The translations under genes and the position numbers were made by a program. A stretch of 64,000 nucleotides of DNA. Origin: a virus. Location of the stretch: IMG/VR virus record IMGVR_UViG_3300033996_001333, positions 3,389 to 67,388 of that record. One strand, written 5' to 3'. Within the stretch, counting starts at the first letter, position 1. Every line of letters begins with the position of its first letter. Of this stretch, positions 1 through 64,000 are shown piece by piece. A model generated the notes under the pieces. That model searched no databases and had not been told where the DNA came from. It saw nothing but the letters and a program-made list of their open reading frames with translations.

Positions 1-348
1 TGTGACTCGAAGGGGTACTGCTGGTGGGGTAATGAAGCCATAGCTGGAAGTTCGCACCCGGTGTTTTCCTGTAGTTGCTGGAAATACTCTGCCAGGGTTG
101 GGGACGGCAGCCACTGGTTGCCCTACTACGCACTTCCTGTGGTACCTGCTCGCCCCAAGCTCTAAACTGGCACGGGTCACAAATCAGACGGCAAGCAGAC
201 CGACTCCACCTAAAAAGTATGCGAACTTTCTAAAAGTTTTCAGAAAAGTGGGTGGCTTGAGCGTCCCACTCCTCTTTTCACGAGCGTTTCCCCCAAGCTT
301 ACGACACAAATTTTCCAGTACTTAGTCTCTCAGACCCACTCACAAACG

Positions 349-807
349 ATGACCATTCAAACAAGACAAGCAGTTTTTGAAACCAACAGTTCAAGCACTC
401 ACTCACTCAGTATCTCTTCAAGTTCCACAGATCTCCTTGATACTTTGCCCTTGAACGAACAGGGGGAAGTGGTCCTCAATGGGGGCCAGTTTGGCTGGGA
501 AGTGGAAGACTACTCCGATGCGGGCACTAAGGCGAGTTACGCGGCCATTTACGTTTCCGAGTGGTCCGGGGAAAAGAGTGCGGAGTTCAAGGAAGTTCTT
601 GACACAGTGATCAAGCAGCAAACGGGTTGCTCAAACGTTGTATACGATTTATCTACAGACTGGTCTCACCCACGGGAAACATCGTACATCGACCACCAGT
701 CTGTTGAAGGGGGTCAGCTAGACTACTTGTTCGAAGACCCAGAACTTTTGCGACAGTTTATCTTTAACCCTCGCAGTGTCCTTCATACCGACAATGACAA
801 CTACTGA
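349..807 (+). CDS. hypothetical protein
   Basis: 152 aa ORF on + strand. No recognisable motif. Confidence 0.4.
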   Translation: MTIQTRQAVFETNSSSTHSLSISSSSTDLLDTLPLNEQGEVVLNGGQFGWEVEDYSDAGTKASYAAIYVSEWSGEKSAEFKEVLDTVIKQQTGCSNVVYDLSTDWSHPRETSYIDHQSVEGGQLDYLFEDPELLRQFIFNPRSVLHTDNDNY

Positions 808-1690
808 GACAGTCCTTCACGCGTACAAAAACGGTAACTGCAACGTTACTTTGTGGTCTGGCGGCACCAAGACTCGAGAGACTCTGGACGCAGACCACCC
901 TTGGGCAGAACACCCGGAAAGCATTGACATCAAGGTTACAAATTTTTGCGACCTTGCGTGCCCTTACTGCCACGAAAACTCCACTCTCGAAGGAAAGCAC
1001 GGGGATCTGAACCGCTTACTTACAGTTTTGGAGCCTTTACCACCGGGCGTAGAGCTGGCGATTGGGGGCGGGAACCCGCTATCCCACCCTGACCTTATCC
1101 CCTTCCTTCGAGAAGTTCGCAATAAGGGTTTGGTAGCCAATTTGACTGTGAATGAACGGCACCTGGAACCTTACCAGTTTCTTTTAGGGTATCTGAGAAG
1201 GAAGGACTTGGTAAAAGGGGTCGGAGTTTCTGTGACCGGTGCAAACCTGCCCCTGGTAAGACAATTCCTGAAAAACAACCCGCACACCGTGTTTCATGTG
1301 ATTGCTGGTGTGCACTCGCCCAGAGTTCTATCAGACCTAAGCACCCTCCCGAACAGCAAAACTCTTGTGCTTGGGTACAAAACCTTTGGCCGTGGTATCC
1401 AGTTCTACGGTAACAAGACCAAGAAGCTTCTTTCCGAATGGTACCGGGCCATCCCAACTTTCCTTGGAAAGATTCACTTATCGTTCGACAACCTTGCTGT
1501 GGAACAACTAAACATCAGAAGATTGCTCACGAACGAGGGTTGGTCAAAGTTTTACATGGGAGACGACGGTAGCTTCACAATGTACATCGACGCTGTCGAA
1601 GGCACGTACGCAAAAACAAGCAGGAGCAGCGAACGCACTCCGTTCGATAGCACGGACCTACTCACTTACTTCCAAAGTTTGTCCAAGTGA
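776..1690 (+). CDS. radical SAM domain protein
   Basis: CxxxCxxC motif (FCDLACPYCHEN) about 60 aa from the N-terminus, followed by a glycine-rich GGGNP stretch. 304 aa. Confidence 0.6.
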   Translation: MSFIPTMTTTETVLHAYKNGNCNVTLWSGGTKTRETLDADHPWAEHPESIDIKVTNFCDLACPYCHENSTLEGKHGDLNRLLTVLEPLPPGVELAIGGGNPLSHPDLIPFLREVRNKGLVANLTVNERHLEPYQFLLGYLRRKDLVKGVGVSVTGANLPLVRQFLKNNPHTVFHVIAGVHSPRVLSDLSTLPNSKTLVLGYKTFGRGIQFYGNKTKKLLSEWYRAIPTFLGKIHLSFDNLAVEQLNIRRLLTNEGWSKFYMGDDGSFTMYIDAVEGTYAKTSRSSERTPFDSTDLLTYFQSLSK

Positions 1691-1691
1691 A

Positions 1692-1739
1692 GGGACGGTT
1701 TTCCGCCCTTGTTTCTGCGCTGCGGATACGCTAAAGTTA
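1692..1739 (+). promoter_or_regulatory. intergenic hairpin-TATAGT element copy 1 (degenerate)
   Basis: GGGACGGTTTTCCGCCCTTGTTTCTGCGCTGCGGATACGCTAAAGT. GC hairpin plus T-tract plus second inverted repeat plus -10-like box. Confidence 0.5.
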
Positions 1740-1745
1740 TCCTGA

Positions 1746-2150
1746 ATGAAGCAGCAAAACACACAACCAACTCCAACCGACACAAAACAGATGAAAAAAG
1801 CTATTTACAAGTTCTTCTTCGATTGCGGACGAATGGGCGAGCTTGAGGGAATTTTCGTTGCCGAACCTCAAGAAGTCAAAAGGTTGATCGATAGCGGGAA
1901 AGAACTTTACTTCGGTGAAGTTCTCGGAAAGCACAGCGAAATTTCCGGAGTTGTCTCCGTGGAAAATTTCATCTTCGTAACAGATGAGGAAGAAATTGTA
2001 AACTTCTTCGAGATTCACGAGATGGCAACGGGCATTAACCCGCTTAGTTACTTCGAAGAAGAGGGTGCTGAGGATGACATTAATGAAGAGGACAGTGGTG
2101 GCGACGTTCTAAGCGAGGACCATTCTTTTGAGGGCTTCCCGTGGAACTAA
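1746..2150 (+). CDS. hypothetical acidic protein
   Basis: 134 aa with Glu/Asp-rich C-terminus. Follows element copy 1. Confidence 0.45.
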   Translation: MKQQNTQPTPTDTKQMKKAIYKFFFDCGRMGELEGIFVAEPQEVKRLIDSGKELYFGEVLGKHSEISGVVSVENFIFVTDEEEIVNFFEIHEMATGINPLSYFEEEGAEDDINEEDSGGDVLSEDHSFEGFPWN

Positions 2151-2365
2151 TCAACACTAAACTGATCGACAAGCTAAGGTCCGTAGCCTCGAAGCGCCAC
2201 CTTTTAGACCGAATGGACGAGCAGGGGGCATATGACTTTGACCTGAGCAACATAGACAGGGTGGACGACGCCTTTGACAGTGGATGCAAAGTCGGAGAGA
2301 TTTATTTTGCACGAGAACTTTGCACACTATTACGCATAGAGTACACAATTGAGTCCGACGACTGA
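2141..2365 (+). CDS. hypothetical protein
   Basis: 74 aa ORF. Start overlaps the upstream stop. Confidence 0.4.
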   Translation: MELINTKLIDKLRSVASKRHLLDRMDEQGAYDFDLSNIDRVDDAFDSGCKVGEIYFARELCTLLRIEYTIESDD

Positions 2366-2379
2366 CTTACTGACCCCCA

Positions 2380-2730
2380 ATGAGCAAACCCCAAACAACC
2401 TTCAGCAACCTCTTAAGCAAACTTCAAGGGCTTAGCCTCAAGCAAACTGGTTACTGGGTTGACGACCTTCCGGAAGACATCTACGAAAACTTCTTCTACG
2501 ACACCAACTACGAAGTTGTGGCTAGGGACTTAGACCTTGATAGGCACAGGTGGTACGAAATTTCCACAGAAGTGATCAAGATTCACGGGTCTTTCCTTGG
2601 AATACGCCAAGTTACCCATATGAAGAACGAAAACGACAGTGTCGGAGACGCTAGCTTCGTGTATCAATTCTTTGAAATGCAGGAGAAAACAGTGACTTCC
2701 TACGAAAAGGTGCCAGGCAAATGCCCTTAA
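2380..2730 (+). CDS. hypothetical protein
   Basis: 116 aa ORF. Confidence 0.45.
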   Translation: MSKPQTTFSNLLSKLQGLSLKQTGYWVDDLPEDIYENFFYDTNYEVVARDLDLDRHRWYEISTEVIKIHGSFLGIRQVTHMKNENDSVGDASFVYQFFEMQEKTVTSYEKVPGKCP

Positions 2731-3065
2731 TTTACGTCTCGGCACCTTACAACGACCGCGACCCTACTGTTGTAAAGTTTCGTATGAACGCGGTGACTTA
2801 CGAACTCGCACACCTTGCATCGAAAGGGTTAGTGGCATTCTCGCCGTTGCTTATGCACTTTGCCCTGAGTTCAGGTATCGACTTGCCTACCGACTACAAA
2901 TTCTGGGAAAACCAGTGCCTAACGCTGCTGAGTAAGTCCGACGAGCTCTACGTCTTAACCTTACCTGGTTGGTGTGAGTCCACTGGAGTTCAGTCCGAGA
3001 TCTCTTTCGCACAGCTAAAGGGATTACCTTTCTCTCTCCACATTCCTGCGCTTCTAGGCGGTTAA
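2721..3065 (+). CDS. hypothetical protein
   Basis: 114 aa ORF overlapping the upstream gene by 10 nt. Confidence 0.45.
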   Translation: MPLIYVSAPYNDRDPTVVKFRMNAVTYELAHLASKGLVAFSPLLMHFALSSGIDLPTDYKFWENQCLTLLSKSDELYVLTLPGWCESTGVQSEISFAQLKGLPFSLHIPALLGG

Positions 3066-3130
3066 CCGTTTGCTCGGGGACGGTTTCCCGGCTTGGTTTC
3101 TCGAAAAGAAAGGGCTATAATACCTATAGC
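3061..3130 (+). promoter_or_regulatory. intergenic hairpin-TATAAT element copy 2
   Basis: GTTAACCGTTTGCTCGGGGACGGTTTCCCGGCTTGG...GGGCTATAATACCTATAGCCC. Double motif plus -10-like box. Confidence 0.55.
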
Positions 3131-3138
3131 CCAAACAA

Positions 3139-3154
3139 CCCCCCCCCCCCCCCC
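3139..3154 (+). repeat. C16 homopolymer tract in the EF-Ts leader
   Basis: 16 consecutive C between the -10-like box and the ATG at 3162. No SD sequence. Confidence 0.9.
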
Positions 3155-3161
3155 AAGTAAC

Positions 3162-3770
3162 ATGTCTTCCACCCCTCCAACAATCCTACAAGTTAAGTCC
3201 CTGCGAGAAAAGACCGGTGCGGGCCTGATTCTCTGCAAAGAAGCACTCATTTTTTCTGACAGTGATGAGGCCGGTGCGATCACGTGGCTGCGGCAGAAAG
3301 GAGTCGCCCTGGCTGACGGCAAGATCGGTCGGAGCGCACGAGAAGGTACTGTGGGCAGCTACATTCACACTGGCGGTAAGGTTGGAGTCCTTATCGAGGT
3401 CAACTGCGAAACGGACTTTGTGGCCAAGTCCGAACCCTTTCAGGAACTTGTTCGAAATCTTTCGATGCAAATTGCAGCGTGCCCCTCTGTGTGCCACGTT
3501 TCAATCTTTGATATCCCTGAGGAGACTCTCCTTGAGGAGACTCGGATTGAGTCCGGAAAGGCAGACCTTGCGAAGAAGCCCGAGGCAATTCGAAACAAGA
3601 TCGTTGAGGGTCGTGTGGCAAAGCGATTCAGAGAGCTGTCTCTCATGGACCAGCCCTACATCAAAGACAACTCAATGAGTATCGAAACATACGTGAAGAA
3701 CTTCGCTGCAATAGTTGGCGAAAACATCGTTGTGAAGCGATTCGTACGTTTTGTCCTCGGCAGCTCTTGA
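3162..3770 (+). CDS. tsf: translation elongation factor Ts (EF-Ts) homolog
   Basis: LREKTGAGLILCKEAL matches the EF-Ts N-terminal UBA-like motif (LRERTGAGMMDCKKAL). GKVGVLIEVNCETDFVAKSEPFQ matches the EF-Ts core (ILEVNCQTDFVAK). The C-terminus matches KPExI..KIVEGR...LSLLxQPFI. The track ORF 3093 has an N-terminal extension through the poly-C tract that is probably not translated. Confidence 0.8.
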   Translation: MSSTPPTILQVKSLREKTGAGLILCKEALIFSDSDEAGAITWLRQKGVALADGKIGRSAREGTVGSYIHTGGKVGVLIEVNCETDFVAKSEPFQELVRNLSMQIAACPSVCHVSIFDIPEETLLEETRIESGKADLAKKPEAIRNKIVEGRVAKRFRELSLMDQPYIKDNSMSIETYVKNFAAIVGENIVVKRFVRFVLGSS

Positions 3771-3784
3771 GTCTCCTTAAACAA

Positions 3785-4051
3785 ATGTGGTGCCCAGCCC
3801 TTTTACCATTGTGGATGCGAATGCCCCTGCCTCCGAGGGGCAAAAGACTCGAAGAGCTTCGAGCTGAGACCCTAGCCCTGAAGGAGGAAGAACTTTCCCT
3901 GAAGGAGGAAGAACTTTCCTACCGAGAAGACACACTGAGGCTAAGAGCCGAAGAGCTGAGGCTAAGAGCCCAGACCCTGGCCCTTAAAGAGCTGGGGCTT
4001 GAAATTGAGTTAAACGAGTTAAACGAGTTGAAACAACCCCGAAAACAATGA
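3785..4051 (+). CDS. coiled-coil protein with internal tandem repeats
   Basis: Repeats EELSLKEEELS and LRLRAEELRLRAQ. The DNA has a 21-bp tandem duplication at 3878-3921 and 3x GAGTTAAAC at 4008-4035. Confidence 0.4.
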   Translation: MWCPALLPLWMRMPLPPRGKRLEELRAETLALKEEELSLKEEELSYREDTLRLRAEELRLRAQTLALKELGLEIELNELNELKQPRKQ

Positions 4052-4260
4052 ACATCGAACTTGCAACACCTGGAACACGAGTAGCCTACGTCCCACTTCA
4101 TGCCTCAGGATGCCTAGACCACTTTGACGTTGAGTACGGCACGGTATCCTCTCACAATGGTAAGAATGTTTTCGTAAAGTTCAACGAGGCAGTGTCCCGT
4201 TTTGGGTGGGACGGGGCTACATCTCAGGCTTGTGACCCTGCCGATTTAGTAAAGGTTTGA
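4048..4260 (+). CDS. hypothetical protein
   Basis: 70 aa. Start overlaps the upstream stop (ATGA). Confidence 0.4.
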   Translation: MNIELATPGTRVAYVPLHASGCLDHFDVEYGTVSSHNGKNVFVKFNEAVSRFGWDGATSQACDPADLVKV

Positions 4261-4354
4261 CCGATTAGCCCTTAGCGGGTTTCCCTGTCTTGTTCACGTT
4301 ACAAACACCCGCTACACTTAGTTATCATACTCCGAAAACAACCTGAGCTTAAGC

Positions 4355-4612
4355 ATGGACAAGCCTTTCCTCTTGATTGCCGGTGATCATTACTACCCTT
4401 CACAAGGGTCAGAAGATTGGATAGCTCGTTTTGAAACTGTGAGCGAGGCTAGAGAGCAAATCGAGTACGTTGATTGTCCACGATTCTTCAAGTCTGGCCC
4501 CATGAAAGGCCAACTAAAAAGCAACAACATAACCTACCGAATTAAGTGCAGCAAAGACCCAGACCAGGAGTACGACTGGTACGAGATTGTTGACGTAAGG
4601 GACTGGGATTGA
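4355..4612 (+). CDS. hypothetical protein
   Basis: 85 aa ORF. Confidence 0.45.
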   Translation: MDKPFLLIAGDHYYPSQGSEDWIARFETVSEAREQIEYVDCPRFFKSGPMKGQLKSNNITYRIKCSKDPDQEYDWYEIVDVRDWD

Positions 4613-4654
4613 AAACCGCTAGTAACACACGTAGACAAACCAGTAACTGGAAAA

Positions 4655-5797
4655 ATGACAATTACACGAAAAGAAATTGAAGACGGGATGATCCTGTTTT
4701 GCAAGTCAGGCAGCCACGCCTATGGCCTCAACACCGAGATGTCCGACTTGGACTTTAAGGGAATCTGTGTGGCGCCACAGCGGTTTTACACCACTCTCGA
4801 AACATTTGAGCAAAAGGATAAGGGGTGGGTAGGGGAGCAACAAGACGAGGGTGAGTTCAACTCTAGATTCCCTGAGTTAGATAACTCGGATTCAGTGGTG
4901 TACGGCATTCGCAGGTACCTGAGCTTGTTGCGGTCGCAAAACCCCAACATTTTGGAGATGCTCTGGCAGACTCCCGACAGCTACCTGTACCTTGACTTTC
5001 TGGGGCAGTCGCTAATTGACAACCGGAGGAAGCTAATTTCCAGGAGAATCTCTGGCACATTCGTTCAGTACGCAAGGTCCCAGATCAAGAAAATGGAGAC
5101 TCACCGCAAATGGCTCTTAAACCCTCCAACACGGCGACCGGAGTGGGAGGACTACGGTGTCTCTTCCCCGAGCTTAACCCCGTCTCAAATCGAGTCTTTC
5201 ATCGAGTACTTGTACTTGCTGATTAAAGACAGAATCGAGTACTACCAACCTTCAGTCGAGCTGTACGAGCTTCTCAACGACCGTGTTGATTGGAAAGGAA
5301 TTTTGAAGCAGAGTGTCTTACCGGAGGAGTGCTTCAATGAAACACAGAAAATCACGAGAGCAAGCGATGAGTACATGGCCCTTCTCCACTCAAGCCAACA
5401 GTACCGGTCAGATTTAAAACGGTGGAGTAATTACCAAGATTGGTTGACTAATCGGAATGTGAAGCGATCCGAAATTGAGCGGGCCTGTGGGTACGACGGG
5501 AAGAACGCCAGCCACTGTGTTCGACTTATGAAAATGGCCATTGAGGGAATGCGAACCGGAGAGCTTCTTGTGAATAGAAAGTTGGTTGGGGACGCAGATT
5601 TTCTTCTGGACATTAAGTACGGCAGGATTACGTATGACGAACTAAGCACAATTGTAACTCAGCTCTTTAAGGAGGCTGAGCACGTGGGGAAGAACGAGTG
5701 CGTCTTGCCGAACACGGTAGATGACCAACTCATCAACACTCTCTGTGCTGAGACTGTGGAAAAATTTCAAAGTCTCGGTTGTATTGAGAACCGGTGA
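4655..5797 (+). CDS. pol-beta-type nucleotidyltransferase (PF10127/RlaP-like)
   Basis: Near the N-terminus, GSHAYGLNTEMSDLDFKG matches the GS...DxD nucleotidyltransferase motif. 380 aa. Confidence 0.55.
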   Translation: MTITRKEIEDGMILFCKSGSHAYGLNTEMSDLDFKGICVAPQRFYTTLETFEQKDKGWVGEQQDEGEFNSRFPELDNSDSVVYGIRRYLSLLRSQNPNILEMLWQTPDSYLYLDFLGQSLIDNRRKLISRRISGTFVQYARSQIKKMETHRKWLLNPPTRRPEWEDYGVSSPSLTPSQIESFIEYLYLLIKDRIEYYQPSVELYELLNDRVDWKGILKQSVLPEECFNETQKITRASDEYMALLHSSQQYRSDLKRWSNYQDWLTNRNVKRSEIERACGYDGKNASHCVRLMKMAIEGMRTGELLVNRKLVGDADFLLDIKYGRITYDELSTIVTQLFKEAEHVGKNECVLPNTVDDQLINTLCAETVEKFQSLGCIENR

Positions 5798-6306
5798 GCG
5801 CAAGGGTAACATTTTCTGTGCGAATGCATACTACTCCCATGACAATTGAGACCGAAGCCGTCGAAAAAATTGAGTTGGTTTTCTCGCACATAAAAAACGT
5901 GCAAAGGAGCTGTTACAAGCTTGGCCTGAAGCTAATGAAACGCGGCGACATTGAGCTGGGGCGCAACTTAATCGCAAACGGGCAGATCCATGACAATTCA
6001 AAGTTTAAGGGAATTGAGTTTGCACACCTTTTTCATTCAGACCCCTTGCTGTCCGAAGTCGTAAAACACCATCAGTCAGTGAACCCGCACCACCCTGAAT
6101 ACTGGGGGAGCATTCACGACATGCCCAAAGTTTACGTCGCGGAGATGGTTTGCGATTGGTACGCAAGGTCCACCGAGTTCGGAACAGGAGTGAGAGAGTG
6201 GATTGACGACAAGGCAACCGAAAAGTTCGCCTTTACAGTTGAAGATCCCATCTACGCGACCATACAGGAAATGCTATCGTTACTCCTTGAGCCTTCCTTC
6301 GCCTGA
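5794..6306 (+). CDS. hypothetical protein, possibly HD-like
   Basis: GTG start overlapping the upstream stop. The His/Asp-rich region HSDP...HHQSVNPHHPEY is only a weak match. Confidence 0.35.
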   Translation: MSARVTFSVRMHTTPMTIETEAVEKIELVFSHIKNVQRSCYKLGLKLMKRGDIELGRNLIANGQIHDNSKFKGIEFAHLFHSDPLLSEVVKHHQSVNPHHPEYWGSIHDMPKVYVAEMVCDWYARSTEFGTGVREWIDDKATEKFAFTVEDPIYATIQEMLSLLLEPSFA

Positions 6307-6333
6307 CTCCTGCAATTTCTTGGCTAAACCAGA

Positions 6334-6398
6334 GGCGGTTAACCGCTTGCTCCGGGGCGGTTTCCCGGCTTGCTTCTGCTCGGCAGAAACGGTATAGT
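6334..6398 (+). promoter_or_regulatory. intergenic element copy 3 (double motif)
   Basis: GGCGGTTAACCGCTTGCTCCGGGGCGGTTTCCCGGCTTGCTTCTGCTCGGCAGAAACGGTATAGT. Confidence 0.6.
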
Positions 6399-6414
6399 AT
6401 TTACATGAGCAGCG

Positions 6415-6693
6415 GTGCTCAGACACTTAGCCCTCAACTCAGGAGATCCAATGGACTTTCAGGAATTTGTCGAATGGGCTTCTAACCAGCCTCAGACCCA
6501 GGGTATTCGGTGGGGTCAGCACCTTGTTAACCAGCTCATGAAGCTGAGCCCCACGGCTTATAGCCGAGTCCCAGAGGACCTAGACCCCTTCTACAGCGAC
6601 ACTCTTGTCCCAGGGTTCCTGGCCTTCCTGGGCGATAACTGGGGGAGTCTTACCACTCCGCTGTACCACCCTGAGATGGAGGAATGCGCTTAG
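6415..6693 (+). CDS. hypothetical protein
   Basis: 92 aa ORF downstream of element copy 3. Confidence 0.45.
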   Translation: MLRHLALNSGDPMDFQEFVEWASNQPQTQGIRWGQHLVNQLMKLSPTAYSRVPEDLDPFYSDTLVPGFLAFLGDNWGSLTTPLYHPEMEECA

Positions 6694-6869
6694 TCCCCCG
6701 GTCAAACAAAGCCAGGGCAGCCCTGGAAAAGTCTATGGGCGGTGACAGCGCCGTTCGGCTGGAAAAACGCACTGGCAACAAAGTACTTGTCTCTTCCAAG
6801 AGTGGGTACTGCGTGTGGGTCGACCTTTCGGGAGACCCGAACTGGGATCTTGTCCTTTAATCCTGCCCC

Positions 6870-7169
6870 ATGAAGTTTATACTGAGTTTAACCCTCTGCG
6901 CTCTATGCTTGTTTTCTTCGGCACAACCTGCTTTCGCCTACCACCCGGAAGGGTGGAGACCTTTCTGGTCAAAGGACGCCCAGAGAGTCACAGAGGAAAA
7001 CTGCAAGTTAGTCGCTGGAGCACAAAGTGTTGGGACACAAACTTGGGAGTTTCTCTACAAGTGCCCCAACGGTGACTCCTTCTGGTCCGAGGTTCTCATT
7101 CCATTCAACCCCACACTGCTTACTCCGCCCTTCTCATCAAATGGAAAAGCGTCACCAGACTCAGACTGA
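6870..7169 (+). CDS. small secreted protein
   Basis: N-terminal signal peptide MKFILSLTLCALCLFSSAQPAFA. 99 aa. Confidence 0.45.
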   Translation: MKFILSLTLCALCLFSSAQPAFAYHPEGWRPFWSKDAQRVTEENCKLVAGAQSVGTQTWEFLYKCPNGDSFWSEVLIPFNPTLLTPPFSSNGKASPDSD

Positions 7170-7356
7170 AGTCCCCTCGCAGACCTTGGGAGACCCCATA
7201 GCCCTGAGTAGCACAGTTGTGGATGGCCTCTGGATCCTGATAATTTTGGCACTATCCCTCTCTGCTCTATTCAGGGTCTCCCGAAGCAGGGTCTTTCGCC
7301 AGAAGTCCCGGTTTTGACTACACTAAAAACACTCTCCGGTAACTCCCGCAAAGTCC

Positions 7357-7542
7357 ATGGAACTCTATCGTAGTCTCACAGCTGAAGAAGAGGACTCTTT
7401 TCGTAGCTGGGCCAGGGAAAACTACGTCCCGTTTTCTGAGATAAAAGGATTCTGGCACCCTTCTGTGCAAGCAGAGTGTGTGCTGATAAACTCTCAAGCT
7501 GGCCAAGATTTCTCCACATCGGCTCTACTGAAGGAGTTTTGA
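7357..7542 (+). CDS. hypothetical protein
   Basis: 61 aa ORF. Confidence 0.35.
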   Translation: MELYRSLTAEEEDSFRSWARENYVPFSEIKGFWHPSVQAECVLINSQAGQDFSTSALLKEF

Positions 7543-7589
7543 CGGCATGCTCCGGTTTACTTTCACTTAGCACTAACTACACTGTTAAA

Positions 7590-7847
7590 ATGAGGCAATC
7601 CAGCCAACCCGACCCCCAGCTCACTCTGATGATCGAAGTTGATGACCTGCTTATGAAGTACCGAAAAGAGATACTCGAAACGAAGCAGGTTATCCCTTGG
7701 GCGGGTACGAAGGTTGGACCCTGCTACGCTGTTCCCCAGGACCAAATTGTAGGTGGGTTTGAGGGGCTGAAGAAAGAGCTTTTGGCGCTTTTAGTACGAA
7801 AATACGACGTGAAACCGATACTTACGGGGCTTGCCGCTCATGATTGA
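7590..7847 (+). CDS. hypothetical protein
   Basis: Internal ATG of track ORF 7476..7847. Coding-like composition. Confidence 0.4.
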   Translation: MRQSSQPDPQLTLMIEVDDLLMKYRKEILETKQVIPWAGTKVGPCYAVPQDQIVGGFEGLKKELLALLVRKYDVKPILTGLAAHD

Positions 7848-8037
7848 AGGGGACCTTGAAAAGTTGGTAGAAAATAGAGACATTCTGAGCTACTCTTACT
7901 CGGAGGTTAAAGGCTGCCAGGGTTCACATGGCGGAGAATACCTGCAACTCATTTTACCGTCCGGAGCTTGCATAGGGATAGGCTCCTGGTCAACACCCAC
8001 CCCTGAAACGAGTGGGCTAAGCATAGAAGTTTATTAG
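7831..8037 (+). CDS. hypothetical protein
   Basis: 68 aa ORF ending just before the ncRNA region. Confidence 0.35.
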   Translation: MPLMIEGDLEKLVENRDILSYSYSEVKGCQGSHGGEYLQLILPSGACIGIGSWSTPTPETSGLSIEVY

Positions 8038-8039
8038 GC

Positions 8040-8400
8040 GGACAGTCCTACCACACGACATTAAACTGGGTGTAGCTCTGGAAGATAGTGCCCTATACAG
8101 GGGTTCGAATCCCCTCACCTCCATTTGAGAACGTGACCGTCCCTTCTTCAACCTTCCGACTTACTGAGAAGGCAGGGTCACTGTGGGTTAAACTCCCACC
8201 TCTAGTCAAGGGGGTGCCATGGTCTCGCTAGGGTAAAGATGTCGCCTGAGTGAAAGCCGCTTGCATAAGCACAAAATAGACGCTAACAACATCGTCAAAT
8301 TCGAGAGGATTGCCGTTGCCGTTTGAGCAACCGCACTCTGACTCATAACTCGGGGGTTTCGGCCCCCTTACACCGCCAACTTTCCTAGCCAAAACAGCAC
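8040..8400 (+). ncRNA. ssrA: tmRNA (ssrA), circularly permuted two-piece type
   Basis: ORF-free 390-nt region. Acceptor piece: T-arm AGGGGTTCGAATCCCCT plus 3' acceptor strand CACCTCC at 8099-8123. Coding piece: GGGGGTGCCATGGTCTCGCTAGGG at 8210 resembles the tmRNA 5' end GGGGCUG.AAUGGUUUCGACG, and pairs with the 3' strand including a G3-U wobble. The tag ORF at 8282-8326, GCT AAC AAC ATC GTC AAA TTC GAG AGG ATT GCC GTT GCC GTT TGA, encodes (A)ANNIVKFERIAVAV*. Compare the Synechocystis tag ANNIVPFARKAAPVAA. Confidence 0.65.
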
Positions 8401-8428
8401 CCTACACTCCAACCCACGCTGAAACACT

Positions 8429-8797
8429 GTGAACCTTGAACTAAAGGCCCTTAGTCCTTCAGGAAAGAAAAAGGCCAAGAAACTAATGTTGGACCCCGTA
8501 GAAATACGAAACTACGGTGTATTTAACTGGGCAGATTTCAAAAGTTCAGAAGACTTCTACCGGTTTAAGGTGGAGTGGGACACACACCAGGTCATGCGGG
8601 AGATCTTGTCTGGTTTGAACACCGAAGAGGTCACCCCGAATCCGACGAGCGACGCGGGAATTAACTGGACGAACTTGTCCGAGTCTCAAGAGAAAGTATT
8701 TAAGAACTTTGCCTGCATCGTCCTTGACCTAAGGCAGAAAGTGGAAAACGCTGAAGAAGCGGCGAGAGGAGTTTCACGGAGGTTGGACCGAGTATGA
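8429..8797 (+). CDS. hypothetical protein
   Basis: 122 aa ORF. Confidence 0.45.
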   Translation: MNLELKALSPSGKKKAKKLMLDPVEIRNYGVFNWADFKSSEDFYRFKVEWDTHQVMREILSGLNTEEVTPNPTSDAGINWTNLSESQEKVFKNFACIVLDLRQKVENAEEAARGVSRRLDRV

Positions 8798-9029
8798 AGT
8801 TGTTGTTGCTGAGGGGCCAGACGGAAGAAGGTATATAGCCGAACAAATAGAGCTTTCGAACTCAGTTTGGGACTACGACAGAGAAAGTTGGTTAGTAACT
8901 GAGTTTGGTCCTAGAATTGGTTCCGATGTGTTGCCTTCAGATTGGTGGGACAAGGACGCCATAAACCACTGGGGACGTTCTCAAACTTACGACAATCTTG
9001 ATGCGTTTGCCATACTAGCATCCCACTAA
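8733..9029 (+). CDS. coding-like ORF without a canonical start; possible +1-frame continuation of 8429..8797
   Basis: Open frame YEVVVAEGPDGRRYIAEQIELSNSVWDYDRESW...DNLDAFAILASH* with no ATG or GTG. It overlaps the previous ORF in another frame. Confidence 0.3.
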   Translation, partial: GRKWKTLKKRREEFHGGWTEYEVVVAEGPDGRRYIAEQIELSNSVWDYDRESWLVTEFGPRIGSDVLPSDWWDKDAINHWGRSQTYDNLDAFAILASH

Positions 9030-9083
9030 GACTCCGACACGTTAACCCATCAGAACCAGGCAGGGGCCTAAATCAGTAGGAAA

Positions 9084-9779
9084 ATGAAGATCCAATCAAA
9101 ATTCAAGGACTACTACGACTATGTGGAGTATTTGTACTCTCAAGAAGGTGGTGACCCCTCGAACACTTACGTTCGCAAAGAGCTGTCACAGCCTGACCAA
9201 CCGGACTCTTCGAATGTGTACGTAAACGTCAACGAAACCGAACGCATACCAGAAGTACCCACCAGAAGAGACTACTACGGGGAGATCCTTCCGTGGGCGT
9301 TTAAGTGGTGCTCAGTTTGCGGAGAGCTGTACCTTCTTGTCTCAAAGATAAGTTTTACTCCTGATTGGAGACTAATTACAGAAGACCACCCCTCTCTGCG
9401 CATGGTACACAGCAGCCACCGAAGATGGTTCGAAGAAATTAGGATGGACGAAATATGGGGAGTTCCGAACAAAAGTTGTGTCGATATCTCAAGACAACTT
9501 CAGGTTCCCGTATTCGTGATAGAGCCCACTCCGAGGTTCAGCGGACTCAAAAAGTCGCCTCAAGTGGCCGTAAGTCGCGAGATCCCAATCCTTGGGAAGT
9601 TGGGATTCGCCTCAGCAATTCCGGCTGAGCAAATGTACCAAAATATATCAATGTTTATGGCCTCGCTGAGGGATAGCCCAGACAGTGTTCCGCCTGTGAG
9701 TGTATCGGACAAGGATCGACTCGTGCAGAAGGGGTTTGACGCTAAGATATCTTTTCGAGGAAAGTTCCCCCGTGCATAG
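9084..9779 (+). CDS. hypothetical protein
   Basis: 231 aa ORF. Confidence 0.5.
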   Translation: MKIQSKFKDYYDYVEYLYSQEGGDPSNTYVRKELSQPDQPDSSNVYVNVNETERIPEVPTRRDYYGEILPWAFKWCSVCGELYLLVSKISFTPDWRLITEDHPSLRMVHSSHRRWFEEIRMDEIWGVPNKSCVDISRQLQVPVFVIEPTPRFSGLKKSPQVAVSREIPILGKLGFASAIPAEQMYQNISMFMASLRDSPDSVPPVSVSDKDRLVQKGFDAKISFRGKFPRA

Positions 9780-9868
9780 CCCTTGCCCATGGTGCGAGAC
9801 TCTAACCCTTACCTTGGGTCTTATATCCACCCAAGCAAGCCCGCTCAAACAAGAACCATACAAGGAAA

Positions 9869-10730
9869 AATGACAACTTTCGACAAATGCCTCGGAGCCT
9901 TTATTGGCCTTGCGATCGGTGACGCGATGGGTGCGCCAGTGGAGTTCTCTCCACCGGGGACCTTTGAGACCGTCACAGGTTACCGAGCAGGGGGGCCCTT
10001 TAATCTGCCGTCAGGCTACTGGACGGACGACACATCGCAGGCTGTTTGCCTTGCCGAGTCTTTTATTCATTGCAATGGGCAGATCAATCTTGGAGACCAA
10101 ATGCGTCGGTACTCCAACTGGTACGAGTACGGAAGGAACAGCTCAACAGGTGTCTGTTTTGACATCGGCAATGGAACACTTCGTGCAATTGAGACTTTTC
10201 TCGTTGAGGGGTCTTTGAGTCTCTATCCGGAGAATTCGAAAGGAAACGGGTCTTTGATGCGTTTATCCCCCGTTTCTATTGTGTACCACAAGTCAAGTGA
10301 GCAGGACGCTGTAGCAGCGTGTGACGCGTCATCATCAACAACCCATGGCCACTTGGCATCCGACCTATGCAAAGATCTCGGTCGTTTGCTGCACCAATAC
10401 TTAAATGGCACGGGGGGAAAACCTGAAGTCTCGCCGGAGGGAATTGAAAATTCCGGGTACGCACCGAAGTCCTTAAACGCCGCACTCTACCACTTTGGGT
10501 CAACTTCGTCCTTTGAAGAGGCCATCCTGCAGGCTGTGAACTACGGGGACGACTCAGACACGGTTGCTGCGATTACGGGGCAGCTAGCAGGTGCTTACTA
10601 CGGTTACAAGGCTATTCCTAAGCGATGGGTTTCGGGGTTGCACGACAGCGAAAGACTTTTGCTCATAGCGAGCACTTTGTACGACCTTTCGTTTGGGACG
10701 GTTTCCCCCCTTGTTTCTACTCTGAAATAA
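9869..10730 (+). CDS. ADP-ribosylglycohydrolase (ARH/DraG family)
   Basis: GAFIGLAIGDAMGAPVEF, YWTDDTSQ, GNGSLMRLSPV and YGDDSDTVAAITGQLAGAYYG are ARH family signatures. Start taken at MTTFDK. Confidence 0.75.
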
Positions 10731-10738
10731 CGTATAAT
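10695..10738 (+). promoter_or_regulatory. intergenic element copy 4
   Basis: GGGACGGTTTCCCCCCTTGTTTCTACTCTGAAATAACGTATAAT. Overlaps the 3' end of the ARH gene. Confidence 0.5.
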
Positions 10739-10766
10739 ACCCTTACTTAAGCTCTCGAAACCGCAA

Positions 10767-11138
10767 ATGCATTTCTACGCGATCACACGCCGCGACCTTG
10801 ACCCTGCTCAGCAAGCTATTCAGGCGGCTCACGCACAAGTCGAGTTTGCGAGAGTACACCCTGATTCTTTAGCCCAAGACCACCCACCTTTCGTATGGCT
10901 ATCGGCTGAGAACAAGTGGGAGCTTTTGCAACTCTCGTGTGTTCTTCGGAGTTACGGACTCTCGGTGGTAGAATTTCACGATCCGGACTACAAGGGGTTT
11001 GACCCCAGTGCCCTAGCGTGCCTGGTCGACGAAGACCACCGTTATTTGCTCTCTGAGTTCCCTTTATGGGTTCCGTTCAGGACGCAGTGGTATAACTTTT
11101 CGGTGCCCGACCGCTTGGTGAACCACGCGGAGGGGTAA
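10767..11138 (+). CDS. hypothetical protein
   Basis: 123 aa ORF between the ARH and ART-like genes. Confidence 0.45.
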   Translation: MHFYAITRRDLDPAQQAIQAAHAQVEFARVHPDSLAQDHPPFVWLSAENKWELLQLSCVLRSYGLSVVEFHDPDYKGFDPSALACLVDEDHRYLLSEFPLWVPFRTQWYNFSVPDRLVNHAEG

Positions 11139-11147
11139 AGTACCTTA

Positions 11148-12368
11148 GTGCTTAGTTCGGTTGTACGAATGTACGGAGAAATTTCCCCCGATACCCTAGC
11201 GTTAATACACGACTTCACACGTTGTGTGAAACCGGACGGCGGGGTGTATGGTACAGCAGGACAGTGCCGCAAGGGGGTGGAGTCCGCAAAGGAAACTCGC
11301 AGCATTCGAAGAGAATCTGTTCTCAAGAATGTCAAGATTTACGAAAAGAATGACCCTGACGCTCTAAACAAGAATCTAAGGACTCTTGAGAGGATGTTCT
11401 TATCAAAGCCAGGGTACCGCACACCTCTCACAGAGAGTGCCCTCACCGCAATGCGATACCTTCGCCTAAAGTCCCACTTGGAGAAGAAGGCAGAGCAAAC
11501 ACAACAAAAGGGAGCCCTTCAGGATCAATACGAAGAATTAGTGAGAAACTCACCGAAGTACACGCAAACACCAGGATCGAGCAAACCTTTACCGAAAGCC
11601 TCGGTTGAGAAAGAGGTTGAGCTTCTCGAAAAGGAACTTGAAGCACTGAAGAAAAGAGTCCGAGTAATAGGGGAGCCTACCGACGACGTGTCAAGAGAGA
11701 AGCTTTTACACCTGCAAAAGGAAGGTATGGAGCTCGGTCGAACACTTTCGAGTGCTCGCAAGGGCACCTTGTTACCGCCGATTCTCACTTCTGTGTACGA
11801 ACGGCAAGGGTTCAATGCTCGACCGGAGGTTGTTGCAACGCGATCGGGACTGGAATCAAGAAAGGATATAGCCAGGAACCCTGACGGAAGACCAATTGTA
11901 GCTTATCGCGGTATAAGTTCAAATGAGTTTTCATTGCAGTTCAAAGGTGGTGGTCCCGAAGGAGACAAGCATTTTCCTGGTGGCGGAATTTATGGGAATG
12001 GGAGCTATTCTGCTTCTGCCCCTTTGTCTGGCAAGGTTAAGCATGATAAGTGGGCTCAAGACACGGCGAAGGACTACACGGGTGAAAGTGGGGATAAGTC
12101 AATAAGGGTTTCAGCCTTTGCATTCCGGTCTGACGCTCTACTCGTACAGTTTGAGGGGGACGGGAAGCAGTTTAAGCAGTGGGAAGGAGAGACCCTGCAG
12201 AAAGCAAGAGAGATTACGGGGTACGACCATCACGATGTGGGGTCAGCCGCTGCATCTCTGGGAATACATGCGTATAGAGTTCCACAGACCGATGGCCAAG
12301 ACTTCTGGGTTGTACTTAATCGGGGAGCAATTATCGTCGCAAACGACCCCGAATTAACACCGGACTAA
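11148..12368 (+). CDS. putative ADP-ribosyltransferase (Alt/Mod-like R-S-ExE candidate)
   Basis: The C-terminal half has AYRG (Arg), GSYSAS (STS-like) and QWEGE (ExE-like). The N-terminal half is coiled-coil. Confidence 0.4.
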   Translation: MLSSVVRMYGEISPDTLALIHDFTRCVKPDGGVYGTAGQCRKGVESAKETRSIRRESVLKNVKIYEKNDPDALNKNLRTLERMFLSKPGYRTPLTESALTAMRYLRLKSHLEKKAEQTQQKGALQDQYEELVRNSPKYTQTPGSSKPLPKASVEKEVELLEKELEALKKRVRVIGEPTDDVSREKLLHLQKEGMELGRTLSSARKGTLLPPILTSVYERQGFNARPEVVATRSGLESRKDIARNPDGRPIVAYRGISSNEFSLQFKGGGPEGDKHFPGGGIYGNGSYSASAPLSGKVKHDKWAQDTAKDYTGESGDKSIRVSAFAFRSDALLVQFEGDGKQFKQWEGETLQKAREITGYDHHDVGSAAASLGIHAYRVPQTDGQDFWVVLNRGAIIVANDPELTPD

Positions 12369-12369
12369 A

Positions 12370-12525
12370 ATGAACATCAACAACCCCACCACCAGTCGCA
12401 CTCTCGCGGCACTCATCCAGAACATTGCAGCGGATTCCCGCGAGCAGTTTCGACAGGATGCCGCCAAGGCCCCAGACATGAAAACCTTTCTGAAAGGGTT
12501 GAACCGATACAAATCAACTCTGTGA
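12370..12525 (+). CDS. small hypothetical protein (51 aa)
   Basis: ATG immediately after the upstream stop. Below the track size cutoff. Confidence 0.35.
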   Translation: MNINNPTTSRTLAALIQNIAADSREQFRQDAAKAPDMKTFLKGLNRYKSTL

Positions 12526-12913
12526 GACTTTCTTGCGGTGAGACTGCTTATGGCGAAGCAATGGAAAAGCTTTTCACAGCCCAGTGGAACATTCCTCAAG
12601 CAGCCGCTGCACTCGGAAAGCCAGCGAGCGAGGAAAGCTGGGAAGAAACGAAAGAATTATTCCGTGAGTATTGCTTGGAACACCCACCTATCGCCTTCAA
12701 CGCCGGGTAGTTTACCAACTCGAGAAAGCGATATACTGTGAAAGTCCTGAGACGTAAATACGTCGCCCGTTATGAGTGGGTTCCCTGTCTTCGCAGACAA
12801 GGTAGGACTCGGAGCCTAACATTGCGCTCTTAAATCAACTGTGCCGTGGGAAAACGCACCTTGAAACAGGTGAGTGACCGTTTCCTATACGGATGCCGAA
12901 TTCTCTTCAATAA

Positions 12914-13552
12914 ATGCTCAACCTTGCTACACTTGTGGCCGTCTCCCTCGTTGGAACTGCTGCAACCCCCTTCAGCAACACCGTTGCCGCTAGGGACATT
13001 GCCCCAGAAACAACTTTCGAATCGCGCTTCATTTGCACAGGCTGCGGTCCAATCAATTCTCTGCCAACTCTCGCTTACAAGCTCACACCAGAGCGTAGAG
13101 CCCTGTTAAACACCATTCGCTTCGCTGAAGGAACCTGGAAAGAAGGCCATAGTGATGGCTACCGGGTTGTATTTGGGGGTGGAACGGTGTCCACGCTAGA
13201 CAGACATCCAAATCAAGTACGTTACTCGCTGCGTTATGCTAGCGCAGCGGCAGGTGCCTACCAGTTCATGCCCGCCACTTGGCGAGAGGCGTCCATCAAA
13301 CTAGGTCTCAACGACTTCGGGCCAGCCAGCCAGGACCAGGCTGCTCTTTATTTGATTGACAGGCGCAACGCTCTCGGTCTAGTTGACGCGGGACGAATCA
13401 CTCCGACACTAGTATCAAAGCTCGCACCAGAATGGGCTTCCCTTCCAACTTACAATGGAAGCAGTTACTACGATCAGCCGGTCAAAACCTACGACAACCT
13501 TCGCCTCTTCTACGAAAACAACTTGGCGATGCTGCGCCAGGAGGAAGGTTGA
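12914..13552 (+). CDS. lambda R-type lytic transglycosylase endolysin with N-terminal signal/SAR segment
   Basis: AEGT, GYRVVFGGG, DRHP, AAGAYQFMPATW, LGLNDFGPASQDQAALYLIDRRNAL and WASLP align to lambda R (SEGT, GYDVIVGGE, SDHP, GAGRYQLLSRWW, LGLKDFSPKSQDAVALQQIKERGAL, WASLP). N-terminal hydrophobic MLNLATLVAVSLVGTAA. Confidence 0.75.
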   Translation: MLNLATLVAVSLVGTAATPFSNTVAARDIAPETTFESRFICTGCGPINSLPTLAYKLTPERRALLNTIRFAEGTWKEGHSDGYRVVFGGGTVSTLDRHPNQVRYSLRYASAAAGAYQFMPATWREASIKLGLNDFGPASQDQAALYLIDRRNALGLVDAGRITPTLVSKLAPEWASLPTYNGSSYYDQPVKTYDNLRLFYENNLAMLRQEEG

Positions 13553-13671
13553 TGGGCGGTTTCCCGAACTTTACCTTAGGCTCTTTACGAGTTATACTGG
13601 GGTCCAGCCCGAAACGGCTTCAGCTAGGAACACCTTCGCTGGGCCAACGGGCACTGAGCCGTGGTTGCGCA

Positions 13672-14061
13672 ATGCAACAAACACGGATGTTCAACTCTAC
13701 TTTATCCATGCGTCTTACAAGACTCGCTTCATTCTTCCTCGCTGCCGGACTTCTTTCCGGAGCCCCCGCTCAAGCCAAGCAGTGCGGTCAAGCCAGCTGG
13801 TACGGTCCAGGACTGTACGGAAACAAAACTGCCAACGGCGAGACCTACCGTCCTGGGACAATGACTGCTGCTCACCCCTACCTCCCCCTCGGGTCTTGGG
13901 TGCGAGTTGTCAATCGCGACAACGGTCTTATTGCCGACGTTCGCATTAACGACCGGGGACCGTTCGTTGGTGGACGAATCATCGACTTGGGACACGGATC
14001 TGCTCAACGCCTTCGAGTAACTGAGAGTGGACTCGCTAACGTTTGCATCACTCGCATTTAG
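13672..14061 (+). CDS. RlpA-like double-psi beta-barrel protein (secreted)
   Basis: GQASWYGPGLYGNKTANGETY...GSWVRVVNRDNG...VRINDRGPFVGGRIIDL is an RlpA/DPBB signature. Signal peptide present. Internal start of track ORF 13432. Confidence 0.65.
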   Translation: MQQTRMFNSTLSMRLTRLASFFLAAGLLSGAPAQAKQCGQASWYGPGLYGNKTANGETYRPGTMTAAHPYLPLGSWVRVVNRDNGLIADVRINDRGPFVGGRIIDLGHGSAQRLRVTESGLANVCITRI

Positions 14062-14068
14062 CCCCTTC

Positions 14069-14100
14069 GGGTGATGACCCTGGTTATCACCCTTTTCCTT
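14069..14100 (+). terminator. rho-independent terminator
   Basis: GGGTGATGACCCTGGTTATCACCC hairpin followed by TTTTCCTT. Confidence 0.55.
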
Positions 14101-14102
14101 AG

Positions 14103-14381
14103 TTGTCTTTCCCAATGATCTTCTACGATTCAGCCACCGCTCAACGATTTGGGACTCAATTGTGCGAAGCACGGCTTTCTCAGGGATGGTCCAAGCAGGA
14201 CATTGCGTTTGCCGCACAAATACCCGTAGAACTTCTTCGAAAGATTGAGCGTGGCTCCGAGGTAGACGTGGGATTTGTGGCAGATGTTGCAAAAGTGCTT
14301 GGGATTGTATTCACAATACTGCCTTTCCGTTCAACACCGTTTTTTACCGTCGAATGTAATTCTCTTGAGGTTAATCCATGA
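14103..14381 (+). CDS. XRE-family HTH protein
   Basis: LSQGWSKQDIAFAAQIPVELLRKIERG is HTH-like. Confidence 0.5.
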   Translation: MSFPMIFYDSATAQRFGTQLCEARLSQGWSKQDIAFAAQIPVELLRKIERGSEVDVGFVADVAKVLGIVFTILPFRSTPFFTVECNSLEVNP

Positions 14382-14623
14382 AAATGTTACAGCTTAAGCA
14401 GAAAGAACCCAACGGCTTCACCCTCTTAGAACTCGTAATTTGCGTCTCCATCACTCTCATACTCCTTTCTATTTCATCGAGTTTACTCTTTGGTAAAAGT
14501 CCGTACAGAATGAGTGACTGTGTTCGATCCGGGGGAAACTGGACCGAAGGCACGGAGAACGGCAGCCCTCTCGCTCTTTGCACTTATGGCCCTGGCCATG
14601 GCTCCACAAGTCCTGAGAACTAA
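14378..14623 (+). CDS. small membrane protein with prepilin-type N-terminal motif (alternatively holin/spanin-like)
   Basis: KEPNGFTLLELVICVSITLILLSI resembles the G/FTLIE class III signal of type IV pilins. Start overlaps the upstream stop (ATGA). Confidence 0.45.
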   Translation: MKMLQLKQKEPNGFTLLELVICVSITLILLSISSSLLFGKSPYRMSDCVRSGGNWTEGTENGSPLALCTYGPGHGSTSPEN

Positions 14624-14745
14624 CGCAACCACCGTAGTTGTAACTCTAAGAGGGTTAGCAAAGTTTTGCAAAGGTTCGCACCCTTACAACTACTTTCCGG
14701 GAATTGTAACCCGGTTCTGTACAGAAAACACACACAAAAACAAAC

Positions 14746-15312
14746 ATGACTTTTAAACTTATTGCCGCATTGGCAGTTGTCTCCTTCCTGTCAACTCCTG
14801 TAATGGCGTCCGAGGTTGGAAATTACGTCGGAGTTGGAGTGAATCTTAACCGCCAAGGCGTTGACGGTACTGAGTACACTTCGAATCGCACGGTCGCTGG
14901 TGTCGCAGTTCAGTCTCGGTTCCGTCTGAGCGAGCCATCCAAGGTATCCGCTTCTGTTCGCCCGTACTTTAACTTTGCGGCTGGACCGAACAGCCAAACT
15001 GGTACTGCCGCTGGTGTCCTTGGCACCGTTGATTTCTCCCTTACCGGACGCGAAGTTGCTGATTCGTATATGAGTGACACGAACCTTTACGTTGGTGTGG
15101 GGGGTCAATGGGCGTTGACAAACAACGGACAAGCCAATTACCAGACGAGCGTAGGCCAAGGTTCCCAGTTCCTCTTCGTTGCTGGTGTTGAGCGTTCCTT
15201 CTCGCCGTCCCTCGTCGGGTTCGCTGACGTGAAGTTCCCCACTCAAACGAATGGTGTTTCGGGGACGGCCTACGCACCTGTCGGCACCGTTGGCCTGGGA
15301 TTCAAGTTCTGA
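14746..15312 (+). CDS. outer-membrane beta-barrel protein (OmpA/OmpW-like)
   Basis: Signal peptide MTFKLIAALAVVSFLSTPVMA, alternating beta-strand pattern, C-terminal GLGFKF aromatic terminus. Confidence 0.55.
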   Translation: MTFKLIAALAVVSFLSTPVMASEVGNYVGVGVNLNRQGVDGTEYTSNRTVAGVAVQSRFRLSEPSKVSASVRPYFNFAAGPNSQTGTAAGVLGTVDFSLTGREVADSYMSDTNLYVGVGGQWALTNNGQANYQTSVGQGSQFLFVAGVERSFSPSLVGFADVKFPTQTNGVSGTAYAPVGTVGLGFKF

Positions 15313-15327
15313 TCCCCGTCTAATAAA

Positions 15328-15353
15328 AGGGAGGGTAACCCTCCCTCTTTCCT
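15328..15353 (+). terminator. rho-independent terminator
   Basis: AGGGAGGGTAACCCTCCCT followed by CTTTCCTT. Confidence 0.5.
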
Positions 15354-15366
15354 TCAAAACCACAAA

Positions 15367-15708
15367 ATGATCAACTTTCGACAGGACATAAAAGAACGAC
15401 TTGAGCGGTCTAAGTTGACAGAACTAGACCTTGAAGAAGCTTGTTGCAACTACGTTTATTTGCGGCTGGGTGTAAACCCTTGCATGTCACTTAAGCAGTA
15501 CTACGAGATGAAGGGAGTGTATGTAAACGACTACAGCGAGGATAGCGATGTCAATAAACCTCTTTGGGTGGAACAGATTCACCATGTCATGTCGTTTATA
15601 GAAATGACGCTGGCTGTTTCTGGCATGGTAAGCACTAAGGCGGACAGGCAAATAGACGAGATTTTTAGGGCGGCAGCAGAGGAACCCTCACGGGTTGCCC
15701 CCGATTAA
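15367..15708 (+). CDS. hypothetical protein
   Basis: 113 aa ORF. Confidence 0.45.
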   Translation: MINFRQDIKERLERSKLTELDLEEACCNYVYLRLGVNPCMSLKQYYEMKGVYVNDYSEDSDVNKPLWVEQIHHVMSFIEMTLAVSGMVSTKADRQIDEIFRAAAEEPSRVAPD

Positions 15709-15724
15709 ACATACGGTGGGTCAA

Positions 15725-15771
15725 GGGGACGGTTTCCCGCCCTTGTTTCTGCATCGCAGAAACGCTATATT
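15725..15771 (+). promoter_or_regulatory. intergenic element copy 5 (canonical)
   Basis: GGGGACGGTTTCCCGCCCTTGTTTCTGCATCGCAGAAACGCTATAT. Confidence 0.6.
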
Positions 15772-15794
15772 AAATCAGTTGAAGGACACCCGCA

Positions 15795-16163
15795 ATGACA
15801 AACCCGCAGTGGGACGACAAAGAGTACCGGGAAGCTTATATGGAAGCATCCATTGAGCAAGCGATTTCCTGGCAAGTAAAAATAAACAGGCAAAAGCGAG
15901 GTTTAACAAAACAACAACTTGCAGATAAGGCTGGAGTTAAAGTGGGAGTTATAGAGAGGTTAGAAGACCCCGAGATAAACGACCACAGCATCGATCTCCT
16001 GGTGAAAGTGGCCAAAGCTTTTGACTGTGCTCTGTCAATTAAACTAATTCCCTACGAGCAACTCGCGCAAGAAAGTCTCGATTTGTCCGAAGAGGCTCAG
16101 TATGCCCCACCCTTTCACACTCGCACCTACCCGTTAACCCACTCGCCGGAACAAACCCAATGA
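15795..16163 (+). CDS. XRE-family HTH protein
   Basis: RQKRGLTKQQLADKAGVKVGVIERLE is HTH-like. Confidence 0.5.
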   Translation: MTNPQWDDKEYREAYMEASIEQAISWQVKINRQKRGLTKQQLADKAGVKVGVIERLEDPEINDHSIDLLVKVAKAFDCALSIKLIPYEQLAQESLDLSEEAQYAPPFHTRTYPLTHSPEQTQ

Positions 16164-16426
16164 CACCCCTTAGAGACAGAATCCAAGTACTTACCAAGCA
16201 AAACCTCCAACAACTAATCGAAGACTACGAGCAGTTCGAGAGAGACGGGGCGATTGGAGACTGCTACCTTCGTTCAACTGCGAAAGAATTTGCAGAGTCT
16301 CTCGGGATACAGGTATCCGACGTGTTGTGGATGGATAGGGTCGCCTTCGAGGCATACCGTGAGCTTTTCTATCGAGTACTGCAGGACTTACCGTACGAGT
16401 GCAGCGGAAGTGGGTACAAGGTCTAG
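16160..16426 (+). CDS. hypothetical protein
   Basis: 88 aa. Overlaps the upstream stop. Confidence 0.45.
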   Translation: MTPLRDRIQVLTKQNLQQLIEDYEQFERDGAIGDCYLRSTAKEFAESLGIQVSDVLWMDRVAFEAYRELFYRVLQDLPYECSGSGYKV

Positions 16427-16440
16427 TTTTACCCCGTGCG

Positions 16441-16488
16441 CGGCGGGAAACCGTCCTTTACCCTCGCCCCTAAACAAGCTATAGTAAG
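16441..16488 (+). promoter_or_regulatory. intergenic element copy 6 (GC hairpin in inverted orientation)
   Basis: CGGCGGGAAACCGTCC...CTAAACAAGCTATAGT. Confidence 0.45.
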
Positions 16489-16507
16489 CTCACACCGTAA
16501 AACAACA

Positions 16508-17449
16508 ATGCACGTGACCGAAACTAAAGAGTATCAGAAAACAGAGCCGATTGAGGTTTACTCGAATCGCGACGGACAAAACCTGTACAAGATTTCAAAG
16601 ACCTCCTTTACGTTCAGTGCCGGTGAAAGGCAGGTCCGGTTGCACGACACTCCAACAAATTCGACTGACATTATCGTAGACGCAGACATACACAGCGGAG
16701 AAAGTTTCGCAGAACTTCTTCTGACTCTGTCGGCCATCAAAGACCTTCCTGTGCTGCGAAGTCTACAATTGGACATCCCGTACTTACCTTATAGCCGCCA
16801 AGACCGCCAGTGCGCTGAAGGGGAAGCGTTTTCGCTAAGAACTTTTGTAAAAGCTCTCGCCCCTTATCTTAAGGGAGTGTGCGACCGGGTGTACACATGG
16901 GACGTGCACAGCCACGTTGCAAATGAGCTCTTTCGAACCGAAATCGGCTGCGAGTTCAACAACCTACAACCCCAACTGTTTCTCCAGAAGTTCAAAGACC
17001 GGGGGCAAGAGTTTAGTGCTGAGACAATTGTGATTGCTCCGGATAAAGGTGCAGTCGAAAGAGCAACCCTCGTACAACAAACACTGGGGCTCCACTCTGT
17101 AGTGTACGCTACGAAAGTTCGCAACCCTGAAGACGGGCAAATCCTAAGGACGGAAGTTCCAGAAGACGTCAGTTACAAGGGCAAAAACCTTCTGATTGTG
17201 GACGACATCTGCGATGGCGGTCGCACCTTTATCGAACTCGCCAAGGTGCTACGTCAGTTCGACCCGTCTCGAATTGACCTCTATGTAACTCACGGAATTT
17301 TCTCCAAGGGTTTTAAGGTGTTTGGGAGCTTAATCGACAACTTTTTCGTTGCGAACTTGCTCCCGTATAAAGCCTTTTACCAAGAGTTACCCTCGTACTT
17401 GACCTACCTTCGTACCGAAAACTACCCCACCCCACGCAACCAACCATGA
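16508..17449 (+). CDS. ribose-phosphate pyrophosphokinase homolog (Prs-like, or ADP-ribose pyrophosphokinase Adps-like)
   Basis: IPYLPYSRQDRQ matches MPYxGYARQDR. LIVDDICDGGRT is the PRPP-binding loop. Stop overlaps the next ATG. Confidence 0.75.
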   Translation: MHVTETKEYQKTEPIEVYSNRDGQNLYKISKTSFTFSAGERQVRLHDTPTNSTDIIVDADIHSGESFAELLLTLSAIKDLPVLRSLQLDIPYLPYSRQDRQCAEGEAFSLRTFVKALAPYLKGVCDRVYTWDVHSHVANELFRTEIGCEFNNLQPQLFLQKFKDRGQEFSAETIVIAPDKGAVERATLVQQTLGLHSVVYATKVRNPEDGQILRTEVPEDVSYKGKNLLIVDDICDGGRTFIELAKVLRQFDPSRIDLYVTHGIFSKGFKVFGSLIDNFFVANLLPYKAFYQELPSYLTYLRTENYPTPRNQP

Positions 17450-18960
17450 AAATTTTTGCGCCCCACGCAACCGACTTTTACAAGACAGGACACCCTTCGC
17501 AAAACCCTGAAGGCACCGAAGTAATCTACGCCAACATGACGGCAAGGTCCGACCGTCTGGCGAACATGCCCGCTGACTTCGACCACAAGATCGTCGTGGC
17601 CAACATCCAGGGGACAATGAAATGGATGCTGAGGGATCTTTGGAATGAGACCTTTTTTCAGCAACCCAAGGCCAAGGTGTTGGACAAATACAAGCGGCGA
17701 ATGGACTCCTCGCTCGGAGAAGGTGTTGTCGGCACTGACCACATTGCTGAGCTTCACGACCTGGGTTACATGCCGCTGCATGTGAAGGCACTACCCGAGG
17801 GCAGCCGTGTTAACATCGGAGTGCCGTTTCTGACGGCGCAAAACACACACAATGAGTTTAAGTGGCTGGCCCCGTGGTTAACCAACTATGTCGAAACCGC
17901 CAAGTCGTCTGAGCTGTGGAAGGCCATCAACGTGGCAACCATCGCCTACGAGTTTCGCCGTCTTCTCGACCACTACGCTGAAACCACAGGGAGTAATCCG
18001 CAGTTTGTTGACTTTCAGGGGCACGACTTCTCCGCTCGCGGAGTCGGAGGCATTCACGATGCCGCTGCGCACCAAATCGGCCACCTTTTTTCCTTCAAGG
18101 GCACGGACACAATCCTTTCCATTGATTATTTGGAGGATTACTACGATTGCGGTTCCAATTTCATTGGGGGTAGTATTCCCGCTACGGAACACAGTGTGAC
18201 CTGCCTTGGCGGTCAAAGAAACGAATTAGAGACAATTCGTCGAATTATTACAAAAGTATACCCAACTGGGCCGGTCAGTGTAGTTTTTGACACTTGGAAC
18301 TACTGGGATGCACTGACTGTTATTGCACCCGCACTTAAGGAAGACATCTTAAATCGTCGTCCGAATTCTCAGGGCATCGCTAAGGTCGTATTCCGTCCCG
18401 ACAGTGGTGACCCTGAGAAAATCATCTGCGGTGACGCTGACGCTGAGCCAGGTAGCCGAGAGTACAAAGGTTCGCTTGAGCTTTTATGGGAGGTCTTCGG
18501 AGGAACGGTAAACGAGAAGGGTTTCAAGGTACTGAACCCTCGAGTTGGCTTAATTTACGGCGACTCAATCACTCTTCCACGGGCCAGGGCCATCCTGGAG
18601 CACATGAGGCAGCTTGGGTGGGCGTCCGAAAACATCGTGTTCGGTATCGGTTCCTACACCTATCAATACCATACACGGGACACGTTCGGTATCGCATACA
18701 AAACGACCTGGGGGCAAATTAACGGTGTCGCCGTTGAAACTATGAAGGACCCCATTACGGATCGCGGCACGAAAAAGTCGGCGTTGGGTCTACTGCGAGT
18801 TGAAAAGGATGGGGAGAACTTTGTTCTTCATCAACAGCAGACTCGTGAGCAAGAGCAGCGAGGCGAGCTTCGCACCGTGTTCTTAAACAGCGTGGTTTAC
18901 GGGGAGGATGTAAACTCACTGCCTAACATTCGTACTCGACTTCTCAACCCCGCAGCTTAG
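17446..18960 (+). CDS. nicotinamide phosphoribosyltransferase homolog (Nampt/NadV-like, or Namat-like)
   Basis: 504 aa. N-terminal TDFYKTGH (compare the Nampt TDSYK motif), internal FKGTDT. ATGA overlap with the Prs-like gene. Confidence 0.7.
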   Translation: MKIFAPHATDFYKTGHPSQNPEGTEVIYANMTARSDRLANMPADFDHKIVVANIQGTMKWMLRDLWNETFFQQPKAKVLDKYKRRMDSSLGEGVVGTDHIAELHDLGYMPLHVKALPEGSRVNIGVPFLTAQNTHNEFKWLAPWLTNYVETAKSSELWKAINVATIAYEFRRLLDHYAETTGSNPQFVDFQGHDFSARGVGGIHDAAAHQIGHLFSFKGTDTILSIDYLEDYYDCGSNFIGGSIPATEHSVTCLGGQRNELETIRRIITKVYPTGPVSVVFDTWNYWDALTVIAPALKEDILNRRPNSQGIAKVVFRPDSGDPEKIICGDADAEPGSREYKGSLELLWEVFGGTVNEKGFKVLNPRVGLIYGDSITLPRARAILEHMRQLGWASENIVFGIGSYTYQYHTRDTFGIAYKTTWGQINGVAVETMKDPITDRGTKKSALGLLRVEKDGENFVLHQQQTREQEQRGELRTVFLNSVVYGEDVNSLPNIRTRLLNPAA

Positions 18961-19059
18961 GCTTGGTACAAGGGGGTTTACACCCCCTGTTCCGGGGTAT
19001 AATTCTGAAAGAACTGACGTTCCCTCGTGCGATGGGGAAACACTTAAATCACCAAGGTC

Positions 19060-19650
19060 ATGGACTACAAGACAATCGCATACAAGAAAACCATTCTGGT
19101 TTTAAATGCCACGTACGAACCCTTGAACCAGACCTCGTGGCGAAGGGCTAGAGTGCTTGTATTGAAGGACAAGGCCCATGTCGTGTCCAGCCGCACCATT
19201 CGCCTAAAGACATACGTTAAGGTTCCCCAAGCCAAGATGGCAGCGGCGAAGCCCTCTCGCACCTTGATTCTAAAACGGGACAATCACACCTGCCAGTATT
19301 GCGAGTACTCCGGTCCTAAACTAACACTGGATCACGTTTTACCAAAGTCAAGAGGTGGCCAAGACACGTGGCAAAACCTTGTCACCAGCTGCCTTGAGTG
19401 CAACAATTGCAAGGACAATCGCACCCCGGAAGAGTGGGCGGTTGCCCTGAAGAAGGTGTTTTCGAAGGAAACCACGAATGTTTCTTCACTGCCTTTTAGC
19501 TGGGATAGCTTTCAGATTGGGATGATGGAAACCCGCGTCACTCGACGTGGCACCACTCTCGCCTCAAAACCGAAGGCACCTTACAGCAAAATGTCCGTTA
19601 CAATCAGCACGGCGGAAGTTGAAGAGTGGCGTGAGTACGTCTATGTCTGA
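19060..19650 (+). CDS. HNH endonuclease
   Basis: CQYCEY...LTLDHVLPKSRGG...WQNLVTSCLECNNCK is an HNH motif. Confidence 0.75.
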   Translation: MDYKTIAYKKTILVLNATYEPLNQTSWRRARVLVLKDKAHVVSSRTIRLKTYVKVPQAKMAAAKPSRTLILKRDNHTCQYCEYSGPKLTLDHVLPKSRGGQDTWQNLVTSCLECNNCKDNRTPEEWAVALKKVFSKETTNVSSLPFSWDSFQIGMMETRVTRRGTTLASKPKAPYSKMSVTISTAEVEEWREYVYV

Positions 19651-20020
19651 CTCTGGGCAGTGTATACGACACTCCCATGAGGACCTAAAGGGGACATCCT
19701 GGTGCGGGAGAACCCTTTGTAGCTCCGACTGGGTGTTTCAGAGTTTAGACCATGCTGCGTGCGCTCAAATGGGCGAGAGTTGCCAAGTTCCTTGCAAAAG
19801 GTGCCTAGAGACGGCTACGGAAGCATTGAGGGGGAGCTATACGCTACCCGCCCAGCAAAACAGCAACCCTGAGCAAACCACCCCGGACGACTCCATTCAT
19901 GGGCATAAGATACTTGGAGAACTACAGAGAATTGTAGACCTTATTGGGGAAGGGCAGGTTAGACTGGATTCCACAACACAAGATATCACCTATAGTAATC
20001 TTTGGGACCTTTACGACTGA
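19643..20020 (+). CDS. hypothetical protein
   Basis: Internal ATG of track ORF 19547 overlapping the HNH stop. Confidence 0.4.
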   Translation: MSDSGQCIRHSHEDLKGTSWCGRTLCSSDWVFQSLDHAACAQMGESCQVPCKRCLETATEALRGSYTLPAQQNSNPEQTTPDDSIHGHKILGELQRIVDLIGEGQVRLDSTTQDITYSNLWDLYD

Positions 20021-20027
20021 GTTCACC

Positions 20028-20306
20028 ATGTTAAATAAACGCCTACAAGAAATCCTAAGCCAGCACCCTGACGACTTCGAAGTTATCCTGGCTACTCGCA
20101 GAAAACACGGCTATTGCTTTGAGAACGAGTTTACTATAGACAACATGGAAGTAAATCATTGTAGCTATACCACAAAGTGGCAGAGTAACATCGATCACTA
20201 TTCCTTCGTATACACTATATGTCAGTATCGAGACGAAGTTGACGGTGAACTTGTTGACCTTGAAATTCCCATGGTAACAAAGAGAGTCATAGTTTTAGAG
20301 GCTTAG
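20028..20306 (+). CDS. hypothetical protein
   Basis: Internal ATG (MLNKRLQEIL) of track ORF 19944. Confidence 0.45.
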   Translation: MLNKRLQEILSQHPDDFEVILATRRKHGYCFENEFTIDNMEVNHCSYTTKWQSNIDHYSFVYTICQYRDEVDGELVDLEIPMVTKRVIVLEA

Positions 20307-20309
20307 TCT

Positions 20310-20492
20310 GTGCGAAAGGTTAAAGGAATAGTAAAGGGAGCGAAGTTGCTGGCTGAACTCACCCTGTACTTTGCCGTGGCGTGCGGATCAGCTTATGGTG
20401 CCTTGAGACAGGGTTGGCCACCCGAGATTCTGGCGGTGTCAGTAATTGCCGGCGGGTGGACTTACTTATTCTTGGACTCAGATGGCTACTAG
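20310..20492 (+). CDS. small membrane protein
   Basis: GTG start, two hydrophobic segments, 60 aa. Confidence 0.35.
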   Translation: MRKVKGIVKGAKLLAELTLYFAVACGSAYGALRQGWPPEILAVSVIAGGWTYLFLDSDGY

Positions 20493-20504
20493 CCCACATA
20501 CTCG

Positions 20505-20565
20505 ATTAACCGTTTGCTTTAGGGCGGTTCTCCGCCTTGTTTATGCTCCGAAAAAGCGGTAAAAT
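20505..20565 (+). promoter_or_regulatory. intergenic element copy 7 (double motif)
   Basis: GATTAACCGTTTGCTTTAGGGCGGTTCTCCGCCTTGTTTATGCTCCGAAAAAGCGGTAAAAT. Confidence 0.5.
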
Positions 20566-20592
20566 AACCAAGTAGCCAAGACCCATACAAAA

Positions 20593-21072
20593 ATGACACC
20601 TTCCCCTCTGTATAAATCCAGTGGTAGCTACTTTATTGACTTTCCACCCCTACCTGGAGAGGAGGAGGGATGCAATCACGTAGAAATATACGAGTACGAC
20701 CACTGTGAGTGGTTCTGGTTGAACGAGGAAGAACACTCGGGTCCTTGGGGTAGCCTCAAAGAAGCTGAAGGGTCAGCACGTGGAATTTACGCAAGCAAGT
20801 GTTTGGAGAGAGTTCGCAACGATCTAAAAGACGCTTTTGAGCCCTTTAATGGCGAATGCTTAGATGCGTCTAACGTGGAAACCCTCAAGGACTCTCTACG
20901 AGACGTGATTGTAAAGTACATCCCACTACCGTCTGTGCCAGTACTAAACTGGAAAGTTTTTTGCGACGATTCAAACAACTCTCCGCAAGATATCGGCAAT
21001 GGCGTGATAAACGTTACAATCATCTGCTCAACCTCAAGAACCAGTAAACACGAGACCCCAAATGACCAGTAA
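20593..21072 (+). CDS. hypothetical protein
   Basis: 159 aa ORF. Confidence 0.5.
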   Translation: MTPSPLYKSSGSYFIDFPPLPGEEEGCNHVEIYEYDHCEWFWLNEEEHSGPWGSLKEAEGSARGIYASKCLERVRNDLKDAFEPFNGECLDASNVETLKDSLRDVIVKYIPLPSVPVLNWKVFCDDSNNSPQDIGNGVINVTIICSTSRTSKHETPNDQ

Positions 21073-21183
21073 CAACGGAAATCAATCACCGTACACTCCA
21101 CGAAAACCAGTTTTACCGACACCGCCAGTAGTGCGGTCAAATAAGTCTAGCCCTTACGACGCAAGCGGGAGACCTAAAGCAGA

Positions 21184-21447
21184 ATGACACCAAATTCTCT
21201 TCAACTCACAATAAAAACATTTAACTACTGGAAGAATTGGATTTCGGTACCACAGGAAACTACCCTTTGGGCCCTCAATTGTGACACTGAAGGTCTTTTC
21301 TGGCACGACGGCCACCACGCAACTTTCTGGTACCTGCTGAGTGTTTCGTGGTATGCCATGAACGATAAGCTTTACGCTTACACCGGCTGCAAAGAACCTT
21401 TTGACGGGTTGCTTCAGGACTTTGATCTTGACGAATACTACTCCTGA
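21184..21447 (+). CDS. hypothetical protein
   Basis: 87 aa ORF. Confidence 0.45.
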   Translation: MTPNSLQLTIKTFNYWKNWISVPQETTLWALNCDTEGLFWHDGHHATFWYLLSVSWYAMNDKLYAYTGCKEPFDGLLQDFDLDEYYS

Positions 21448-21454
21448 CTTCACC

Positions 21455-21781
21455 ATGAACTTTCGAACCGCATGGCTTCGCTTTTACTACTCGGTAAAAG
21501 ACTCTTTCGATGTGTTGGAGTGTCCTGACGACTACGATCACAGTGAGTCAGCCTTACCTCCACATGTTGACTGCCGGTTTATCCACGTCAACTCGAGATC
21601 AGGTGCGCTAGGGAACTTTCGGTGGGTAAACTCAAACCCTTCCTCAGAGGGCTGTGTCAATACCTGGGGACGAATCATCTGGGCTGGACGATGGTCCCTG
21701 TTTGTTGTACCAGGTCGAATTCCCCGGTCCACGAGAAGCAAAAGACTCGAAGAGCTTCGGGCTCCGCGTTGGGGCGGTTAA
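21455..21781 (+). CDS. hypothetical protein
   Basis: Internal ATG (MNFRTAW). The 3' end runs into the intergenic element and contains the 24-mer shared with 3838-3862. Confidence 0.4.
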   Translation: MNFRTAWLRFYYSVKDSFDVLECPDDYDHSESALPPHVDCRFIHVNSRSGALGNFRWVNSNPSSEGCVNTWGRIIWAGRWSLFVVPGRIPRSTRSKRLEELRAPRWGG

Positions 21782-21839
21782 CCGTTTGCTCCGGGGCGGT
21801 TTCCCCGCCTTGCCTTTCCGAGAGGAAAGCGGTATACTT
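21772..21839 (+). promoter_or_regulatory. intergenic element copy 8 (double motif)
   Basis: GGCGGTTAACCGTTTGCTCCGGGGCGGTTTCCCCGCCTTGCCTTTCCGAGAGGAAAGCGGTATACT. Confidence 0.6.
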
Positions 21840-21866
21840 AACTTGTGACCCCCAAAGACTCTTCAA

Positions 21867-22025
21867 ATGGCACAGAAACTTTTCAAAGTTGAGCGGTACG
21901 AATTTGACTTTGTGCTGGTCGAAGACGCAAAACAGGCCAGAGACTTTGAGATCGGGGACAGCGACCCGACAAAGACTGTGACTGAGATCACAGAGATGTC
22001 TCCCGAACAAGAGGGGTTTAAATAG
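21867..22025 (+). CDS. small hypothetical protein (52 aa)
   Basis: MAQKLFKVERYEFDF... directly downstream of element copy 8. Confidence 0.35.
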   Translation: MAQKLFKVERYEFDFVLVEDAKQARDFEIGDSDPTKTVTEITEMSPEQEGFK

Positions 22026-22240
22026 AACCCGTGCGATGCTAGATCCCGCACTTGGGCTGACGAAACCTGCGGCGAATGGCTCAAGCGTACCGAAAGGGAC
22101 CGTCTTCGTGAGAAAGAAGCAGAGCAACTTGTAGGACTTGCCTTGTCTAAGCTTTCCTCAGTGGAGAAAGCCGCAGTTTTGGAATGGGCGTCGAAACAAC
22201 CTAAGGTCTGACCTTTGCTCTGGTAACCTACTACAAGAAA

Positions 22241-22483
22241 ATGCCCAACCCAACTAGCGAAATCTTCGACAAGATCCTAAGTTTCGACCCCCTTGATGCC
22301 GCCGAACGTTTAACCGGATATTTCTACAAAGAGAGCTCAGGAACAGTGTCCCTCGGAATGGCAATGGCTCAGGAACACAATCGTCTAAAGTCCCGAGCTC
22401 TGTCTGATGCCAACGACCGATTGAAGTGCAGAAGGCGATCCAAGGGCGGTTACCTTAAACCCACACAAAATTGTTCAACATAG
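22241..22483 (+). CDS. hypothetical protein
   Basis: 80 aa ORF. Confidence 0.4.
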   Translation: MPNPTSEIFDKILSFDPLDAAERLTGYFYKESSGTVSLGMAMAQEHNRLKSRALSDANDRLKCRRRSKGGYLKPTQNCST

Positions 22484-22526
22484 CTAGAGAAACCTTCAAC
22501 GAGACTCCAAGGTACACAGCCACCGA

Positions 22527-22931
22527 ATGAAACTCCTAACCCACCAGAGAAGCCACGACTCGAACCCACTAAGAGACGACTTTCTCTTCGACGACGGAAA
22601 CTTTTACCGCAGAGTAAGTCCGAGAGAGATACCACCAGAATGGCTCGAGTCCACAGGCTATGATATCCACGGGTATTACCCTATAGCCAACCCAAACAAA
22701 GTCAAAGATCTAGAAACAGCGTACCAACAGTGGTCATCACCCACTAATCCAGAGAGACAAACTTGCAAGCCTATGGCAACCCCTACGATAGACCCTCAGC
22801 AGATTCAGCAACTTATTGAGGCAATTCAACAGCTTTCCGCAAAGCTCGACGCCCTTTCAGTCGTTGACCACACCGTGGACAAGATAACGGATAGCATTCT
22901 CACGTACAGTCTGCTTTTCCCGAAGATTTGA
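22527..22931 (+). CDS. hypothetical protein
   Basis: 134 aa ORF. Confidence 0.45.
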   Translation: MKLLTHQRSHDSNPLRDDFLFDDGNFYRRVSPREIPPEWLESTGYDIHGYYPIANPNKVKDLETAYQQWSSPTNPERQTCKPMATPTIDPQQIQQLIEAIQQLSAKLDALSVVDHTVDKITDSILTYSLLFPKI

Positions 22932-22946
22932 CACTATGGGCCGCCA

Positions 22947-22993
22947 AGGGCGGTTACCCCCCCTTGTTTCTGCGCCGCAGAAACGCTATAGTA
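22947..22993 (+). promoter_or_regulatory. intergenic element copy 9 (canonical)
   Basis: GGGCGGTTACCCCCCCTTGTTTCTGCGCCGCAGAAACGCTATAGT. Confidence 0.6.
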
Positions 22994-23015
22994 GTTAGGT
23001 TGGAACCGAAGCACC

Positions 23016-23333
23016 ATGGAAAACCCCCCTGAGTATATCACGATTAAACAGACCTGCTTTCTGGACCACGAAACCACCTTCAGTGGGAAGTTTAGCGACA
23101 TAAAGAAAGCTCTTGACAAGCTCGAAAGAGATGGTTGGGAGGGTATTGAGCTTACTAGTGGGAAGTACGAGGGGTCTGATGTGTTCAATCTCTATAGGCA
23201 CCGCCTAGAAACAGACGAAGAGCGGGACAAAAGGGTGAAGGCTCTTGGTCAAAAGGCGAAAAAAGAAGCTATTGCAAAGGAAGTGCGGCGGCAAAGGTAC
23301 GAAACGTTAAGGAAGGAATTTGAAAAAGATTAG
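23016..23333 (+). CDS. hypothetical protein
   Basis: 105 aa with Lys/Glu-rich C-terminus. Confidence 0.45.
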   Translation: MENPPEYITIKQTCFLDHETTFSGKFSDIKKALDKLERDGWEGIELTSGKYEGSDVFNLYRHRLETDEERDKRVKALGQKAKKEAIAKEVRRQRYETLRKEFEKD

Positions 23334-23385
23334 TTGCCCCGCACCCCTTAACCCCTACCTAAGACACTCGACTATCTAATCTCGC

Positions 23386-23592
23386 ATGGACCCGAATCGC
23401 AACTCACTCGAAACCCTTCTCAAATTGCCAACTCACCGGCTGTTAACCTATTATCGTGCAAACTTTTCCAGCTTCGCCTACGACGAAGACGAAGAGGGTT
23501 CCGCAACTAAGCATTTTGAGCACCGAAAAGCCGCAATCAAGGAAGAGCTGGCACGTCGAGAGCATGTTTCTAGGGCTAAGACCCGCAACTGA
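23386..23592 (+). CDS. hypothetical protein
   Basis: 68 aa ORF. Confidence 0.4.
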   Translation: MDPNRNSLETLLKLPTHRLLTYYRANFSSFAYDEDEEGSATKHFEHRKAAIKEELARREHVSRAKTRN

Positions 23593-23633
23593 CCTGTTAC
23601 CCCTAAACTTCACATTCATCCCACTAGTGTAAA

Positions 23634-23867
23634 ATGGCAAGAATCACCGAAGAACAAGGTTTAAGCTTAGCTCAAGATGTTTGGATTGTTGACTTGCATG
23701 AGTCTGAGCGAGAATGGGGAAGCGAGTCCTGGTCCGAATTCTTCACGACTTTTGTGGAGGCCAACGAGCGGTATACTACAGTGAACGCCGTAAACCCTGC
23801 GGATCATGTTCCCGACTACTACATCGTTGCATCGAAGCCTCGCAAGGCCATCCCGCGTCTTACTTGA
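23634..23867 (+). CDS. hypothetical protein
   Basis: 77 aa ORF. Confidence 0.45.
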   Translation: MARITEEQGLSLAQDVWIVDLHESEREWGSESWSEFFTTFVEANERYTTVNAVNPADHVPDYYIVASKPRKAIPRLT

Positions 23868-23876
23868 CTACCTTGA

Positions 23877-23946
23877 GGGGCGGTTAACCCCCTTGCCCTA
23901 GGGCGGTTTACACCCTTGTTTCTGCTCTGCAGAAACGGTATAATTG
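23877..23946 (+). promoter_or_regulatory. intergenic element copy 10 (double motif)
   Basis: GGGGCGGTTAACCCCCTTGCCCTAGGGCGGTTTACACCCTTGTTTCTGCTCTGCAGAAACGGTATAAT. Confidence 0.6.
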
Positions 23947-23950
23947 GTTC

Positions 23951-24601
23951 GTGACCAAAGCACCCCAACCCATGAAGTCTCCCCCTGAATCAGTTACAGG
24001 AAAACTTTTGCTGAAGCCAGGGGACAGTGTGTTTGTTCCTGGAAAAATACTTAAAAATTCACCCGACGGTCGAACCTGGGGCACTGAAGTTCCTTACCTT
24101 CACTTTCGGAAGAGTCCAGTAAAAGACGGTCTCTACGTTGTGTCCGACATCTGGATGCACCCGAAAGCAACAGACCCGAACGTTCCATCCTCGTACTGCT
24201 ACACTCTGGTAAGAGTCCGTGAGGATCGAACCTGGACAAATGAACGGCGTAATCACAGAACACTAAGAAGCTGCTTCTCCCCGGAAGACATGTCAGAGAC
24301 AAAACTCCCGTACAACTGCCTCGACTGGGACCAGCTCCTTCGAGACCAAGTAGTTACGTCCTACGCGTACACCCCTGGTGAAAAGTTCGACATGGACGAG
24401 TTTAGAAAAGATCTGGGCCAAGTTCTTTACAAGCACAAGGTTACTCTGTCAGTAGACACGAAGTTCTCCGACGACTGGGACGAGCACGGCACAAACCACC
24501 TTGTTGTCCTCGCTAACGGGGAAATAAGGGGTGACCTTGGGTCTGACTTTCCAAAGCGGAGATCAGCGCCAGCCTGGGACAGTGGGAAACGAAATCGCTA
24601 G
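23951..24601 (+). CDS. hypothetical protein
   Basis: 216 aa ORF upstream of the RNA ligase. Confidence 0.5.
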   Translation: MTKAPQPMKSPPESVTGKLLLKPGDSVFVPGKILKNSPDGRTWGTEVPYLHFRKSPVKDGLYVVSDIWMHPKATDPNVPSSYCYTLVRVREDRTWTNERRNHRTLRSCFSPEDMSETKLPYNCLDWDQLLRDQVVTSYAYTPGEKFDMDEFRKDLGQVLYKHKVTLSVDTKFSDDWDEHGTNHLVVLANGEIRGDLGSDFPKRRSAPAWDSGKRNR

Positions 24602-24656
24602 TCCCAACCTTGCCCAGATAAACAAAACTCAACGGTCCCACCCACCTAAAGCTGTC

Positions 24657-25769
24657 ATGGAACCTTTAAACCTGCGCCACTTTCTAATCGACTGGTTAAA
24701 CTACCGGGTCGAGACTGCTTTTGAAGCACTTGCCGAGCACGACATTCGTGTTGCTCGCGACGAACGTTACCCTGCTCTTTTTAACTTGAAGTATGGCAGT
24801 GTAATGGCGGACAAGTCACTACCGATTGTTCGTGCCTGCCGTGGTGCCGTAGTCGAACTTGTTGACGATGGCACGGGCTCCCCGTACTTTCGGCTGGTTG
24901 CGTACGCCTTCGACCGCTTTTTCAACGTTGGCGAGGGGTATGCCGCTGAGATTGATTGGTCCACTGCCCGTGTAGCTGAGAAGTATGACGGGTCTCTGAT
25001 CAAGTTGTTCAACTATAAAGGAGAGTGGTTGGTATCAACATCGGGTTCAGTCGCTGGTTCTTCGGAAGTCGGGACCACGGGTCGCTCCTTCTCCGAGTTG
25101 TTTTGGCACGTTTTTAACGAAGTTGGATATGACCGGGCTGACCTCGACCCTTATTTTGTCTACGTCTACGAGTTGTGCCACAAAGACAACAAAATTGTTG
25201 TAGACTACGAGACTCCCTTACTACCTCTTCTGGCTGTTCGAAGCCGCTTTGACGATCTAAACGAAGTGGATCTCAAGCATTTTGAAAACCGCTTCAACAT
25301 CGCTCAGACCTACGACCTGCGCTCACATGAAGCTGTAACGCAGTTTGTAAACGACTCCTCTCGTGGTACCGCTGAAGGCGTAATTATTGTCGACGGAAAC
25401 GGAAACCGCCAGAAAGACAAGTCCAACGTCTATTGTCAGTTGCACAGGGTTAAAGGAAACGGCGAACCGGATTTCTCCGAGCTTTTCCTGAACGACGACT
25501 TGGAAGAGTTTCTGCTTCACTTTCCCGAGTATCGTGGGGGTTTTGACGTTCACCTGCGTTCCATCGAAGTGATGGAGAGTGCGGTGAGCGAGAACATGAG
25601 GGCTCACAACCATCTTAACCAGAAGGATTTCGCTCAAGCCGTACTTGCCGAGTCAAAAGAACTTTCTGGAGCATGCTTTGCGATTCGATCCGGCAAAGTC
25701 GGATCCTTTGCAGAGTGGCTCGAAGGTTTAACCCCGAAAAAGCTCGACGTTTTGCTCGGAATTTCCTGA
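24657..25769 (+). CDS. RNA ligase, T4 Rnl1-like
   Basis: AEKYDGSLIKLF is nucleotidyltransferase motif I (KxDG), like T4 Rnl1 KEDGSL. 370 aa taken from the internal ATG (MEPLNL). Confidence 0.65.
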   Translation: MEPLNLRHFLIDWLNYRVETAFEALAEHDIRVARDERYPALFNLKYGSVMADKSLPIVRACRGAVVELVDDGTGSPYFRLVAYAFDRFFNVGEGYAAEIDWSTARVAEKYDGSLIKLFNYKGEWLVSTSGSVAGSSEVGTTGRSFSELFWHVFNEVGYDRADLDPYFVYVYELCHKDNKIVVDYETPLLPLLAVRSRFDDLNEVDLKHFENRFNIAQTYDLRSHEAVTQFVNDSSRGTAEGVIIVDGNGNRQKDKSNVYCQLHRVKGNGEPDFSELFLNDDLEEFLLHFPEYRGGFDVHLRSIEVMESAVSENMRAHNHLNQKDFAQAVLAESKELSGACFAIRSGKVGSFAEWLEGLTPKKLDVLLGIS

Positions 25770-25805
25770 CTAGTCCCTTTCTCCTTGCGCACCTACCCGA
25801 GACAA

Positions 25806-26039
25806 ATGTACAAAGTCACATTCACAAACGCCCACCTCGAAAACAGCACCATCGAGTGCGATTATCTCATAGAACTAAGCGGTATTCCGGCAAAGGGAAG
25901 CACGTTGACACTAGAGCAAGTAACCTACCGTGTAGGCGATGCCCACTGGGTTATTAACTATGATGACAGCCCCATGAATAGAGGGAGGCACGCCGACGTT
26001 TCCGTACAGATTGAGTTGTTTCCCGTTCCCTTCAACTAA
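25806..26039 (+). CDS. hypothetical protein
   Basis: Internal ATG (MYKVTF) of track ORF 25785. Confidence 0.4.
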   Translation: MYKVTFTNAHLENSTIECDYLIELSGIPAKGSTLTLEQVTYRVGDAHWVINYDDSPMNRGRHADVSVQIELFPVPFN

Positions 26040-26050
26040 CCTGAGCCAAA

Positions 26051-26533
26051 ATGGCAAAGTCCCCTCACTACATCAACTCCAAAGGTGAAGAAATCGACTT
26101 CACAGTTCAAGTAGCCACTCGTCCGAATCTCCGAGACGGAATTTCGTATATGTTCCAATACCGTGGAAAGTCCATTCTTGAGCAGATGTTTGACAAGTGC
26201 GAAGTTGACTCTTCCGTAGAAGAATTTGACCTTGAGTACCCCGAACGATGGGCGAACTTGCTGGAGCTGAGGGCCATTCCTGATCGAATGCTGGTGTGCT
26301 TCCCCAACCTTAGAAAGGTATTCGTTCAAACCCACTCTGTTTACCTTATTCAGAGCGTGCATAGTGGCCACGTTTTTGTCGAACAACTAATAGATGCTGA
26401 CGGTAATAAAATAACTTACTACGACGAGGGAAACGCCACAGACTTGACAAAGCGATATTGCCCACCTAATCGAGAGTGTAAGGGACTCATGGTTGTGTCT
26501 CCCACTTCAGCTCAGTACATTCCAGGGGGTTGA
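26051..26533 (+). CDS. hypothetical protein
   Basis: 160 aa ORF. Confidence 0.5.
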   Translation: MAKSPHYINSKGEEIDFTVQVATRPNLRDGISYMFQYRGKSILEQMFDKCEVDSSVEEFDLEYPERWANLLELRAIPDRMLVCFPNLRKVFVQTHSVYLIQSVHSGHVFVEQLIDADGNKITYYDEGNATDLTKRYCPPNRECKGLMVVSPTSAQYIPGG

Positions 26534-26598
26534 GGGGGAAACCGCCCCGGAAAACGGCGGTTTCCACCCTTGTTTTCTTCGGAAAACAACGCTATAAT
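26534..26598 (+). promoter_or_regulatory. intergenic element copy 11 (double motif, first unit inverted)
   Basis: GGGGGAAACCGCCCCGGAAAACGGCGGTTTCCACCCTTGTTTTCTTCGGAAAACAACGCTATAAT. Confidence 0.55.
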
Positions 26599-26644
26599 AG
26601 GTTCGTGCAGGGGCAAACCCTCTCCAAACATTTCTCGATCCAAA

Positions 26645-26941
26645 ATGTCAATGCGAACCATCGTTAAAGGCTACCGGAGTCCCGAAGACCCTGAGCACCA
26701 AAAGCACCTTAAAGTCTTGAGGGTCTGTCGCGAGGTAGGAGTTTCTCTACCAGAAGAAACCTCTGAGTACTTTGGATCCTACGAGCCAGAGTGTATTGAC
26801 CCCGACAGCACCTTGGAGGTTGAAGTACCGTTTGTACCGTTTCGACAAGTTCATCCGATTGAGGGCGTACACGGATACGAGGTTGTAGTGAGCGAAATTC
26901 CAAAGGGGGTGCACAAAATCCGCTTCGAAAACAGCTACTAG
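26645..26941 (+). CDS. hypothetical protein
   Basis: Internal ATG (MSMRTIV) of track ORF 26570. Confidence 0.45.
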   Translation: MSMRTIVKGYRSPEDPEHQKHLKVLRVCREVGVSLPEETSEYFGSYEPECIDPDSTLEVEVPFVPFRQVHPIEGVHGYEVVVSEIPKGVHKIRFENSY

Positions 26942-27387
26942 GGTCCCCCTTTCCTTTTCCACCCCTACCCACCCCAGCTCAATGTTCTTTCTCTTTACCG
27001 CAGCATACGCCAGCACCTGCTGTGGAGCCTACTGTGCTCTTCTTGAAAGGAAGTACCTATCCGGCAGTTCAGCTTTGTTAGCATGGGTGTGGCCGATAAC
27101 CGCATTGGTCTTCGTTTCACGCAAGGTTTTCTTAGCAATTGTTGACTAGTGCAACCCACTCCAAAAATGACGACTCTAACAATCTGTCTGAGAAGCGGCA
27201 ACCAACTGCGCCTTCCCCACATCCAAGACTGGAAGATTCGCACTGTAAGTAAGAAAGTTGCGTATTTGGAAAAAGAGGGGTCGGTTTGCAAACTTGCTCC
27301 CTTACCCGAAACTTATTATTGATAGCATAGATCTTTCGCAGATTGAAGCGATCACCTCCACCTAGCCATCCGAAAGCCCAAAGCGAG

Positions 27388-28026
27388 ATGAACCCGCAAC
27401 TTTCAAACAAAGTCAACAGCTTGTGGGGTCTTGGCCTCTTTGCGGCTGCAAGAGAGTATACGACTACTCTGAAAAGCCGCTGCGACAGAAAAGTCAGCGA
27501 GGTTCCATACTTTCTCTGGAAAAGCTGGGCGCTGACGGAGGCGTTCGAGGCTGGCGCTGTTTTTGCTCTTTCACGTGGAAGGCTCTTGTCTCTATCCCAG
27601 CTGGAACTGTACCTTGGGCTTAAGAACCAGTTCGACGAGTTTCCTCGCAGCGACTACAACGACCTGGACTTGTACGGCATTAAGACAGACTTAGGGAGAC
27701 TCGATGTGAAAACCGCAACGAAAGAACTGCTAAGAAACCTAAAGCCACGCTGTGATTACTGGCGTCCTTTTCCTTTCTCCAACCTGTGGCACGGTTGGGC
27801 GTTAATGGAAGCCTACAAAGATGGGGCAGTGTTTGCAGTTAGCGACGGGAGTTTCACTTCCTTAGGAAACTTCCATGAGCATCACAATAAGTACACGAGG
27901 TACCTGCGACTCAGAGAAAAAGTCTCTGGAGTGCCTTGTGCGGAGCAAACCTTTTTCTACATAAACCCTCTTAAAACGGGAGGGCTTGAAGCTCAATCCA
28001 CGTGCGAGTGGTCCCTCCCTTTGTAG
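27388..28026 (+). CDS. hypothetical protein with internal duplication
   Basis: Two homologous halves: FLWKSWALTEAFEAGAVFALSRG and NLWHGWALMEAYKDGAVFAVSDG. Confidence 0.45.
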   Translation: MNPQLSNKVNSLWGLGLFAAAREYTTTLKSRCDRKVSEVPYFLWKSWALTEAFEAGAVFALSRGRLLSLSQLELYLGLKNQFDEFPRSDYNDLDLYGIKTDLGRLDVKTATKELLRNLKPRCDYWRPFPFSNLWHGWALMEAYKDGAVFAVSDGSFTSLGNFHEHHNKYTRYLRLREKVSGVPCAEQTFFYINPLKTGGLEAQSTCEWSLPL

Positions 28027-28035
28027 TAAACTCCA

Positions 28036-28404
28036 TTGAAAATGTCAGAGATCAAAGTTGTAAACAAGTACCACTTGGGGCGAGAGACGAAGCCCCCCGA
28101 GGGTGTTGTACGCCGAGCAATTCACCGTGGAACTGCCCTTGGTAATCCGCTGCCGATGAAGGACTCTAGCCAGGTCGAGAGAGACCGCGTCTGCGATGGT
28201 TACGAAGAGTGGTTGCCTCCAAGGCTACTTCAGAAAGGTGCCGAACTTGCGCAGTTTCAAGAGTTGCTCGCGATTGTTCAAGATCCGAGCGTGAAGTCCC
28301 TGGAGCTAATTTGCTTTTGTGCGCCAAAGCGTTGTCACGGAGACACTGTGAAGAGACTACTTGAGCTTTCCTCTGCCCCTCTGCATGGTCCTGAGGACCC
28401 ATAG
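28036..28404 (+). CDS. DUF4326-like protein
   Basis: LICFCAPKRCHGDTV resembles the DUF4326 C.CAP..CHGD motif. Confidence 0.45.
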   Translation: MKMSEIKVVNKYHLGRETKPPEGVVRRAIHRGTALGNPLPMKDSSQVERDRVCDGYEEWLPPRLLQKGAELAQFQELLAIVQDPSVKSLELICFCAPKRCHGDTVKRLLELSSAPLHGPEDP

Positions 28405-28447
28405 GGCGGTTTCCCCCTTGCCCTTTTTCGTAATAAAAGGTATAGTA
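28404..28447 (+). promoter_or_regulatory. intergenic element copy 12 (short)
   Basis: GGGCGGTTTCCCCCTTGCCCTTTTTCGTAATAAAAGGTATAGT. Confidence 0.5.
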
Positions 28448-28469
28448 TTAATGTGACTCCCCCGAAGCA

Positions 28470-28697
28470 ATGACAATTGATGAAACGAACCTTCTTTATG
28501 CAAAGGCAAAACTACGAAAAGACGGTGTTTACTCTTTTCATGGGAATTACTGGGCAGTCAAAGACAGACAGTTTGTCGCCTTTATGGACCTCGCAGGAGT
28601 GTGCTATCAAAGGTTTAGTTCATTTAACGTTTTAATTGCACATTTTGAGTCTTACGGTCGAAGAAAGAAATTAAGGGAGTGGTTGCTCTCCCAATAG
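28470..28697 (+). CDS. hypothetical protein
   Basis: 75 aa ORF. Confidence 0.4.
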   Translation: MTIDETNLLYAKAKLRKDGVYSFHGNYWAVKDRQFVAFMDLAGVCYQRFSSFNVLIAHFESYGRRKKLREWLLSQ

Positions 28698-28726
28698 CCC
28701 ATTCAGTCTCACCTTTACCACAAAAC

Positions 28727-29749
28727 ATGACCACTTCAACATCGGCTCCTAACATTCGCACTGCTCTAGTTAGGCTAATCGAGGTGGCTGAAGCCACAGC
28801 TGACTCCTTCAACATCGGCTTAATGAATGACGCCATTGATGCAGCTACCGCTGCACTAAATGCCGAGCCGAGTGAGAATGTGCCAATTCCAGACCATGCG
28901 AGCATGCTCGCTTTCGCATGTGGCCGTGAGCCCTGGGCAACATGGCTGAAATCTGGAGGCTCCCTGGAATCGGCTCACCTTGAGCTGTCTGATCTGATGC
29001 TGGCTGTTCTTGCCCGATGGGGCCAATCCACCCCGCCAGCGCCGGAGCCGGGGGAGGTGGCGGGGGTTGCGGAATGGATGAACAAGCGTGGACAGACGGC
29101 AGACCTAGGAGTAAAGGATTGGTATTTCCGCTCTGCCACCCTGCTCCAGCAGCAGGCTGCCGAGCTGGCTGCCCTGCGGATTGCGCATGAGGCGGATCAA
29201 GGGAAAGTGGAAGAGACTGTCGATGCCTTGGTAAAAGCTGAGGCCACCTTGACAGATGTAGTTGAGGGAGAGTCCCCCGTTGATTGCGGTCCCAGCAATG
29301 ATCATAATTATTTTGCCGAACAATGTGGTCACCTTGAAGCAGGTCTTGAAAAATGTGAAGAACTCCTGGAAAGTATACGGTCAGTGATCAAGAGACATGA
29401 AATCGGAAAGCATAGCCCATCAAACGGCTTAGAGTCAGTATCAGTATCCGAGCGGCTGCCAGGAAGAGAGGATTGTGATAATGAGGGACGCTGCTGGTGG
29501 TTGATGCAACCCCTTGCGGCTACGGCTTCACCGTCCTGGGTGTTTGGTTTATCTTCCATTAAAGATGATCAGGGTGGAGTATTTTTCCAAACCCACTGGC
29601 TCCCCCACGATGCCATTCCTCTACCTCAGAATGTGGGAGTGCTATCTTCAGATGGCGGATATGAAGCGGGAAATATGTGGGTGGGCCACACTCGCCCCAA
29701 CAGTGACGCCAGTGGGGTTGAGCAAGCAGCTACCAGGGGAGAAGGATGA
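28727..29749 (+). CDS. hypothetical protein
   Basis: Internal ATG (MTTSTSAPNIRTAL). About 340 aa. Confidence 0.5.
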   Translation: MTTSTSAPNIRTALVRLIEVAEATADSFNIGLMNDAIDAATAALNAEPSENVPIPDHASMLAFACGREPWATWLKSGGSLESAHLELSDLMLAVLARWGQSTPPAPEPGEVAGVAEWMNKRGQTADLGVKDWYFRSATLLQQQAAELAALRIAHEADQGKVEETVDALVKAEATLTDVVEGESPVDCGPSNDHNYFAEQCGHLEAGLEKCEELLESIRSVIKRHEIGKHSPSNGLESVSVSERLPGREDCDNEGRCWWLMQPLAATASPSWVFGLSSIKDDQGGVFFQTHWLPHDAIPLPQNVGVLSSDGGYEAGNMWVGHTRPNSDASGVEQAATRGEG

Positions 29750-30396
29750 GGGAGTCTAATTTCCACCGGAAACACCTTGTTTCTAAGGACTTTTCGGGGT
29801 CCGATATGCCTTACAGCACTTTCTTCGGGTCCAAACTCTGGCGTGTTGATTTCAGCTTCACTGACTTAACTGGTGCTGACTTTAGGCACTCCCTCATTCG
29901 CCGTTGCAACTTTAATGGTGCTATACTCAAAGGTGCTTTGTTTGATGGGTGTAGATTCGGGGCACTCAAATCTTCTTTTGTGGGTACCACCCTACCCCAC
30001 CTTGGGGGTATTCCAGTCCAGGGGGCATTTCATGCTTATACGATAGCCGACTCTGGCTTGATTAGACTTGTTGTCCCTGCAGACGCCAGACGAGGGGTTA
30101 GTCTTCAGGGGTGTAAGTGGGTGTCTCATGCAAGAGTTTGCGAAGGCTCCGGAAGGTGCTGGGGTGTCGTTCACAGAGGGGTGTACAAAAGAGCAAAGTA
30201 TATTAAGGGGGAAGTTTCATCCCCTGGGTGGAATATAGTCGTCTTCCTAACCAGGGGTGAAGCACTTGACGCTTTGGAGGAAGCCGCACGATTCAGTGTG
30301 CTGAAGCCTTACCCGTTGGATTTTGAAGGGAGCTACGGGGACTGGGAGAGCAGAAGGCGGCTTCCCCTACTTGCCTCCGTGGATCAAACGAGCTAA
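29746..30396 (+). CDS. hypothetical protein with pentapeptide-repeat-like segment
   Basis: FSFTDLTGADFRHSLIRRCNFNGAILKGALFDGCRFG. ATGA overlap with the upstream gene. Confidence 0.45.
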   Translation: MRESNFHRKHLVSKDFSGSDMPYSTFFGSKLWRVDFSFTDLTGADFRHSLIRRCNFNGAILKGALFDGCRFGALKSSFVGTTLPHLGGIPVQGAFHAYTIADSGLIRLVVPADARRGVSLQGCKWVSHARVCEGSGRCWGVVHRGVYKRAKYIKGEVSSPGWNIVVFLTRGEALDALEEAARFSVLKPYPLDFEGSYGDWESRRRLPLLASVDQTS

Positions 30397-30405
30397 ACTT
30401 ACCTC

Positions 30406-30735
30406 ATGAATAAGAAAGTTAAAAAGCGACTCCAATCGCGCGTCCAACGTGAAGTTTTCGACTTCTCGCACCCTCTGGACCTGGGCAAAGTGGTACGCAA
30501 AATTAAGAAGAATAGGAGAGCCATTCAGGCGCTCCGGGCTTTTCACTTTGCTTACGACCCAGACAGAAGGAGCGGCGAGGAAACCTATGGCTACACGAGT
30601 CTAGAAAGCATCGAGTCAAGCCTTGAGTATATTTGTGATCGCTGGGGCTGCGCCTTTCGCTTAACTTGGCTCCTCGGAGTCCCGAACGCGGTAGCCAACC
30701 TAAAGAGTCCCCCAAGTTATCGAAATGACGTCTAA
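30406..30735 (+). CDS. hypothetical protein
   Basis: 109 aa ORF. Confidence 0.45.
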   Translation: MNKKVKKRLQSRVQREVFDFSHPLDLGKVVRKIKKNRRAIQALRAFHFAYDPDRRSGEETYGYTSLESIESSLEYICDRWGCAFRLTWLLGVPNAVANLKSPPSYRNDV

Positions 30736-31036
30736 TCCCACAAAAGTTCTTCAGACTGAAATTGAGTCCCTCTTAAAATCTCTGAAAAAAGACATTCAAA
30801 ACGACTATCGTGCTTACGAAGAAGACACCCTTCCAGGGATTTTGGTGACGATTGGTGCCGATTTGAACGATGACGGTTCCTTCTCTTGGGGTTTCCAAAC
30901 CGGAGACAACAGCTATACTGGAGGAGCTTACGGCTTCCCCCACTGGGCAGTAGTCGGTCTCTATCGCCGAAGCAACTGCCGTGCTCTTGCGCAAGACGTC
31001 GTAGAGCAGATAACTGCGGAGTCAAACTTCAAGTAG
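30725..31036 (+). CDS. hypothetical protein
   Basis: 103 aa ORF. Confidence 0.45.
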   Translation: MTSNPTKVLQTEIESLLKSLKKDIQNDYRAYEEDTLPGILVTIGADLNDDGSFSWGFQTGDNSYTGGAYGFPHWAVVGLYRRSNCRALAQDVVEQITAESNFK

Positions 31037-31073
31037 CCCAACCTCTTACAACCCTAACCACACCCCGAGTAAA

Positions 31074-31433
31074 ATGCCCTGCCGTGACCCTTTTTATGAT
31101 GTGCCTCACCACGACTTCCGCTCTCCTAAGAGCGAGAGTGCCGGAGAACAAGCAAAGGACAACTTGCGCCTGTACGGTGTGTCCGTAAGCGACGCGGAAC
31201 TTCCTGGAGCGCTCATGGAAATTTCATGCTATGCGTTCACTGAGCTTGAAAAAACAAGGGATGTTTTTGATGTGCACGTCCTAGATTTGGAGCTAGACCC
31301 GGTTCCCCCTGTTTACCAGGAATGGTGGGCCAATCACAAGTTACGAGATGCTGAGCGAATGAAGGTAGTTAAGGAAATTGCCTTGGCCAAGTTGACTGAG
31401 GAGGAGAAAAGAGCCTTAGGACTTTGCACGTAA
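31074..31433 (+). CDS. hypothetical protein
   Basis: 119 aa ORF. Confidence 0.45.
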   Translation: MPCRDPFYDVPHHDFRSPKSESAGEQAKDNLRLYGVSVSDAELPGALMEISCYAFTELEKTRDVFDVHVLDLELDPVPPVYQEWWANHKLRDAERMKVVKEIALAKLTEEEKRALGLCT

Positions 31434-31485
31434 CTACGTGGTTGTTCCCTGGCCCCTTACCCCCTGATCCCCCAGCACGCTAATC

Positions 31486-31896
31486 ATGCAAACCGAGACC
31501 CAATTCCGTGAAAATATAGGTAAGCTTAGAGTGCTAGAAGACGGCTGGCTTGACGGCGAGTGCAAAGCCCCTTCGAAAGAGCTTTTGGATTGGTTCGAAA
31601 GCTGGGTGTTTGATTTTTTCTACAAGAACTTCCCTCCAAACTCGTACCCAACGGTCTTTTCAGGCTGTGATGGTGGTCTCGAACTTGAGTGGTTGACTTC
31701 CGGTTTATGCCCCTCACTCGATATCGATCCCTGTTATGTAACCAACAAGCAACCCGCATGGTTTCACATGATTGACCCGTATTCCCCTGAAGGTTACTTT
31801 GAACTTTACGTTAGTCTAGATGACCCTGCGGACCGGGAATGGGTCGGGAAGCTACGAGAAGTTCTAGCACAACCTACTCAAAAAACAATCAAATGA
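31486..31896 (+). CDS. hypothetical protein
   Basis: 136 aa ORF. Confidence 0.45.
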   Translation: MQTETQFRENIGKLRVLEDGWLDGECKAPSKELLDWFESWVFDFFYKNFPPNSYPTVFSGCDGGLELEWLTSGLCPSLDIDPCYVTNKQPAWFHMIDPYSPEGYFELYVSLDDPADREWVGKLREVLAQPTQKTIK

Positions 31897-32270
31897 CAAT
31901 CATTTACGCTGTTATAGACTTCTACGGGACAGAAGAAGCCGAGGTAGTGGGCTTATTCTCGACCATGAAACTCGCTGAGGACCTAAAAAAGGAACTTCCC
32001 TACTCGGAAATCAAAGAGTACTTCTTGGATCCTCTTACGGAAAACCCCCCTGGGCAAGAGTTCTGGTTTGTGAAAGTAGTGTCTGGTGAGGTTAAAGAGT
32101 GTTACTCTGTGGGCGCTTGTTGCGGCGCTATTCCACCCCCGAGAGAACTCCGTATCAGTTCTAAAGGGGAACTCATAAGCACGACGCACTGTTGGGCGAA
32201 CGACGAAAAACAAGCCAAGTCAATTTCCCTAAACGATTATTTTGTGCAGACTTGCACAATAACGGATTAG
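31893..32270 (+). CDS. hypothetical protein
   Basis: Internal ATG (MTIIYAV). ATGA overlap with the upstream gene. Confidence 0.45.
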   Translation: MTIIYAVIDFYGTEEAEVVGLFSTMKLAEDLKKELPYSEIKEYFLDPLTENPPGQEFWFVKVVSGEVKECYSVGACCGAIPPPRELRISSKGELISTTHCWANDEKQAKSISLNDYFVQTCTITD

Positions 32271-32291
32271 ACGACTACTTTACTGGAACAA

Positions 32292-32858
32292 ATGAACAAA
32301 CTAAGATCAATTACTGATAAGGTATTAAGAGTTGGCTGGGAGGACAGTGCCCGTGGCGGAAGGCGACCCTTTCGCTTATCCGTGTGGATTGAAGACACAC
32401 TACATTGGTGGAAAACGGGAGAGTCAACGATTCACTGTGTGAATGGGCTTAAACATCACCGGGTTTTTCTGAGTGCCACGGGAGCCCCGCACACGGCACC
32501 GCTTGATGCACCTTTCACTAGACGGGGAGAGGAAAGGCCACCCCTTAATACAAGTCTGATCACGGTGATGGAAGATAGCATTTCGAGACTAGAGCAAATG
32601 ACGAGAGACACGAGAGAGAAAACGGCTCGAATTCGTGAGGAAACAGCGATAATTGAAGAGGAGACCGCCCAGTTTCGGGAGCACACAGAACGGCTTAAGG
32701 AAGAAAATTCAAGACTGCGGGAGGAGGTTCGCCTTAAGCAGATTCAGCGCCGTGAGCGGAGGATAAAAAGGGAAAGGGAAGCGGAGGACAGGTTGCAAAG
32801 CATTGAGCTAAGACTGCAAAAATTGGAGGATGCCCTCGAAAAGCCATTCGCAGGGTAA
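32292..32858 (+). CDS. coiled-coil protein
   Basis: C-terminal heptad-rich REKTARIREETAIIEEETAQFREHTERLKEENSRLREE. Confidence 0.45.
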   Translation: MNKLRSITDKVLRVGWEDSARGGRRPFRLSVWIEDTLHWWKTGESTIHCVNGLKHHRVFLSATGAPHTAPLDAPFTRRGEERPPLNTSLITVMEDSISRLEQMTRDTREKTARIREETAIIEEETAQFREHTERLKEENSRLREEVRLKQIQRRERRIKREREAEDRLQSIELRLQKLEDALEKPFAG

Positions 32859-32895
32859 GCGACCTTTCGAGTTGTTAGGGTCGTGCAAAGTTTTA

Positions 32896-32960
32896 GGGGG
32901 CAAACCGCCCTAAACGTTCTGTTTTCCGTCTTGTTTCTGCGGGGCAGAAACGGTATACTA
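32896..32960 (+). promoter_or_regulatory. intergenic element copy 13
   Basis: GGGGGCAAACCGCCCTAAACG...CTTGTTTCTGCGGGGCAGAAACGGTATACT. Confidence 0.55.
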
Positions 32961-32985
32961 AATGAGTTGAGTTCCCCCAAAAACA

Positions 32986-33225
32986 ATGGATTCCACTAAC
33001 GCATCCGATTTGCTTACAACGCTTGAAAACCGTGTCTTGCACGAGAACGAGAAGCGAGGGGAAGCAGAGGCGAAAGCCGAACGTTTCGCTCACGCACTCG
33101 TAACCGTTTTGGATGGAGTGCAAGACCACGAACTGCAGATCATGACGGGTCTGTGTGAAGCCGACTGCAACGAGATAGCTCGCACTCGCTCTGAGGCTGC
33201 CACTCTTGTTCGTGTGCGTCTCTGA
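32986..33225 (+). CDS. hypothetical protein
   Basis: 79 aa ORF. Confidence 0.4.
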   Translation: MDSTNASDLLTTLENRVLHENEKRGEAEAKAERFAHALVTVLDGVQDHELQIMTGLCEADCNEIARTRSEAATLVRVRL

Positions 33226-33316
33226 GGGGGTAACCGGTTGCCCTGGGGCGGTTTACCCCCTTGCCCTTCCGAAGGGAAAACGGTATAGTTACTTCAGTCC
33301 ACTTGAGCAACCATGT
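33226..33316 (+). promoter_or_regulatory. intergenic element copy 14 plus conserved leader
   Basis: GGGGGTAACCGGTTGCCCTGGGGCGGTTTACCCCCTTGCCCTTCCGAAGGGAAAACGGTATAGTTACTTCAGTCCAC...GCAACCATG. Leader shared with 36876, 37186 and 51340. Confidence 0.55.
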
Positions 33317-33417
33317 TTCCCCTGAACGACCTTTCCGCACTTCACAGCATCTTCTTCACGTTGCTTGGTCTGGTTTCATTGATTCTTGTCCTCAATCGGC
33401 CCCAAACCCGAGCTTGA
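33313..33417 (+). CDS. small hydrophobic peptide (34 aa)
   Basis: MFPLNDLSALHSIFFTLLGLVSLILVLNRPQTRA. ATG at the conserved ...GCAACCATG leader. Confidence 0.3.
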   Translation: MFPLNDLSALHSIFFTLLGLVSLILVLNRPQTRA

Positions 33418-33455
33418 CTCCCTCCACAAATTCCCCCGTCTCATTACCAAACAAA

Positions 33456-33917
33456 ATGACTCTTACGGCACAAGCGGTCCGGCATGCCCAGGCAATCGCG
33501 TTAGACACCAACCCTGGCCTTCCCGCCTTACCTTTCATTCCTGCTACTTGGCTCCCGTCCGACGGCCTTTCTCCTGATCAGCAGGAGGCTAACCTGCTAC
33601 ATGTGGCCTTGTGGGTGGTCGAACGCGATTTGCACAACTTTGATATGGATCAGTGGCACGCCGCCTGGGTTCACTTGTTTGGTGTAGCTCGCAGGGGCTC
33701 CCTGCACATGCTCAACGCATGTGGAACTATCCACTGCATCGCCGGTTTCAGCCAGTTGATGGCGGGTCAGATGGGGTTTGAGCTCACCCCCTGTCTCGCT
33801 GGGACTCGATTGCTTGGTGCAGAAGCCGCATGCCACTTTCGGGACAGCAACGAAGATGGCCTTGCATTCCTTAAAGAGGTGATTGCTCGTAACTCCGCCA
33901 CGTCATTTTCACTATGA
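33456..33917 (+). CDS. paralog A of the LPxLPHIP/CGTVHC family (unknown function)
   Basis: LPALPFIPATW...EANLLHVALWVVERD...CGTIHCIAGFSQLMAG...FLKEVIARNS. One of four paralogs. Confidence 0.55.
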   Translation: MTLTAQAVRHAQAIALDTNPGLPALPFIPATWLPSDGLSPDQQEANLLHVALWVVERDLHNFDMDQWHAAWVHLFGVARRGSLHMLNACGTIHCIAGFSQLMAGQMGFELTPCLAGTRLLGAEAACHFRDSNEDGLAFLKEVIARNSATSFSL

Positions 33918-34363
33918 ACACGATTCTCACCAGGCTTGCCGTTGATTCTATTCGTCACGCCCTGGCCTTGAACACCGGCCCCGGCATTCCACGGCTACCA
34001 CACATTCCAAACAACCTGCTGACGGACATTCTGTTCCCGAAACAGCGGGAGGAAAATCTTTTATTCCTTTCCCTGTGGGTGATTGAGAGAGACTCACATA
34101 ATCTTGAAATGAGTACTTGGCATGCGGATGCCAAGACAGGCTACACAGGAGTCGTAACCCTTCAAAACTGTGGCGAGGTCCATTGCATTTCGGGATTCGC
34201 ACAAGTTATGTGTGGTGAAAAGGGCTTCTTCATGTACCCTGGATTTGTTGGTCGCTTGCTACTTGGGGACGAAGCAGGCACGCACTTCACTGACAGCAAC
34301 GCCGACGCACTTTGCTTCCTTCGCCGAGTTATTTCACGTAATTCCCCTGGTGCTAGTGCTTGA
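33914..34363 (+). CDS. paralog B of the LPxLPHIP/CGTVHC family
   Basis: IPRLPHIPNNL...ENLLFLSLWVIERD...CGEVHCISGFAQVMCG...FLRRVISRNS. ATGA overlap with paralog A. Confidence 0.55.
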   Translation: MNTILTRLAVDSIRHALALNTGPGIPRLPHIPNNLLTDILFPKQREENLLFLSLWVIERDSHNLEMSTWHADAKTGYTGVVTLQNCGEVHCISGFAQVMCGEKGFFMYPGFVGRLLLGDEAGTHFTDSNADALCFLRRVISRNSPGASA

Positions 34364-34370
34364 AACAAGA

Positions 34371-34673
34371 ATGGAAACCGAAAACCTAAACCTGCGGTCT
34401 TTGTGCCGCAAGCAACAAATTGCACTTGCAGTGTTGCGGTCAATGTGCAATTCACAGACGGGCCACCTAGTACTTGAGAATTGGGAGCCAACACTCGACG
34501 ATCTCGACCGCCGTGTGGATGCAGCACTGGCTGAGGTCCCTGCCCCAGGAGACAACTTTCCTGAGAAAACCGGCTTCTTTCGCAAGGCGAAGAATGCAGT
34601 TTTCGACTTTCTGTGCGGCTTCAATCTCCATGACAATGGTGATTGCTACAGGGCAACAACCCACCCACGTTAA
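34371..34673 (+). CDS. hypothetical protein
   Basis: Internal ATG (METENLNLRSL) of track ORF 34170. Confidence 0.4.
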   Translation: METENLNLRSLCRKQQIALAVLRSMCNSQTGHLVLENWEPTLDDLDRRVDAALAEVPAPGDNFPEKTGFFRKAKNAVFDFLCGFNLHDNGDCYRATTHPR

Positions 34674-34737
34674 ACTACGGGTGTAAACTACGACCCGTGA
34701 GACCCTGCTCACTTAAAAACAACGAACCTTAAACAAA

Positions 34738-35148
34738 ATGACTACCTCTACCGAAACACGTCCGAGCACTCAGGCAAGTTCACTAACCATCCCTAGTCTC
34801 CCGCACATTCCAGAAAGTTGGGACATTGTGCTTTCCCCTGAACAACAAGGAGAGAACTTACGGCACGTTGCACTCTGGATTGTGGAGCGTGACTTGGATA
34901 ACTTCAATATGTTTGCGTACCACCTGAATGGGGACTACACCAATTACTGGGAGGGAATAAACACCAGTAACTGCGGTACGGTTCACTGCATCGGAGGTTT
35001 CTCACAAGTTATGTGTGGAGAACTGGGCTTCACTGTCCACCCTCGGATTGCAGGAAACAGGCTGTTAGGAGAAGAGGCCGAAAGCCACTTCTCGGACACC
35101 ACTGAAGACGGTCTTGCTTTCCTTCGGGAAGTGATCGCTCGCGGTTAG
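34738..35148 (+). CDS. paralog C of the LPxLPHIP/CGTVHC family
   Basis: IPSLPHIPESW...ENLRHVALWIVERD...CGTVHCIGGFSQVMCG...FLREVIARG. Confidence 0.55.
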   Translation: MTTSTETRPSTQASSLTIPSLPHIPESWDIVLSPEQQGENLRHVALWIVERDLDNFNMFAYHLNGDYTNYWEGINTSNCGTVHCIGGFSQVMCGELGFTVHPRIAGNRLLGEEAESHFSDTTEDGLAFLREVIARG

Positions 35149-35149
35149 T

Positions 35150-35368
35150 ATGCAACGAAACTACCCCTTCAGTCGAAAACACCGTCACCCGAAGGGGTCT
35201 CGGTGGGTCGAGGTGAAAGATGGGCTGAGGCTAACCCCAAATGAGAAGCTCATTCGTAAGCTGGACAAAGAGCGGGGTTCCCCCGAAGAGGTTACGCCAG
35301 TTGAAATACAAGTCTCATTAGGGCTTGTCCTCGTGGTGCTACTTTCGGTGCTTTATCTATTCGGTTGA
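35150..35368 (+). CDS. small protein with C-terminal transmembrane segment
   Basis: ...VSLGLVLVVLLSVLYLFG at the C-terminus. 72 aa. Confidence 0.4.
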   Translation: MQRNYPFSRKHRHPKGSRWVEVKDGLRLTPNEKLIRKLDKERGSPEEVTPVEIQVSLGLVLVVLLSVLYLFG

Positions 35369-35517
35369 TTCCCCCAGTTTGTCACATTAAATTCGACACA
35401 GTTTACCTCCCCATCGAAGACGCAATTTCTGCCGCCGCAGACTGGTGAGAACTATCAACCTGAAATCGACGGGCACTCTCTCATTAGGGTTTTATCGGTC
35501 GTTTCTCCGTAGCATAA

Positions 35518-35567
35518 GGGCAGGGCGGTTTCCCCCCTGCCTTTCCGGAAGGAAAGCGGTAAACTAA
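35518..35567 (+). promoter_or_regulatory. intergenic element copy 15
   Basis: GGGCAGGGCGGTTTCCCCCCTGCCTTTCCGGAAGGAAAGCGGTAAACT. Confidence 0.55.
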
Positions 35568-35586
35568 ACTAGTTCAAAGCACTCAG

Positions 35587-35916
35587 ATGAATCTCGCTCA
35601 GCTCGAAAAGAGCATCCCCAACAGTTACACTCTAACAATTTCAAAGTCCCTAAAGAGGGACCAGGGCGACTGGTGGGACCGCTGGACCTGGGCCTTAAAC
35701 AGCAGCGACAAACTCTACGAATCCCCCTGGTTCGGCTTCTCAACGTTACACGAAGTTCTCGAGGATCTTTCCACTCACCTTGAGCTTTACTCCGAGCTTT
35801 TTCAGAGCGACACGGCACACAAGGAAGAAACGGAAGAGGTGCTCACAGATGGCGAGCTCGATGAGCTTGTTAGGTGTTTGTCCTATCAGGACCCCGAACC
35901 CCGAATATCTAACTAG
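35587..35916 (+). CDS. hypothetical protein
   Basis: 109 aa ORF. Confidence 0.45.
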   Translation: MNLAQLEKSIPNSYTLTISKSLKRDQGDWWDRWTWALNSSDKLYESPWFGFSTLHEVLEDLSTHLELYSELFQSDTAHKEETEEVLTDGELDELVRCLSYQDPEPRISN

Positions 35917-35947
35917 CTTACCTTAAACCGCACCCCTAAACCTGAAA

Positions 35948-36838
35948 ATGACAGTCACACTGAAAGCCACTCATCTTGTAAACGAGGGAAGCTACCTTGT
36001 TCAGAGGAGCCGTCACAATGGCCTTGAGGTAGATGGAATCCCTATAACAACAAACACTTTCGTTGTGTCGGATCTATCGACCATCCTCAATGTTAACGTA
36101 ATTCCCGCCACAATTACGCATTACACGGGAGAGAATGGCGACACGATGCCAGTTGAATCTTTTAGGAGGGAGAAAGAATACCTTAGCTCCAAAGGTTTTC
36201 CGGAAGAGGGGTACTCAAGCTGCTACATCTTTGAGAATCTCGACGACGAATTTACCTATAAGCGTTTTATCCAAAGGTGGAAGCCGGTGTACGGCGTGTC
36301 ACGAACGGTAAAGGAGCCTGTCACAGTTGAATTGACGGAAGTTCGGACCGACTCCGGCGACCCAGACATTCAGTCTATGTGGAACTCTCCGCAATGCGCA
36401 ACCAAGGCACACCTATACACCTTAGACCGCAATGCGATTTCTCTCCGAGACTTCAAAGCTTGTTGCGAAGCTCATGGCTTAGACTACAATATCCCGTCCC
36501 ACAGCGGTATTCGATTTGCAAAGATCGACGGGAAGTACGCCGGGTTTGACGACATGGACTTTTCCAAGTCTCCCCCTTTCATTGGTACTCTCGACCAGTG
36601 CAAAGCAGAAAAGTTGTCTCTTTACAAGAGGGTGACGAATACTATCAAACTATACATTGCGAAGTATAGGACGAAACCCGCACTGAAAAACGCTGCAGAG
36701 GTTCTATCCGATCTAGACACCATTTGGGTCTTGGTACAGAAAGCCACACCCATGAAAGCCTCTCGCGACAATCACACTGCCGCACTCGCCGCAATCAGTA
36801 AGCTGCAGACCTCGGTTCGTGAGGAGTTGTTGGACTAA
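35948..36838 (+). CDS. hypothetical protein
   Basis: 296 aa ORF. Confidence 0.5.
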   Translation: MTVTLKATHLVNEGSYLVQRSRHNGLEVDGIPITTNTFVVSDLSTILNVNVIPATITHYTGENGDTMPVESFRREKEYLSSKGFPEEGYSSCYIFENLDDEFTYKRFIQRWKPVYGVSRTVKEPVTVELTEVRTDSGDPDIQSMWNSPQCATKAHLYTLDRNAISLRDFKACCEAHGLDYNIPSHSGIRFAKIDGKYAGFDDMDFSKSPPFIGTLDQCKAEKLSLYKRVTNTIKLYIAKYRTKPALKNAAEVLSDLDTIWVLVQKATPMKASRDNHTAALAAISKLQTSVREELLD

Positions 36839-36907
36839 GGCGGTTCACCCCCTTGCCTTCCCGGCAGGAAAGCGATATAGTTACTTCAGTCCACGCACGC
36901 AACCATG
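36838..36907 (+). promoter_or_regulatory. intergenic element copy 16 plus conserved leader
   Basis: GGCGGTTCACCCCCTTGCCTTCCCGGCAGGAAAGCGATATAGTTACTTCAGTCCACGCACGCAACCATG. Confidence 0.55.
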
Positions 36908-37123
36908 ACCTTCGACCCTCAAGCAGAAGCACGCTCAATGCTGCTTTGTTGGGAAAAGTACTACGTTATTCCACCTAACACTAAAACACTTCGAGATTGC
37001 GCTGAGCATGGCGCTACACACTGCGCCTACGGCTGGCCAAAGTTTCCGGACCCCAGATGGAACAGTGAGCAGATCGAAGCGTATCTTGCTGCCTACTGCT
37101 CTGCCCCGCATAGTCCGTGCTGA
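36905..37123 (+). CDS. hypothetical protein (duplicated N-terminus M-T/A-F-x-PQAEA)
   Basis: The first ~25 codons are near-identical in DNA to the gene at 37217. Confidence 0.45.
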   Translation: MTFDPQAEARSMLLCWEKYYVIPPNTKTLRDCAEHGATHCAYGWPKFPDPRWNSEQIEAYLAAYCSAPHSPC

Positions 37124-37148
37124 GGCACACCCACCGATCCCTTTCTTT

Positions 37149-37219
37149 GGGGCGGTTTACCCCCTTTCTTTCTCGAAGAGAAAGCGGTATAGTTACTTCA
37201 GTCCACGCACGCAACCATG
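37149..37219 (+). promoter_or_regulatory. intergenic element copy 17 plus conserved leader
   Basis: GGGGCGGTTTACCCCCTTTCTTTCTCGAAGAGAAAGCGGTATAGTTACTTCAGTCCACGCACGCAACCATG. Confidence 0.55.
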
Positions 37220-37492
37220 GCCTTCCACCCTCAAGCAGAAGCCGATCTCGAAGCACTTTGGCTGGGGCTTCCCGAAGAAACCCGAAGCAAGGTTGAGAAG
37301 ATGCCCGCAGGTTTGCGAGATTCTTTTCTGAAGTTGGCCCACTCCTATGCACTTTCCGCCTACGAACTTGGATCTCGGCGATCCAGGCAAGACTGCCACC
37401 GGGCTATTTTACTTGTGGCTGAGAAGGTGCATCCCGACAGCAACTTGGAAAGTTTTCTGGAGCCTGACTACGGAATGGTGCCCCGTGCGTAG
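37217..37492 (+). CDS. hypothetical protein (duplicated N-terminus)
   Basis: MAFHPQAEADLEAL. Shares promoter, leader and start with the gene at 36905. Confidence 0.45.
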   Translation: MAFHPQAEADLEALWLGLPEETRSKVEKMPAGLRDSFLKLAHSYALSAYELGSRRSRQDCHRAILLVAEKVHPDSNLESFLEPDYGMVPRA

Positions 37493-37528
37493 ATCTACCA
37501 ACGAACCAATGAATCTTAGCAAAGTTTT

Positions 37529-37783
37529 TTGAATTTCCGCTACCCCCTGAACCGAAGCAAAGCCGTGATCAACCCTAAGCCACCGATAACAGATGCGCAA
37601 AGTAACATGTTAAGGCTTATTGAACGCAGCACGGACTCAGGGGACGGATGGCGCTCAGTGTCTAGCCTCCTTTGGAATCTAGTGGTGGAGCAAAGCCATC
37701 CAGAACTAACTGAGTTGGATCAAGAAAACAAGCGGGTCCGGTTTACACCGGAAGGACTCATTGTGATGAAGTATTTGCCATGA
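37529..37783 (+). CDS. hypothetical protein
   Basis: 84 aa ORF. Confidence 0.35.
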   Translation: MNFRYPLNRSKAVINPKPPITDAQSNMLRLIERSTDSGDGWRSVSSLLWNLVVEQSHPELTELDQENKRVRFTPEGLIVMKYLP

Positions 37784-38034
37784 CTCTTGAGTCACCAATT
37801 CTTAATCTTGCAGAGTTTCTCGGCAAAGAAGTTATCATTCTGCTACGCAACGGTCCTACACAAGCCGGAGTTATTATACCTTCTTCGATTGAGTTGCTGC
37901 CATGGGGCTGGATGACCGGGTTGTACCCCTACTCCATAGACTCAGCTCCAGCTCTTACTTGGACCGGCACAGGTCGGTGGGATATTATTGATGAACACGA
38001 GTACGACATTATGAAAATTGATCTAAAAAACTGA
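37780..38034 (+). CDS. hypothetical protein
   Basis: 84 aa. ATGA overlap with the upstream gene. Confidence 0.4.
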   Translation: MTLESPILNLAEFLGKEVIILLRNGPTQAGVIIPSSIELLPWGWMTGLYPYSIDSAPALTWTGTGRWDIIDEHEYDIMKIDLKN

Positions 38035-38044
38035 ATGAGAAACA

Positions 38045-38600
38045 ATGATTGAGGCTAAAGGGGCAATGAAAGTGTACACAGGAATTGGGGGGCGAGAGAC
38101 ACCTGGTCCGATTCTGGCACTTATGGGCCGAATTTCGGCAAGGATGGACCGTCTAGGATTCACACTGCGCTCGGGTGGTGCAGACGGGGCTGACTCAGCT
38201 TTTGAGGAACACTCTACGAGAAAAGAGATATTTCTCCCGTACAACGGCTTTAATGGAAGGCACCACGATGGCGTATCCTACTTTGACTACCTTTTGTGTC
38301 CAGGACGAGAGCTAGCTCAAGAAAGCGTGGAGCGGTTCCACCCCGCACCCTCTCGGCTCTACGGTAAGGGGCGAAAGTTAATGGCTAGGAACGCGATGCA
38401 AGTCCTAGGGAGAGACTGCAAGAGCCCAACAGACGTGGTAATTTGCTGGACAAAAACGGTAAGGATGTCGGTGGAACTTCGCAGGGGATTCGCATCGCTA
38501 GGTTTCACAACATTCCTATCCTTAACCTTGGCAACTCGGCCACAGAGACCTATCTCACTGCTTTCACAGACGATTCCGACTCGCCTTTTGTACTTCCTTA
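38045..38600 (+). CDS. SLOG-family protein (DUF2493/DprA-like), apparently frame-shifted
   Basis: YTGIGGRETP...LRSGGADGADSAFEE is a DUF2493/SLOG motif. Near 38452-38456 (CAAAAAC) the coding signal moves to the -1 frame, which reads ...GKDVGGTSQGIRIARFHNIPILNLGNSATETYLTAFTDDSDSPFVLP*. The track ORF tail beyond about 38470 reads as non-coding. Confidence 0.45.
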
Positions 38601-38666
38601 GGGCGGTTTCCCGGTTATCCTGGGGCGGTTTCCCCGTTTGTTTTCCAGACGGAAAACGCTATAGTA
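38601..38666 (+). promoter_or_regulatory. intergenic element copy 18 (double motif)
   Basis: GGGCGGTTTCCCGGTTATCCTGGGGCGGTTTCCCCGTTTGTTTTCCAGACGGAAAACGCTATAGT. Confidence 0.55.
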
Positions 38667-38708
38667 TGTTTATACGGGACAAAACCCGCAATCCATCCCT
38701 CAGACAAA

Positions 38709-38987
38709 ATGGCATTCACATCCGAAGGAACAATCGAGATCGACCTTCCCGAGTTATGGGAATGGGTTCACGACAACTATCTCCCTGTCCCCAGGGGGTC
38801 TGAGGTACGTTATGGGGTGCCCCGCATCAACCGTGGGAACTCCGTCATGGAAATTGACTTTGCGGCTGCTACCGAGTGCGATCCGGCGGATTGGGCGGTG
38901 AAGCCGAAGGCGGTGACCCAGTGGGATTCTACTGGCGCTGCACCAACTGAGGGTCCTACCGAGGGGGGGAGCTCAACATACCATTGA
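38709..38987 (+). CDS. hypothetical protein
   Basis: 92 aa. The 3' end contains a G7 tract at 38963-38969. Confidence 0.45.
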   Translation: MAFTSEGTIEIDLPELWEWVHDNYLPVPRGSEVRYGVPRINRGNSVMEIDFAAATECDPADWAVKPKAVTQWDSTGAAPTEGPTEGGSSTYH

Positions 38988-38988
38988 G

Positions 38989-39138
38989 CTGCGTGTATCG
39001 CAAAACTTTTATGACGTGGTGACCCTTCTTGCAAAGACTGACGGTATAAGTAAAGCCGACGTCATAAGAAGGGCTGTGGAGCTATTCGCCAGAGAGGCAG
39101 CCGAAGAGCTCCAGAGAACTCACCCACTTAACAACTAA
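38989..39138 (+). CDS. ribbon-helix-helix (CopG/Arc-like) domain, no canonical start
   Basis: ELRVSQNFYDVVTLLAKTDGISKADVIRRAVELFAREAAEEL is a classic RHH pattern. It lies in the +1 frame relative to 38709..38987, immediately after the G7 tract. Confidence 0.4.
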   Translation: MRVSQNFYDVVTLLAKTDGISKADVIRRAVELFAREAAEELQRTHPLNN

Positions 39139-39159
39139 AAACAAACACCCTAAGGAAAA

Positions 39160-40281
39160 ATGGCAAACATCGAACGCAAACTCGCCTCCGTCCGACAAGT
39201 AACGGAGATTCGCCCAATCCCGGACGCCGACGCAATTGAGTGCGCCATCGTGGGAGGTGGCTGGCCCGTTGTCGTGAAGAAGGGGGAGTTCCAAGCTGGC
39301 GATCTTGCAATCTACTTCGAGATTGACTCGTGGATCCCCCACGGGCTTGCCCCGTTCTTGTCAAAGGGGAAGGAACCAAGGGAGTACAATGGAGTGAAGG
39401 GGGAAAGGTTGAAAACCGTCCGGCTCCGTGGCCAAGTCTCTCAGGGTCTCCTACTTCGCTTCTCGGACATCTCTCCAAGCTTCTACGTTGTTTCGCTAGC
39501 TGAACCTTATGGGGGGAGGGGATCTCTCCGAGTTGATGAGTGTGTGTGGGAAGAAGGCGAAGATTTCACTCTAGAGTTTGGCATTCAGAAATGGGAGGCC
39601 ACGGTCCCCGCTTGCCTTGCCGGACAAGTGCGTGGAAACTTCCCGAGTTTTTTGGTTAAGAGTGACCAAGAGAGATGTCAAAATATCGTGAGAAAAATCT
39701 TCGAGGAGCACAAGGAGGAAACCTACGAAGTATCCTTGAAGCTGGACGGGTCTTCCTGCACCATTTATGCCCGAGACGGGGACAGTGGCGTGTGTAGCCG
39801 CAACCTAGACCTTAAGGAAACAGAAGGAAACAGCTTCTGGAAGGCTGCTCGAGAACAAGGTGTAATCGACGCCTTGCTGTCCTATAATAAGGAAACCGGT
39901 CGCAACATTGCTCTTCAGATGGAGCTGTGCGGTGAAGGAATTCAAGGAAACCAAGAAGGAATCAAAGGACAACGGCTTTTTCTTTTTGACGTCTTCGACA
40001 TCGACACTCAGACCTACATGAAGCCGGGGCAGCGACTTGTTTTCCTTGACGAGGTTTTGACTGAGCTTGGGGCCAAGTTGGAACACACTCCCATTATTGA
40101 CCTTCGAACTTACGTTGCCGGACGATTCGCCAACCTTGACGAGCTACTTGCTTATGCAGATGGTCCGTCTATGAACCCAAAAGTCAAGCGTGAAGGTGTG
40201 GTGTTCAAATCGTACGACTCCGCGTTCTCCTTCAAGGCCATTAGCAACGAGTGGTTGCTGTGGAAAGGGAAGAAAGGGTGA
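39160..40281 (+). CDS. RNA ligase, DraRnl/DRB0094-like (Rnl5 family)
   Basis: N-terminal KLASVRQVTEIRPIPDADAIECAIVGGGWPVVVKKGEFQAGDLAIYFEIDSWIP resembles the DRB0094-family N-domain. Motif I candidate VSLKLDGSS (KxDG). Confidence 0.55.
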   Translation: MANIERKLASVRQVTEIRPIPDADAIECAIVGGGWPVVVKKGEFQAGDLAIYFEIDSWIPHGLAPFLSKGKEPREYNGVKGERLKTVRLRGQVSQGLLLRFSDISPSFYVVSLAEPYGGRGSLRVDECVWEEGEDFTLEFGIQKWEATVPACLAGQVRGNFPSFLVKSDQERCQNIVRKIFEEHKEETYEVSLKLDGSSCTIYARDGDSGVCSRNLDLKETEGNSFWKAAREQGVIDALLSYNKETGRNIALQMELCGEGIQGNQEGIKGQRLFLFDVFDIDTQTYMKPGQRLVFLDEVLTELGAKLEHTPIIDLRTYVAGRFANLDELLAYADGPSMNPKVKREGVVFKSYDSAFSFKAISNEWLLWKGKKG

Positions 40282-40299
40282 GGGTGAATTGCCCCTTAA

Positions 40300-40343
40300 G
40301 GGCGGTTTCCCGCCCTTGTTTCTCCGGGGGCAAAACGCTATAA
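40300..40343 (+). promoter_or_regulatory. intergenic element copy 19 (canonical)
   Basis: GGGCGGTTTCCCGCCCTTGTTTCTCCGGGGGCAAAACGCTATAAT. Confidence 0.6.
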
Positions 40344-40376
40344 TAAATGAGTCAGTTCACCCCGCACTAAACCTAA

Positions 40377-40649
40377 ATGTCCGCCCCAACCTCGTATGAG
40401 TACCCTCAGGGCACTACTCCCGAAGCGATTGAAGCCTTTCGCACCATCTGGTGTCAAACACCCGAAGACGACATCCGCTTAGGTCCCGTCTTTGAAATAT
40501 TCCTGAAGGGGTTTGTTGCCGGTCGGATTTCCATATTTGAGCAACTTTCCTACGGCATCTCGGACTTGGACGAGAGGGTTGAGGACCTGGAGCGATTCCG
40601 AAACGCAACCGCAAATTACGACTCGTTCGGCGACTACACACGACAATAA
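40377..40649 (+). CDS. hypothetical protein
   Basis: 90 aa ORF. Confidence 0.45.
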   Translation: MSAPTSYEYPQGTTPEAIEAFRTIWCQTPEDDIRLGPVFEIFLKGFVAGRISIFEQLSYGISDLDERVEDLERFRNATANYDSFGDYTRQ

Positions 40650-40762
40650 AGCCACTATTCCAAACTCTCCTGACCTAACCTTAGTTGTAGCTGTACGTTA
40701 TTCACATACGGCTCAGTACGCCCTACGGTTACACTCTCCGGTCCAAACCGCAAATCTCAAAA

Positions 40763-40975
40763 ATGGAACTACTTGCCATAGCCCTGTTCAGTGTAGCCAT
40801 CGGTGCCATAGGCTACACCTGCGATCGACGAGACTGGAACGGGGGCTTCTGCAGGGAGTCCGGTAAACCGTGGGTTCAGTTTGACACCGCAAGCGATGGC
40901 TCCCGAGGATATAGGGACGGGTCTGATAACTACATTTGGATTTCTTATCCCGTCGACCACTCGAAAGTTTCCTAG
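40763..40975 (+). CDS. hypothetical protein
   Basis: 70 aa with N-terminal hydrophobic segment. Confidence 0.4.
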   Translation: MELLAIALFSVAIGAIGYTCDRRDWNGGFCRESGKPWVQFDTASDGSRGYRDGSDNYIWISYPVDHSKVS

Positions 40976-41023
40976 TGCCCTCAACCGTGCCATTTCAACT
41001 CCCCATATACACAACCACCCCAA

Positions 41024-41326
41024 ATGATAAATCCAGAAGACCGAATCTTGTTCGACCCTCTCACTGAAACTTTCACGTATCCTGACGGGATTCAAGAAAC
41101 CCTGGCCCAATACAAACGACGAACTTACCAGTTCGAGTACATTCGCAATCTCCAGAGTGCACTCGAAGAACTTAAGGTTCTTTACCAAAACCCTGGCTGC
41201 ATGACCAAATCCGAGTACGAAAAGGCCAAAGAGAAAATCCAGGACGAGTTCGACTACTGGGAACTCAACCTTTTCATCGAGTACGACGATGACGACTTTG
41301 GTAGTTCACCTAAGTATCCGCATTAA
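41024..41326 (+). CDS. hypothetical protein
   Basis: 100 aa ORF. Confidence 0.45.
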   Translation: MINPEDRILFDPLTETFTYPDGIQETLAQYKRRTYQFEYIRNLQSALEELKVLYQNPGCMTKSEYEKAKEKIQDEFDYWELNLFIEYDDDDFGSSPKYPH

Positions 41327-41359
41327 CACAAAACTCTGGCTAACTCATCACTCGTCAAA

Positions 41360-41527
41360 ATGTCTCCACTACTCTCCGCGCTCATCTGGATGTTTATAAT
41401 GTGGGTGTCCATATTTTTGGGTCTCGTACGTTACAGGGAAAATAAACTAGGGTGGGCTTCCTTTAATTTTTTGACCACCGTATTAGCACTTTGCAACCTT
41501 ATAGGTTTGCTTCTGAAACCCAATTAA
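41360..41527 (+). CDS. small membrane protein (55 aa)
   Basis: MSPLLSALIWMFIMWVSIFLGLV... has two hydrophobic segments. Below the track cutoff. Confidence 0.35.
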   Translation: MSPLLSALIWMFIMWVSIFLGLVRYRENKLGWASFNFLTTVLALCNLIGLLLKPN

Positions 41528-41531
41528 CCGT

Positions 41532-42041
41532 ATGAGTACACTTTATAGGGCCAACGGAGACCTGTTAGTGCTGGCTCGCAAGGGTCAGTTTGACATAATT
41601 GTCCACGGCGCCAATTGTTTTAATAAGATGGCTTCAGGCATCGCGGGGCAAATAAGCCGTGAGCACCCTGAAGCAGCGAACGTTGACCTTTCCACTCGGG
41701 CAGGGGACCGGGGCAAACTCGGTCGTTTTACCATGGCACAGGTTCAAGGGAGCGGTAACCATACTTTCTACATTGTCAACGCATATACTCAGTACTCGTA
41801 CGGAAGGGGCAAAGACATTTTCGAGTATGACTTTTTCCGAGACTTTCTCAAAAGTTTTCAAACTTTTTTAAGGAGCGGCGCCATGGCTGCGCCACTGGAC
41901 GGGAAGTTTGCGGTAGGATTCCCATACATTGGGTGCGGTCTCGCTGGCGGAGACGAAGAAAAGATAGTGAATATGCTCGAAAGTTTTTCCGGATCGTGCC
42001 ACGATATTGCGGAAGTCACTCTCGTACGGTACGTGCGATGA
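41532..42041 (+). CDS. macro domain protein (ADP-ribose binding/hydrolase)
   Basis: IVHGANCFNKMASGIAGQI and GFPYIGCGLAGGD match the macro-domain patterns VNAAN...GGGVA.AI and FP.I.tGi.G. Confidence 0.65.
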   Translation: MSTLYRANGDLLVLARKGQFDIIVHGANCFNKMASGIAGQISREHPEAANVDLSTRAGDRGKLGRFTMAQVQGSGNHTFYIVNAYTQYSYGRGKDIFEYDFFRDFLKSFQTFLRSGAMAAPLDGKFAVGFPYIGCGLAGGDEEKIVNMLESFSGSCHDIAEVTLVRYVR

Positions 42042-42216
42042 CCTCTCTGCAGTGGTTAAACATCGCCTCGTGTGCTGCTCGTCGCCTCTTTGGCCTACGA
42101 CTTCAAGGGTCGTCCACTGCCGAGTCTCAGACCGGAGAGAAAGCAACTATAGACATGGCGCTGTCCAAGGCGAATTTAAGATCGTATTTCCAGCCGAACA
42201 GCACAAGATGACAGTT

Positions 42217-42262
42217 GGGGGCGGTTTCCACCCTTTGCTTTTCGGGGTAAATGGGCTATACT
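42217..42262 (+). promoter_or_regulatory. intergenic element copy 20
   Basis: GGGGGCGGTTTCCACCCTTTGCTTTTCGGGGTAAATGGGCTATACT. Confidence 0.5.
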
Positions 42263-42317
42263 AGCTTTAGGGAGTTCACCCTCTACAACGAACTCCTAGA
42301 AACCTTTCTCAAAGAAA

Positions 42318-42638
42318 ATGAAAACCTTTCTTGAACCCTTGCGCAGAGTCAACTACGTGGTTGTTGGTAACAGAGCCGTGGACGCGGCACTGACTACGAT
42401 TGCGTGGTCCGTTCTCCTTTTTGGCCTTGCGGGCAAGGCTGCTAAGGCTCTAAGACCCCACCTTGTCGTTGCCCTGAAGGCACTGCTTAATGCCCTGGAG
42501 GAGCCACCGTCACCGGTCCAACCCCTTGCTCTTGCAGAGTCTCCTGCGCCATCCCCGGTTGTCTCAGCACCTGCTGTCGCCAGAAAAAGGCCCACCCGTC
42601 GCGAGCCTGCACAACACAAAGGATTTCTACGTGGCTAA
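42318..42638 (+). CDS. hypothetical protein
   Basis: 106 aa, Ala/Pro-rich. Confidence 0.4.
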   Translation: MKTFLEPLRRVNYVVVGNRAVDAALTTIAWSVLLFGLAGKAAKALRPHLVVALKALLNALEEPPSPVQPLALAESPAPSPVVSAPAVARKRPTRREPAQHKGFLRG

Positions 42639-42682
42639 GGGCGGTTTCCCGCCCTTGCCTTTCAGACGGAAAAACGCTATAG
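42639..42682 (+). promoter_or_regulatory. intergenic element copy 21 (canonical)
   Basis: GGGCGGTTTCCCGCCCTTGCCTTTCAGACGGAAAAACGCTATAGT. Confidence 0.6.
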
Positions 42683-42689
42683 TTATATC

Positions 42690-43427
42690 ATGAATAACGT
42701 TACTTCCAATTTTGCCTTCATCGGCGACCTACACTCTCAGAGAAAGCCCCTGCTCAAAGCACTCGATTATTGCCGAGGAGCAAATTGCACACCAATTTTC
42801 CTCGGCGACCTTTTTGACTCTCGCATGGAAACAAGCGACAGTGTGGGTGTGTACAAAGCCGTTCGGCAAGCCGTGGAAGAAGGGGCGATTGTGCTTCGAA
42901 GCAACCACCAAAACAAGCTGGAGCGTTACGCTCGCGGGAACAACGTGGTTCTTAAAGAGGGCTTTGAGCGTACTGTGCAAGACTTCTCAGACGCAGGTAT
43001 CCCTATTGAGGAAGTCTCTGCCTGGCTGGAAACTTTTCCCTACGGGGTTGCCTTGCGAGATTCCAGAGGGACAGAGTACCGTTGTGCTCACGCGATGTTT
43101 CCGAAGTGGGTTCTTGTTCCGCCGTCTTACACAGGAGTATACCGTGTGAATGAGGTTACGAGAAAAGCCAAGGACTACATGCTATTTGGTCCTCGCCGTC
43201 CCGGTGCGGTGTACCCTCAAGATGAGACTCGTGTCTTTTGGTGGGAAGAGGAATGCGATCGGACCTGGGTTCGTGTCGCAGGGCACTACCACCACGTTCA
43301 CACGAGCGAGAAGAGCCTGGTTCTCGACGGTCAGATGGGTGGCAGCACTCAGAAAAGTTTTGACCCGGCGCACGCTCGCCTCTGTGTGTGGAACCTGGAA
43401 GAACAGACCCTTGTTCAGTTTGCTTAG
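42690..43427 (+). CDS. calcineurin-like metallophosphoesterase
   Basis: FIGDLHSQ...IFLGDLFDSR...SNHQN matches the GDxHG / GDxxDRG / GNH(E/D) pattern. Confidence 0.6.
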   Translation: MNNVTSNFAFIGDLHSQRKPLLKALDYCRGANCTPIFLGDLFDSRMETSDSVGVYKAVRQAVEEGAIVLRSNHQNKLERYARGNNVVLKEGFERTVQDFSDAGIPIEEVSAWLETFPYGVALRDSRGTEYRCAHAMFPKWVLVPPSYTGVYRVNEVTRKAKDYMLFGPRRPGAVYPQDETRVFWWEEECDRTWVRVAGHYHHVHTSEKSLVLDGQMGGSTQKSFDPAHARLCVWNLEEQTLVQFA

Positions 43428-43445
43428 TCTCCCAACCCTTAACTT

Positions 43446-43670
43446 ATGAACCCCAACCCCTACGACACTGCCTTACATGGTAAGGCGTTTTCCCTTGGCG
43501 ATGCGATTCAGACTCGACTATGGGACCTTTCCGTGCAATGTCATCTCCTCCTTGATCGCGGACAGTTTGACCTCGTAAGGTTACTCCAAGCTGAGGGCGA
43601 AGCTCTCGCTCAGGCATACGAAAACCAAGAACCCTTCCTTGTAACACACTTTAACCGGAATGAAAGCTGA
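43446..43670 (+). CDS. hypothetical protein
   Basis: 74 aa ORF. Confidence 0.4.
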   Translation: MNPNPYDTALHGKAFSLGDAIQTRLWDLSVQCHLLLDRGQFDLVRLLQAEGEALAQAYENQEPFLVTHFNRNES

Positions 43671-44004
43671 CAGAGTAGTTCGAGGCGGCAAAGTCGCCGT
43701 TTTATATAGCCCAGGCTTTGGCGCTGGTTGGAGCACATGGAACTCCAGTGATGGTGAGGGTACCGACGGTCTCGAAAACTTTCTGTTGTTCGACCCCACC
43801 CTGGTGCACATGGTTGAAGACGACCGCCGAGACTCCATTCCAGAGTACGTTGAGTCCGTTTATCCTGACTCCCACTTTTATGGCGGCGGCGCGAGACAAC
43901 TTTCAATTTACTGGGTACCTGAAGGGGTTATGTTTAAGGTTACGGAATACGACGGGTCTGAGTCCCTTGAGTTTCGTGACGCTGAAGACTGGAAAATTGC
44001 TTAG
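43660..44004 (+). CDS. hypothetical protein
   Basis: 114 aa ORF. Confidence 0.45.
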   Translation: MKADRVVRGGKVAVLYSPGFGAGWSTWNSSDGEGTDGLENFLLFDPTLVHMVEDDRRDSIPEYVESVYPDSHFYGGGARQLSIYWVPEGVMFKVTEYDGSESLEFRDAEDWKIA

Positions 44005-44025
44005 TTGCCTACCCTGTAACCCCAC

Positions 44026-44187
44026 ATGCTAATACGAGTTCTTGGTGTCGCTGCTGGCATGTCCCTACTTCTGCTCATTCTTCTTTTGAGGGGACTTCCA
44101 GTGGTGTTCTTCCTTAAAATTGTACCGCTAGCACTCCTCCTTGGTGTCGCAGTTGCGTTTATTTACGCCGGCATTTCTCCGGATTAA
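44026..44187 (+). CDS. small membrane protein (53 aa)
   Basis: MLIRVLGVAAGMSLLLLILLLRGLPVVFFLKIVPLALLLGVAVAFIYAG. Confidence 0.35.
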   Translation: MLIRVLGVAAGMSLLLLILLLRGLPVVFFLKIVPLALLLGVAVAFIYAGISPD

Positions 44188-44204
44188 CACTCGCTCTTTT
44201 AATT

Positions 44205-44360
44205 ATGGAAACCGTCACGATTTCAAAAACCGAATACGAAAGATTAGTTGAAGGGCAACTTGAACTCAACGCTCTTCATCAATTTGGGGTTGATAACTGG
44301 TGTTGGTACGATGACGCCGTTAGTTCAATTCAAGAAGAAGAAGAAAATGATGAGCCCTAG
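44205..44360 (+). CDS. small acidic protein (51 aa)
   Basis: METVTISKTEYERLVEGQLELNALHQFGVDNWCWYDD... Confidence 0.3.
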   Translation: METVTISKTEYERLVEGQLELNALHQFGVDNWCWYDDAVSSIQEEEENDEP

Positions 44361-44401
44361 ACTCATCTTTTAACCACAACACCCACTCTCAAACTTCTAT
44401 T

Positions 44402-45220
44402 ATGTCACTCGCAAAAATTGGTATCGGCGTTGGTGCCGGTGCTCTCCTTCTCGCCCTCACCGCTGGTCAGTTCACTACGATCAACACCGGTGAAAACGGG
44501 CTCTATGTCGGTTTCGACGGCCAAGTGAAAAACGAGGTTCTGACACCAGGCATTAAGTACGACGGGTTCGGATCCATTAAGGTGTTCAACACCCGAAAGA
44601 TCACGGTAACTGCAAACGACCTTCGCCCGAAGACCAAGGACAACACCATCATGAAAGAGATGGATGTTACTGTAACATACAGCATCAACCCTAACTCCCT
44701 TTACGAGTTCTTCACCAACTACGATCTGACTAATCACGGGATTGCCGAAAATGGTCAGCTTCAATTAATGTCCAGCTACATTTCCAGGTTGATTACATCC
44801 GCCGTAAATCAGTCTGTCGATGAGTTCCCCGCACTAGCTGTAAACAGCAGCCTGGAACAGATTCAAGACACAATCAAAACCAACCTGTCCGAAGCTCTTC
44901 GAAAGAACGGCCTTGACGGTAAAATAACCGTCGACTCCATCATCGTAGGCAAAGCTGACTTACCAGACGAATTGGTGGCGTCGGTGAATCGTGTAGTTGC
45001 CGCCCAATCTGGTTTAAAAGAGCAGCAAGTTAAGACTGAAACGGCTCAACTTAAGGCCGAGGAAAACAAGGCACTGGCGTCCACAGTGACTTCGCAGTCT
45101 CTTGAGTACCAACGTCTTGAGGTTCTCCGTGAAGCCATGAAAAACGGCAGTATTCAAAAGATTCTGATTAACGGTGCCAACGTGCTCTCCCTATCCGAGG
45201 GTGTTTTTAACTCGAAGTGA
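44402..45220 (+). CDS. SPFH/Band 7 (prohibitin/HflC-like) domain protein
   Basis: N-terminal transmembrane segment followed by INTGENGLYVGFDGQVKNEVLTPGIKY...ITVTANDLRPKTKDNTIMKEMDVTVTYSI. Confidence 0.6.
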   Translation: MSLAKIGIGVGAGALLLALTAGQFTTINTGENGLYVGFDGQVKNEVLTPGIKYDGFGSIKVFNTRKITVTANDLRPKTKDNTIMKEMDVTVTYSINPNSLYEFFTNYDLTNHGIAENGQLQLMSSYISRLITSAVNQSVDEFPALAVNSSLEQIQDTIKTNLSEALRKNGLDGKITVDSIIVGKADLPDELVASVNRVVAAQSGLKEQQVKTETAQLKAEENKALASTVTSQSLEYQRLEVLREAMKNGSIQKILINGANVLSLSEGVFNSK

Positions 45221-45231
45221 GTGTGGTCCGG

Positions 45232-45283
45232 GGGTAAGGACGGGAAACCGCCCCTTGCTTCCCCGTAGCAAACACGCTAGTAT
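45232..45283 (+). promoter_or_regulatory. intergenic element copy 22 (GC hairpin inverted)
   Basis: GGGGGTAAGGACGGGAAACCGCCCCTTGCTTCCCCGTAGCAAACACGCTAGTATT. Confidence 0.5.
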
Positions 45284-45340
45284 TACCTTACATTGACCCG
45301 CGCATTGGCGCCATAGCCCACAGGAAACCGCAAAGAAAAC

Positions 45341-45730
45341 ATGGGAATGTACACAGAGATTTACGTCAACGTTGACCTCAAAGCATCGACACCTGACGAC
45401 GTCATTACCGTTCTCAAGGCAATGTGCGGAAAGCTTGACAAGGAGGCGGAAAGAGATGCCCTGAAGGACCTTCCAGACCGCTGGGGTCAGCTTTTCAGTG
45501 ACGGCAGCTATTACACTCCACGAACACACTGCAAGTTCCTAGAACAAGACACGATCTCAAAGCAGTGGGCACTCCTAGGAAAAGGCGACATTAAGAACTA
45601 CCGGGGAGAAATTCAGGAGTTCTTTGAATGGATTTCGCCGTGGGTAGACGGCAATAAGGGTGACTTTATTGGCTACTCACGGTACGAGGAAGACCAACAA
45701 CCGCAACTCTACTTCTTGACAAAACAATGA
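45341..45730 (+). CDS. hypothetical protein
   Basis: 129 aa ORF. Confidence 0.5.
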   Translation: MGMYTEIYVNVDLKASTPDDVITVLKAMCGKLDKEAERDALKDLPDRWGQLFSDGSYYTPRTHCKFLEQDTISKQWALLGKGDIKNYRGEIQEFFEWISPWVDGNKGDFIGYSRYEEDQQPQLYFLTKQ

Positions 45731-45936
45731 ACTTCGACAACTTTGGCCAAATTTGGAACGAGTCCCTTGGCCGATTCACAAAGTCCGGGCGCGACGCCAT
45801 TCACGAAACGAAAATTGAGGAATGGGTAGATAGGGGCATTGACCTTGCCTTTGACCCTTCCTTCTGGGAAGGTATGGTTCGTGAAGCCGTAGAACGTCTT
45901 CAAGAAGAGATCGCAGGTACGGACAACCTGCGCTGA
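45727..45936 (+). CDS. hypothetical protein
   Basis: 69 aa. ATGA overlap with the upstream gene. Confidence 0.4.
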   Translation: MNFDNFGQIWNESLGRFTKSGRDAIHETKIEEWVDRGIDLAFDPSFWEGMVREAVERLQEEIAGTDNLR

Positions 45937-45985
45937 TTGCACCGCCGTCCGACCCAAACTCCTGATCAACCAACCCCGCAAAACC

Positions 45986-46489
45986 ATGGGACTTGACTCC
46001 TACCTTTACGCTGAGAAATACCTTGGCAACTACGACCATTCGTCCGACGAAGAAAAAGAAACGTATAACAAGATTGTAACAGCTTTGGGTCTGACCGACT
46101 TTGCAGCCGTTGGGCGCAACAGTCTTTACACGCGAGTCGAAGTTGCTTACTGGCGTAAAGCCAACCACATTCACAAGTTTTTTGTGGATCTATCTGAGGG
46201 AGAAGACAACTGCGAAGACATTGATGTTGGCCGAGACGACTTGGTAGAACTTCTCTCTCGGTGCAAAAAACTCCTCGAAAGTAGGGACACCCCTGCGGAA
46301 ACAAACACAGTAAACCCTGCGGAGATCCTACCCACCGAAGGGGGATTCTTCTTCGGCTCGACAGACTACGGTGAGAATTACTACGCCGACCTTGAACACA
46401 CAGTCAAAGTCCTGGAGAAAGTCCTCAACCACCCTGCGATTCCTGAAGGGGACTACAGTTGGAGATTCGTGTACCGGGCCTCCTGGTAG
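45986..46489 (+). CDS. hypothetical protein
   Basis: 167 aa ORF. Confidence 0.5.
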   Translation: MGLDSYLYAEKYLGNYDHSSDEEKETYNKIVTALGLTDFAAVGRNSLYTRVEVAYWRKANHIHKFFVDLSEGEDNCEDIDVGRDDLVELLSRCKKLLESRDTPAETNTVNPAEILPTEGGFFFGSTDYGENYYADLEHTVKVLEKVLNHPAIPEGDYSWRFVYRASW

Positions 46490-46648
46490 TTCCCAGGATT
46501 TACTGCGTTAGGTTTTAACTATGCTTGGGTGTCGATGGCTCAGCAACCTTTGAGGATTTCCTCCACCATTTGACCATCGAGTCCTTACCCATAGCGCAAA
46601 GTTGATACAGCTTTAATTTGTATCCAAACAAACAATCAACTTGAGAAA

Positions 46649-48133
46649 ATGACAACGCCATCCTTTTTAAACGCACTCGAAAACGAGTTTAACCAAACCA
46701 TCACCGCTAACGGTGCAAAGGCATACAAGTCCACCGAGTCTAAGTGCCTGGACCTCTTTGGAAAGATTGCAGCTTGCCGTGACAACATCAGCGAAGCAAC
46801 TCGCCTATTCAATCTTGCTTATGCCGAAAACCCTGAGACCGCAACTCGAATCCTGTTTTGGGCACGCGACATTCGTGGGGGCCAGGGAGAGCGAAAGATC
46901 TTTCGAGAAGTTTTTAAGGAACTCGTCCTCAATGACGCTGCAATTGGTGCCAGGCTAGTTAGCCTGATTCCACAGTACGGTCGCTGGGATGATGTGGTAG
47001 CCCTCGACGGTACCTTAGTTTGGGGCATCGCACTCGAAGCAATTAAGGCACAACTGAACGCCGACCTAAATACGGAAGTTGGAAAGTCAGTGTCACTTCT
47101 GGCAAAGTGGCTGCCTTCCATTAACGCTTCCAGCCAGGACTCTAAGAGGATTGGCCGAAAAATTGCCGAAGCAATGGGTTGGACCGAGAGACAGTACCGC
47201 AAGGCACTGACTGCCCTCAGGACCCAAGTCAAAATTGTTGAGCAGCCAATGTGTGCTCGTGAGTGGGAAAGCATTGACTATAGCAAGTTGCCTTCTCGGG
47301 CCGGCTTTATGTACCGTAAAGCTTTCGTCAAGCGCGACGGCAACCGCTACCAATCCTACCTTGACTCGGTAGAAAAAGGTGAGGCAAAAATCAATGCCGG
47401 TACGATCTACCCTTACGAGATCGTGCACAAGTACCTTTACGGGGGCGATAGGAGTGATCAAACCTTAAACTTAATGTGGGAAGCTCTACCCAACTACATG
47501 GAAGGAGAGCAGCTGAACGGCCTGGTAATTGCCGACGTCTCAGGATCAATGGGAAACAACGGCGGCATGCCCATGGCGGTTTCAATCTCGCTGGCGATGT
47601 ACATCGCTGAGCGTAACACCGGGGCATGGAAGGATAAGTTCCTAACCTTCTCCGGAAGTCCGCAGTTGCAGTCGGTTACAGGGAGAAACGTTGCTGAGCG
47701 TGTTAGTAACCTTAGTCGGGCCGACTGGGGTGCGAATACAGACCTGCAAGCAGTCTTCAATCTTGTGTTGGCTACCGCAACGAGGAACCATATTCCTGAG
47801 GGGGAAATGCCGCGCAAGCTCATCATTGTCTCAGACATGCAGTTTGATTCCTGCTGCAGAAACAACTCAGTGACAAACTTTGAGGCGGTGCGAATCAAGT
47901 ATGCTCAAGCAGGGTATTCCTTGCCGGAACTTGTCTTCTGGAATGTTAGCTCTAGCGGCAACGTACCTATGAAAATGCATGATACGGGGACTTGCCTGGT
48001 CTCCGGATGCAGCCCTTCAATCCTGAAAGCTGTGCTTACTGGCGGGGTAATTACGCCTGTAGGGGTTATGCGTGACGCTGTTTACACTGAAAGGTACGAC
48101 GCTGTCGGTGCCGTATTTGCTGAAGGAGCATGA
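46649..48133 (+). CDS. vWA/MIDAS protein with N-terminal helical TROVE/DUF2828-like region (Ro60-like architecture)
   Basis: C-terminal LVIADVSGSMGNNGGMPMAVSISLAMYIAE carries the vWA MIDAS motif DxSGS. The helical N-terminal 300 aa and the 494-aa size fit DUF2828/Ro60-like proteins. Confidence 0.5.
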   Translation: MTTPSFLNALENEFNQTITANGAKAYKSTESKCLDLFGKIAACRDNISEATRLFNLAYAENPETATRILFWARDIRGGQGERKIFREVFKELVLNDAAIGARLVSLIPQYGRWDDVVALDGTLVWGIALEAIKAQLNADLNTEVGKSVSLLAKWLPSINASSQDSKRIGRKIAEAMGWTERQYRKALTALRTQVKIVEQPMCAREWESIDYSKLPSRAGFMYRKAFVKRDGNRYQSYLDSVEKGEAKINAGTIYPYEIVHKYLYGGDRSDQTLNLMWEALPNYMEGEQLNGLVIADVSGSMGNNGGMPMAVSISLAMYIAERNTGAWKDKFLTFSGSPQLQSVTGRNVAERVSNLSRADWGANTDLQAVFNLVLATATRNHIPEGEMPRKLIIVSDMQFDSCCRNNSVTNFEAVRIKYAQAGYSLPELVFWNVSSSGNVPMKMHDTGTCLVSGCSPSILKAVLTGGVITPVGVMRDAVYTERYDAVGAVFAEGA

Positions 48134-48315
48134 TCTGGATCAAATTGCCGGGTGCCCTCTGCATCGTTCTGCAAACCGTTTTCATAACTTTGAAGGTAGC
48201 GGGTCAGGTTTCCTGGCCCTGGCTCACAGTGCTTTCACCGACCCTTGTGCCAATTTTTCTACTTGGGTCGGGAGCCCTTTGGATGATTCTTCAACTACTT
48301 TCGCATGAGAAATAA
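48130..48315 (+). CDS. small membrane protein
   Basis: Two hydrophobic helices. ATGA overlap with the upstream gene. Confidence 0.4.
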   Translation: MIWIKLPGALCIVLQTVFITLKVAGQVSWPWLTVLSPTLVPIFLLGSGALWMILQLLSHEK

Positions 48316-48318
48316 CTA

Positions 48319-48507
48319 ATGTTTGAGAATCTCGCAGTTTCGTTAATGACAGCCCAGGGTCTCCTCCTCGGGTTGAAATTAACGGGGCAAATAACCTGGC
48401 CATGGCTCTCAGTGTTTAGCCCAATCGTAATCTTAGGCTCTGTGTCCATTTTGTCACTCATTCTGCTTCTGCTACTGTCGAATTTGTATGCAAGGTCAAC
48501 CAAGTGA
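48319..48507 (+). CDS. small membrane protein (paralog of the previous)
   Basis: VSLMTAQGLLLGLKLTGQITWPWLSVFSPIVILGS resembles ITLKVAGQVSWPWLTVLSPTLVPIFLLGS in the preceding ORF. Confidence 0.4.
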   Translation: MFENLAVSLMTAQGLLLGLKLTGQITWPWLSVFSPIVILGSVSILSLILLLLLSNLYARSTK

Positions 48508-48760
48508 ATCGCATAGCGAGTGGGCTCCCTTTTCCTCTTCTTTGCGGGAGGAGTACGACAGTCTTGTAGAAAACTTACGAAGTCGTGGCCTAGACAATGT
48601 TATTTCTTGGGAGAACTTTCTAAGAGACTTCACACCCTTAGTTGGACACGAAATACCAACCGAGTACCGCCATTACGACGTAAGAGTGTCGGAAGATGGT
48701 GAAGTTATCGAGTTGTACAAGGGGACTCGACGAGTAACAAATTTGAGCCAGGGCGGTTAA
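48488..48760 (+). CDS. hypothetical protein
   Basis: 90 aa ORF. Confidence 0.4.
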   Translation: MQGQPSESHSEWAPFSSSLREEYDSLVENLRSRGLDNVISWENFLRDFTPLVGHEIPTEYRHYDVRVSEDGEVIELYKGTRRVTNLSQGG

Positions 48761-48808
48761 CCGCCCCTAGCGGTTCGGTTTTCACCCTTTCCTTCGCTCA
48801 GCAAAACC
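48751..48808 (+). promoter_or_regulatory. intergenic element copy 23 (double motif)
   Basis: GGGCGGTTAACCGCCCCTAGCGGTTCGGTTTTCACCCTTTCCTTCGCTCAGCAAAACCGCTATAGT. Confidence 0.55.
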
Positions 48809-48822
48809 GCTATAGTTCACGT

Positions 48823-49272
48823 ATGGAAAACACCCCAGTATACAGCATCTTCTCGGGGATACCTCCTTTCTCAGTTAGCCCTAAAGCAATGTGGAAGTTT
48901 AACAAACCCCTGAGTCAATTGCGCTCCTTTCGTGACAGTTTACTGAGGGACGACCAACACACCTACGCCGCAAGGCTTGGAGAAATTGTGGAGTCCCTCG
49001 AAGAGTGGTATGAAGGTTCCATGGAGTCGAGCGAAGAGGTAGAGGGGGCTGAGGGAGTAGGTGGCTTTGAGGAGTTAAGCAAAGTGTACAGAGAGGCAAA
49101 CTCAATCTACGAGTCTAAGCTCTCCGATGAAGCCAAGTATGACCTTATTTTCTCCAAGAAGATATCGCAAAAAGTCCCCTTCTCGTGGTACGACCCTGAC
49201 ACATCTTACGAGGAGGACGTAAGGTACTTTATGAACGCCTTTCGAGAGTACATGGGTGATTCTCCGCGATAG
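48823..49272 (+). CDS. hypothetical protein
   Basis: 149 aa ORF. Confidence 0.5.
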   Translation: MENTPVYSIFSGIPPFSVSPKAMWKFNKPLSQLRSFRDSLLRDDQHTYAARLGEIVESLEEWYEGSMESSEEVEGAEGVGGFEELSKVYREANSIYESKLSDEAKYDLIFSKKISQKVPFSWYDPDTSYEEDVRYFMNAFREYMGDSPR

Positions 49273-49399
49273 GTGCCGTGCGGGATCTCTGCTTGAGTCC
49301 GTTTACCCCTAGCACTTCCAACCTATGATACGGATGTGGAGCTCAAGGTTCCACTCCTCGCCCCCTTAACCTCCACCCAGCAAAGCGGTGCGAAAAAAC

Positions 49400-49521
49400 C
49401 GAAGAGTAGCCAAGTGGTTAGGCAGCGGTAATGCAAAAAGATTACCTAGCTTAGGTAATTCAGCAACTACCCAATACGCAAAAGGAACCGCCATACGCAA
49501 GTTCGAATCTTGCCTCTTCGA
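49400..49521 (+). tRNA. tRNA-like gene with about 50-nt insertion in the anticodon region
   Basis: Acceptor CGAAGAG/CTCTTCG, D-arm GCC-AAGTGGTTA-GGC, T-arm GCAAG-TTCGAAT-CTTGC, variable CATAC. The anticodon-stem-like helix GCGGT/ACCGC encloses 57 nt. Anticodon undetermined. Confidence 0.4.
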
Positions 49522-49683
49522 CTTTGCCTTCGGCAAACATAGATAGTTCAGCGATTTACCCTAACTCTCTTGGGAAAAACAACTATCTAGCTAAACCCAA
49601 ACTTTATCCCCATAATGATAGTAAAAGACCTTTATTCTCGATCCAAGTAATTTGCCAAGCAAACTTAGATAGAACAAAAAGAT

Positions 49684-49929
49684 ATGACACCCACTGAAGC
49701 AGGTTTTGACGGTGACAAGGGCATACGACTAGGAATGACAAACATGCAGGGCGGTGGATTGTACCGGCTTCCACGGAGTAAAACTGCACCCACAAACTCC
49801 CAAAACAAATCGTTAAAGAACATGCTGGTCTGGCATTACCCTGACGACAGCGACTCTAAGCTCTTGTTCTGTAACTCTGACGGAGAGTGGTTTAACTTAA
49901 CCTTTGAACCCATTAACATTGGAGAGTAG
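49684..49929 (+). CDS. hypothetical protein
   Basis: 81 aa ORF between the tRNA-like genes. Confidence 0.4.
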   Translation: MTPTEAGFDGDKGIRLGMTNMQGGGLYRLPRSKTAPTNSQNKSLKNMLVWHYPDDSDSKLLFCNSDGEWFNLTFEPINIGE

Positions 49930-49985
49930 CTCAAGGGCTAAGAAAAACTTTCAGTATCGCTCCAGGTAGTTTTCGGAGCAAATAC

Positions 49986-50097
49986 GGGACCGTAGCTCAA
50001 CTGGTAGAGCACGAAAAGTTATCTTGACAAAGATACATCAGCAATTAAATTACCTCTTTTAAAGGCGCGGTTGCAGGTTCGAGTCCTGCCGGTCCCA
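49986..50097 (+). tRNA. tRNA-like gene with about 40-nt insertion in the anticodon region
   Basis: Acceptor GGGACCG/CGGTCCC, TA, D-arm GCTC-AACTGGTA-GAGC, T-arm GCAGG-TTCGAGT-CCTGC. 61 nt lie between the D-arm and the T-arm where 21-22 are expected. Confidence 0.4.
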
Positions 50098-50111
50098 TTC
50101 CCATTTTTGCT

Positions 50112-50654
50112 ATGACTAACAGCAAGACCTCATTTCTCCTAACTCAAAACCACCTGAAACTGCTGAGAAGAATGCACGTTGGGTGGAGCAACTGTGAATT
50201 CGGTGCTCCGGAAATAGACCCGAAAAGACCGTATGGCAACAGTTGGGTTATCGGAGACATACACGAAATTCTGACTGGAGAAGACCTAGAAGAATTGACC
50301 GAGTCACAGGAAGAGGAGTACAGGCAACTTCACGAACAAACTCAAACAGCCCTCCAAATCATTCTCTCTACGGGGAAGTTTGAGGAAGGTTTGTACATGC
50401 TTACTGAACCGTATTCTTCTACATGGGTGCGGAAAGCCATGATCAATTCCATGGCCTACAAAGACTACACAGCCAGTATGGTCTTCGATACTGAAGACAA
50501 GATTATTGTTGGTCGTGTCCTAGACATCGACGACATTATCTCGTTTCACGGCGAAACGATAGCTGAATTTGAATCCAACTTTCATGCAGCCATCGAAGAC
50601 TATCTAGCCGCATCCCAGGAACTTGGCTCTTCGCCGGAAAAGCCCGCAAGTTAA
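50112..50654 (+). CDS. hypothetical protein flanked by tRNA 3'-end repeats
   Basis: 180 aa. Begins 15 nt after the tRNA-like gene and is followed by a 28-nt copy of the tRNA 3' end. Confidence 0.5.
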   Translation: MTNSKTSFLLTQNHLKLLRRMHVGWSNCEFGAPEIDPKRPYGNSWVIGDIHEILTGEDLEELTESQEEEYRQLHEQTQTALQIILSTGKFEEGLYMLTEPYSSTWVRKAMINSMAYKDYTASMVFDTEDKIIVGRVLDIDDIISFHGETIAEFESNFHAAIEDYLAASQELGSSPEKPAS

Positions 50655-50662
50655 GGTACTTC

Positions 50663-50690
50663 GAGTGTCTAAGGTTCGGTTTCAGGTTCG
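50663..50690 (+). repeat. partial duplicate of the tRNA 3' end (direct repeat of 50069-50097)
   Basis: TCAGGTTCGAGTCCCGCCGGTTCCA resembles GCAGGTTCGAGTCCTGCCGGTCCCA. No matching 5' acceptor strand upstream. Confidence 0.5.
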
Positions 50691-50720
50691 AGTCCCGCCG
50701 GTTCCATTTTCACACGAACA

Positions 50721-50918
50721 ATGAACAGAGTTTCAATTGCGATCTTGGCGCTTTGCACCGCTTTATCTGGCAACGAGGCATTGTGCAAGACTCAAGTGGT
50801 AGTAACAGGCAGGAACGCAGAAGAAGTACAAAGAAATGCGTTCAGGGCCAAAATGAGCTACCCGCTCAGACCGGTGAAATGTAGTCAACGGTGCTCTCAA
50901 TTGCGGGAAAGAGACTGA
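50721..50918 (+). CDS. small secreted protein
   Basis: Signal peptide MNRVSIAILALCTALSGNEA. 65 aa. Confidence 0.4.
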   Translation: MNRVSIAILALCTALSGNEALCKTQVVVTGRNAEEVQRNAFRAKMSYPLRPVKCSQRCSQLRERD

Positions 50919-50942
50919 GGTTCGGGTCTTAGCTCCAGAGGA

Positions 50943-50987
50943 AGGGCGGTTTACCCCCTTGCCTGTCTGAAAGAAAGGCGGTATGAT
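50943..50987 (+). promoter_or_regulatory. intergenic element copy 24
   Basis: GGGCGGTTTACCCCCTTGCCTGTCTGAAAGAAAGGCGGTATGAT. Confidence 0.5.
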
Positions 50988-51010
50988 TATAGGGTAGCCG
51001 AGCAAGTCCA

Positions 51011-51289
51011 ATGGAGCAGCCCACAAATCTCTCTCCCGAAGCACAAGCAATTCGTGCTCAAGCCATCAATGCGTATTGGAGCAGGGCTAGAACCGAAGTT
51101 GATCTGATTGTAGCAGCCGCTCTTCGCGCTGCCGCTGACCAGGTTGTTCCCGAGGATTACGCTTCTTTCACTGGGAATACAGAGTGGGACAATGGTCTAG
51201 AAGCAAGGAACGACTCTGTCCGTGAGTCCCTCCTTGGTATTGCCGCTGAGCTAGAGAGTCGATTCACTAGCTCGATCCAAGAGCGGTAA
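51011..51289 (+). CDS. hypothetical protein
   Basis: 92 aa ORF. Confidence 0.45.
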   Translation: MEQPTNLSPEAQAIRAQAINAYWSRARTEVDLIVAAALRAAADQVVPEDYASFTGNTEWDNGLEARNDSVRESLLGIAAELESRFTSSIQER

Positions 51290-51379
51290 ACCGTTTTCCT
51301 CGGGCGGTTTACCCCCCTTTCCTTTCCGACAGGAAAGCGGTATAGTTATTTCAGTCCAAGCAACCCCTCACAAACCATG
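51285..51379 (+). promoter_or_regulatory. intergenic element copy 25 plus conserved leader
   Basis: GGTAAACCGTTTTCCTCGGGCGGTTTACCCCCCTTTCCTTTCCGACAGGAAAGCGGTATAGTTATTTCAGTCCAAGCAACCCCTCACAAACCATG. Confidence 0.55.
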
Positions 51380-52204
51380 CCCGCTTTCGCCATCACCAAC
51401 GACCTTAACTGGTCCGTCTCCCCAAGGCCCACGGCATCGCTTAACTCCCAGGGAGTCTGGGTTGCGGATCCAGACCGCAAAGCGATACACCGGGACGACA
51501 CCGACGAACGCCTCGGATATGTTTCCACCGGGTACGAGGTGGTGCAAAATGCCCAGCTTCTCCAGATGATCAACCCTATGGTTGAAGAGGGGCTTCTGGT
51601 AGTGGAAAACATGGGATACTTGGCTCACGGGGCCAAGGTGTTTGCCCAGGCGAAAATCAACCAGGAGTTTCGTGTAGTTGGCGAGGACTACAACGCCTAC
51701 ATTACTCTTCTGAATGGGCACACGGGAAACGCCTCCGTGGCCATCGGTCCGGTTGCCACTCGCGTAATTTGCGGCAACACTTTTTCGATGGCTTACTCTA
51801 ACATCGGAGAAAAATTCCGCCACTCTTCCGGAGTGAACGAGCGGGTTTTGGCGAGCACCGCAGTTCTTGACTACGTTAACGGGGCGATGAAGAAGTACTC
51901 CGAGAGCGTTGAAACCATCGCAAGTGCAACTTGCACTTCAACCCAATTCCGTGCCTTCCTTGAGGCAACTTACAAGAAAGAAGCGGACAAAATGCGCAAT
52001 GTCAACGTTCTCAACGACCTGTTTTACAATGGGGCGGGAAACGAAGGGCGTACCTTTTACGATGCCATGAATGCGGTTACGGACTTTAGTTCCAATCGTA
52101 GTCGAAAGAGCGAGACCGGACGCTTCGGTTACGCAAACTTCGGTCAAGGCGCAACCATCAACCAGCGGGCCATGGAAGTAGCCCTTGAAATGGCTACTGT
52201 CTAA
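51377..52204 (+). CDS. DUF932-like phage/plasmid protein
   Basis: 275 aa. Overall pattern (...YVSTGYEVVQN...GAKVFAQAKINQEF...) recalls the DUF932/TIGR03299 family. Low certainty. Confidence 0.4.
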   Translation: MPAFAITNDLNWSVSPRPTASLNSQGVWVADPDRKAIHRDDTDERLGYVSTGYEVVQNAQLLQMINPMVEEGLLVVENMGYLAHGAKVFAQAKINQEFRVVGEDYNAYITLLNGHTGNASVAIGPVATRVICGNTFSMAYSNIGEKFRHSSGVNERVLASTAVLDYVNGAMKKYSESVETIASATCTSTQFRAFLEATYKKEADKMRNVNVLNDLFYNGAGNEGRTFYDAMNAVTDFSSNRSRKSETGRFGYANFGQGATINQRAMEVALEMATV

Positions 52205-52228
52205 CTAGCGAGTGTCGGGCCCAGGGGT

Positions 52229-52277
52229 GGGGGCGGTCTCCCGCCTTGCCCCCCTGCCGTGCACATGCTAAAGTTAG
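52229..52277 (+). promoter_or_regulatory. intergenic element copy 26 (degenerate)
   Basis: GGGGGCGGTCTCCCGCCTTGCCCCCCTGCCGTGCACATGCTAAAGT. Confidence 0.4.
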
Positions 52278-52304
52278 TCAGCTAACCCTAAACCTCAACC
52301 CTCA

Positions 52305-52550
52305 ATGAAGTACCGCATTCGAGAAGAAATCCGTACCGAAAACGGTGAAAGGATTAGCCGGTTCTACTGCGAACACAGGTTCCTGTGGTTATGGTGGGAC
52401 ACTTTTATCCACTATGGAAGTGTAGATGATGAAGACGAAATAGGTAAAAGGACAACGATTTATTTTAATACAAAACAAGAAGCGCTAAAGGCTTTGCGCG
52501 ATCATCTTCAGCCCCCAAAGTTAACAGAAGTGAGATTTCACGAAGTATGA
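52305..52550 (+). CDS. hypothetical protein
   Basis: 81 aa ORF. Confidence 0.45.
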   Translation: MKYRIREEIRTENGERISRFYCEHRFLWLWWDTFIHYGSVDDEDEIGKRTTIYFNTKQEALKALRDHLQPPKLTEVRFHEV

Positions 52551-52837
52551 GACCCGCAAACCTTTGCTTTAACGCTGTCGTAGGCCTTATGTCCATTACT
52601 GCGGCACTCGGACTAGTAATTCTAGTGGTGGCGGCAATTGACGTGGCCATCCGTAGAGCCGATGAGAATACCTCCAAGACTGAGAGAGAAGAAGCGAAGG
52701 TCTTAGCCGAAAAGTGCAAGCTGGTGAGTAACTCAGTTCGTGCAGACCCGTACATAACCGAGAGGCCCCTAAGCCTCCACATTTGCAACGACCAGGGGGT
52801 CTCAACTTATTTTGTAACGCGTAAGCCGTTCCCCTAA
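52547..52837 (+). CDS. membrane protein
   Basis: N-terminal transmembrane helix. ATGA overlap with the upstream gene. Confidence 0.45.
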   Translation: MRPANLCFNAVVGLMSITAALGLVILVVAAIDVAIRRADENTSKTEREEAKVLAEKCKLVSNSVRADPYITERPLSLHICNDQGVSTYFVTRKPFP

Positions 52838-52909
52838 AGTTGCTTAGCGAGGGAAACCCCTCACCGTTCCCCTTTTTCCAAACAAACTACTGTATTTTCG
52901 AACGAAACA

Positions 52910-53461
52910 ATGACCTCAGCAACTTGCACCGAAGCACTGACGCCAGCTGAAGCCACTCGGGTTGCTCACCGGATGTGCACATCACAAGGGCTCCCTCCGC
53001 TCCCGCATATCCCGGCGAATTTCCTACTCGCCCTTGACGCCTTAGAGGAGTGCACGTACAGAAACGTAGAAGACTTGGGAGGGTTGACACCCGAACAACA
53101 GGAAGCCAATCTCCTCCATGTCGCACTATGGATTGTTGAGCGCGACCGGAAAAACCTCCACATGGAGAGGTGGCACAAGCTCTGGTTTGACATTTCCCCA
53201 ACAACTTACGAAGACTGGTGCTTCTACGAGGAACCTTCGAACGAAGCCGGTTTTCACACGTGCGGGACCGTCCACTGTCTGGCGGGCTTCGCGCAGGTTA
53301 TGGGGGGGATTGGTGCTTTTGCTCTCACACCTGACGAAGCGGGAGAGGTGCTTCTCGGATCGAATGCAGCAGGCCACTTCTTCGACACTGACGAACAAGC
53401 ACTTGTTTTCCTGGAACAAGTTATTGAACGTAATTCCCATTCAGTACCCCCCACTGAGTAG
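52910..53461 (+). CDS. paralog D of the LPxLPHIP/CGTVHC family
   Basis: LPPLPHIPANF...EANLLHVALWIVERD...CGTVHCLAGFAQVMGG...FLEQVIERNS. A fourth copy 18 kb from the A-C cluster. Confidence 0.55.
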   Translation: MTSATCTEALTPAEATRVAHRMCTSQGLPPLPHIPANFLLALDALEECTYRNVEDLGGLTPEQQEANLLHVALWIVERDRKNLHMERWHKLWFDISPTTYEDWCFYEEPSNEAGFHTCGTVHCLAGFAQVMGGIGAFALTPDEAGEVLLGSNAAGHFFDTDEQALVFLEQVIERNSHSVPPTE

Positions 53462-53462
53462 T

Positions 53463-53756
53463 ATGAAAATCACGTATAACGCACCGTCGAAAGTTGAACG
53501 CACCGTCAAACTTAACGAGTCCGATTTCCCGCCCCTTTATGGCGCGATCCGAGACTGTTTCCTGCAGAGACTTAAATCTTTCGGCTTGTCCAACCCGTTC
53601 TTCCCCTTTGAGTACGAAGCGATCGAGTTCTGTCGCACGGCGGGAGTTGATACGACTAATCGCATAGACGTGGTCGAATTCTTTGAGACGCTTCTTTTGA
53701 GGGGAACCCCGGAAGTTTCAAACATTTCGGAGGAAGATGAAAACGGCAATCACTAG
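53463..53756 (+). CDS. hypothetical protein
   Basis: Internal ATG (MKITYNAPSK). Confidence 0.4.
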   Translation: MKITYNAPSKVERTVKLNESDFPPLYGAIRDCFLQRLKSFGLSNPFFPFEYEAIEFCRTAGVDTTNRIDVVEFFETLLLRGTPEVSNISEEDENGNH

Positions 53757-54180
53757 CTTAAGGGTGGCCGAGAAGGTTTCGGTGCAGTCGGGAGACTTCC
53801 CCGACATCCCCTATCTTATTGTCAACCTAACATGGAAAGTATCCCCCAACAGCACGCACTTTCAGTGGTTTCTCGACGATACGAAAGATATCGTGCAGCA
53901 GTTAAGCGTCGTAAATCCTGAAAAATGGGACGACCCGTTCTCACTATTCGAAATAGAATTTGAAAAAGTTTGGATTCCGCACGGAGATAGGTGGAAGTAC
54001 ATTCCAAAGTTCAACACTTTCTGGTACAAGGATTACGTTTCAGACTGCCCGGTCGTTAGGGCCACCTTAAAAGAGCTCGAACACTTTCAGCAGAGGGAAG
54101 AGTTTTCGTCGGAGTACCGGTTTTTTGATGAGAGTATTTTGTACAAGCATCTCTCGGTCTTGTGCACCTTTACGGACTGA
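53737..54180 (+). CDS. hypothetical protein
   Basis: 147 aa ORF. Confidence 0.45.
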   Translation: MKTAITSLRVAEKVSVQSGDFPDIPYLIVNLTWKVSPNSTHFQWFLDDTKDIVQQLSVVNPEKWDDPFSLFEIEFEKVWIPHGDRWKYIPKFNTFWYKDYVSDCPVVRATLKELEHFQQREEFSSEYRFFDESILYKHLSVLCTFTD

Positions 54181-54518
54181 TCCGGGTAAATTACACTATA
54201 CAGACCTTTCGCAGAGCAACGTTGGAACAAACGAATAAAGAGCCAGAATGTTGCCGCAGAAGTTTCGGCGCATCCTTGATTGACACAGCTAAACGAATGC
54301 TGGAAGATCCGTCGTTCGCCCCTCGCCAAGTGGCAAAGGACCGACTCGCACTTTGTGAGAGCAACGTGTGCGGATCCTTTGAAGAAAAAAGTTCAACCTG
54401 TGACGAGTGCGGATGCTTTCTTCCCGCTAAGACAACCATGGCAAACATGCGGTGCCCGCGAGACTACTGGGTTGAGTGGGTGAGAGGGGAGTCCAATGAC
54501 GCGGGAGAGGGGGCTTAA
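54162..54518 (+). CDS. Cys-rich hypothetical protein (possible zinc ribbon)
   Basis: CESNVCGSFEEKSSTCDECGC...MRCPRDYW. Confidence 0.35.
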   Translation: MHLYGLIRVNYTIQTFRRATLEQTNKEPECCRRSFGASLIDTAKRMLEDPSFAPRQVAKDRLALCESNVCGSFEEKSSTCDECGCFLPAKTTMANMRCPRDYWVEWVRGESNDAGEGA

Positions 54519-54580
54519 GTCAGGGGTGCCTTGCAGATAAGGTTTACTCCCCCTTGTGGAACGCTATTCTAAACGTGAAA

Positions 54581-54652
54581 GCCCTGGTAGCTCAGTGGAA
54601 GAGCACTGTCCTTCTAAGACACCGGTCGTGGGTTCGAATCCCCCTCAGGGCG
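54581..54652 (+). tRNA. tRNA-Arg (anticodon UCU)
   Basis: GCCCTGG-TA-GCTC-AGTGGAA-GAGC-A-CTGTC-CTTCTAA-GACAC-CGGTC-GTGGG-TTCGAAT-CCCCC-TCAGGGC-G. 72 nt, one mismatch each in the anticodon and T stems. Confidence 0.6.
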
Positions 54653-54696
54653 TCGGTTGCCTTTGCAGCCACACTAAACAACAACAACAATACAAA

Positions 54697-54861
54697 ATGG
54701 CAAATCTTTCTCTAGTTGATCGTGCCGCACGAATTAGCAACAAAAGCCCCAGGGGAGCAAAGCTCCTTCTGAAGCTCAGCGAGGCAATCACCGGCACTGA
54801 AGTTCAAAGGGCCCTTGACGAATTTGACTTGGCGTTCGGAGTTCAAACTCCCTCTGTCTGA
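54697..54861 (+). CDS. small hypothetical protein (54 aa)
   Basis: MANLSLVDRAARISNK... with an A-rich start context. Within track ORF 54556. Confidence 0.35.
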   Translation: MANLSLVDRAARISNKSPRGAKLLLKLSEAITGTEVQRALDEFDLAFGVQTPSV

Positions 54862-54903
54862 GCTTTACCTTGGGTTCCATCCCACACGGTGGTTCCCTTT
54901 CCT

Positions 54904-54992
54904 GGGCGTGTGGTGTACGGTGCACAGGGACCCTTATACAGTCCTCTCCGGCAGATTACCGGCTAGTTAGGGTTCGACTCCCTACACGCCTA
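54904..54992 (+). tRNA. class II-like tRNA (long variable arm), anticodon uncertain (possibly UAU)
   Basis: Acceptor GGGCGTG/CACGCCT, T-arm AGGG-TTCGACT-CCCT, variable hairpin CCGG-CAGATTA-CCGG. The anticodon stem GGACC/AGTCC has a 31-39 mismatch. 89 nt. Confidence 0.45.
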
Positions 54993-55082
54993 CTTAGTTT
55001 CAAGTCCTCGAAAACTCGTTAAAGAACACACCCACAGGTCATATCCGGTGAACGACACAGGAGTGGCCCACCACGGTGACAA

Positions 55083-55167
55083 GGAAGAGTGGCTGAGCGG
55101 CCGAAAGCAGCAGCTTCGAACACTGTAGAGGGTTAAACCTCCGGGGGTTCAAATCCCCCCTCTTCCG
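55083..55167 (+). tRNA. tRNA-Ser (anticodon CGA)
   Basis: GGAAGAG-TG-GCTGAGCGGCCGAAAGC, a class II D-arm aligning to E. coli tRNA-Ser. Anticodon loop TTCGAAC, variable arm GAGGGTTAAACCTC, T-arm GGGGG-TTCAAAT-CCCCC, acceptor CTCTTCC. Confidence 0.6.
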
Positions 55168-55234
55168 TTTACGGTTTCCCCTTTGAACACATAGAGGTTC
55201 AACGGCGCTAAAGAAACCGTTATACACATGCAAA

Positions 55235-55576
55235 ATGACAATTAAAGACAAACCGGAATTCGTGAATGAAGTAATTTCACGGGTGATTAACAACGCACCA
55301 ATAAGCGAAGTTCTCCGCGTATACTCTCTCTCCGTGAAAGCGGCAATTGACGAACTTGACGACGACGGCTTCTTTCAGGCCGTGCTTAACGCGGGGTACA
55401 CAGACCTGATTGAAAAGTACGCTGACTTAGACGACCTTGACGAATTTGTTGAGGGTTTCTCGGGTAGTGAGGGAAGTGTGGTCTACGAGAACACAGGAAG
55501 GTCGGAAGTTCAAAGTGCTCTTGACGAGCTTAACCTTGACGTTGGTCTGTGCCTGGACGAATGTTCCCCTTCCTAG
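55235..55576 (+). CDS. hypothetical acidic protein
   Basis: 113 aa ORF. Confidence 0.45.
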   Translation: MTIKDKPEFVNEVISRVINNAPISEVLRVYSLSVKAAIDELDDDGFFQAVLNAGYTDLIEKYADLDDLDEFVEGFSGSEGSVVYENTGRSEVQSALDELNLDVGLCLDECSPS

Positions 55577-55755
55577 ACGAGACTGACTGGCTTTTGCCTC
55601 TGAGGCAAGCGTCCTTTTTAGCAGAGAAGCGCGCACTATCCTTGGAAAGTCGCGTAAGAGAACTGAGGCGAACTAAGCGGAAACTGAGGCAGAGGAGAGT
55701 AGAGCTACAGAAAGAAGAGTCTCAGATTCTGCGGGCTATACTTAAAACCCGGTGA
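55549..55755 (+). CDS. hypothetical basic protein
   Basis: 68 aa, Arg/Lys-rich C-terminus. Confidence 0.35.
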   Translation: MPGRMFPFLDETDWLLPLRQASFLAEKRALSLESRVRELRRTKRKLRQRRVELQKEESQILRAILKTR

Positions 55756-55756
55756 A

Positions 55757-55803
55757 AGGGGACGGTTTCCACCCTTGCCTTTCTGGATCAAAGGGGCTAT
55801 AAT
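55757..55803 (+). promoter_or_regulatory. intergenic element copy 27
   Basis: GGGGACGGTTTCCACCCTTGCCTTTCTGGATCAAAGGGGCTATAAT. Confidence 0.55.
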
Positions 55804-55833
55804 GGGTGTGTAAGCGAGCTTAGTTCTTCAAGT

Positions 55834-56358
55834 ATGAAGCGTGCCATCAAAATTGACGGCAAGGTTACCGTCCCCAATTTCACTATTGAAAAACTCCTGC
55901 GGTCGGTGTCAGAAGACGCAGCGGGCACCAGTAGGTCCGACCCACGGTTGTGGACTCTCGGCGATGTCGGGTCCAAGCCAGTGCCGGACTGGCTTCGCTC
56001 CACTTTGCAAGAGGCACTTTTGCTTCTAAATCGTGCAGAACAGCAATACAGGTTTCCATCCCCGACTGAAAATATGCGTCGCGAGGGCGCCACGGTTGTG
56101 TACGGGAAAGGGTCCGTAGGTTCGCACGAAGACTACGAAATGACTGGTTTGTCTCTCTTGGTTTTTCTCGGGGGGCACACCCCTGACGACGAAGCACCCT
56201 ACGGCAGCCAGCTCATATCTGAAGGCGAATTTTACGCTGGCGGAAAAATGACATTGATGAGGCCAGGGGACGCGCTAGTTTTTGACGATAGGAAAACGCA
56301 CTCTTGGATGGCCAACGGCTGCTGGTTCTTTATCGTTAGCCCCCTCAACAAAGTTTAG
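55834..56358 (+). CDS. hypothetical protein
   Basis: 174 aa ORF. Confidence 0.5.
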   Translation: MKRAIKIDGKVTVPNFTIEKLLRSVSEDAAGTSRSDPRLWTLGDVGSKPVPDWLRSTLQEALLLLNRAEQQYRFPSPTENMRREGATVVYGKGSVGSHEDYEMTGLSLLVFLGGHTPDDEAPYGSQLISEGEFYAGGKMTLMRPGDALVFDDRKTHSWMANGCWFFIVSPLNKV

Positions 56359-56359
56359 T

Positions 56360-56569
56360 ATGCCAAAACTTCTCCCACTTAATTCTTTCGTCGAACAAGT
56401 TGCACAACATTCCTTTAACAACTGGGATGGTGGCGGAGACGGCAGAATTGCGGACTTATTTTGGCCTGCGATTATCTACGGTGTGCCTGAAGTTGATTTA
56501 GAAAGGAAGGTTAGGGCAAAGTTTCAGGACATAAAAGCTGAGTATAACGAAAGATTCATCTTCAACTAA
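56360..56569 (+). CDS. hypothetical protein
   Basis: Internal ATG (MPKLLPLNSF). Confidence 0.4.
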   Translation: MPKLLPLNSFVEQVAQHSFNNWDGGGDGRIADLFWPAIIYGVPEVDLERKVRAKFQDIKAEYNERFIFN

Positions 56570-56587
56570 CCAACCGACAAGTGAAAG

Positions 56588-57193
56588 GTGCCGAAAAGTA
56601 TTCTCTGCCAAATTAACCCCCGAGGGCGCCTACAAAAACCTGAAACACTTCAGGAGTACGGAAAGCTTCGGGACTACATGATTCAAAGGCCCTGGGAGTC
56701 GCTCAGTGACGGGGACTTCATTGAGCTAGTTACCGAGAAAGGTTGCACCTTTTACGGTTGCCTGTTCAAAGGACTCGACCTCATGGAACTTCAGTATCAG
56801 CGTTTGTGCTGGCATACGCAAACTCTCATTGGAGTGGACTTTGACAAGTGCGAAGTTCACCCCGAGAAAATGGTCAAGCTTTACACTGAGCTAGGCTACA
56901 AGCCTTGGCTCGCTTACCGAACGTTTTCTGACGGCCAACACCTTGGAAAAAGCTCCTACCGGCTCCTGTGGAAAGTTGACGTGAATCTAAATGTTTCCTA
57001 CGAAGAAACTCATGGCTTTATCAAAGCACTTGCCGCGTTAGCTGGGAAAGGGGTGGCGGACAAGCATAGCATGGACCCTAGCCGAATGTGGCAAGGTTCT
57101 CGAAAGGGATACGTGCACTACGACCCTGACGCCCCTTTGCTCGACCTGACGGGGCATCCGGTCCCGAAAACACCTAAAACACCTGACACTTAG
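56588..57193 (+). CDS. hypothetical protein
   Basis: 201 aa with a GTG start. Confidence 0.45.
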   Translation: MPKSILCQINPRGRLQKPETLQEYGKLRDYMIQRPWESLSDGDFIELVTEKGCTFYGCLFKGLDLMELQYQRLCWHTQTLIGVDFDKCEVHPEKMVKLYTELGYKPWLAYRTFSDGQHLGKSSYRLLWKVDVNLNVSYEETHGFIKALAALAGKGVADKHSMDPSRMWQGSRKGYVHYDPDAPLLDLTGHPVPKTPKTPDT

Positions 57194-57202
57194 AAAACAT
57201 CT

Positions 57203-57706
57203 GTGAAAACCGCTGTAACGTTTGGTCGGTTTAACATTGGTCATCCTGGCCACGTTGAGCTAGTTAAAAAGTTACTCACCCTCGGTTCGACCGCTAAAGT
57301 ATATGTGTCCGTGGGGAGAAAGAACAACGATTGGGACCTTCGAGTTTTACTTCTGCGAACGCTATGCCGCCAAGCAAGCATTGACCTGAGTAGGGTATCA
57401 TTTCTAAAGGCCATCGATCCCTATGCGGGGTTGTCAGATGTGCTAAAAAGCAGGAAGCCAAGCGAGGTGGTTCTCGTTCTGGGGTCTGACCAAGCTTCAC
57501 TCGGACTGCAACTTTCGCACTGCTTTGGTGTTTCTTTTCACGAGAACGAACGAAGTGGTTCGAGCACGGCACTAAGAAAGGTTTTAGACCAAGGCAAAAC
57601 TCCTGCGCCTTTCCAGGGAAACAGGTACGCTTTTAAACTTGCAACACTCTTGAGGCACAATGAAAAGTTCCGAAAAGCTCAAAGAAAAGTTAAGGCGTCT
57701 GCTTAA
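57203..57706 (+). CDS. cytidylyltransferase-fold nucleotidyltransferase, NMN adenylyltransferase (NadM)-like
   Basis: TFGRFNIGHPGHVELVKK resembles the (H/T)xGH motif GRFQPFHxGH of NadM-type NMNAT. GTG start. Confidence 0.5.
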   Translation: MKTAVTFGRFNIGHPGHVELVKKLLTLGSTAKVYVSVGRKNNDWDLRVLLLRTLCRQASIDLSRVSFLKAIDPYAGLSDVLKSRKPSEVVLVLGSDQASLGLQLSHCFGVSFHENERSGSSTALRKVLDQGKTPAPFQGNRYAFKLATLLRHNEKFRKAQRKVKASA

Positions 57707-57881
57707 GGGCTGCCCTGGCGTCAAAGTGGGTGCGTCATGGCCCTGGAACGACCTGGAGTTTAGAGAGATTGCCTGGGTGGTTCAAGACTATGTGAACAAC
57801 AGTGGGGACGTTGTGAATGAGGACCCTCTTCATGAGTGGGTTGAAGAGTATAACTTTTTCCGGTCTGAGACCAAAAGCTAA
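57660..57881 (+). CDS. hypothetical protein
   Basis: 73 aa ORF. Confidence 0.35.
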   Translation: MKSSEKLKEKLRRLLKGCPGVKVGASWPWNDLEFREIAWVVQDYVNNSGDVVNEDPLHEWVEEYNFFRSETKS

Positions 57882-57887
57882 AGTTGG

Positions 57888-57950
57888 CCGGTAAACCGCT
57901 TGTCCTTGGGCGGTTTCCCGCCTTGCCCTGACGAGGAATAACGGTATAAT
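57888..57950 (+). promoter_or_regulatory. intergenic element copy 28 (double motif)
   Basis: CCGGTAAACCGCTTGTCCTTGGGCGGTTTCCCGCCTTGCCCTGACGAGGAATAACGGTATAAT. Confidence 0.55.
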
Positions 57951-57956
57951 ATAAAT

Positions 57957-58421
57957 ATGGAAAACAACCTCGAAGCATATGTGATGGTCGGTGCCCCTGG
58001 CTCCGGTAAGTCAACCCATGTGGCTAAGCTACTAGAGCTTCACCCAGATGCCGTTGTACTTTCCGGCGATGAAATCCGCGCCGAGCTCTACGGGAACGCG
58101 GACATTCAGGGAAATTACGTAGAAATCCACGACCGCATGCTTGAGATTCTGGAGGAGAGTGTCGGTCGCACCGTGATTATGGACGGAACACATTACAGGG
58201 CAGCTTACCGCAAGGAAGCAGTTGCCATGCTAAACTCGTACGGTTACTGCAAAATCACCGCTGTTGTCCTTGACAAGCCTCTCGCCGTTTGCTTGCGGCA
58301 AAATGCCTCTCGCGACCGCAAGGTTCCGGAAGAAGTAATTGAGCGCATGCACGCCTCCTTACAAGCTTCCCTCAAGAATATCACCAACGAACCCTTCCAC
58401 CGTACTGACTTTGTATACTGA
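57957..58421 (+). CDS. P-loop polynucleotide kinase-like protein (T4 Pnk kinase-domain-like)
   Basis: VMVGAPGSGKST Walker A motif. 154 aa, about the size of the Pnk kinase module. Confidence 0.55.
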   Translation: MENNLEAYVMVGAPGSGKSTHVAKLLELHPDAVVLSGDEIRAELYGNADIQGNYVEIHDRMLEILEESVGRTVIMDGTHYRAAYRKEAVAMLNSYGYCKITAVVLDKPLAVCLRQNASRDRKVPEEVIERMHASLQASLKNITNEPFHRTDFVY

Positions 58422-58425
58422 CGAA

Positions 58426-59133
58426 ATGATAACTTACGACGAAAAGTTACACCCAGGTGACGTAGTTGCCCTTGGTGACATTCACGCGACCTGGACTCTT
58501 TTCGAACAATTTCTAAATTGGGTGAAAGGGTCTCAAGCCACCGTCATACTTTTAGGTGACATGATTGATCGTGGTAGGGGCGACCTGAAAGTTTTGGAGT
58601 ATACGAAAAAGCTCCTCGACGATCCGGAAAGTTGGGGGCTTCAAGCCTTTTATGCCCTGATGGGGAACCACGAGAGGATGTTTCTTGACGCCCTTGACGA
58701 CCCAAGTAGTTACGCTCTGTGGATTCAAAACGGCGGAAACTATGACCAGGTGGGTGAGATGGAAAGAAAGCATAAGGAGTGGATTCGGGAGCTGCCCTTA
58801 TACATGACAATTGCGGACACTCTCTTCATTCACGCGGGGATCTACCCCGGTCACGACCCTGCAAAGCTCATTGTCGATGGAAGGGGGGAGGCACTGCTAT
58901 GGATTCGTCAACCTTTCTTGACCTATGGGCCGGAATTCGAAGGGTGGAACCCGAGACTGAAGAAAGTTGTTCACGGGCATACTCCCACCAACTTCGAAGA
59001 GCCCCCACAGGACTATATCCCGATTGTGATGGGGCAACGCGTAAATATTGACACATGCGCATACTCCAAGCCAAAGGGTCGCCTAACCGCTTACAACGTT
59101 ACTCGAAATACTTTTCACCAGTTCTCACGGTAA
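58426..59133 (+). CDS. calcineurin-like metallophosphoesterase (lambda phosphatase/Pnkp phosphoesterase-like)
   Basis: VVALGDIHATW...ILLGDMIDRGRG...MGNHE matches GDxHG / GDxxDRG / GNHE. Confidence 0.65.
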   Translation: MITYDEKLHPGDVVALGDIHATWTLFEQFLNWVKGSQATVILLGDMIDRGRGDLKVLEYTKKLLDDPESWGLQAFYALMGNHERMFLDALDDPSSYALWIQNGGNYDQVGEMERKHKEWIRELPLYMTIADTLFIHAGIYPGHDPAKLIVDGRGEALLWIRQPFLTYGPEFEGWNPRLKKVVHGHTPTNFEEPPQDYIPIVMGQRVNIDTCAYSKPKGRLTAYNVTRNTFHQFSR

Positions 59134-59176
59134 CCTTACAAGGACTAGTATAGAGCCAAGTTCCGACACCAAAACA

Positions 59177-60061
59177 ATGAAACTGCTTCTCGTAGACACA
59201 TCTGCACTATTTTATCGCTCTCGATCAGCTCTCTGTCGAGCTATGGGTGAAATGGTTACGAGCTATGGAGCTCCAGTAACTGGGACTTATGGGTTTTGCA
59301 ACGCCTTACTTGCCGTGATGGCTCAGTACGAGTACGATTGCGTAGTTCCTTGTACAGATAAAGGTGGAAACTTTCGCAAGAAAGAATCCGGTACTTATAA
59401 GGCGAACCGAGAAAAAGCCAGCGTTGAGCACTACTCCGACCTTTCCCTCCTGGTTGAAGACGTCCTTCCAGCTCTTGGCTTTTCGCCAGTGGGTGCCCAG
59501 GGTTTTGAGGCGGACGATGTTGTAGCCCATATTTCTCGTAACTCTCCTGGATATAGTGAAGTTCACATTTTGACTTGCGACAAGGACTTGCTTCAGCTTG
59601 TCAACGACAGAGTAAAGGTACTGCTTTTCAACTCAGCTAAGAAAATGGAGCTGGTTGACATTGAGGGGGTTAAAGGGCACTTCGGTGTTCCCCCCTCAGA
59701 CGTCAAGTTCTTCAAGGCTTTGTCTGGGGACTCCTCAGATAACATATCAGGTGTCTCCGGCGTTGGCCCGAAAACCGCTGTGAAGATAATCCAAGAGTGC
59801 CACACCAGCGGTACAAACTCAGAGCTGTCGCTCACCGATCGAATCGCGTTCCATCCTAAGGTGGTTTCAACTGCGTCCACATTCTTTAGTAACCTTCGCT
59901 TGGTCACTCTTGAGAACGACGTCCCCGACATGTCGTGGTACGCCTCTTCACCGCCGTCTGAACAGAGTGTAAAAGCAGTCTTTGAGGGCTTAGAGTTCAA
60001 GTCATACTTAAAGCCAGCACGGTTGAGCAAGATTCTGGAAACACTCAAGGTTGTTTCGTAG
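59177..60061 (+). CDS. 5'-3' exonuclease / flap endonuclease (T4 RNase H-like)
   Basis: MKLLLVDTSALFYRS, FEADDVVAHI and ILTCDKDLLQLV align to T4 RNase H. H3TH motif GVSGVGPKTAVKII. Confidence 0.7.
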   Translation: MKLLLVDTSALFYRSRSALCRAMGEMVTSYGAPVTGTYGFCNALLAVMAQYEYDCVVPCTDKGGNFRKKESGTYKANREKASVEHYSDLSLLVEDVLPALGFSPVGAQGFEADDVVAHISRNSPGYSEVHILTCDKDLLQLVNDRVKVLLFNSAKKMELVDIEGVKGHFGVPPSDVKFFKALSGDSSDNISGVSGVGPKTAVKIIQECHTSGTNSELSLTDRIAFHPKVVSTASTFFSNLRLVTLENDVPDMSWYASSPPSEQSVKAVFEGLEFKSYLKPARLSKILETLKVVS

Positions 60062-60338
60062 GACGAATAACTACCGATCACACCTTCGGACCATGAAATA
60101 CCCACGTGTCCGCCCCAGACTCACTTACCTCCGCATCCTTGGAAATATTGCGTTGGTAGTTGGACAATTTGTTTTGCTTTTCTTGGACCGCAAGGTGGGC
60201 CTATTAATTCTGATTACAGGGAGCACTCTGAGCCTTCCATTCTTTGTAAAGAAAAAGCAGTGGGATGTGGTAGCTGTCATCGTAGTAGGAATTACCCTGA
60301 ACGTCTTTGGGCTAATACACAATCCAGTCCCTAACTAG
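60051..60338 (+). CDS. membrane protein
   Basis: Three hydrophobic segments. 95 aa. Confidence 0.4.
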   Translation: MFRRTNNYRSHLRTMKYPRVRPRLTYLRILGNIALVVGQFVLLFLDRKVGLLILITGSTLSLPFFVKKKQWDVVAVIVVGITLNVFGLIHNPVPN

Positions 60339-60353
60339 TCCTTGTGGGAGAGT

Positions 60354-60420
60354 GGGCGGTTAGCCCTCCTTCATGGGGCGGTTTTCGCCCTTTGTTTCTG
60401 CCTCGCAGAAACGGTATAGT
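60354..60420 (+). promoter_or_regulatory. intergenic element copy 29 (double motif)
   Basis: GGGCGGTTAGCCCTCCTTCATGGGGCGGTTTTCGCCCTTTGTTTCTGCCTCGCAGAAACGGTATAGT. Confidence 0.6.
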
Positions 60421-60422
60421 AA

Positions 60423-60860
60423 ATGTATGGAAAACGACTCAGTCCGCTCCAAACTTGGACCCCGCCAAAAGGGCCGAAAACGAAAAGGCAGGGCCAAGCC
60501 CCAAGCTCTTCGCCAAGCGAGAGCTCGCCGCGCCAGCCTCCTTCAAAAGTTGACCCCTCAGTCCCACCCGCAAGCAAAGCAATGACCTGCACCCCTGCCA
60601 CTGAGAAGAGTGAAACTAATGCTTCTGCCCTTGCGTCTGAGTACAACGGGGTTTGGGCGTCTGTTCACGATGCCCGAAAGAAGCTTATCCAAGCGAACTG
60701 CCCCTCTCGCGGTACTAGGGATGAGGAAGCATGGGAGTTATTCTGCGAGGAACGGGAAGCGGCTCTTGAAAAGCTCAGGCAAGTAGAGGACTACCTCATG
60801 GACTTGGCTTTCCAGTACTCCTGCGAAGCTTCTCGCAACCTTTCTGTGGAGCATGTGTAG
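60423..60860 (+). CDS. hypothetical protein (the first 50 codons overlap an alternative basic 52-aa ORF 60428..60586 in another frame)
   Basis: The C-terminal half is coding-like. The N-terminal part is low-complexity. The alternative frame encodes MENDSVRSKLGPRQKGRKRKGRAKPQALRQARARR... Confidence 0.35.
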   Translation: MYGKRLSPLQTWTPPKGPKTKRQGQAPSSSPSESSPRQPPSKVDPSVPPASKAMTCTPATEKSETNASALASEYNGVWASVHDARKKLIQANCPSRGTRDEEAWELFCEEREAALEKLRQVEDYLMDLAFQYSCEASRNLSVEHV

Positions 60861-60863
60861 GAC

Positions 60864-61193
60864 ATGGAAAACAGCAACTTAAGCAAAATTAAGCCGAAAC
60901 TGCGAACGAACGGCAGAGTCTCGGGGAACTTCGGAAGGAACAAAATCCAAGGTAAACTAGGAACCCTGGACATCAGCTCTGAGGTACTGAACAAGGAAAA
61001 CCTGCAGATCCCAAACCGGGCCGCAGTTTACGAGCGACTCGAACAAGCCTATAATACCACCACGGACCCTAAACTTAGGGCCACCCTGGCTGAAATGCTT
61101 AGAAAGCGAAAAGCTACGGTCCGAGTCAGAGATGTGACGAAAACCAGCAAACCACGATCAGACTACTGGGATGAGGTCAACCGTGTTCGATAA
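60864..61193 (+). CDS. hypothetical protein
   Basis: 109 aa ORF. Confidence 0.45.
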   Translation: MENSNLSKIKPKLRTNGRVSGNFGRNKIQGKLGTLDISSEVLNKENLQIPNRAAVYERLEQAYNTTTDPKLRATLAEMLRKRKATVRVRDVTKTSKPRSDYWDEVNRVR

Positions 61194-61422
61194 ACCTGCC
61201 CCGTACAAGTCACCCCTTCGAGTTGGGTTTAACTTCCCATCGTTCGTAACCTACAAGTGCCCCACTACGGATGTACTCGTGGGAAAAGTTTACAAAAATG
61301 CCGAAGGAAAGTGGTATCTTACCTCTTCGTACCTAAGGTGGCAACCAATCGAGGTTTTCACTAAGATAGGGGGCTTTCTCTTCCTAAACCAACTTCACAA
61401 GAGGCGACACCATACCCAATGA
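61171..61422 (+). CDS. hypothetical protein
   Basis: 83 aa ORF. Confidence 0.4.
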   Translation: MRSTVFDKPAPYKSPLRVGFNFPSFVTYKCPTTDVLVGKVYKNAEGKWYLTSSYLRWQPIEVFTKIGGFLFLNQLHKRRHHTQ

Positions 61423-61541
61423 AACCAACAAACCCCACTCGAACACTCAACCATCTGAACCTTGTTAAGAAGGGTACCCAGAAGAGGGTGGCACTCTACA
61501 AGGCTCAGCTTGAAATGGCCAAAAAACCACAATCCTAACCC

Positions 61542-61805
61542 ATGAGCCATACTTCCGCGATTACACAGGTCTTTACACAAGGTGAAGGTGAAGAAATTCA
61601 CCGTTCGGTGAGTCTCCCCAACTCAGACTGGCTCGTTTTAGCTCAGTGTGCCGAAGCCTTTTCCTCCACCTTTAGGGCACAAGCGAGTCAGGTAGTTGCC
61701 ACTTATGTGACACGTGGACAGCTTGATTTGGCTGTGAGCGAGGCAGCGAAAATGAACATATTGCTTCAACAGCTAGACAGCATTCACATTGCCCTTATGT
61801 CGTGA
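61542..61805 (+). CDS. hypothetical protein
   Basis: 87 aa ORF. Confidence 0.4.
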   Translation: MSHTSAITQVFTQGEGEEIHRSVSLPNSDWLVLAQCAEAFSSTFRAQASQVVATYVTRGQLDLAVSEAAKMNILLQQLDSIHIALMS

Positions 61806-62203
61806 CGCCTAAAAATAACCCCTTAGTGGTGTTTGATATTGACATGACACTCACGAGTGAGTGGTATTACGAAGACAATGTTGCAACGCTTCGAGCCAAT
61901 TTGCCACTCGTTCAACTTGCAGTATCTCTAGCTGTATCCGGTGTTACAATCCTTATATCCACTGCTCGCCCAAATCGTCTTCGAGCCGACTCAGAAAACT
62001 GGCTACAAAGTGTGGGTGTTAAGTTCGACGCCTTATACATGAGAGAGGACGGGGACGATCGCCCCGACCACTACGTTAAGACCGAGCAAGCTCTCGCAAT
62101 TATTGAAGATTTCGGACGTCCTTCACTTTGGTACGACGACAACCAAGACAACTGTAAAGTTGTGAGAGAACTTGGGATTCCTTGTGTTCAGGTTATGCAA
62201 TGA
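61802..62203 (+). CDS. HAD-superfamily phosphatase (Pnk 3'-phosphatase-like)
   Basis: VVFDIDMTLTS is the DxDxT HAD motif I. GTG start overlapping the upstream stop. Confidence 0.55.
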   Translation: MTPKNNPLVVFDIDMTLTSEWYYEDNVATLRANLPLVQLAVSLAVSGVTILISTARPNRLRADSENWLQSVGVKFDALYMREDGDDRPDHYVKTEQALAIIEDFGRPSLWYDDNQDNCKVVRELGIPCVQVMQ

Positions 62204-62246
62204 TTCATACACACTCGCACCACCCCCTAGGAAAAGAAGAGACATA

Positions 62247-62612
62247 ATGGCTACCATGGCCGAAATGAGCTTCCACCTACCTAATGTCGTGCCAGAGAGA
62301 CAGGAGCTTGTTGCAAACCTTATGGTAGAGCAACTTCGTGGTGCTTCCCACCTGCCAAAACAACACCCTCAACGCCAAACAACAACCATGAAAATTGATT
62401 CCGTTATTTCTGTTTCACTTCCTCGCGAGACATGGTCGCTCATAAACGACCTTCTCAAGGAGAAGCAAGCGTCTTTCGAACGTGACATTGACCGAGTGGA
62501 CGACATCGGTAGGGCTGACTACGCTCAAGTTCTAATTGATTGCGCCGAGCAATGCAAGCAAGCATCAGACGAAATCTGTTTAGCACATTCCCTGGCGTCT
62601 TTCGACCTTTGA
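62247..62612 (+). CDS. hypothetical protein
   Basis: Internal ATG (MATMAEMSF). Confidence 0.4.
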   Translation: MATMAEMSFHLPNVVPERQELVANLMVEQLRGASHLPKQHPQRQTTTMKIDSVISVSLPRETWSLINDLLKEKQASFERDIDRVDDIGRADYAQVLIDCAEQCKQASDEICLAHSLASFDL

Positions 62613-62668
62613 GCACAGACGCTGAGCGGAGCTCAACTTCCAGGTTAGTACCCCAACCCTTCAGTCAA

Positions 62669-62977
62669 ATGTTGTCCACTGACACACGACTCCAGCTACA
62701 AGATATTGCCGACCGTATCTCAAGACACGAGGAGATTTCCCTTAAGGAGATTTCCCTTATTCAGAAATGGTCAGACCACAATCGCCACGCCTACGAGATC
62801 CTTCAGAAAGCACGTCGGAGGGCAATCTCGGGGGAGCCTGAGCCGGGGTCTCTCGACGAACTTATCGACGGGATGAACCTCGGCTTTGCGGATCCTTCCT
62901 CTCATTTAGTTGGACCCCAATCCCCAGACGATCTTGCAAACTTTTTCAGGGCGCCTCCGTGGCTGAGACATGACTAA
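62669..62977 (+). CDS. hypothetical protein with 15-bp tandem repeat
   Basis: Internal ATG. GAGATTTCCCTTAAG GAGATTTCCCTTATT at 62731-62762 encodes EISLKEISLI. Confidence 0.35.
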   Translation: MLSTDTRLQLQDIADRISRHEEISLKEISLIQKWSDHNRHAYEILQKARRRAISGEPEPGSLDELIDGMNLGFADPSSHLVGPQSPDDLANFFRAPPWLRHD

Positions 62978-63145
62978 GGGCCATGGTACTTCTGAGACAT
63001 GGGCAGAGGCCAAGCTCGAGACTTTAGATCCCACGACCCCATGGTACGAGTTTCTCTCCTACTGTGAAGCTTGTCGAAGCTTAAACGTGAAAGCGTCTGT
63101 AGGTCGCTTCACCCGTTACCAAAACTATATTCAAACAATTTCGCT

Positions 63146-63949
63146 ATGAGTTACACAGGACAGTTAATAACCTTTGAAGGTCTTGACGGCTGCGGAAAAA
63201 CAACTCAGCTTAAGGCTGTTTCTGAGTGGCTTTCGAGCAGTGGTCAATTACCTGGGGGGGTGAAAGTTGTCACAACTCGAGAGCCAGGATGTTTACCAGG
63301 TGTGCGAGACTTGCTTAAGGACCCTAAGGCTGCGATCACACCGAAAGCCGAACTTTTACTGCTCATGGCCGACCGGGCTCAGCACGTTGCAACAGTAATA
63401 ATGCCGGAGCTAGAAAAGGGCAACTGGGTGTTATGCGACCGATTTTACGCAAGCACCTTAGCCTATCAAGGGTGGGGACGAGGTTTGGGATCTGAAGCGG
63501 TAGAGAAAGCCCACGAACTTGCCTGCGGAGTCTTGTACCCTGACTTAGAACTGTTTTTCGACGTTCCCGTTGATGAGTCTATGAGACGGCTCTCAAGGCG
63601 AGAAAACGACGGGCTGACTGTCCGAGACAGATTTGAGCGGTCAGAACGACCTTTTTTCGACCGTTTGCTTACAGGGTTTCAAACCCCTAACGAACAACTG
63701 GGACTGAAATGTTACCCCGTGGTTACAATCGACGGGTGTCAAACGGTTGACGAGGTTACTCAGGAATGCATACGACAAGTGTCCAAGCTTTTACCACGTG
63801 AGGAGAACTTCACGAATGTGCCACCGTGCCGAGCAAAAGATCCTGAGTTTTGGTACGACACTTCTAAAGAAACTTACAAAGTTCGGCTTGAGCGGGAGAC
63901 CTCATGGAGTCAGCCACGATCTTGCAAGACTGACGAAAAACTTTGTTAA
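63146..63949 (+). CDS. tmk: thymidylate kinase with C-terminal extension
   Basis: ITFEGLDGCGKTTQ is the Tmk P-loop. Start at the internal ATG (MSYTGQ). 267 aa, about 60 aa longer than a typical Tmk. Confidence 0.65.
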   Translation: MSYTGQLITFEGLDGCGKTTQLKAVSEWLSSSGQLPGGVKVVTTREPGCLPGVRDLLKDPKAAITPKAELLLLMADRAQHVATVIMPELEKGNWVLCDRFYASTLAYQGWGRGLGSEAVEKAHELACGVLYPDLELFFDVPVDESMRRLSRRENDGLTVRDRFERSERPFFDRLLTGFQTPNEQLGLKCYPVVTIDGCQTVDEVTQECIRQVSKLLPREENFTNVPPCRAKDPEFWYDTSKETYKVRLERETSWSQPRSCKTDEKLC

Positions 63950-64000
63950 AACTTCCACATTTGATATGAAACCTTTTCTACACGGGAGGATACATGCCAG

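What the first reader, a model, noticed from the sequence alone, without database searches (positions are those of the whole stretch)
49400..50097. Two tRNA-like genes with 40-50 nt insertions in the anticodon region
Both loci have the following.
- Perfect 7-bp acceptor pairings: CGAAGAG/CTCTTCG and GGGACCG/CGGTCCC.
- Canonical D-arms: GCC-AAGTGGTTA-GGC and GCTC-AACTGGTA-GAGC.
- Canonical T-arms with TTCGAAT or TTCGAGT loops.

They are 122 and 112 nt long. At 49400 the anticodon-stem position is a helix GCGGT/ACCGC enclosing 57 nt. The enclosed segment shows an internal GGTAAT/ATTACC hairpin with an 8-nt loop. At 49986 about 40 extra nt lie between the D-arm and T-arm.

These are too short for group I introns and not canonical 37/38 archaeal or eukaryal-type introns by my hand fold. 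They could be a new class of small tRNA introns or inserts, Y-RNA-like decoys, or tRNA pseudogenes.

The neighbouring tRNA-Arg(UCU) and tRNA-Ser(CGA) are normal length, so this is not a systematic reading error.
Basis: seen in the sequence. Interest (0 to 1): 0.6.

Follow-up and report, generated by a model that had tools for sequence, protein, structure and literature searches.

The report
tRNA-shaped Y RNAs beside phage Ro60-like gene
The two over-long "tRNA genes" are most likely not tRNAs with introns; they look like tRNA-shaped non-coding RNAs carrying a conserved docking module, encoded just downstream of a phage Ro60-like RNA-binding protein, which would make them a differently wired version of the known bacterial Y RNAs that mimic tRNA.

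Summary
Window 49400-49521 (122 nt, "T1") and 49986-50097 (112 nt, "T2") score as tRNAs in Rfam (44.7 and 48.5 bits). Each has a 57- or 39-nt insert in the anticodon arm.

The inserts are homologous to each other: an A-rich linker, a hairpin, then single-stranded (A/U)CAGCAAYUA. In T2 the insert sits inside the 5' strand of the anticodon stem. Removing it restores CGCCU-CUUUUAA-AGGCG.

The anticodon-like loop is the most variable part among orthologues, so these are probably not decoding tRNAs.

The same "stem + ACAGCAAU" module also occurs free-standing next to DUF2828 genes in mycobacteriophage, Bacillus and Listeria phages and on diverse genome contigs. There it sometimes encloses a permuted T-arm/acceptor/D-arm like YrlA.

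Best reading: unpermuted, tRNA-bodied Y-RNA-like partners of a phage Ro60-like protein. This is a new variant of a known kind. Binding and function are inferred, not shown.

The parts
46532..46580 (+). Free-standing stem + motif module: UCGAUGG - CUCAGCAACC... - CCAUCGA. It lies about 70 nt upstream of the Ro60-like gene.
   Evidence: Script scan. RNAfold gives the terminal stem, z = -2.4.
46599..46642 (+). Module in the leader of the Ro60-like gene: AAGUUGAU - ACAGCUUUAAUU... - AUCAACUU. It ends 6 nt before the ATG. Possible autoregulatory site (inferred).
   Evidence: Sequence. Orthologous AAGTTGAT...ATCAACTT modules sit at the same place in L007, L010, L013 and L014. Fold (z = -1.3, weak on its own).
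46649..48133 (+). Ro60-like protein gene: DUF2828 helical-repeat domain followed by a DUF7788/vWA domain, 494 aa.
49302..49329 (+). Promoter-like site TTTACC-16-TATGAT, about 70 nt upstream of T1.
   Evidence: Consensus scan only; the number of sites is not above chance.
49400..49521 (+). T1: tRNA-bodied RNA of 122 nt. The anticodon stem GCGGU/ACCGC is intact, and its loop is replaced by a 57-nt module.
   Evidence: Rfam tRNA 44.7 bits. CM R1 50.5 bits. Seven orthologues show compensatory changes in the acceptor stem and hairpin.
49430..49486 (+). T1 insert: A-rich linker, hairpin 49441-49448/49452-49459, motif CAGCAACUA at 49461-49469, and an A-rich tail.
49540..49589 (+). Free-standing module: UAGAUAGUU - CAGCGAUUUACCC... 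- AACUAUCUA.
   Evidence: z = -2.5. Orthologues follow T1 in L007, L010, L011, L013 and L014.
49986..50097 (+). T2: tRNA-bodied RNA of 112 nt with a three-way junction in the anticodon stem.
   Evidence: Rfam tRNA 48.5 bits. CM R1 107 bits. Identical in L001-L005.
50014..50052 (+). T2 insert (39 nt): AAAA, hairpin GUUAUCUU-GACA-AAGAUAC (50018-50036, with a bulged U), AU, motif CAGCAAUUA (50039-50047), then AAUUA.
   Evidence: Hairpin helices are 86% and 99% paired across 70 distinct sequences.
50053..50067 (+). Anticodon-like stem-loop of T2: CCU-CUUUUAA-AGG, then CG, which pairs with C27-G28 at 50012-50013. It resembles a tRNA-Lys(UUU) loop.
   Evidence: Sequence. Split-stem pairs covary (helices 3 and 6). 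Loops differ among orthologues.
50671..50708 (+). Degenerate copy (87% identity) of the 3' part of T2. Its T-stem no longer pairs. With T2 it flanks ORF 50112-50654.
   Evidence: Direct repeat D4; sequence.

Best explanation
T1 and T2 are structured non-coding RNAs built from a complete tRNA body: a 7-bp acceptor stem, D-arm, T-arm and tertiary-pair signatures. A conserved module is grafted into the anticodon arm: a hairpin immediately followed by single-stranded (A/U)CAGCAAYUA.

I propose that this module is the docking site for the phage's Ro60-like ring protein, the DUF2828 + vWA product of 46649-48133. On this reading the RNAs are the phage's Y RNAs.

They have the same two-module logic as bacterial YrlA, a Ro-binding module plus a tRNA mimic. 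The wiring is a circular permutation of YrlA. Here the RNA ends are in the acceptor stem and the Ro module is closed by a hairpin. In YrlA-like RNAs of mycobacteriophage and Bacillus phages the ends are in the Ro-module stem and the acceptor is closed by a loop.

Inferred steps, none shown:
1. Transcription, then end-processing by host RNase P and RNase Z, then CCA addition.
2. Binding by the Ro60-like protein.
3. The tRNA half either recruits tRNA-recognising partners (PNPase as in known Ro-Y RNPs, or the RNA-repair ligases encoded in the same window) or baits host tRNA-targeting nucleases.

The fast-changing anticodon-like loop would fit a bait or specificity role.
For: **The RNAs are real and selected**
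- Rfam tRNA scores are 44.7 and 48.5 bits.
- CM R1 finds 87 copies (70 distinct).
- 97.2% of cells pair, against 71% for shuffled partners and 42-52% for partners slid by 1-3 columns.
- 25 of 28 pairs show double changes, including the split anticodon stem and the inserted hairpin.
- G·U pairs occur only on this strand.
- T1 and T2 are 77-87% conserved where flanks have diverged.

**Linkage to the Ro60-like gene**
- All 87 copies are on the gene strand, 0.08-2.2 kb downstream of a DUF2828 gene.
- This holds in all 31 cyanophage loci of the 60-66% identity class that have downstream sequence.
- It also holds in Synechococcus phages B3 (annotated 'tRNA-Pseudo-GCA', 110 nt) and BUCT-ZZ01.
- In a protein-independent DNA-pattern scan, 16 of about 17 loci with a tRNA-embedded hit contained the DUF2828 gene; the remaining one (L157) had only about 220 nt of sequence upstream of the motif.

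**The protein is Ro60-like**
- Homologues are annotated 'Ro-like RNA binding protein'.

**The module is a stand-alone element tied to this protein family**
- Stem + CAGC[ACT]A gives 370 hits on the gene strand, 83 on the opposite strand and 71 in shuffled sequence, over 672 kb.
- Hits peak in the 250 nt before and about 800 nt after the gene.
- On 18 independent genome contigs from diverse taxa, the zone next to the gene has 31 hits on the gene strand and 0 on the other strand; 15 of 18 loci have at least one.
- Mycobacteriophage Jubie and Bacillus phage Thrax3 have modules that enclose a permuted T-arm/acceptor/D-arm. These score as Rfam YrlA below threshold, at 39.3 and 37.5 bits.

**Not a decoder**
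- The anticodon-like loop is the most variable region in 3 of 4 orthologue groups: 75-86% of columns vary, against 0-33% in the T-arm and acceptor.
- Loops of 6, 8 and 9 nt and loops without U33 occur.

**Context**
- The window encodes RlaP, an Rnl1-like ligase, a second RNA ligase and phosphoesterases.
- A Felixounavirus homologue of this protein is reported to counter the Ppl defence. Its authors guessed that nearby 'tRNAs' may be Y RNAs (bioRxiv 10.1101/2024.10.10.617714).
Against: - No binding, expression or processing data exist; everything rests on comparative genomics.
- The protein model is only moderate (pLDDT 68, pTM 0.56), and sequence searches find no PDB relative.
- The published Ro60-binding signature of YrlA (GNCGAAN0-1G, the 'CGAA' motif; PMC4201824, PMC12135203) is absent. 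The CAGCAAUUA motif is my own inference.
- The Rfam YrlA model does not hit the window.
- Several free-standing stem + motif modules in other viral contigs have no DUF2828 gene within the 5-7 kb fetched.
- Felixounavirus wV8 has the gene but no such module.
- Many family members keep a canonical 7-nt loop with U33 and a purine at 37. BUCT-ZZ01 copies also encode CCA. Some tRNA-type function is therefore not excluded.
- In the window, 1.3 kb of small ORFs separates the gene from T1.
Confidence: 0.68

Rival explanations
1. They are genuine tRNA genes interrupted by a new class of small, protein-dependent intron. The intron sits in the 5' strand of the anticodon stem. It would be cut out by an unknown phage or host endonuclease and sealed by the phage RNA ligases. 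The conserved hairpin + CAGCAA would be the recognition element of the splicing machinery, possibly with the Ro60-like protein as chaperone.
For: - Deleting the insert restores a perfect 5-bp stem and 7-nt loop in T2 and in most family members. The two halves of the stem covary.
- Many loops are canonical: AUGUUAA, AUCAUAA, AUUGUAA, CUGCCAA, CUUUUAA.
- BUCT-ZZ01 copies end in CCA.
- At least 20 different tRNA bodies carry the insert at the same position.
- The window encodes an Rnl1-like ligase, a second RNA ligase and phosphoesterases.
Against: - The anticodon-like loop is the most variable part among orthologues, and the implied anticodon changes within one orthologue group, for example UUU to GUU in T2.
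- Loops of 6, 8 and 9 nt and loops without U33 occur.
- T1 and several other members have no anticodon arm to restore.
- The same module exists free-standing with no exons.
- There is no BHB geometry, no group I core and no Rfam ribozyme.
- No splicing endonuclease was identified.
- The same genomes carry ordinary tRNA arrays.
Confidence: 0.12
2. They are tRNA-shaped decoys that act on their own, soaking up host anticodon nucleases or other tRNA-targeting defence proteins. The insert would block cleavage or decoding. Proximity to the Ro60-like gene would reflect a shared anti-defence island rather than physical binding.
For: - The anticodon-like loops resemble known nuclease targets (Lys UUU, Asn GUU) and evolve fast.
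- The window is rich in RNA-repair and NAD-salvage genes typical of counter-defence.
Against: - This does not explain why the hairpin + CAGCAA module is the most conserved non-tRNA part.
- It does not explain why the module recurs free-standing beside DUF2828 genes across distant phages.
- T1 offers no anticodon loop as bait.
Confidence: 0.12
3. They are decaying tRNA pseudogenes, or tRNA genes disrupted by a small mobile DNA element (MITE-like). The repeats would matter at the DNA level.
For: - Phage B3's copy is annotated as a pseudo-tRNA.
- A degenerate copy of the T2 3' part lies at 50671-50708.
Against: - 97% of pairs are kept with abundant compensatory changes in every helix, including the insert.
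- The motif and G·U pairs are strand-specific, with 370 hits against 83 on the opposite strand.
- Conservation of T1 and T2 exceeds that of the flanks.
- No terminal inverted repeats or target-site duplications flank the insert.
Confidence: 0.03

Closest known systems
YrlA, the bacterial and phage Y RNA that mimics tRNA (Chen et al. 2014, PMC4201824; Rfam RF02553)
   Same: - Encoded within a few kb of, and on the same strand as, a Ro60-type gene.
- Two modules: a protein-binding module and a tRNA-like domain with T-arm, D-arm and acceptor stem.
- The tRNA domain joins the other module through the anticodon-stem position.
- Several such RNAs per locus.
- YrlA-like permuted versions carrying the same CAGCAAUU motif sit beside DUF2828 genes in Jubie and Thrax3.
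   Different: - Topology is unpermuted. The 5' and 3' ends are in a normal 7-bp acceptor stem and the putative Ro module is closed by a hairpin, so the gene reads as a tRNA with an insert.
- Many copies keep a third helix that looks like an anticodon stem-loop.
- The motif is (A/U)CAGCAAYUA rather than GNCGAAN0-1G.
- The partner protein is DUF2828, not Pfam TROVE.
- The Rfam YrlA model does not detect these RNAs.
Metazoan and Deinococcus Ro60-Y RNA RNPs, and the Thermus phage phiLo Ro60-Yrl1/Yrl2-PNPase complex (PMC12135203)
   Same: - Small RNAs encoded next to the gene.
- A helix carrying a bulge as part of the conserved RNA element. T2- and T3-type hairpins have a conserved bulged pyrimidine.
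   Different: - Those Y RNAs are stem-bulge-stem molecules with a CGAA motif and no full tRNA cloverleaf.
- Binding and PNPase recruitment were shown experimentally there and are untested here.
Intron-containing tRNA genes: group I introns in cyanobacterial tRNA-Leu(UAA)/tRNA-fMet, and archaeal BHB introns at canonical and non-canonical positions (own knowledge)
   Same: Extra sequence in the anticodon arm of an otherwise normal tRNA gene. Removing it restores a canonical arm in many copies.
   Different: - The insert is 39-57 nt, with no P1-P9 core and no bulge-helix-bulge.
- It interrupts the stem after position 28-29 rather than lying at 37/38.
- The anticodon is not conserved among orthologues.
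- The module also exists without exons.
Engineered 'tRNA scaffold' RNAs, in which a foreign RNA is inserted in place of the anticodon arm to gain stability and processing (Ponchon & Dardel; own knowledge)
   Same: Same architecture. A tRNA body provides folding, end-processing and nuclease resistance to a functional RNA grafted at the anticodon arm.
   Different: That is an artificial design. The present case would be a natural counterpart, and this comparison is an analogy only.

Membership tests
Y RNA / YrlA | Encoded near a Ro60 orthologue, on the same strand. | tested here: met
   T1 starts 1.27 kb and T2 1.85 kb downstream of the Ro60-like gene, on the same strand. All 87 family members lie 0.08-2.2 kb downstream on the gene strand.
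Y RNA / YrlA | Partner protein is a Ro60/TROVE ring + vWA protein. | tested here: inconclusive
   [not shown]
Y RNA / YrlA | Terminal stem formed by the 5' and 3' ends, carrying the conserved Ro60-binding sequence (GNCGAAN0-1G / CGAA). | tested here: not met
   The ends are in the acceptor stem. There is no conserved CGAA motif; the conserved element is a hairpin + CAGCAAYUA.
Y RNA / YrlA | A tRNA-like domain with T-arm, D-arm and acceptor-like stem. | tested here: met
   Full Rfam tRNA matches over model positions 1-71. Levitt-pair signatures G15:C48 and A15:U48 are present.
Y RNA / YrlA | Detected by the Rfam YrlA covariance model (RF02553). | tested here: not met
   No YrlA match at E<=10 in window 49200-50800. 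The only matches are sub-threshold, to the permuted relatives in L018 and L020.
Y RNA / YrlA | Physically bound by the Ro60 protein. | not testable with these tools
   Requires RIP, CLIP or EMSA.
Decoding tRNA | Cloverleaf with acceptor, D and T arms. | tested here: met
Decoding tRNA | Uninterrupted 5-bp anticodon stem with a 7-nt loop, U33 and a purine at 37. | tested here: not met
   T1 has 57 nt in place of the loop. T2's stem is interrupted by 39 nt. Across the family, loops of 6, 8 and 9 nt and G33 or C33 occur.
Decoding tRNA | Anticodon conserved among orthologues. | tested here: not met
   The loop is the most variable region in 3 of 4 orthologue groups. T2 orthologues read UUU or GUU.
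Group I tRNA intron | Intron of about 200 nt or more, with a P1-P9 catalytic core, in the anticodon loop. | tested here: not met
   Inserts are 39 and 57 nt. No Rfam intron or ribozyme match at E<=10.
Archaeal/eukaryal tRNA intron | Bulge-helix-bulge motif at the splice sites, canonically at position 37/38. | tested here: not met
   By inspection of the sequence and folds, the junction linkers are 4-5 nt and about 16 nt, with no 3-4-3 BHB. The insert lies after position 28 in T2.

The most novel reading that the evidence does not exclude
Cyanophages carry a large, diversifying family of tRNA-shaped RNAs. At least 20 bodies are seen, with up to about 5 tRNA-bodied copies plus free-standing modules per locus. 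Each would display a rapidly evolving anticodon-like loop while docked on a Ro60-like ring. On this reading they work as programmable baits or adaptors against host tRNA-targeting immunity: they would intercept anticodon nucleases or hand damaged tRNAs to the phage's own ligases. Alternatively, the insert defines a previously unknown protein-dependent tRNA splicing system in phages.
Probability: 0.2. Interest if true: 0.85.

Novelty: new variant of a known kind. Interest (0 to 1): 0.62.

Why it matters
If this reading is right, several things follow.

- **Annotation.** A class of genes now annotated as "pseudo-tRNA" (as in phage B3) or missed altogether by tRNA finders is a widespread family of phage non-coding RNAs. 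The window alone has 2 tRNA-bodied copies and 3 free-standing modules.
- **Extension of the Y RNA concept.** It covers a second Ro60-like protein family, DUF2828. That family is present in about 700 sequenced phages of E. coli, Salmonella, Listeria, Staphylococcus, Mycobacterium, Vibrio and cyanobacteria.
- **A concrete RNA element to test.** The proposed binding element is a helix followed by ACAGCAAU.
- **Evolutionary relationship.** Permuted YrlA-type and unpermuted forms appear to be circular permutations of one design.
- **A testable hypothesis.** One homologue is reported to counter a defence system, and the loci sit among tRNA arrays and RNA-repair genes. This gives a starting point for asking what phage Ro-Y RNPs do.
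- **Experimental access.** The hosts of phages B3, B23 and BUCT-ZZ01 are culturable, including Synechococcus elongatus PCC 7942.

Tried and rejected
- **ARAGORN intron mode.** Its solutions (Leu(CAG) + 29 nt, Gly(ACC) + 32 nt) were rejected. The folds need an all-A/U anticodon stem or an ad hoc extra arm, and they disagree with the covarying split stem.
- **blastn against GenBank phages.** The region found nothing. Relatives had to be reached through the neighbouring protein.
- **Rfam at E<=10.** Only tRNA was found: no ribozyme, riboswitch or YrlA.
- **phmmer of the DUF2828 protein against PDB.** Nothing was found. Only the fold search linked it to Ro60.
- **Literature searches.** Searches for DUF2828, cyanophage + Y RNA, Ro-like + phage + tRNA, and TROVE + vWA + phage found no description of these RNAs. 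The review PMC10870794 is not held.
- **First loose stem + motif scan.** It had too high a background and was replaced by stricter scans with opposite-strand, shuffle and position controls.
- **Protein-independent DNA pattern scan.** Many hits were chance matches inside a conserved coding sequence. Some free-standing modules had no DUF2828 gene in the fetched flank. I keep this as a caveat, not as support.
- **Felixounavirus wV8.** The intergenic gaps around the gene show promoters but no module.
- **A separate covariance model for the free-standing modules.** Their loops are too variable for a trustworthy MAFFT alignment, so I did not build one.
- **Promoter and terminator scan.** It gave nothing above chance.
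Full report
**1. The observation**

Both loci exist as described.
- Rfam's tRNA model matches window 49986-50097 (48.5 bits, E 6.6e-9) and 49400-49521 (44.7 bits, E 7.2e-8) end to end. It skips 52 and 57 nt in the anticodon region.
- ARAGORN without intron mode misses both. With -i it forces them into Leu(CAG) and Gly(ACC) with 29- and 32-nt "introns" and implausible anticodon arms.
- Both RNAs keep the tertiary-pair signature: G15:C48 in T1 and A15:U48 in T2.

I call 49400-49521 T1 and 49986-50097 T2.

**2. Anatomy of the inserts**

The two inserts are homologous. Each has an A-rich linker, a hairpin, then single-stranded UCAGCAACUA (T1, 49461-49469) or UCAGCAAUUA (T2, 50039-50047), followed by another A-rich stretch.

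In T1 the 5-bp stem GCGGU/ACCGC is intact, and the 57-nt module replaces the loop.

In T2 the 39-nt module (50014-50052) interrupts the 5' strand of the anticodon stem after position 28. Without it the arm reads CGCCU-CUUUUAA-AGGCG, which resembles a tRNA-Lys(UUU) arm. T2 is therefore a tRNA with a three-way junction in its anticodon stem.

**3. Where the window comes from, and the neighbours**

All genes run on the + strand.

The 494-aa ORF at 46649-48133 is DUF2828 + DUF7788/vWA.
- Its closest cultured relatives are the freshwater Synechococcus phages B3 and B23, at 62% identity.
- Homologues occur in 702 phage records.
- Mycobacteriophage homologues are annotated "Ro-like RNA binding protein".

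**4. A large RNA family tied to that gene**

Rfam's tRNA model finds 112-128-nt "long tRNAs" downstream of the DUF2828 gene in all 12 related IMG/VR loci first scanned.

I built a covariance model (R1) with the split anticodon stem and the inserted hairpin.
- It finds 87 matches of at least 53 bits, 70 of them distinct.
- All are on the gene strand, 0.08-2.2 kb downstream of the gene end.
- They occur in all 31 cyanophage loci of the 60-66% identity class that have downstream sequence, in the window's own clade, in phage B3 and in phage BUCT-ZZ01.
- Ordinary 70-75-nt tRNAs score below 50 bits with R1 and mostly lie in arrays upstream of the gene.

On the alignment of these 70 sequences, 97.2% of cells form standard pairs. 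The figure is 71% when 3' partners are shuffled and 42-52% when they are slid by 1-3 columns. Of the 28 pairs, 25 show changes on both sides.
- The upper two pairs of the split anticodon stem are 91% paired (CG 29, AU 16, UA 12...).
- The lower three pairs are 90% paired.
- The two hairpin helices are 86% and 99% paired.

The alignment is fitted to the model, which inflates these numbers somewhat. The slide control and hand inspection of the raw sequences agree with them.

At least 20 different acceptor stems carry the same module at the same position.

T1 and T2 are conserved islands (77-87% identity) where the flanking DNA of more distant relatives no longer aligns.

Phage B3's copy is annotated in GenBank as "tRNA-Pseudo-GCA", 110 nt.

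**5. Not decoding tRNAs, and probably not introns**

Many family members have a canonical-looking 7-nt loop, for example AUGUUAA, AUCAUAA, AUUGUAA, CUGCCAA and CUUUUAA. The BUCT-ZZ01 copies even encode CCA. A tRNA origin is therefore clear.

However, within orthologue groups the anticodon-like loop is the most variable region.
- In three of four groups, 75-86% of loop columns vary, against 0-33% in the T-arm and acceptor.
- T2 orthologues read CUUUUAA, AUUUUAA, CGUUUAA, ACGUUAA and AGGUUAA.
- Other groups have loops of 6, 8 or 9 nt, or G/C at position 33.
- T1 and several others have no anticodon arm at all.

There is no group I core, no bulge-helix-bulge and no Rfam ribozyme.

**6. The module exists on its own, next to the same protein family**

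This is the strongest argument that the module is a functional RNA element rather than an intron.

A helix strand followed within 0-3 nt by (A)CAGCAAU, with the partner strand 20-170 nt downstream, recurs in the gaps flanking DUF2828 genes:
- three tandem copies after the gene in mycobacteriophage Jubie;
- three copies before the gene in Bacillus phage Thrax3, plus more inside its tRNA array;
- three copies before the gene in Listeria phage LP-064;
- several copies in B3 and BUCT-ZZ01.

In Jubie and Thrax3, some modules enclose a T-arm, an acceptor hairpin and a D-arm in the permuted order typical of YrlA. Rfam's YrlA model hits them below threshold, at 39.3 and 37.5 bits.

Quantitatively:
- Across 86 loci (672 kb), stem + CAGC[ACT]A occurs 370 times on the gene strand, 83 times on the opposite strand and 71 times in shuffled sequence.
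- In 45 full-length loci the hits pile up in the 250 nt before the start codon (34 hits) and the roughly 800 nt after the stop (132 hits). Elsewhere there are typically 1-3 per 250-nt bin.
- An independent set of 18 genome and MAG contigs from unrelated taxa (35-60% protein identity) gives 31 hits on the gene strand in the zone next to the gene and 0 on the other strand. Fifteen of 18 loci are positive.

The window itself has three free-standing modules: 46532-46580, 46599-46642 (in the leader of the Ro60-like gene) and 49540-49589.

T1's hairpin (AUUACCUAG/CUUAGGUAAU) is the closed form of the terminal stem of such free-standing modules. The cyanophage tRNA-bodied RNAs and the YrlA-like RNAs of Jubie and Thrax3 are therefore circular permutations of one design.

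**7. Interpretation**

Known biology, from Chen et al. 2014 (PMC4201824):
- Bacterial and phage Ro60 orthologues are encoded next to Y RNAs.
- At least one Y RNA per species (YrlA) contains a tRNA-like domain that is modified by tRNA enzymes and, in M. smegmatis, cleaved by RNase P.
- Y RNAs tether Ro60 to PNPase.

A phage Ro60 binds two adjacent Y-like RNAs and host PNPase (PMC12135203).

For the DUF2828 branch, a preprint reports that Felixounavirus Bas63 gp130 is Ro60-like, sits directly upstream of the tRNA array and counters the Ppl defence. Its authors guessed that some nearby "tRNAs" might be Y RNAs.

My evidence fits T1 and T2 into this frame as tRNA-bodied Y-RNA-like partners of the DUF2828 protein. 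The hairpin + CAGCAAYUA would be the docking element.

What is shown here:
- the structure and its covariation;
- strict linkage to the gene, in strand and position;
- recurrence of the module across distant phages;
- non-conservation of the anticodon.

What is inferred:
- binding by the protein;
- processing by RNase P, RNase Z and the CCA-adding enzyme;
- any downstream role.

The window also encodes RlaP (4655-5797), an Rnl1-like ligase (24531-25769), a second RNA ligase (39160-40281) and phosphoesterases. This is compatible with a role in tRNA repair or counter-defence but does not prove one.

**8. Caveats**

- The published Ro60-binding motif (CGAA) is absent.
- The Rfam YrlA model does not see the window RNAs.
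- The protein model is of moderate quality.
- In a protein-independent pattern scan, many hits were chance matches in a coding sequence. Several genuine-looking free-standing modules had no DUF2828 gene within 5-7 kb.
- Felixounavirus wV8 has the gene but no module.
- Canonical loops and encoded CCA in some members leave room for a tRNA-type activity or for splicing. I give that about 0.12.

**9. Novelty**

The kind, Y RNAs that mimic tRNA beside a Ro60 gene, is known. The following are new, as far as the searchable literature shows:
- the unpermuted tRNA topology, with the module inside the anticodon stem;
- the CAGCAAU motif;
- the DUF2828 partner;
- the size and diversity of the cyanophage family;
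- the hypervariable anticodon-like loop.

Verdict: new variant of a known kind, interest about 0.6.

Noticed in passing
window 50671-50708 (with 50062-50099) and ORF 50112-50654: A 38-nt, 87%-identical degenerate copy of the 3' part of T2 lies 609 nt downstream. Together with T2 it brackets a 180-aa ORF whose C-terminus matches a PHROG 'HicB-like antitoxin'. It looks like the scar of a gene insertion at the tRNA-like 3' end.
   Followed up: partly
window 8034-8417: A permuted (two-piece type) tmRNA gene with tag peptide ANNIVKFERIAVAV. Rfam tmRNA_permuted scores 67.9 bits.
   Followed up: no
window 54904-54993: ARAGORN calls a 90-nt 'tRNA-Ile(UAU)' with a 3-bp D-stem and a long extra arm. Rfam's tRNA model does not reach its gathering score there, so this may be another non-standard tRNA-like RNA.
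   Followed up: no
window 4655-5797, 24531-25769, 39160-40281, 42690-43427, 58339-59133: An RNA-repair toolkit: RlaP nucleotidyltransferase, T4 Rnl1-like ligase, a second RNA ligase with a PHA02142 OB fold, and two metallophosphoesterases.
   Followed up: partly
window 9783-10730, 16436-17449, 17446-18960: ADP-ribosylglycohydrolase, a PRPP-synthetase-like protein and a NAPRTase-family protein. This is an NAD-salvage and ADP-ribose set of the sort linked to counter-defence.
   Followed up: no
window 48751, 50944, 51302, 52231, 55760 (+ strand): A repeated intergenic element: GGGCGGTTTACCCCC (a G+C hairpin) followed in two copies by TTGCCT-17-TATGAT. It is probably a phage terminator-promoter cassette.
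   Followed up: no
window 44402-45220; L018 625-1557: A Band_7/SPFH-domain gene lies upstream of the Ro60-like gene both in this cyanophage window and in mycobacteriophage Jubie (gp48). This suggests conserved synteny across very distant phages.
   Followed up: no
L023 2462-3013 (Listeria phage LP-064): A sub-threshold ROOL RNA match (87.4 bits against gathering 99.1) lies about 1 kb upstream of the DUF2828 gene. An RtcB-like ligase lies 1.3 kb downstream.
   Followed up: no
L007 8237-8321; L008 7833-7915: Free-standing modules that enclose only a T-arm-like hairpin (GCUGG-UUCAAAU-CCAGC). They are reminiscent of YrlB, which also has only a T-arm.
   Followed up: no
L103, L112, L120, L132, L139, L158, L161, L174 (IMG/VR contigs): Stem + AGAUACAUACAGCAAUU modules sit directly after tRNA genes in other viral contigs. 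No DUF2828 gene was detected within the fetched flank.
   Followed up: partly
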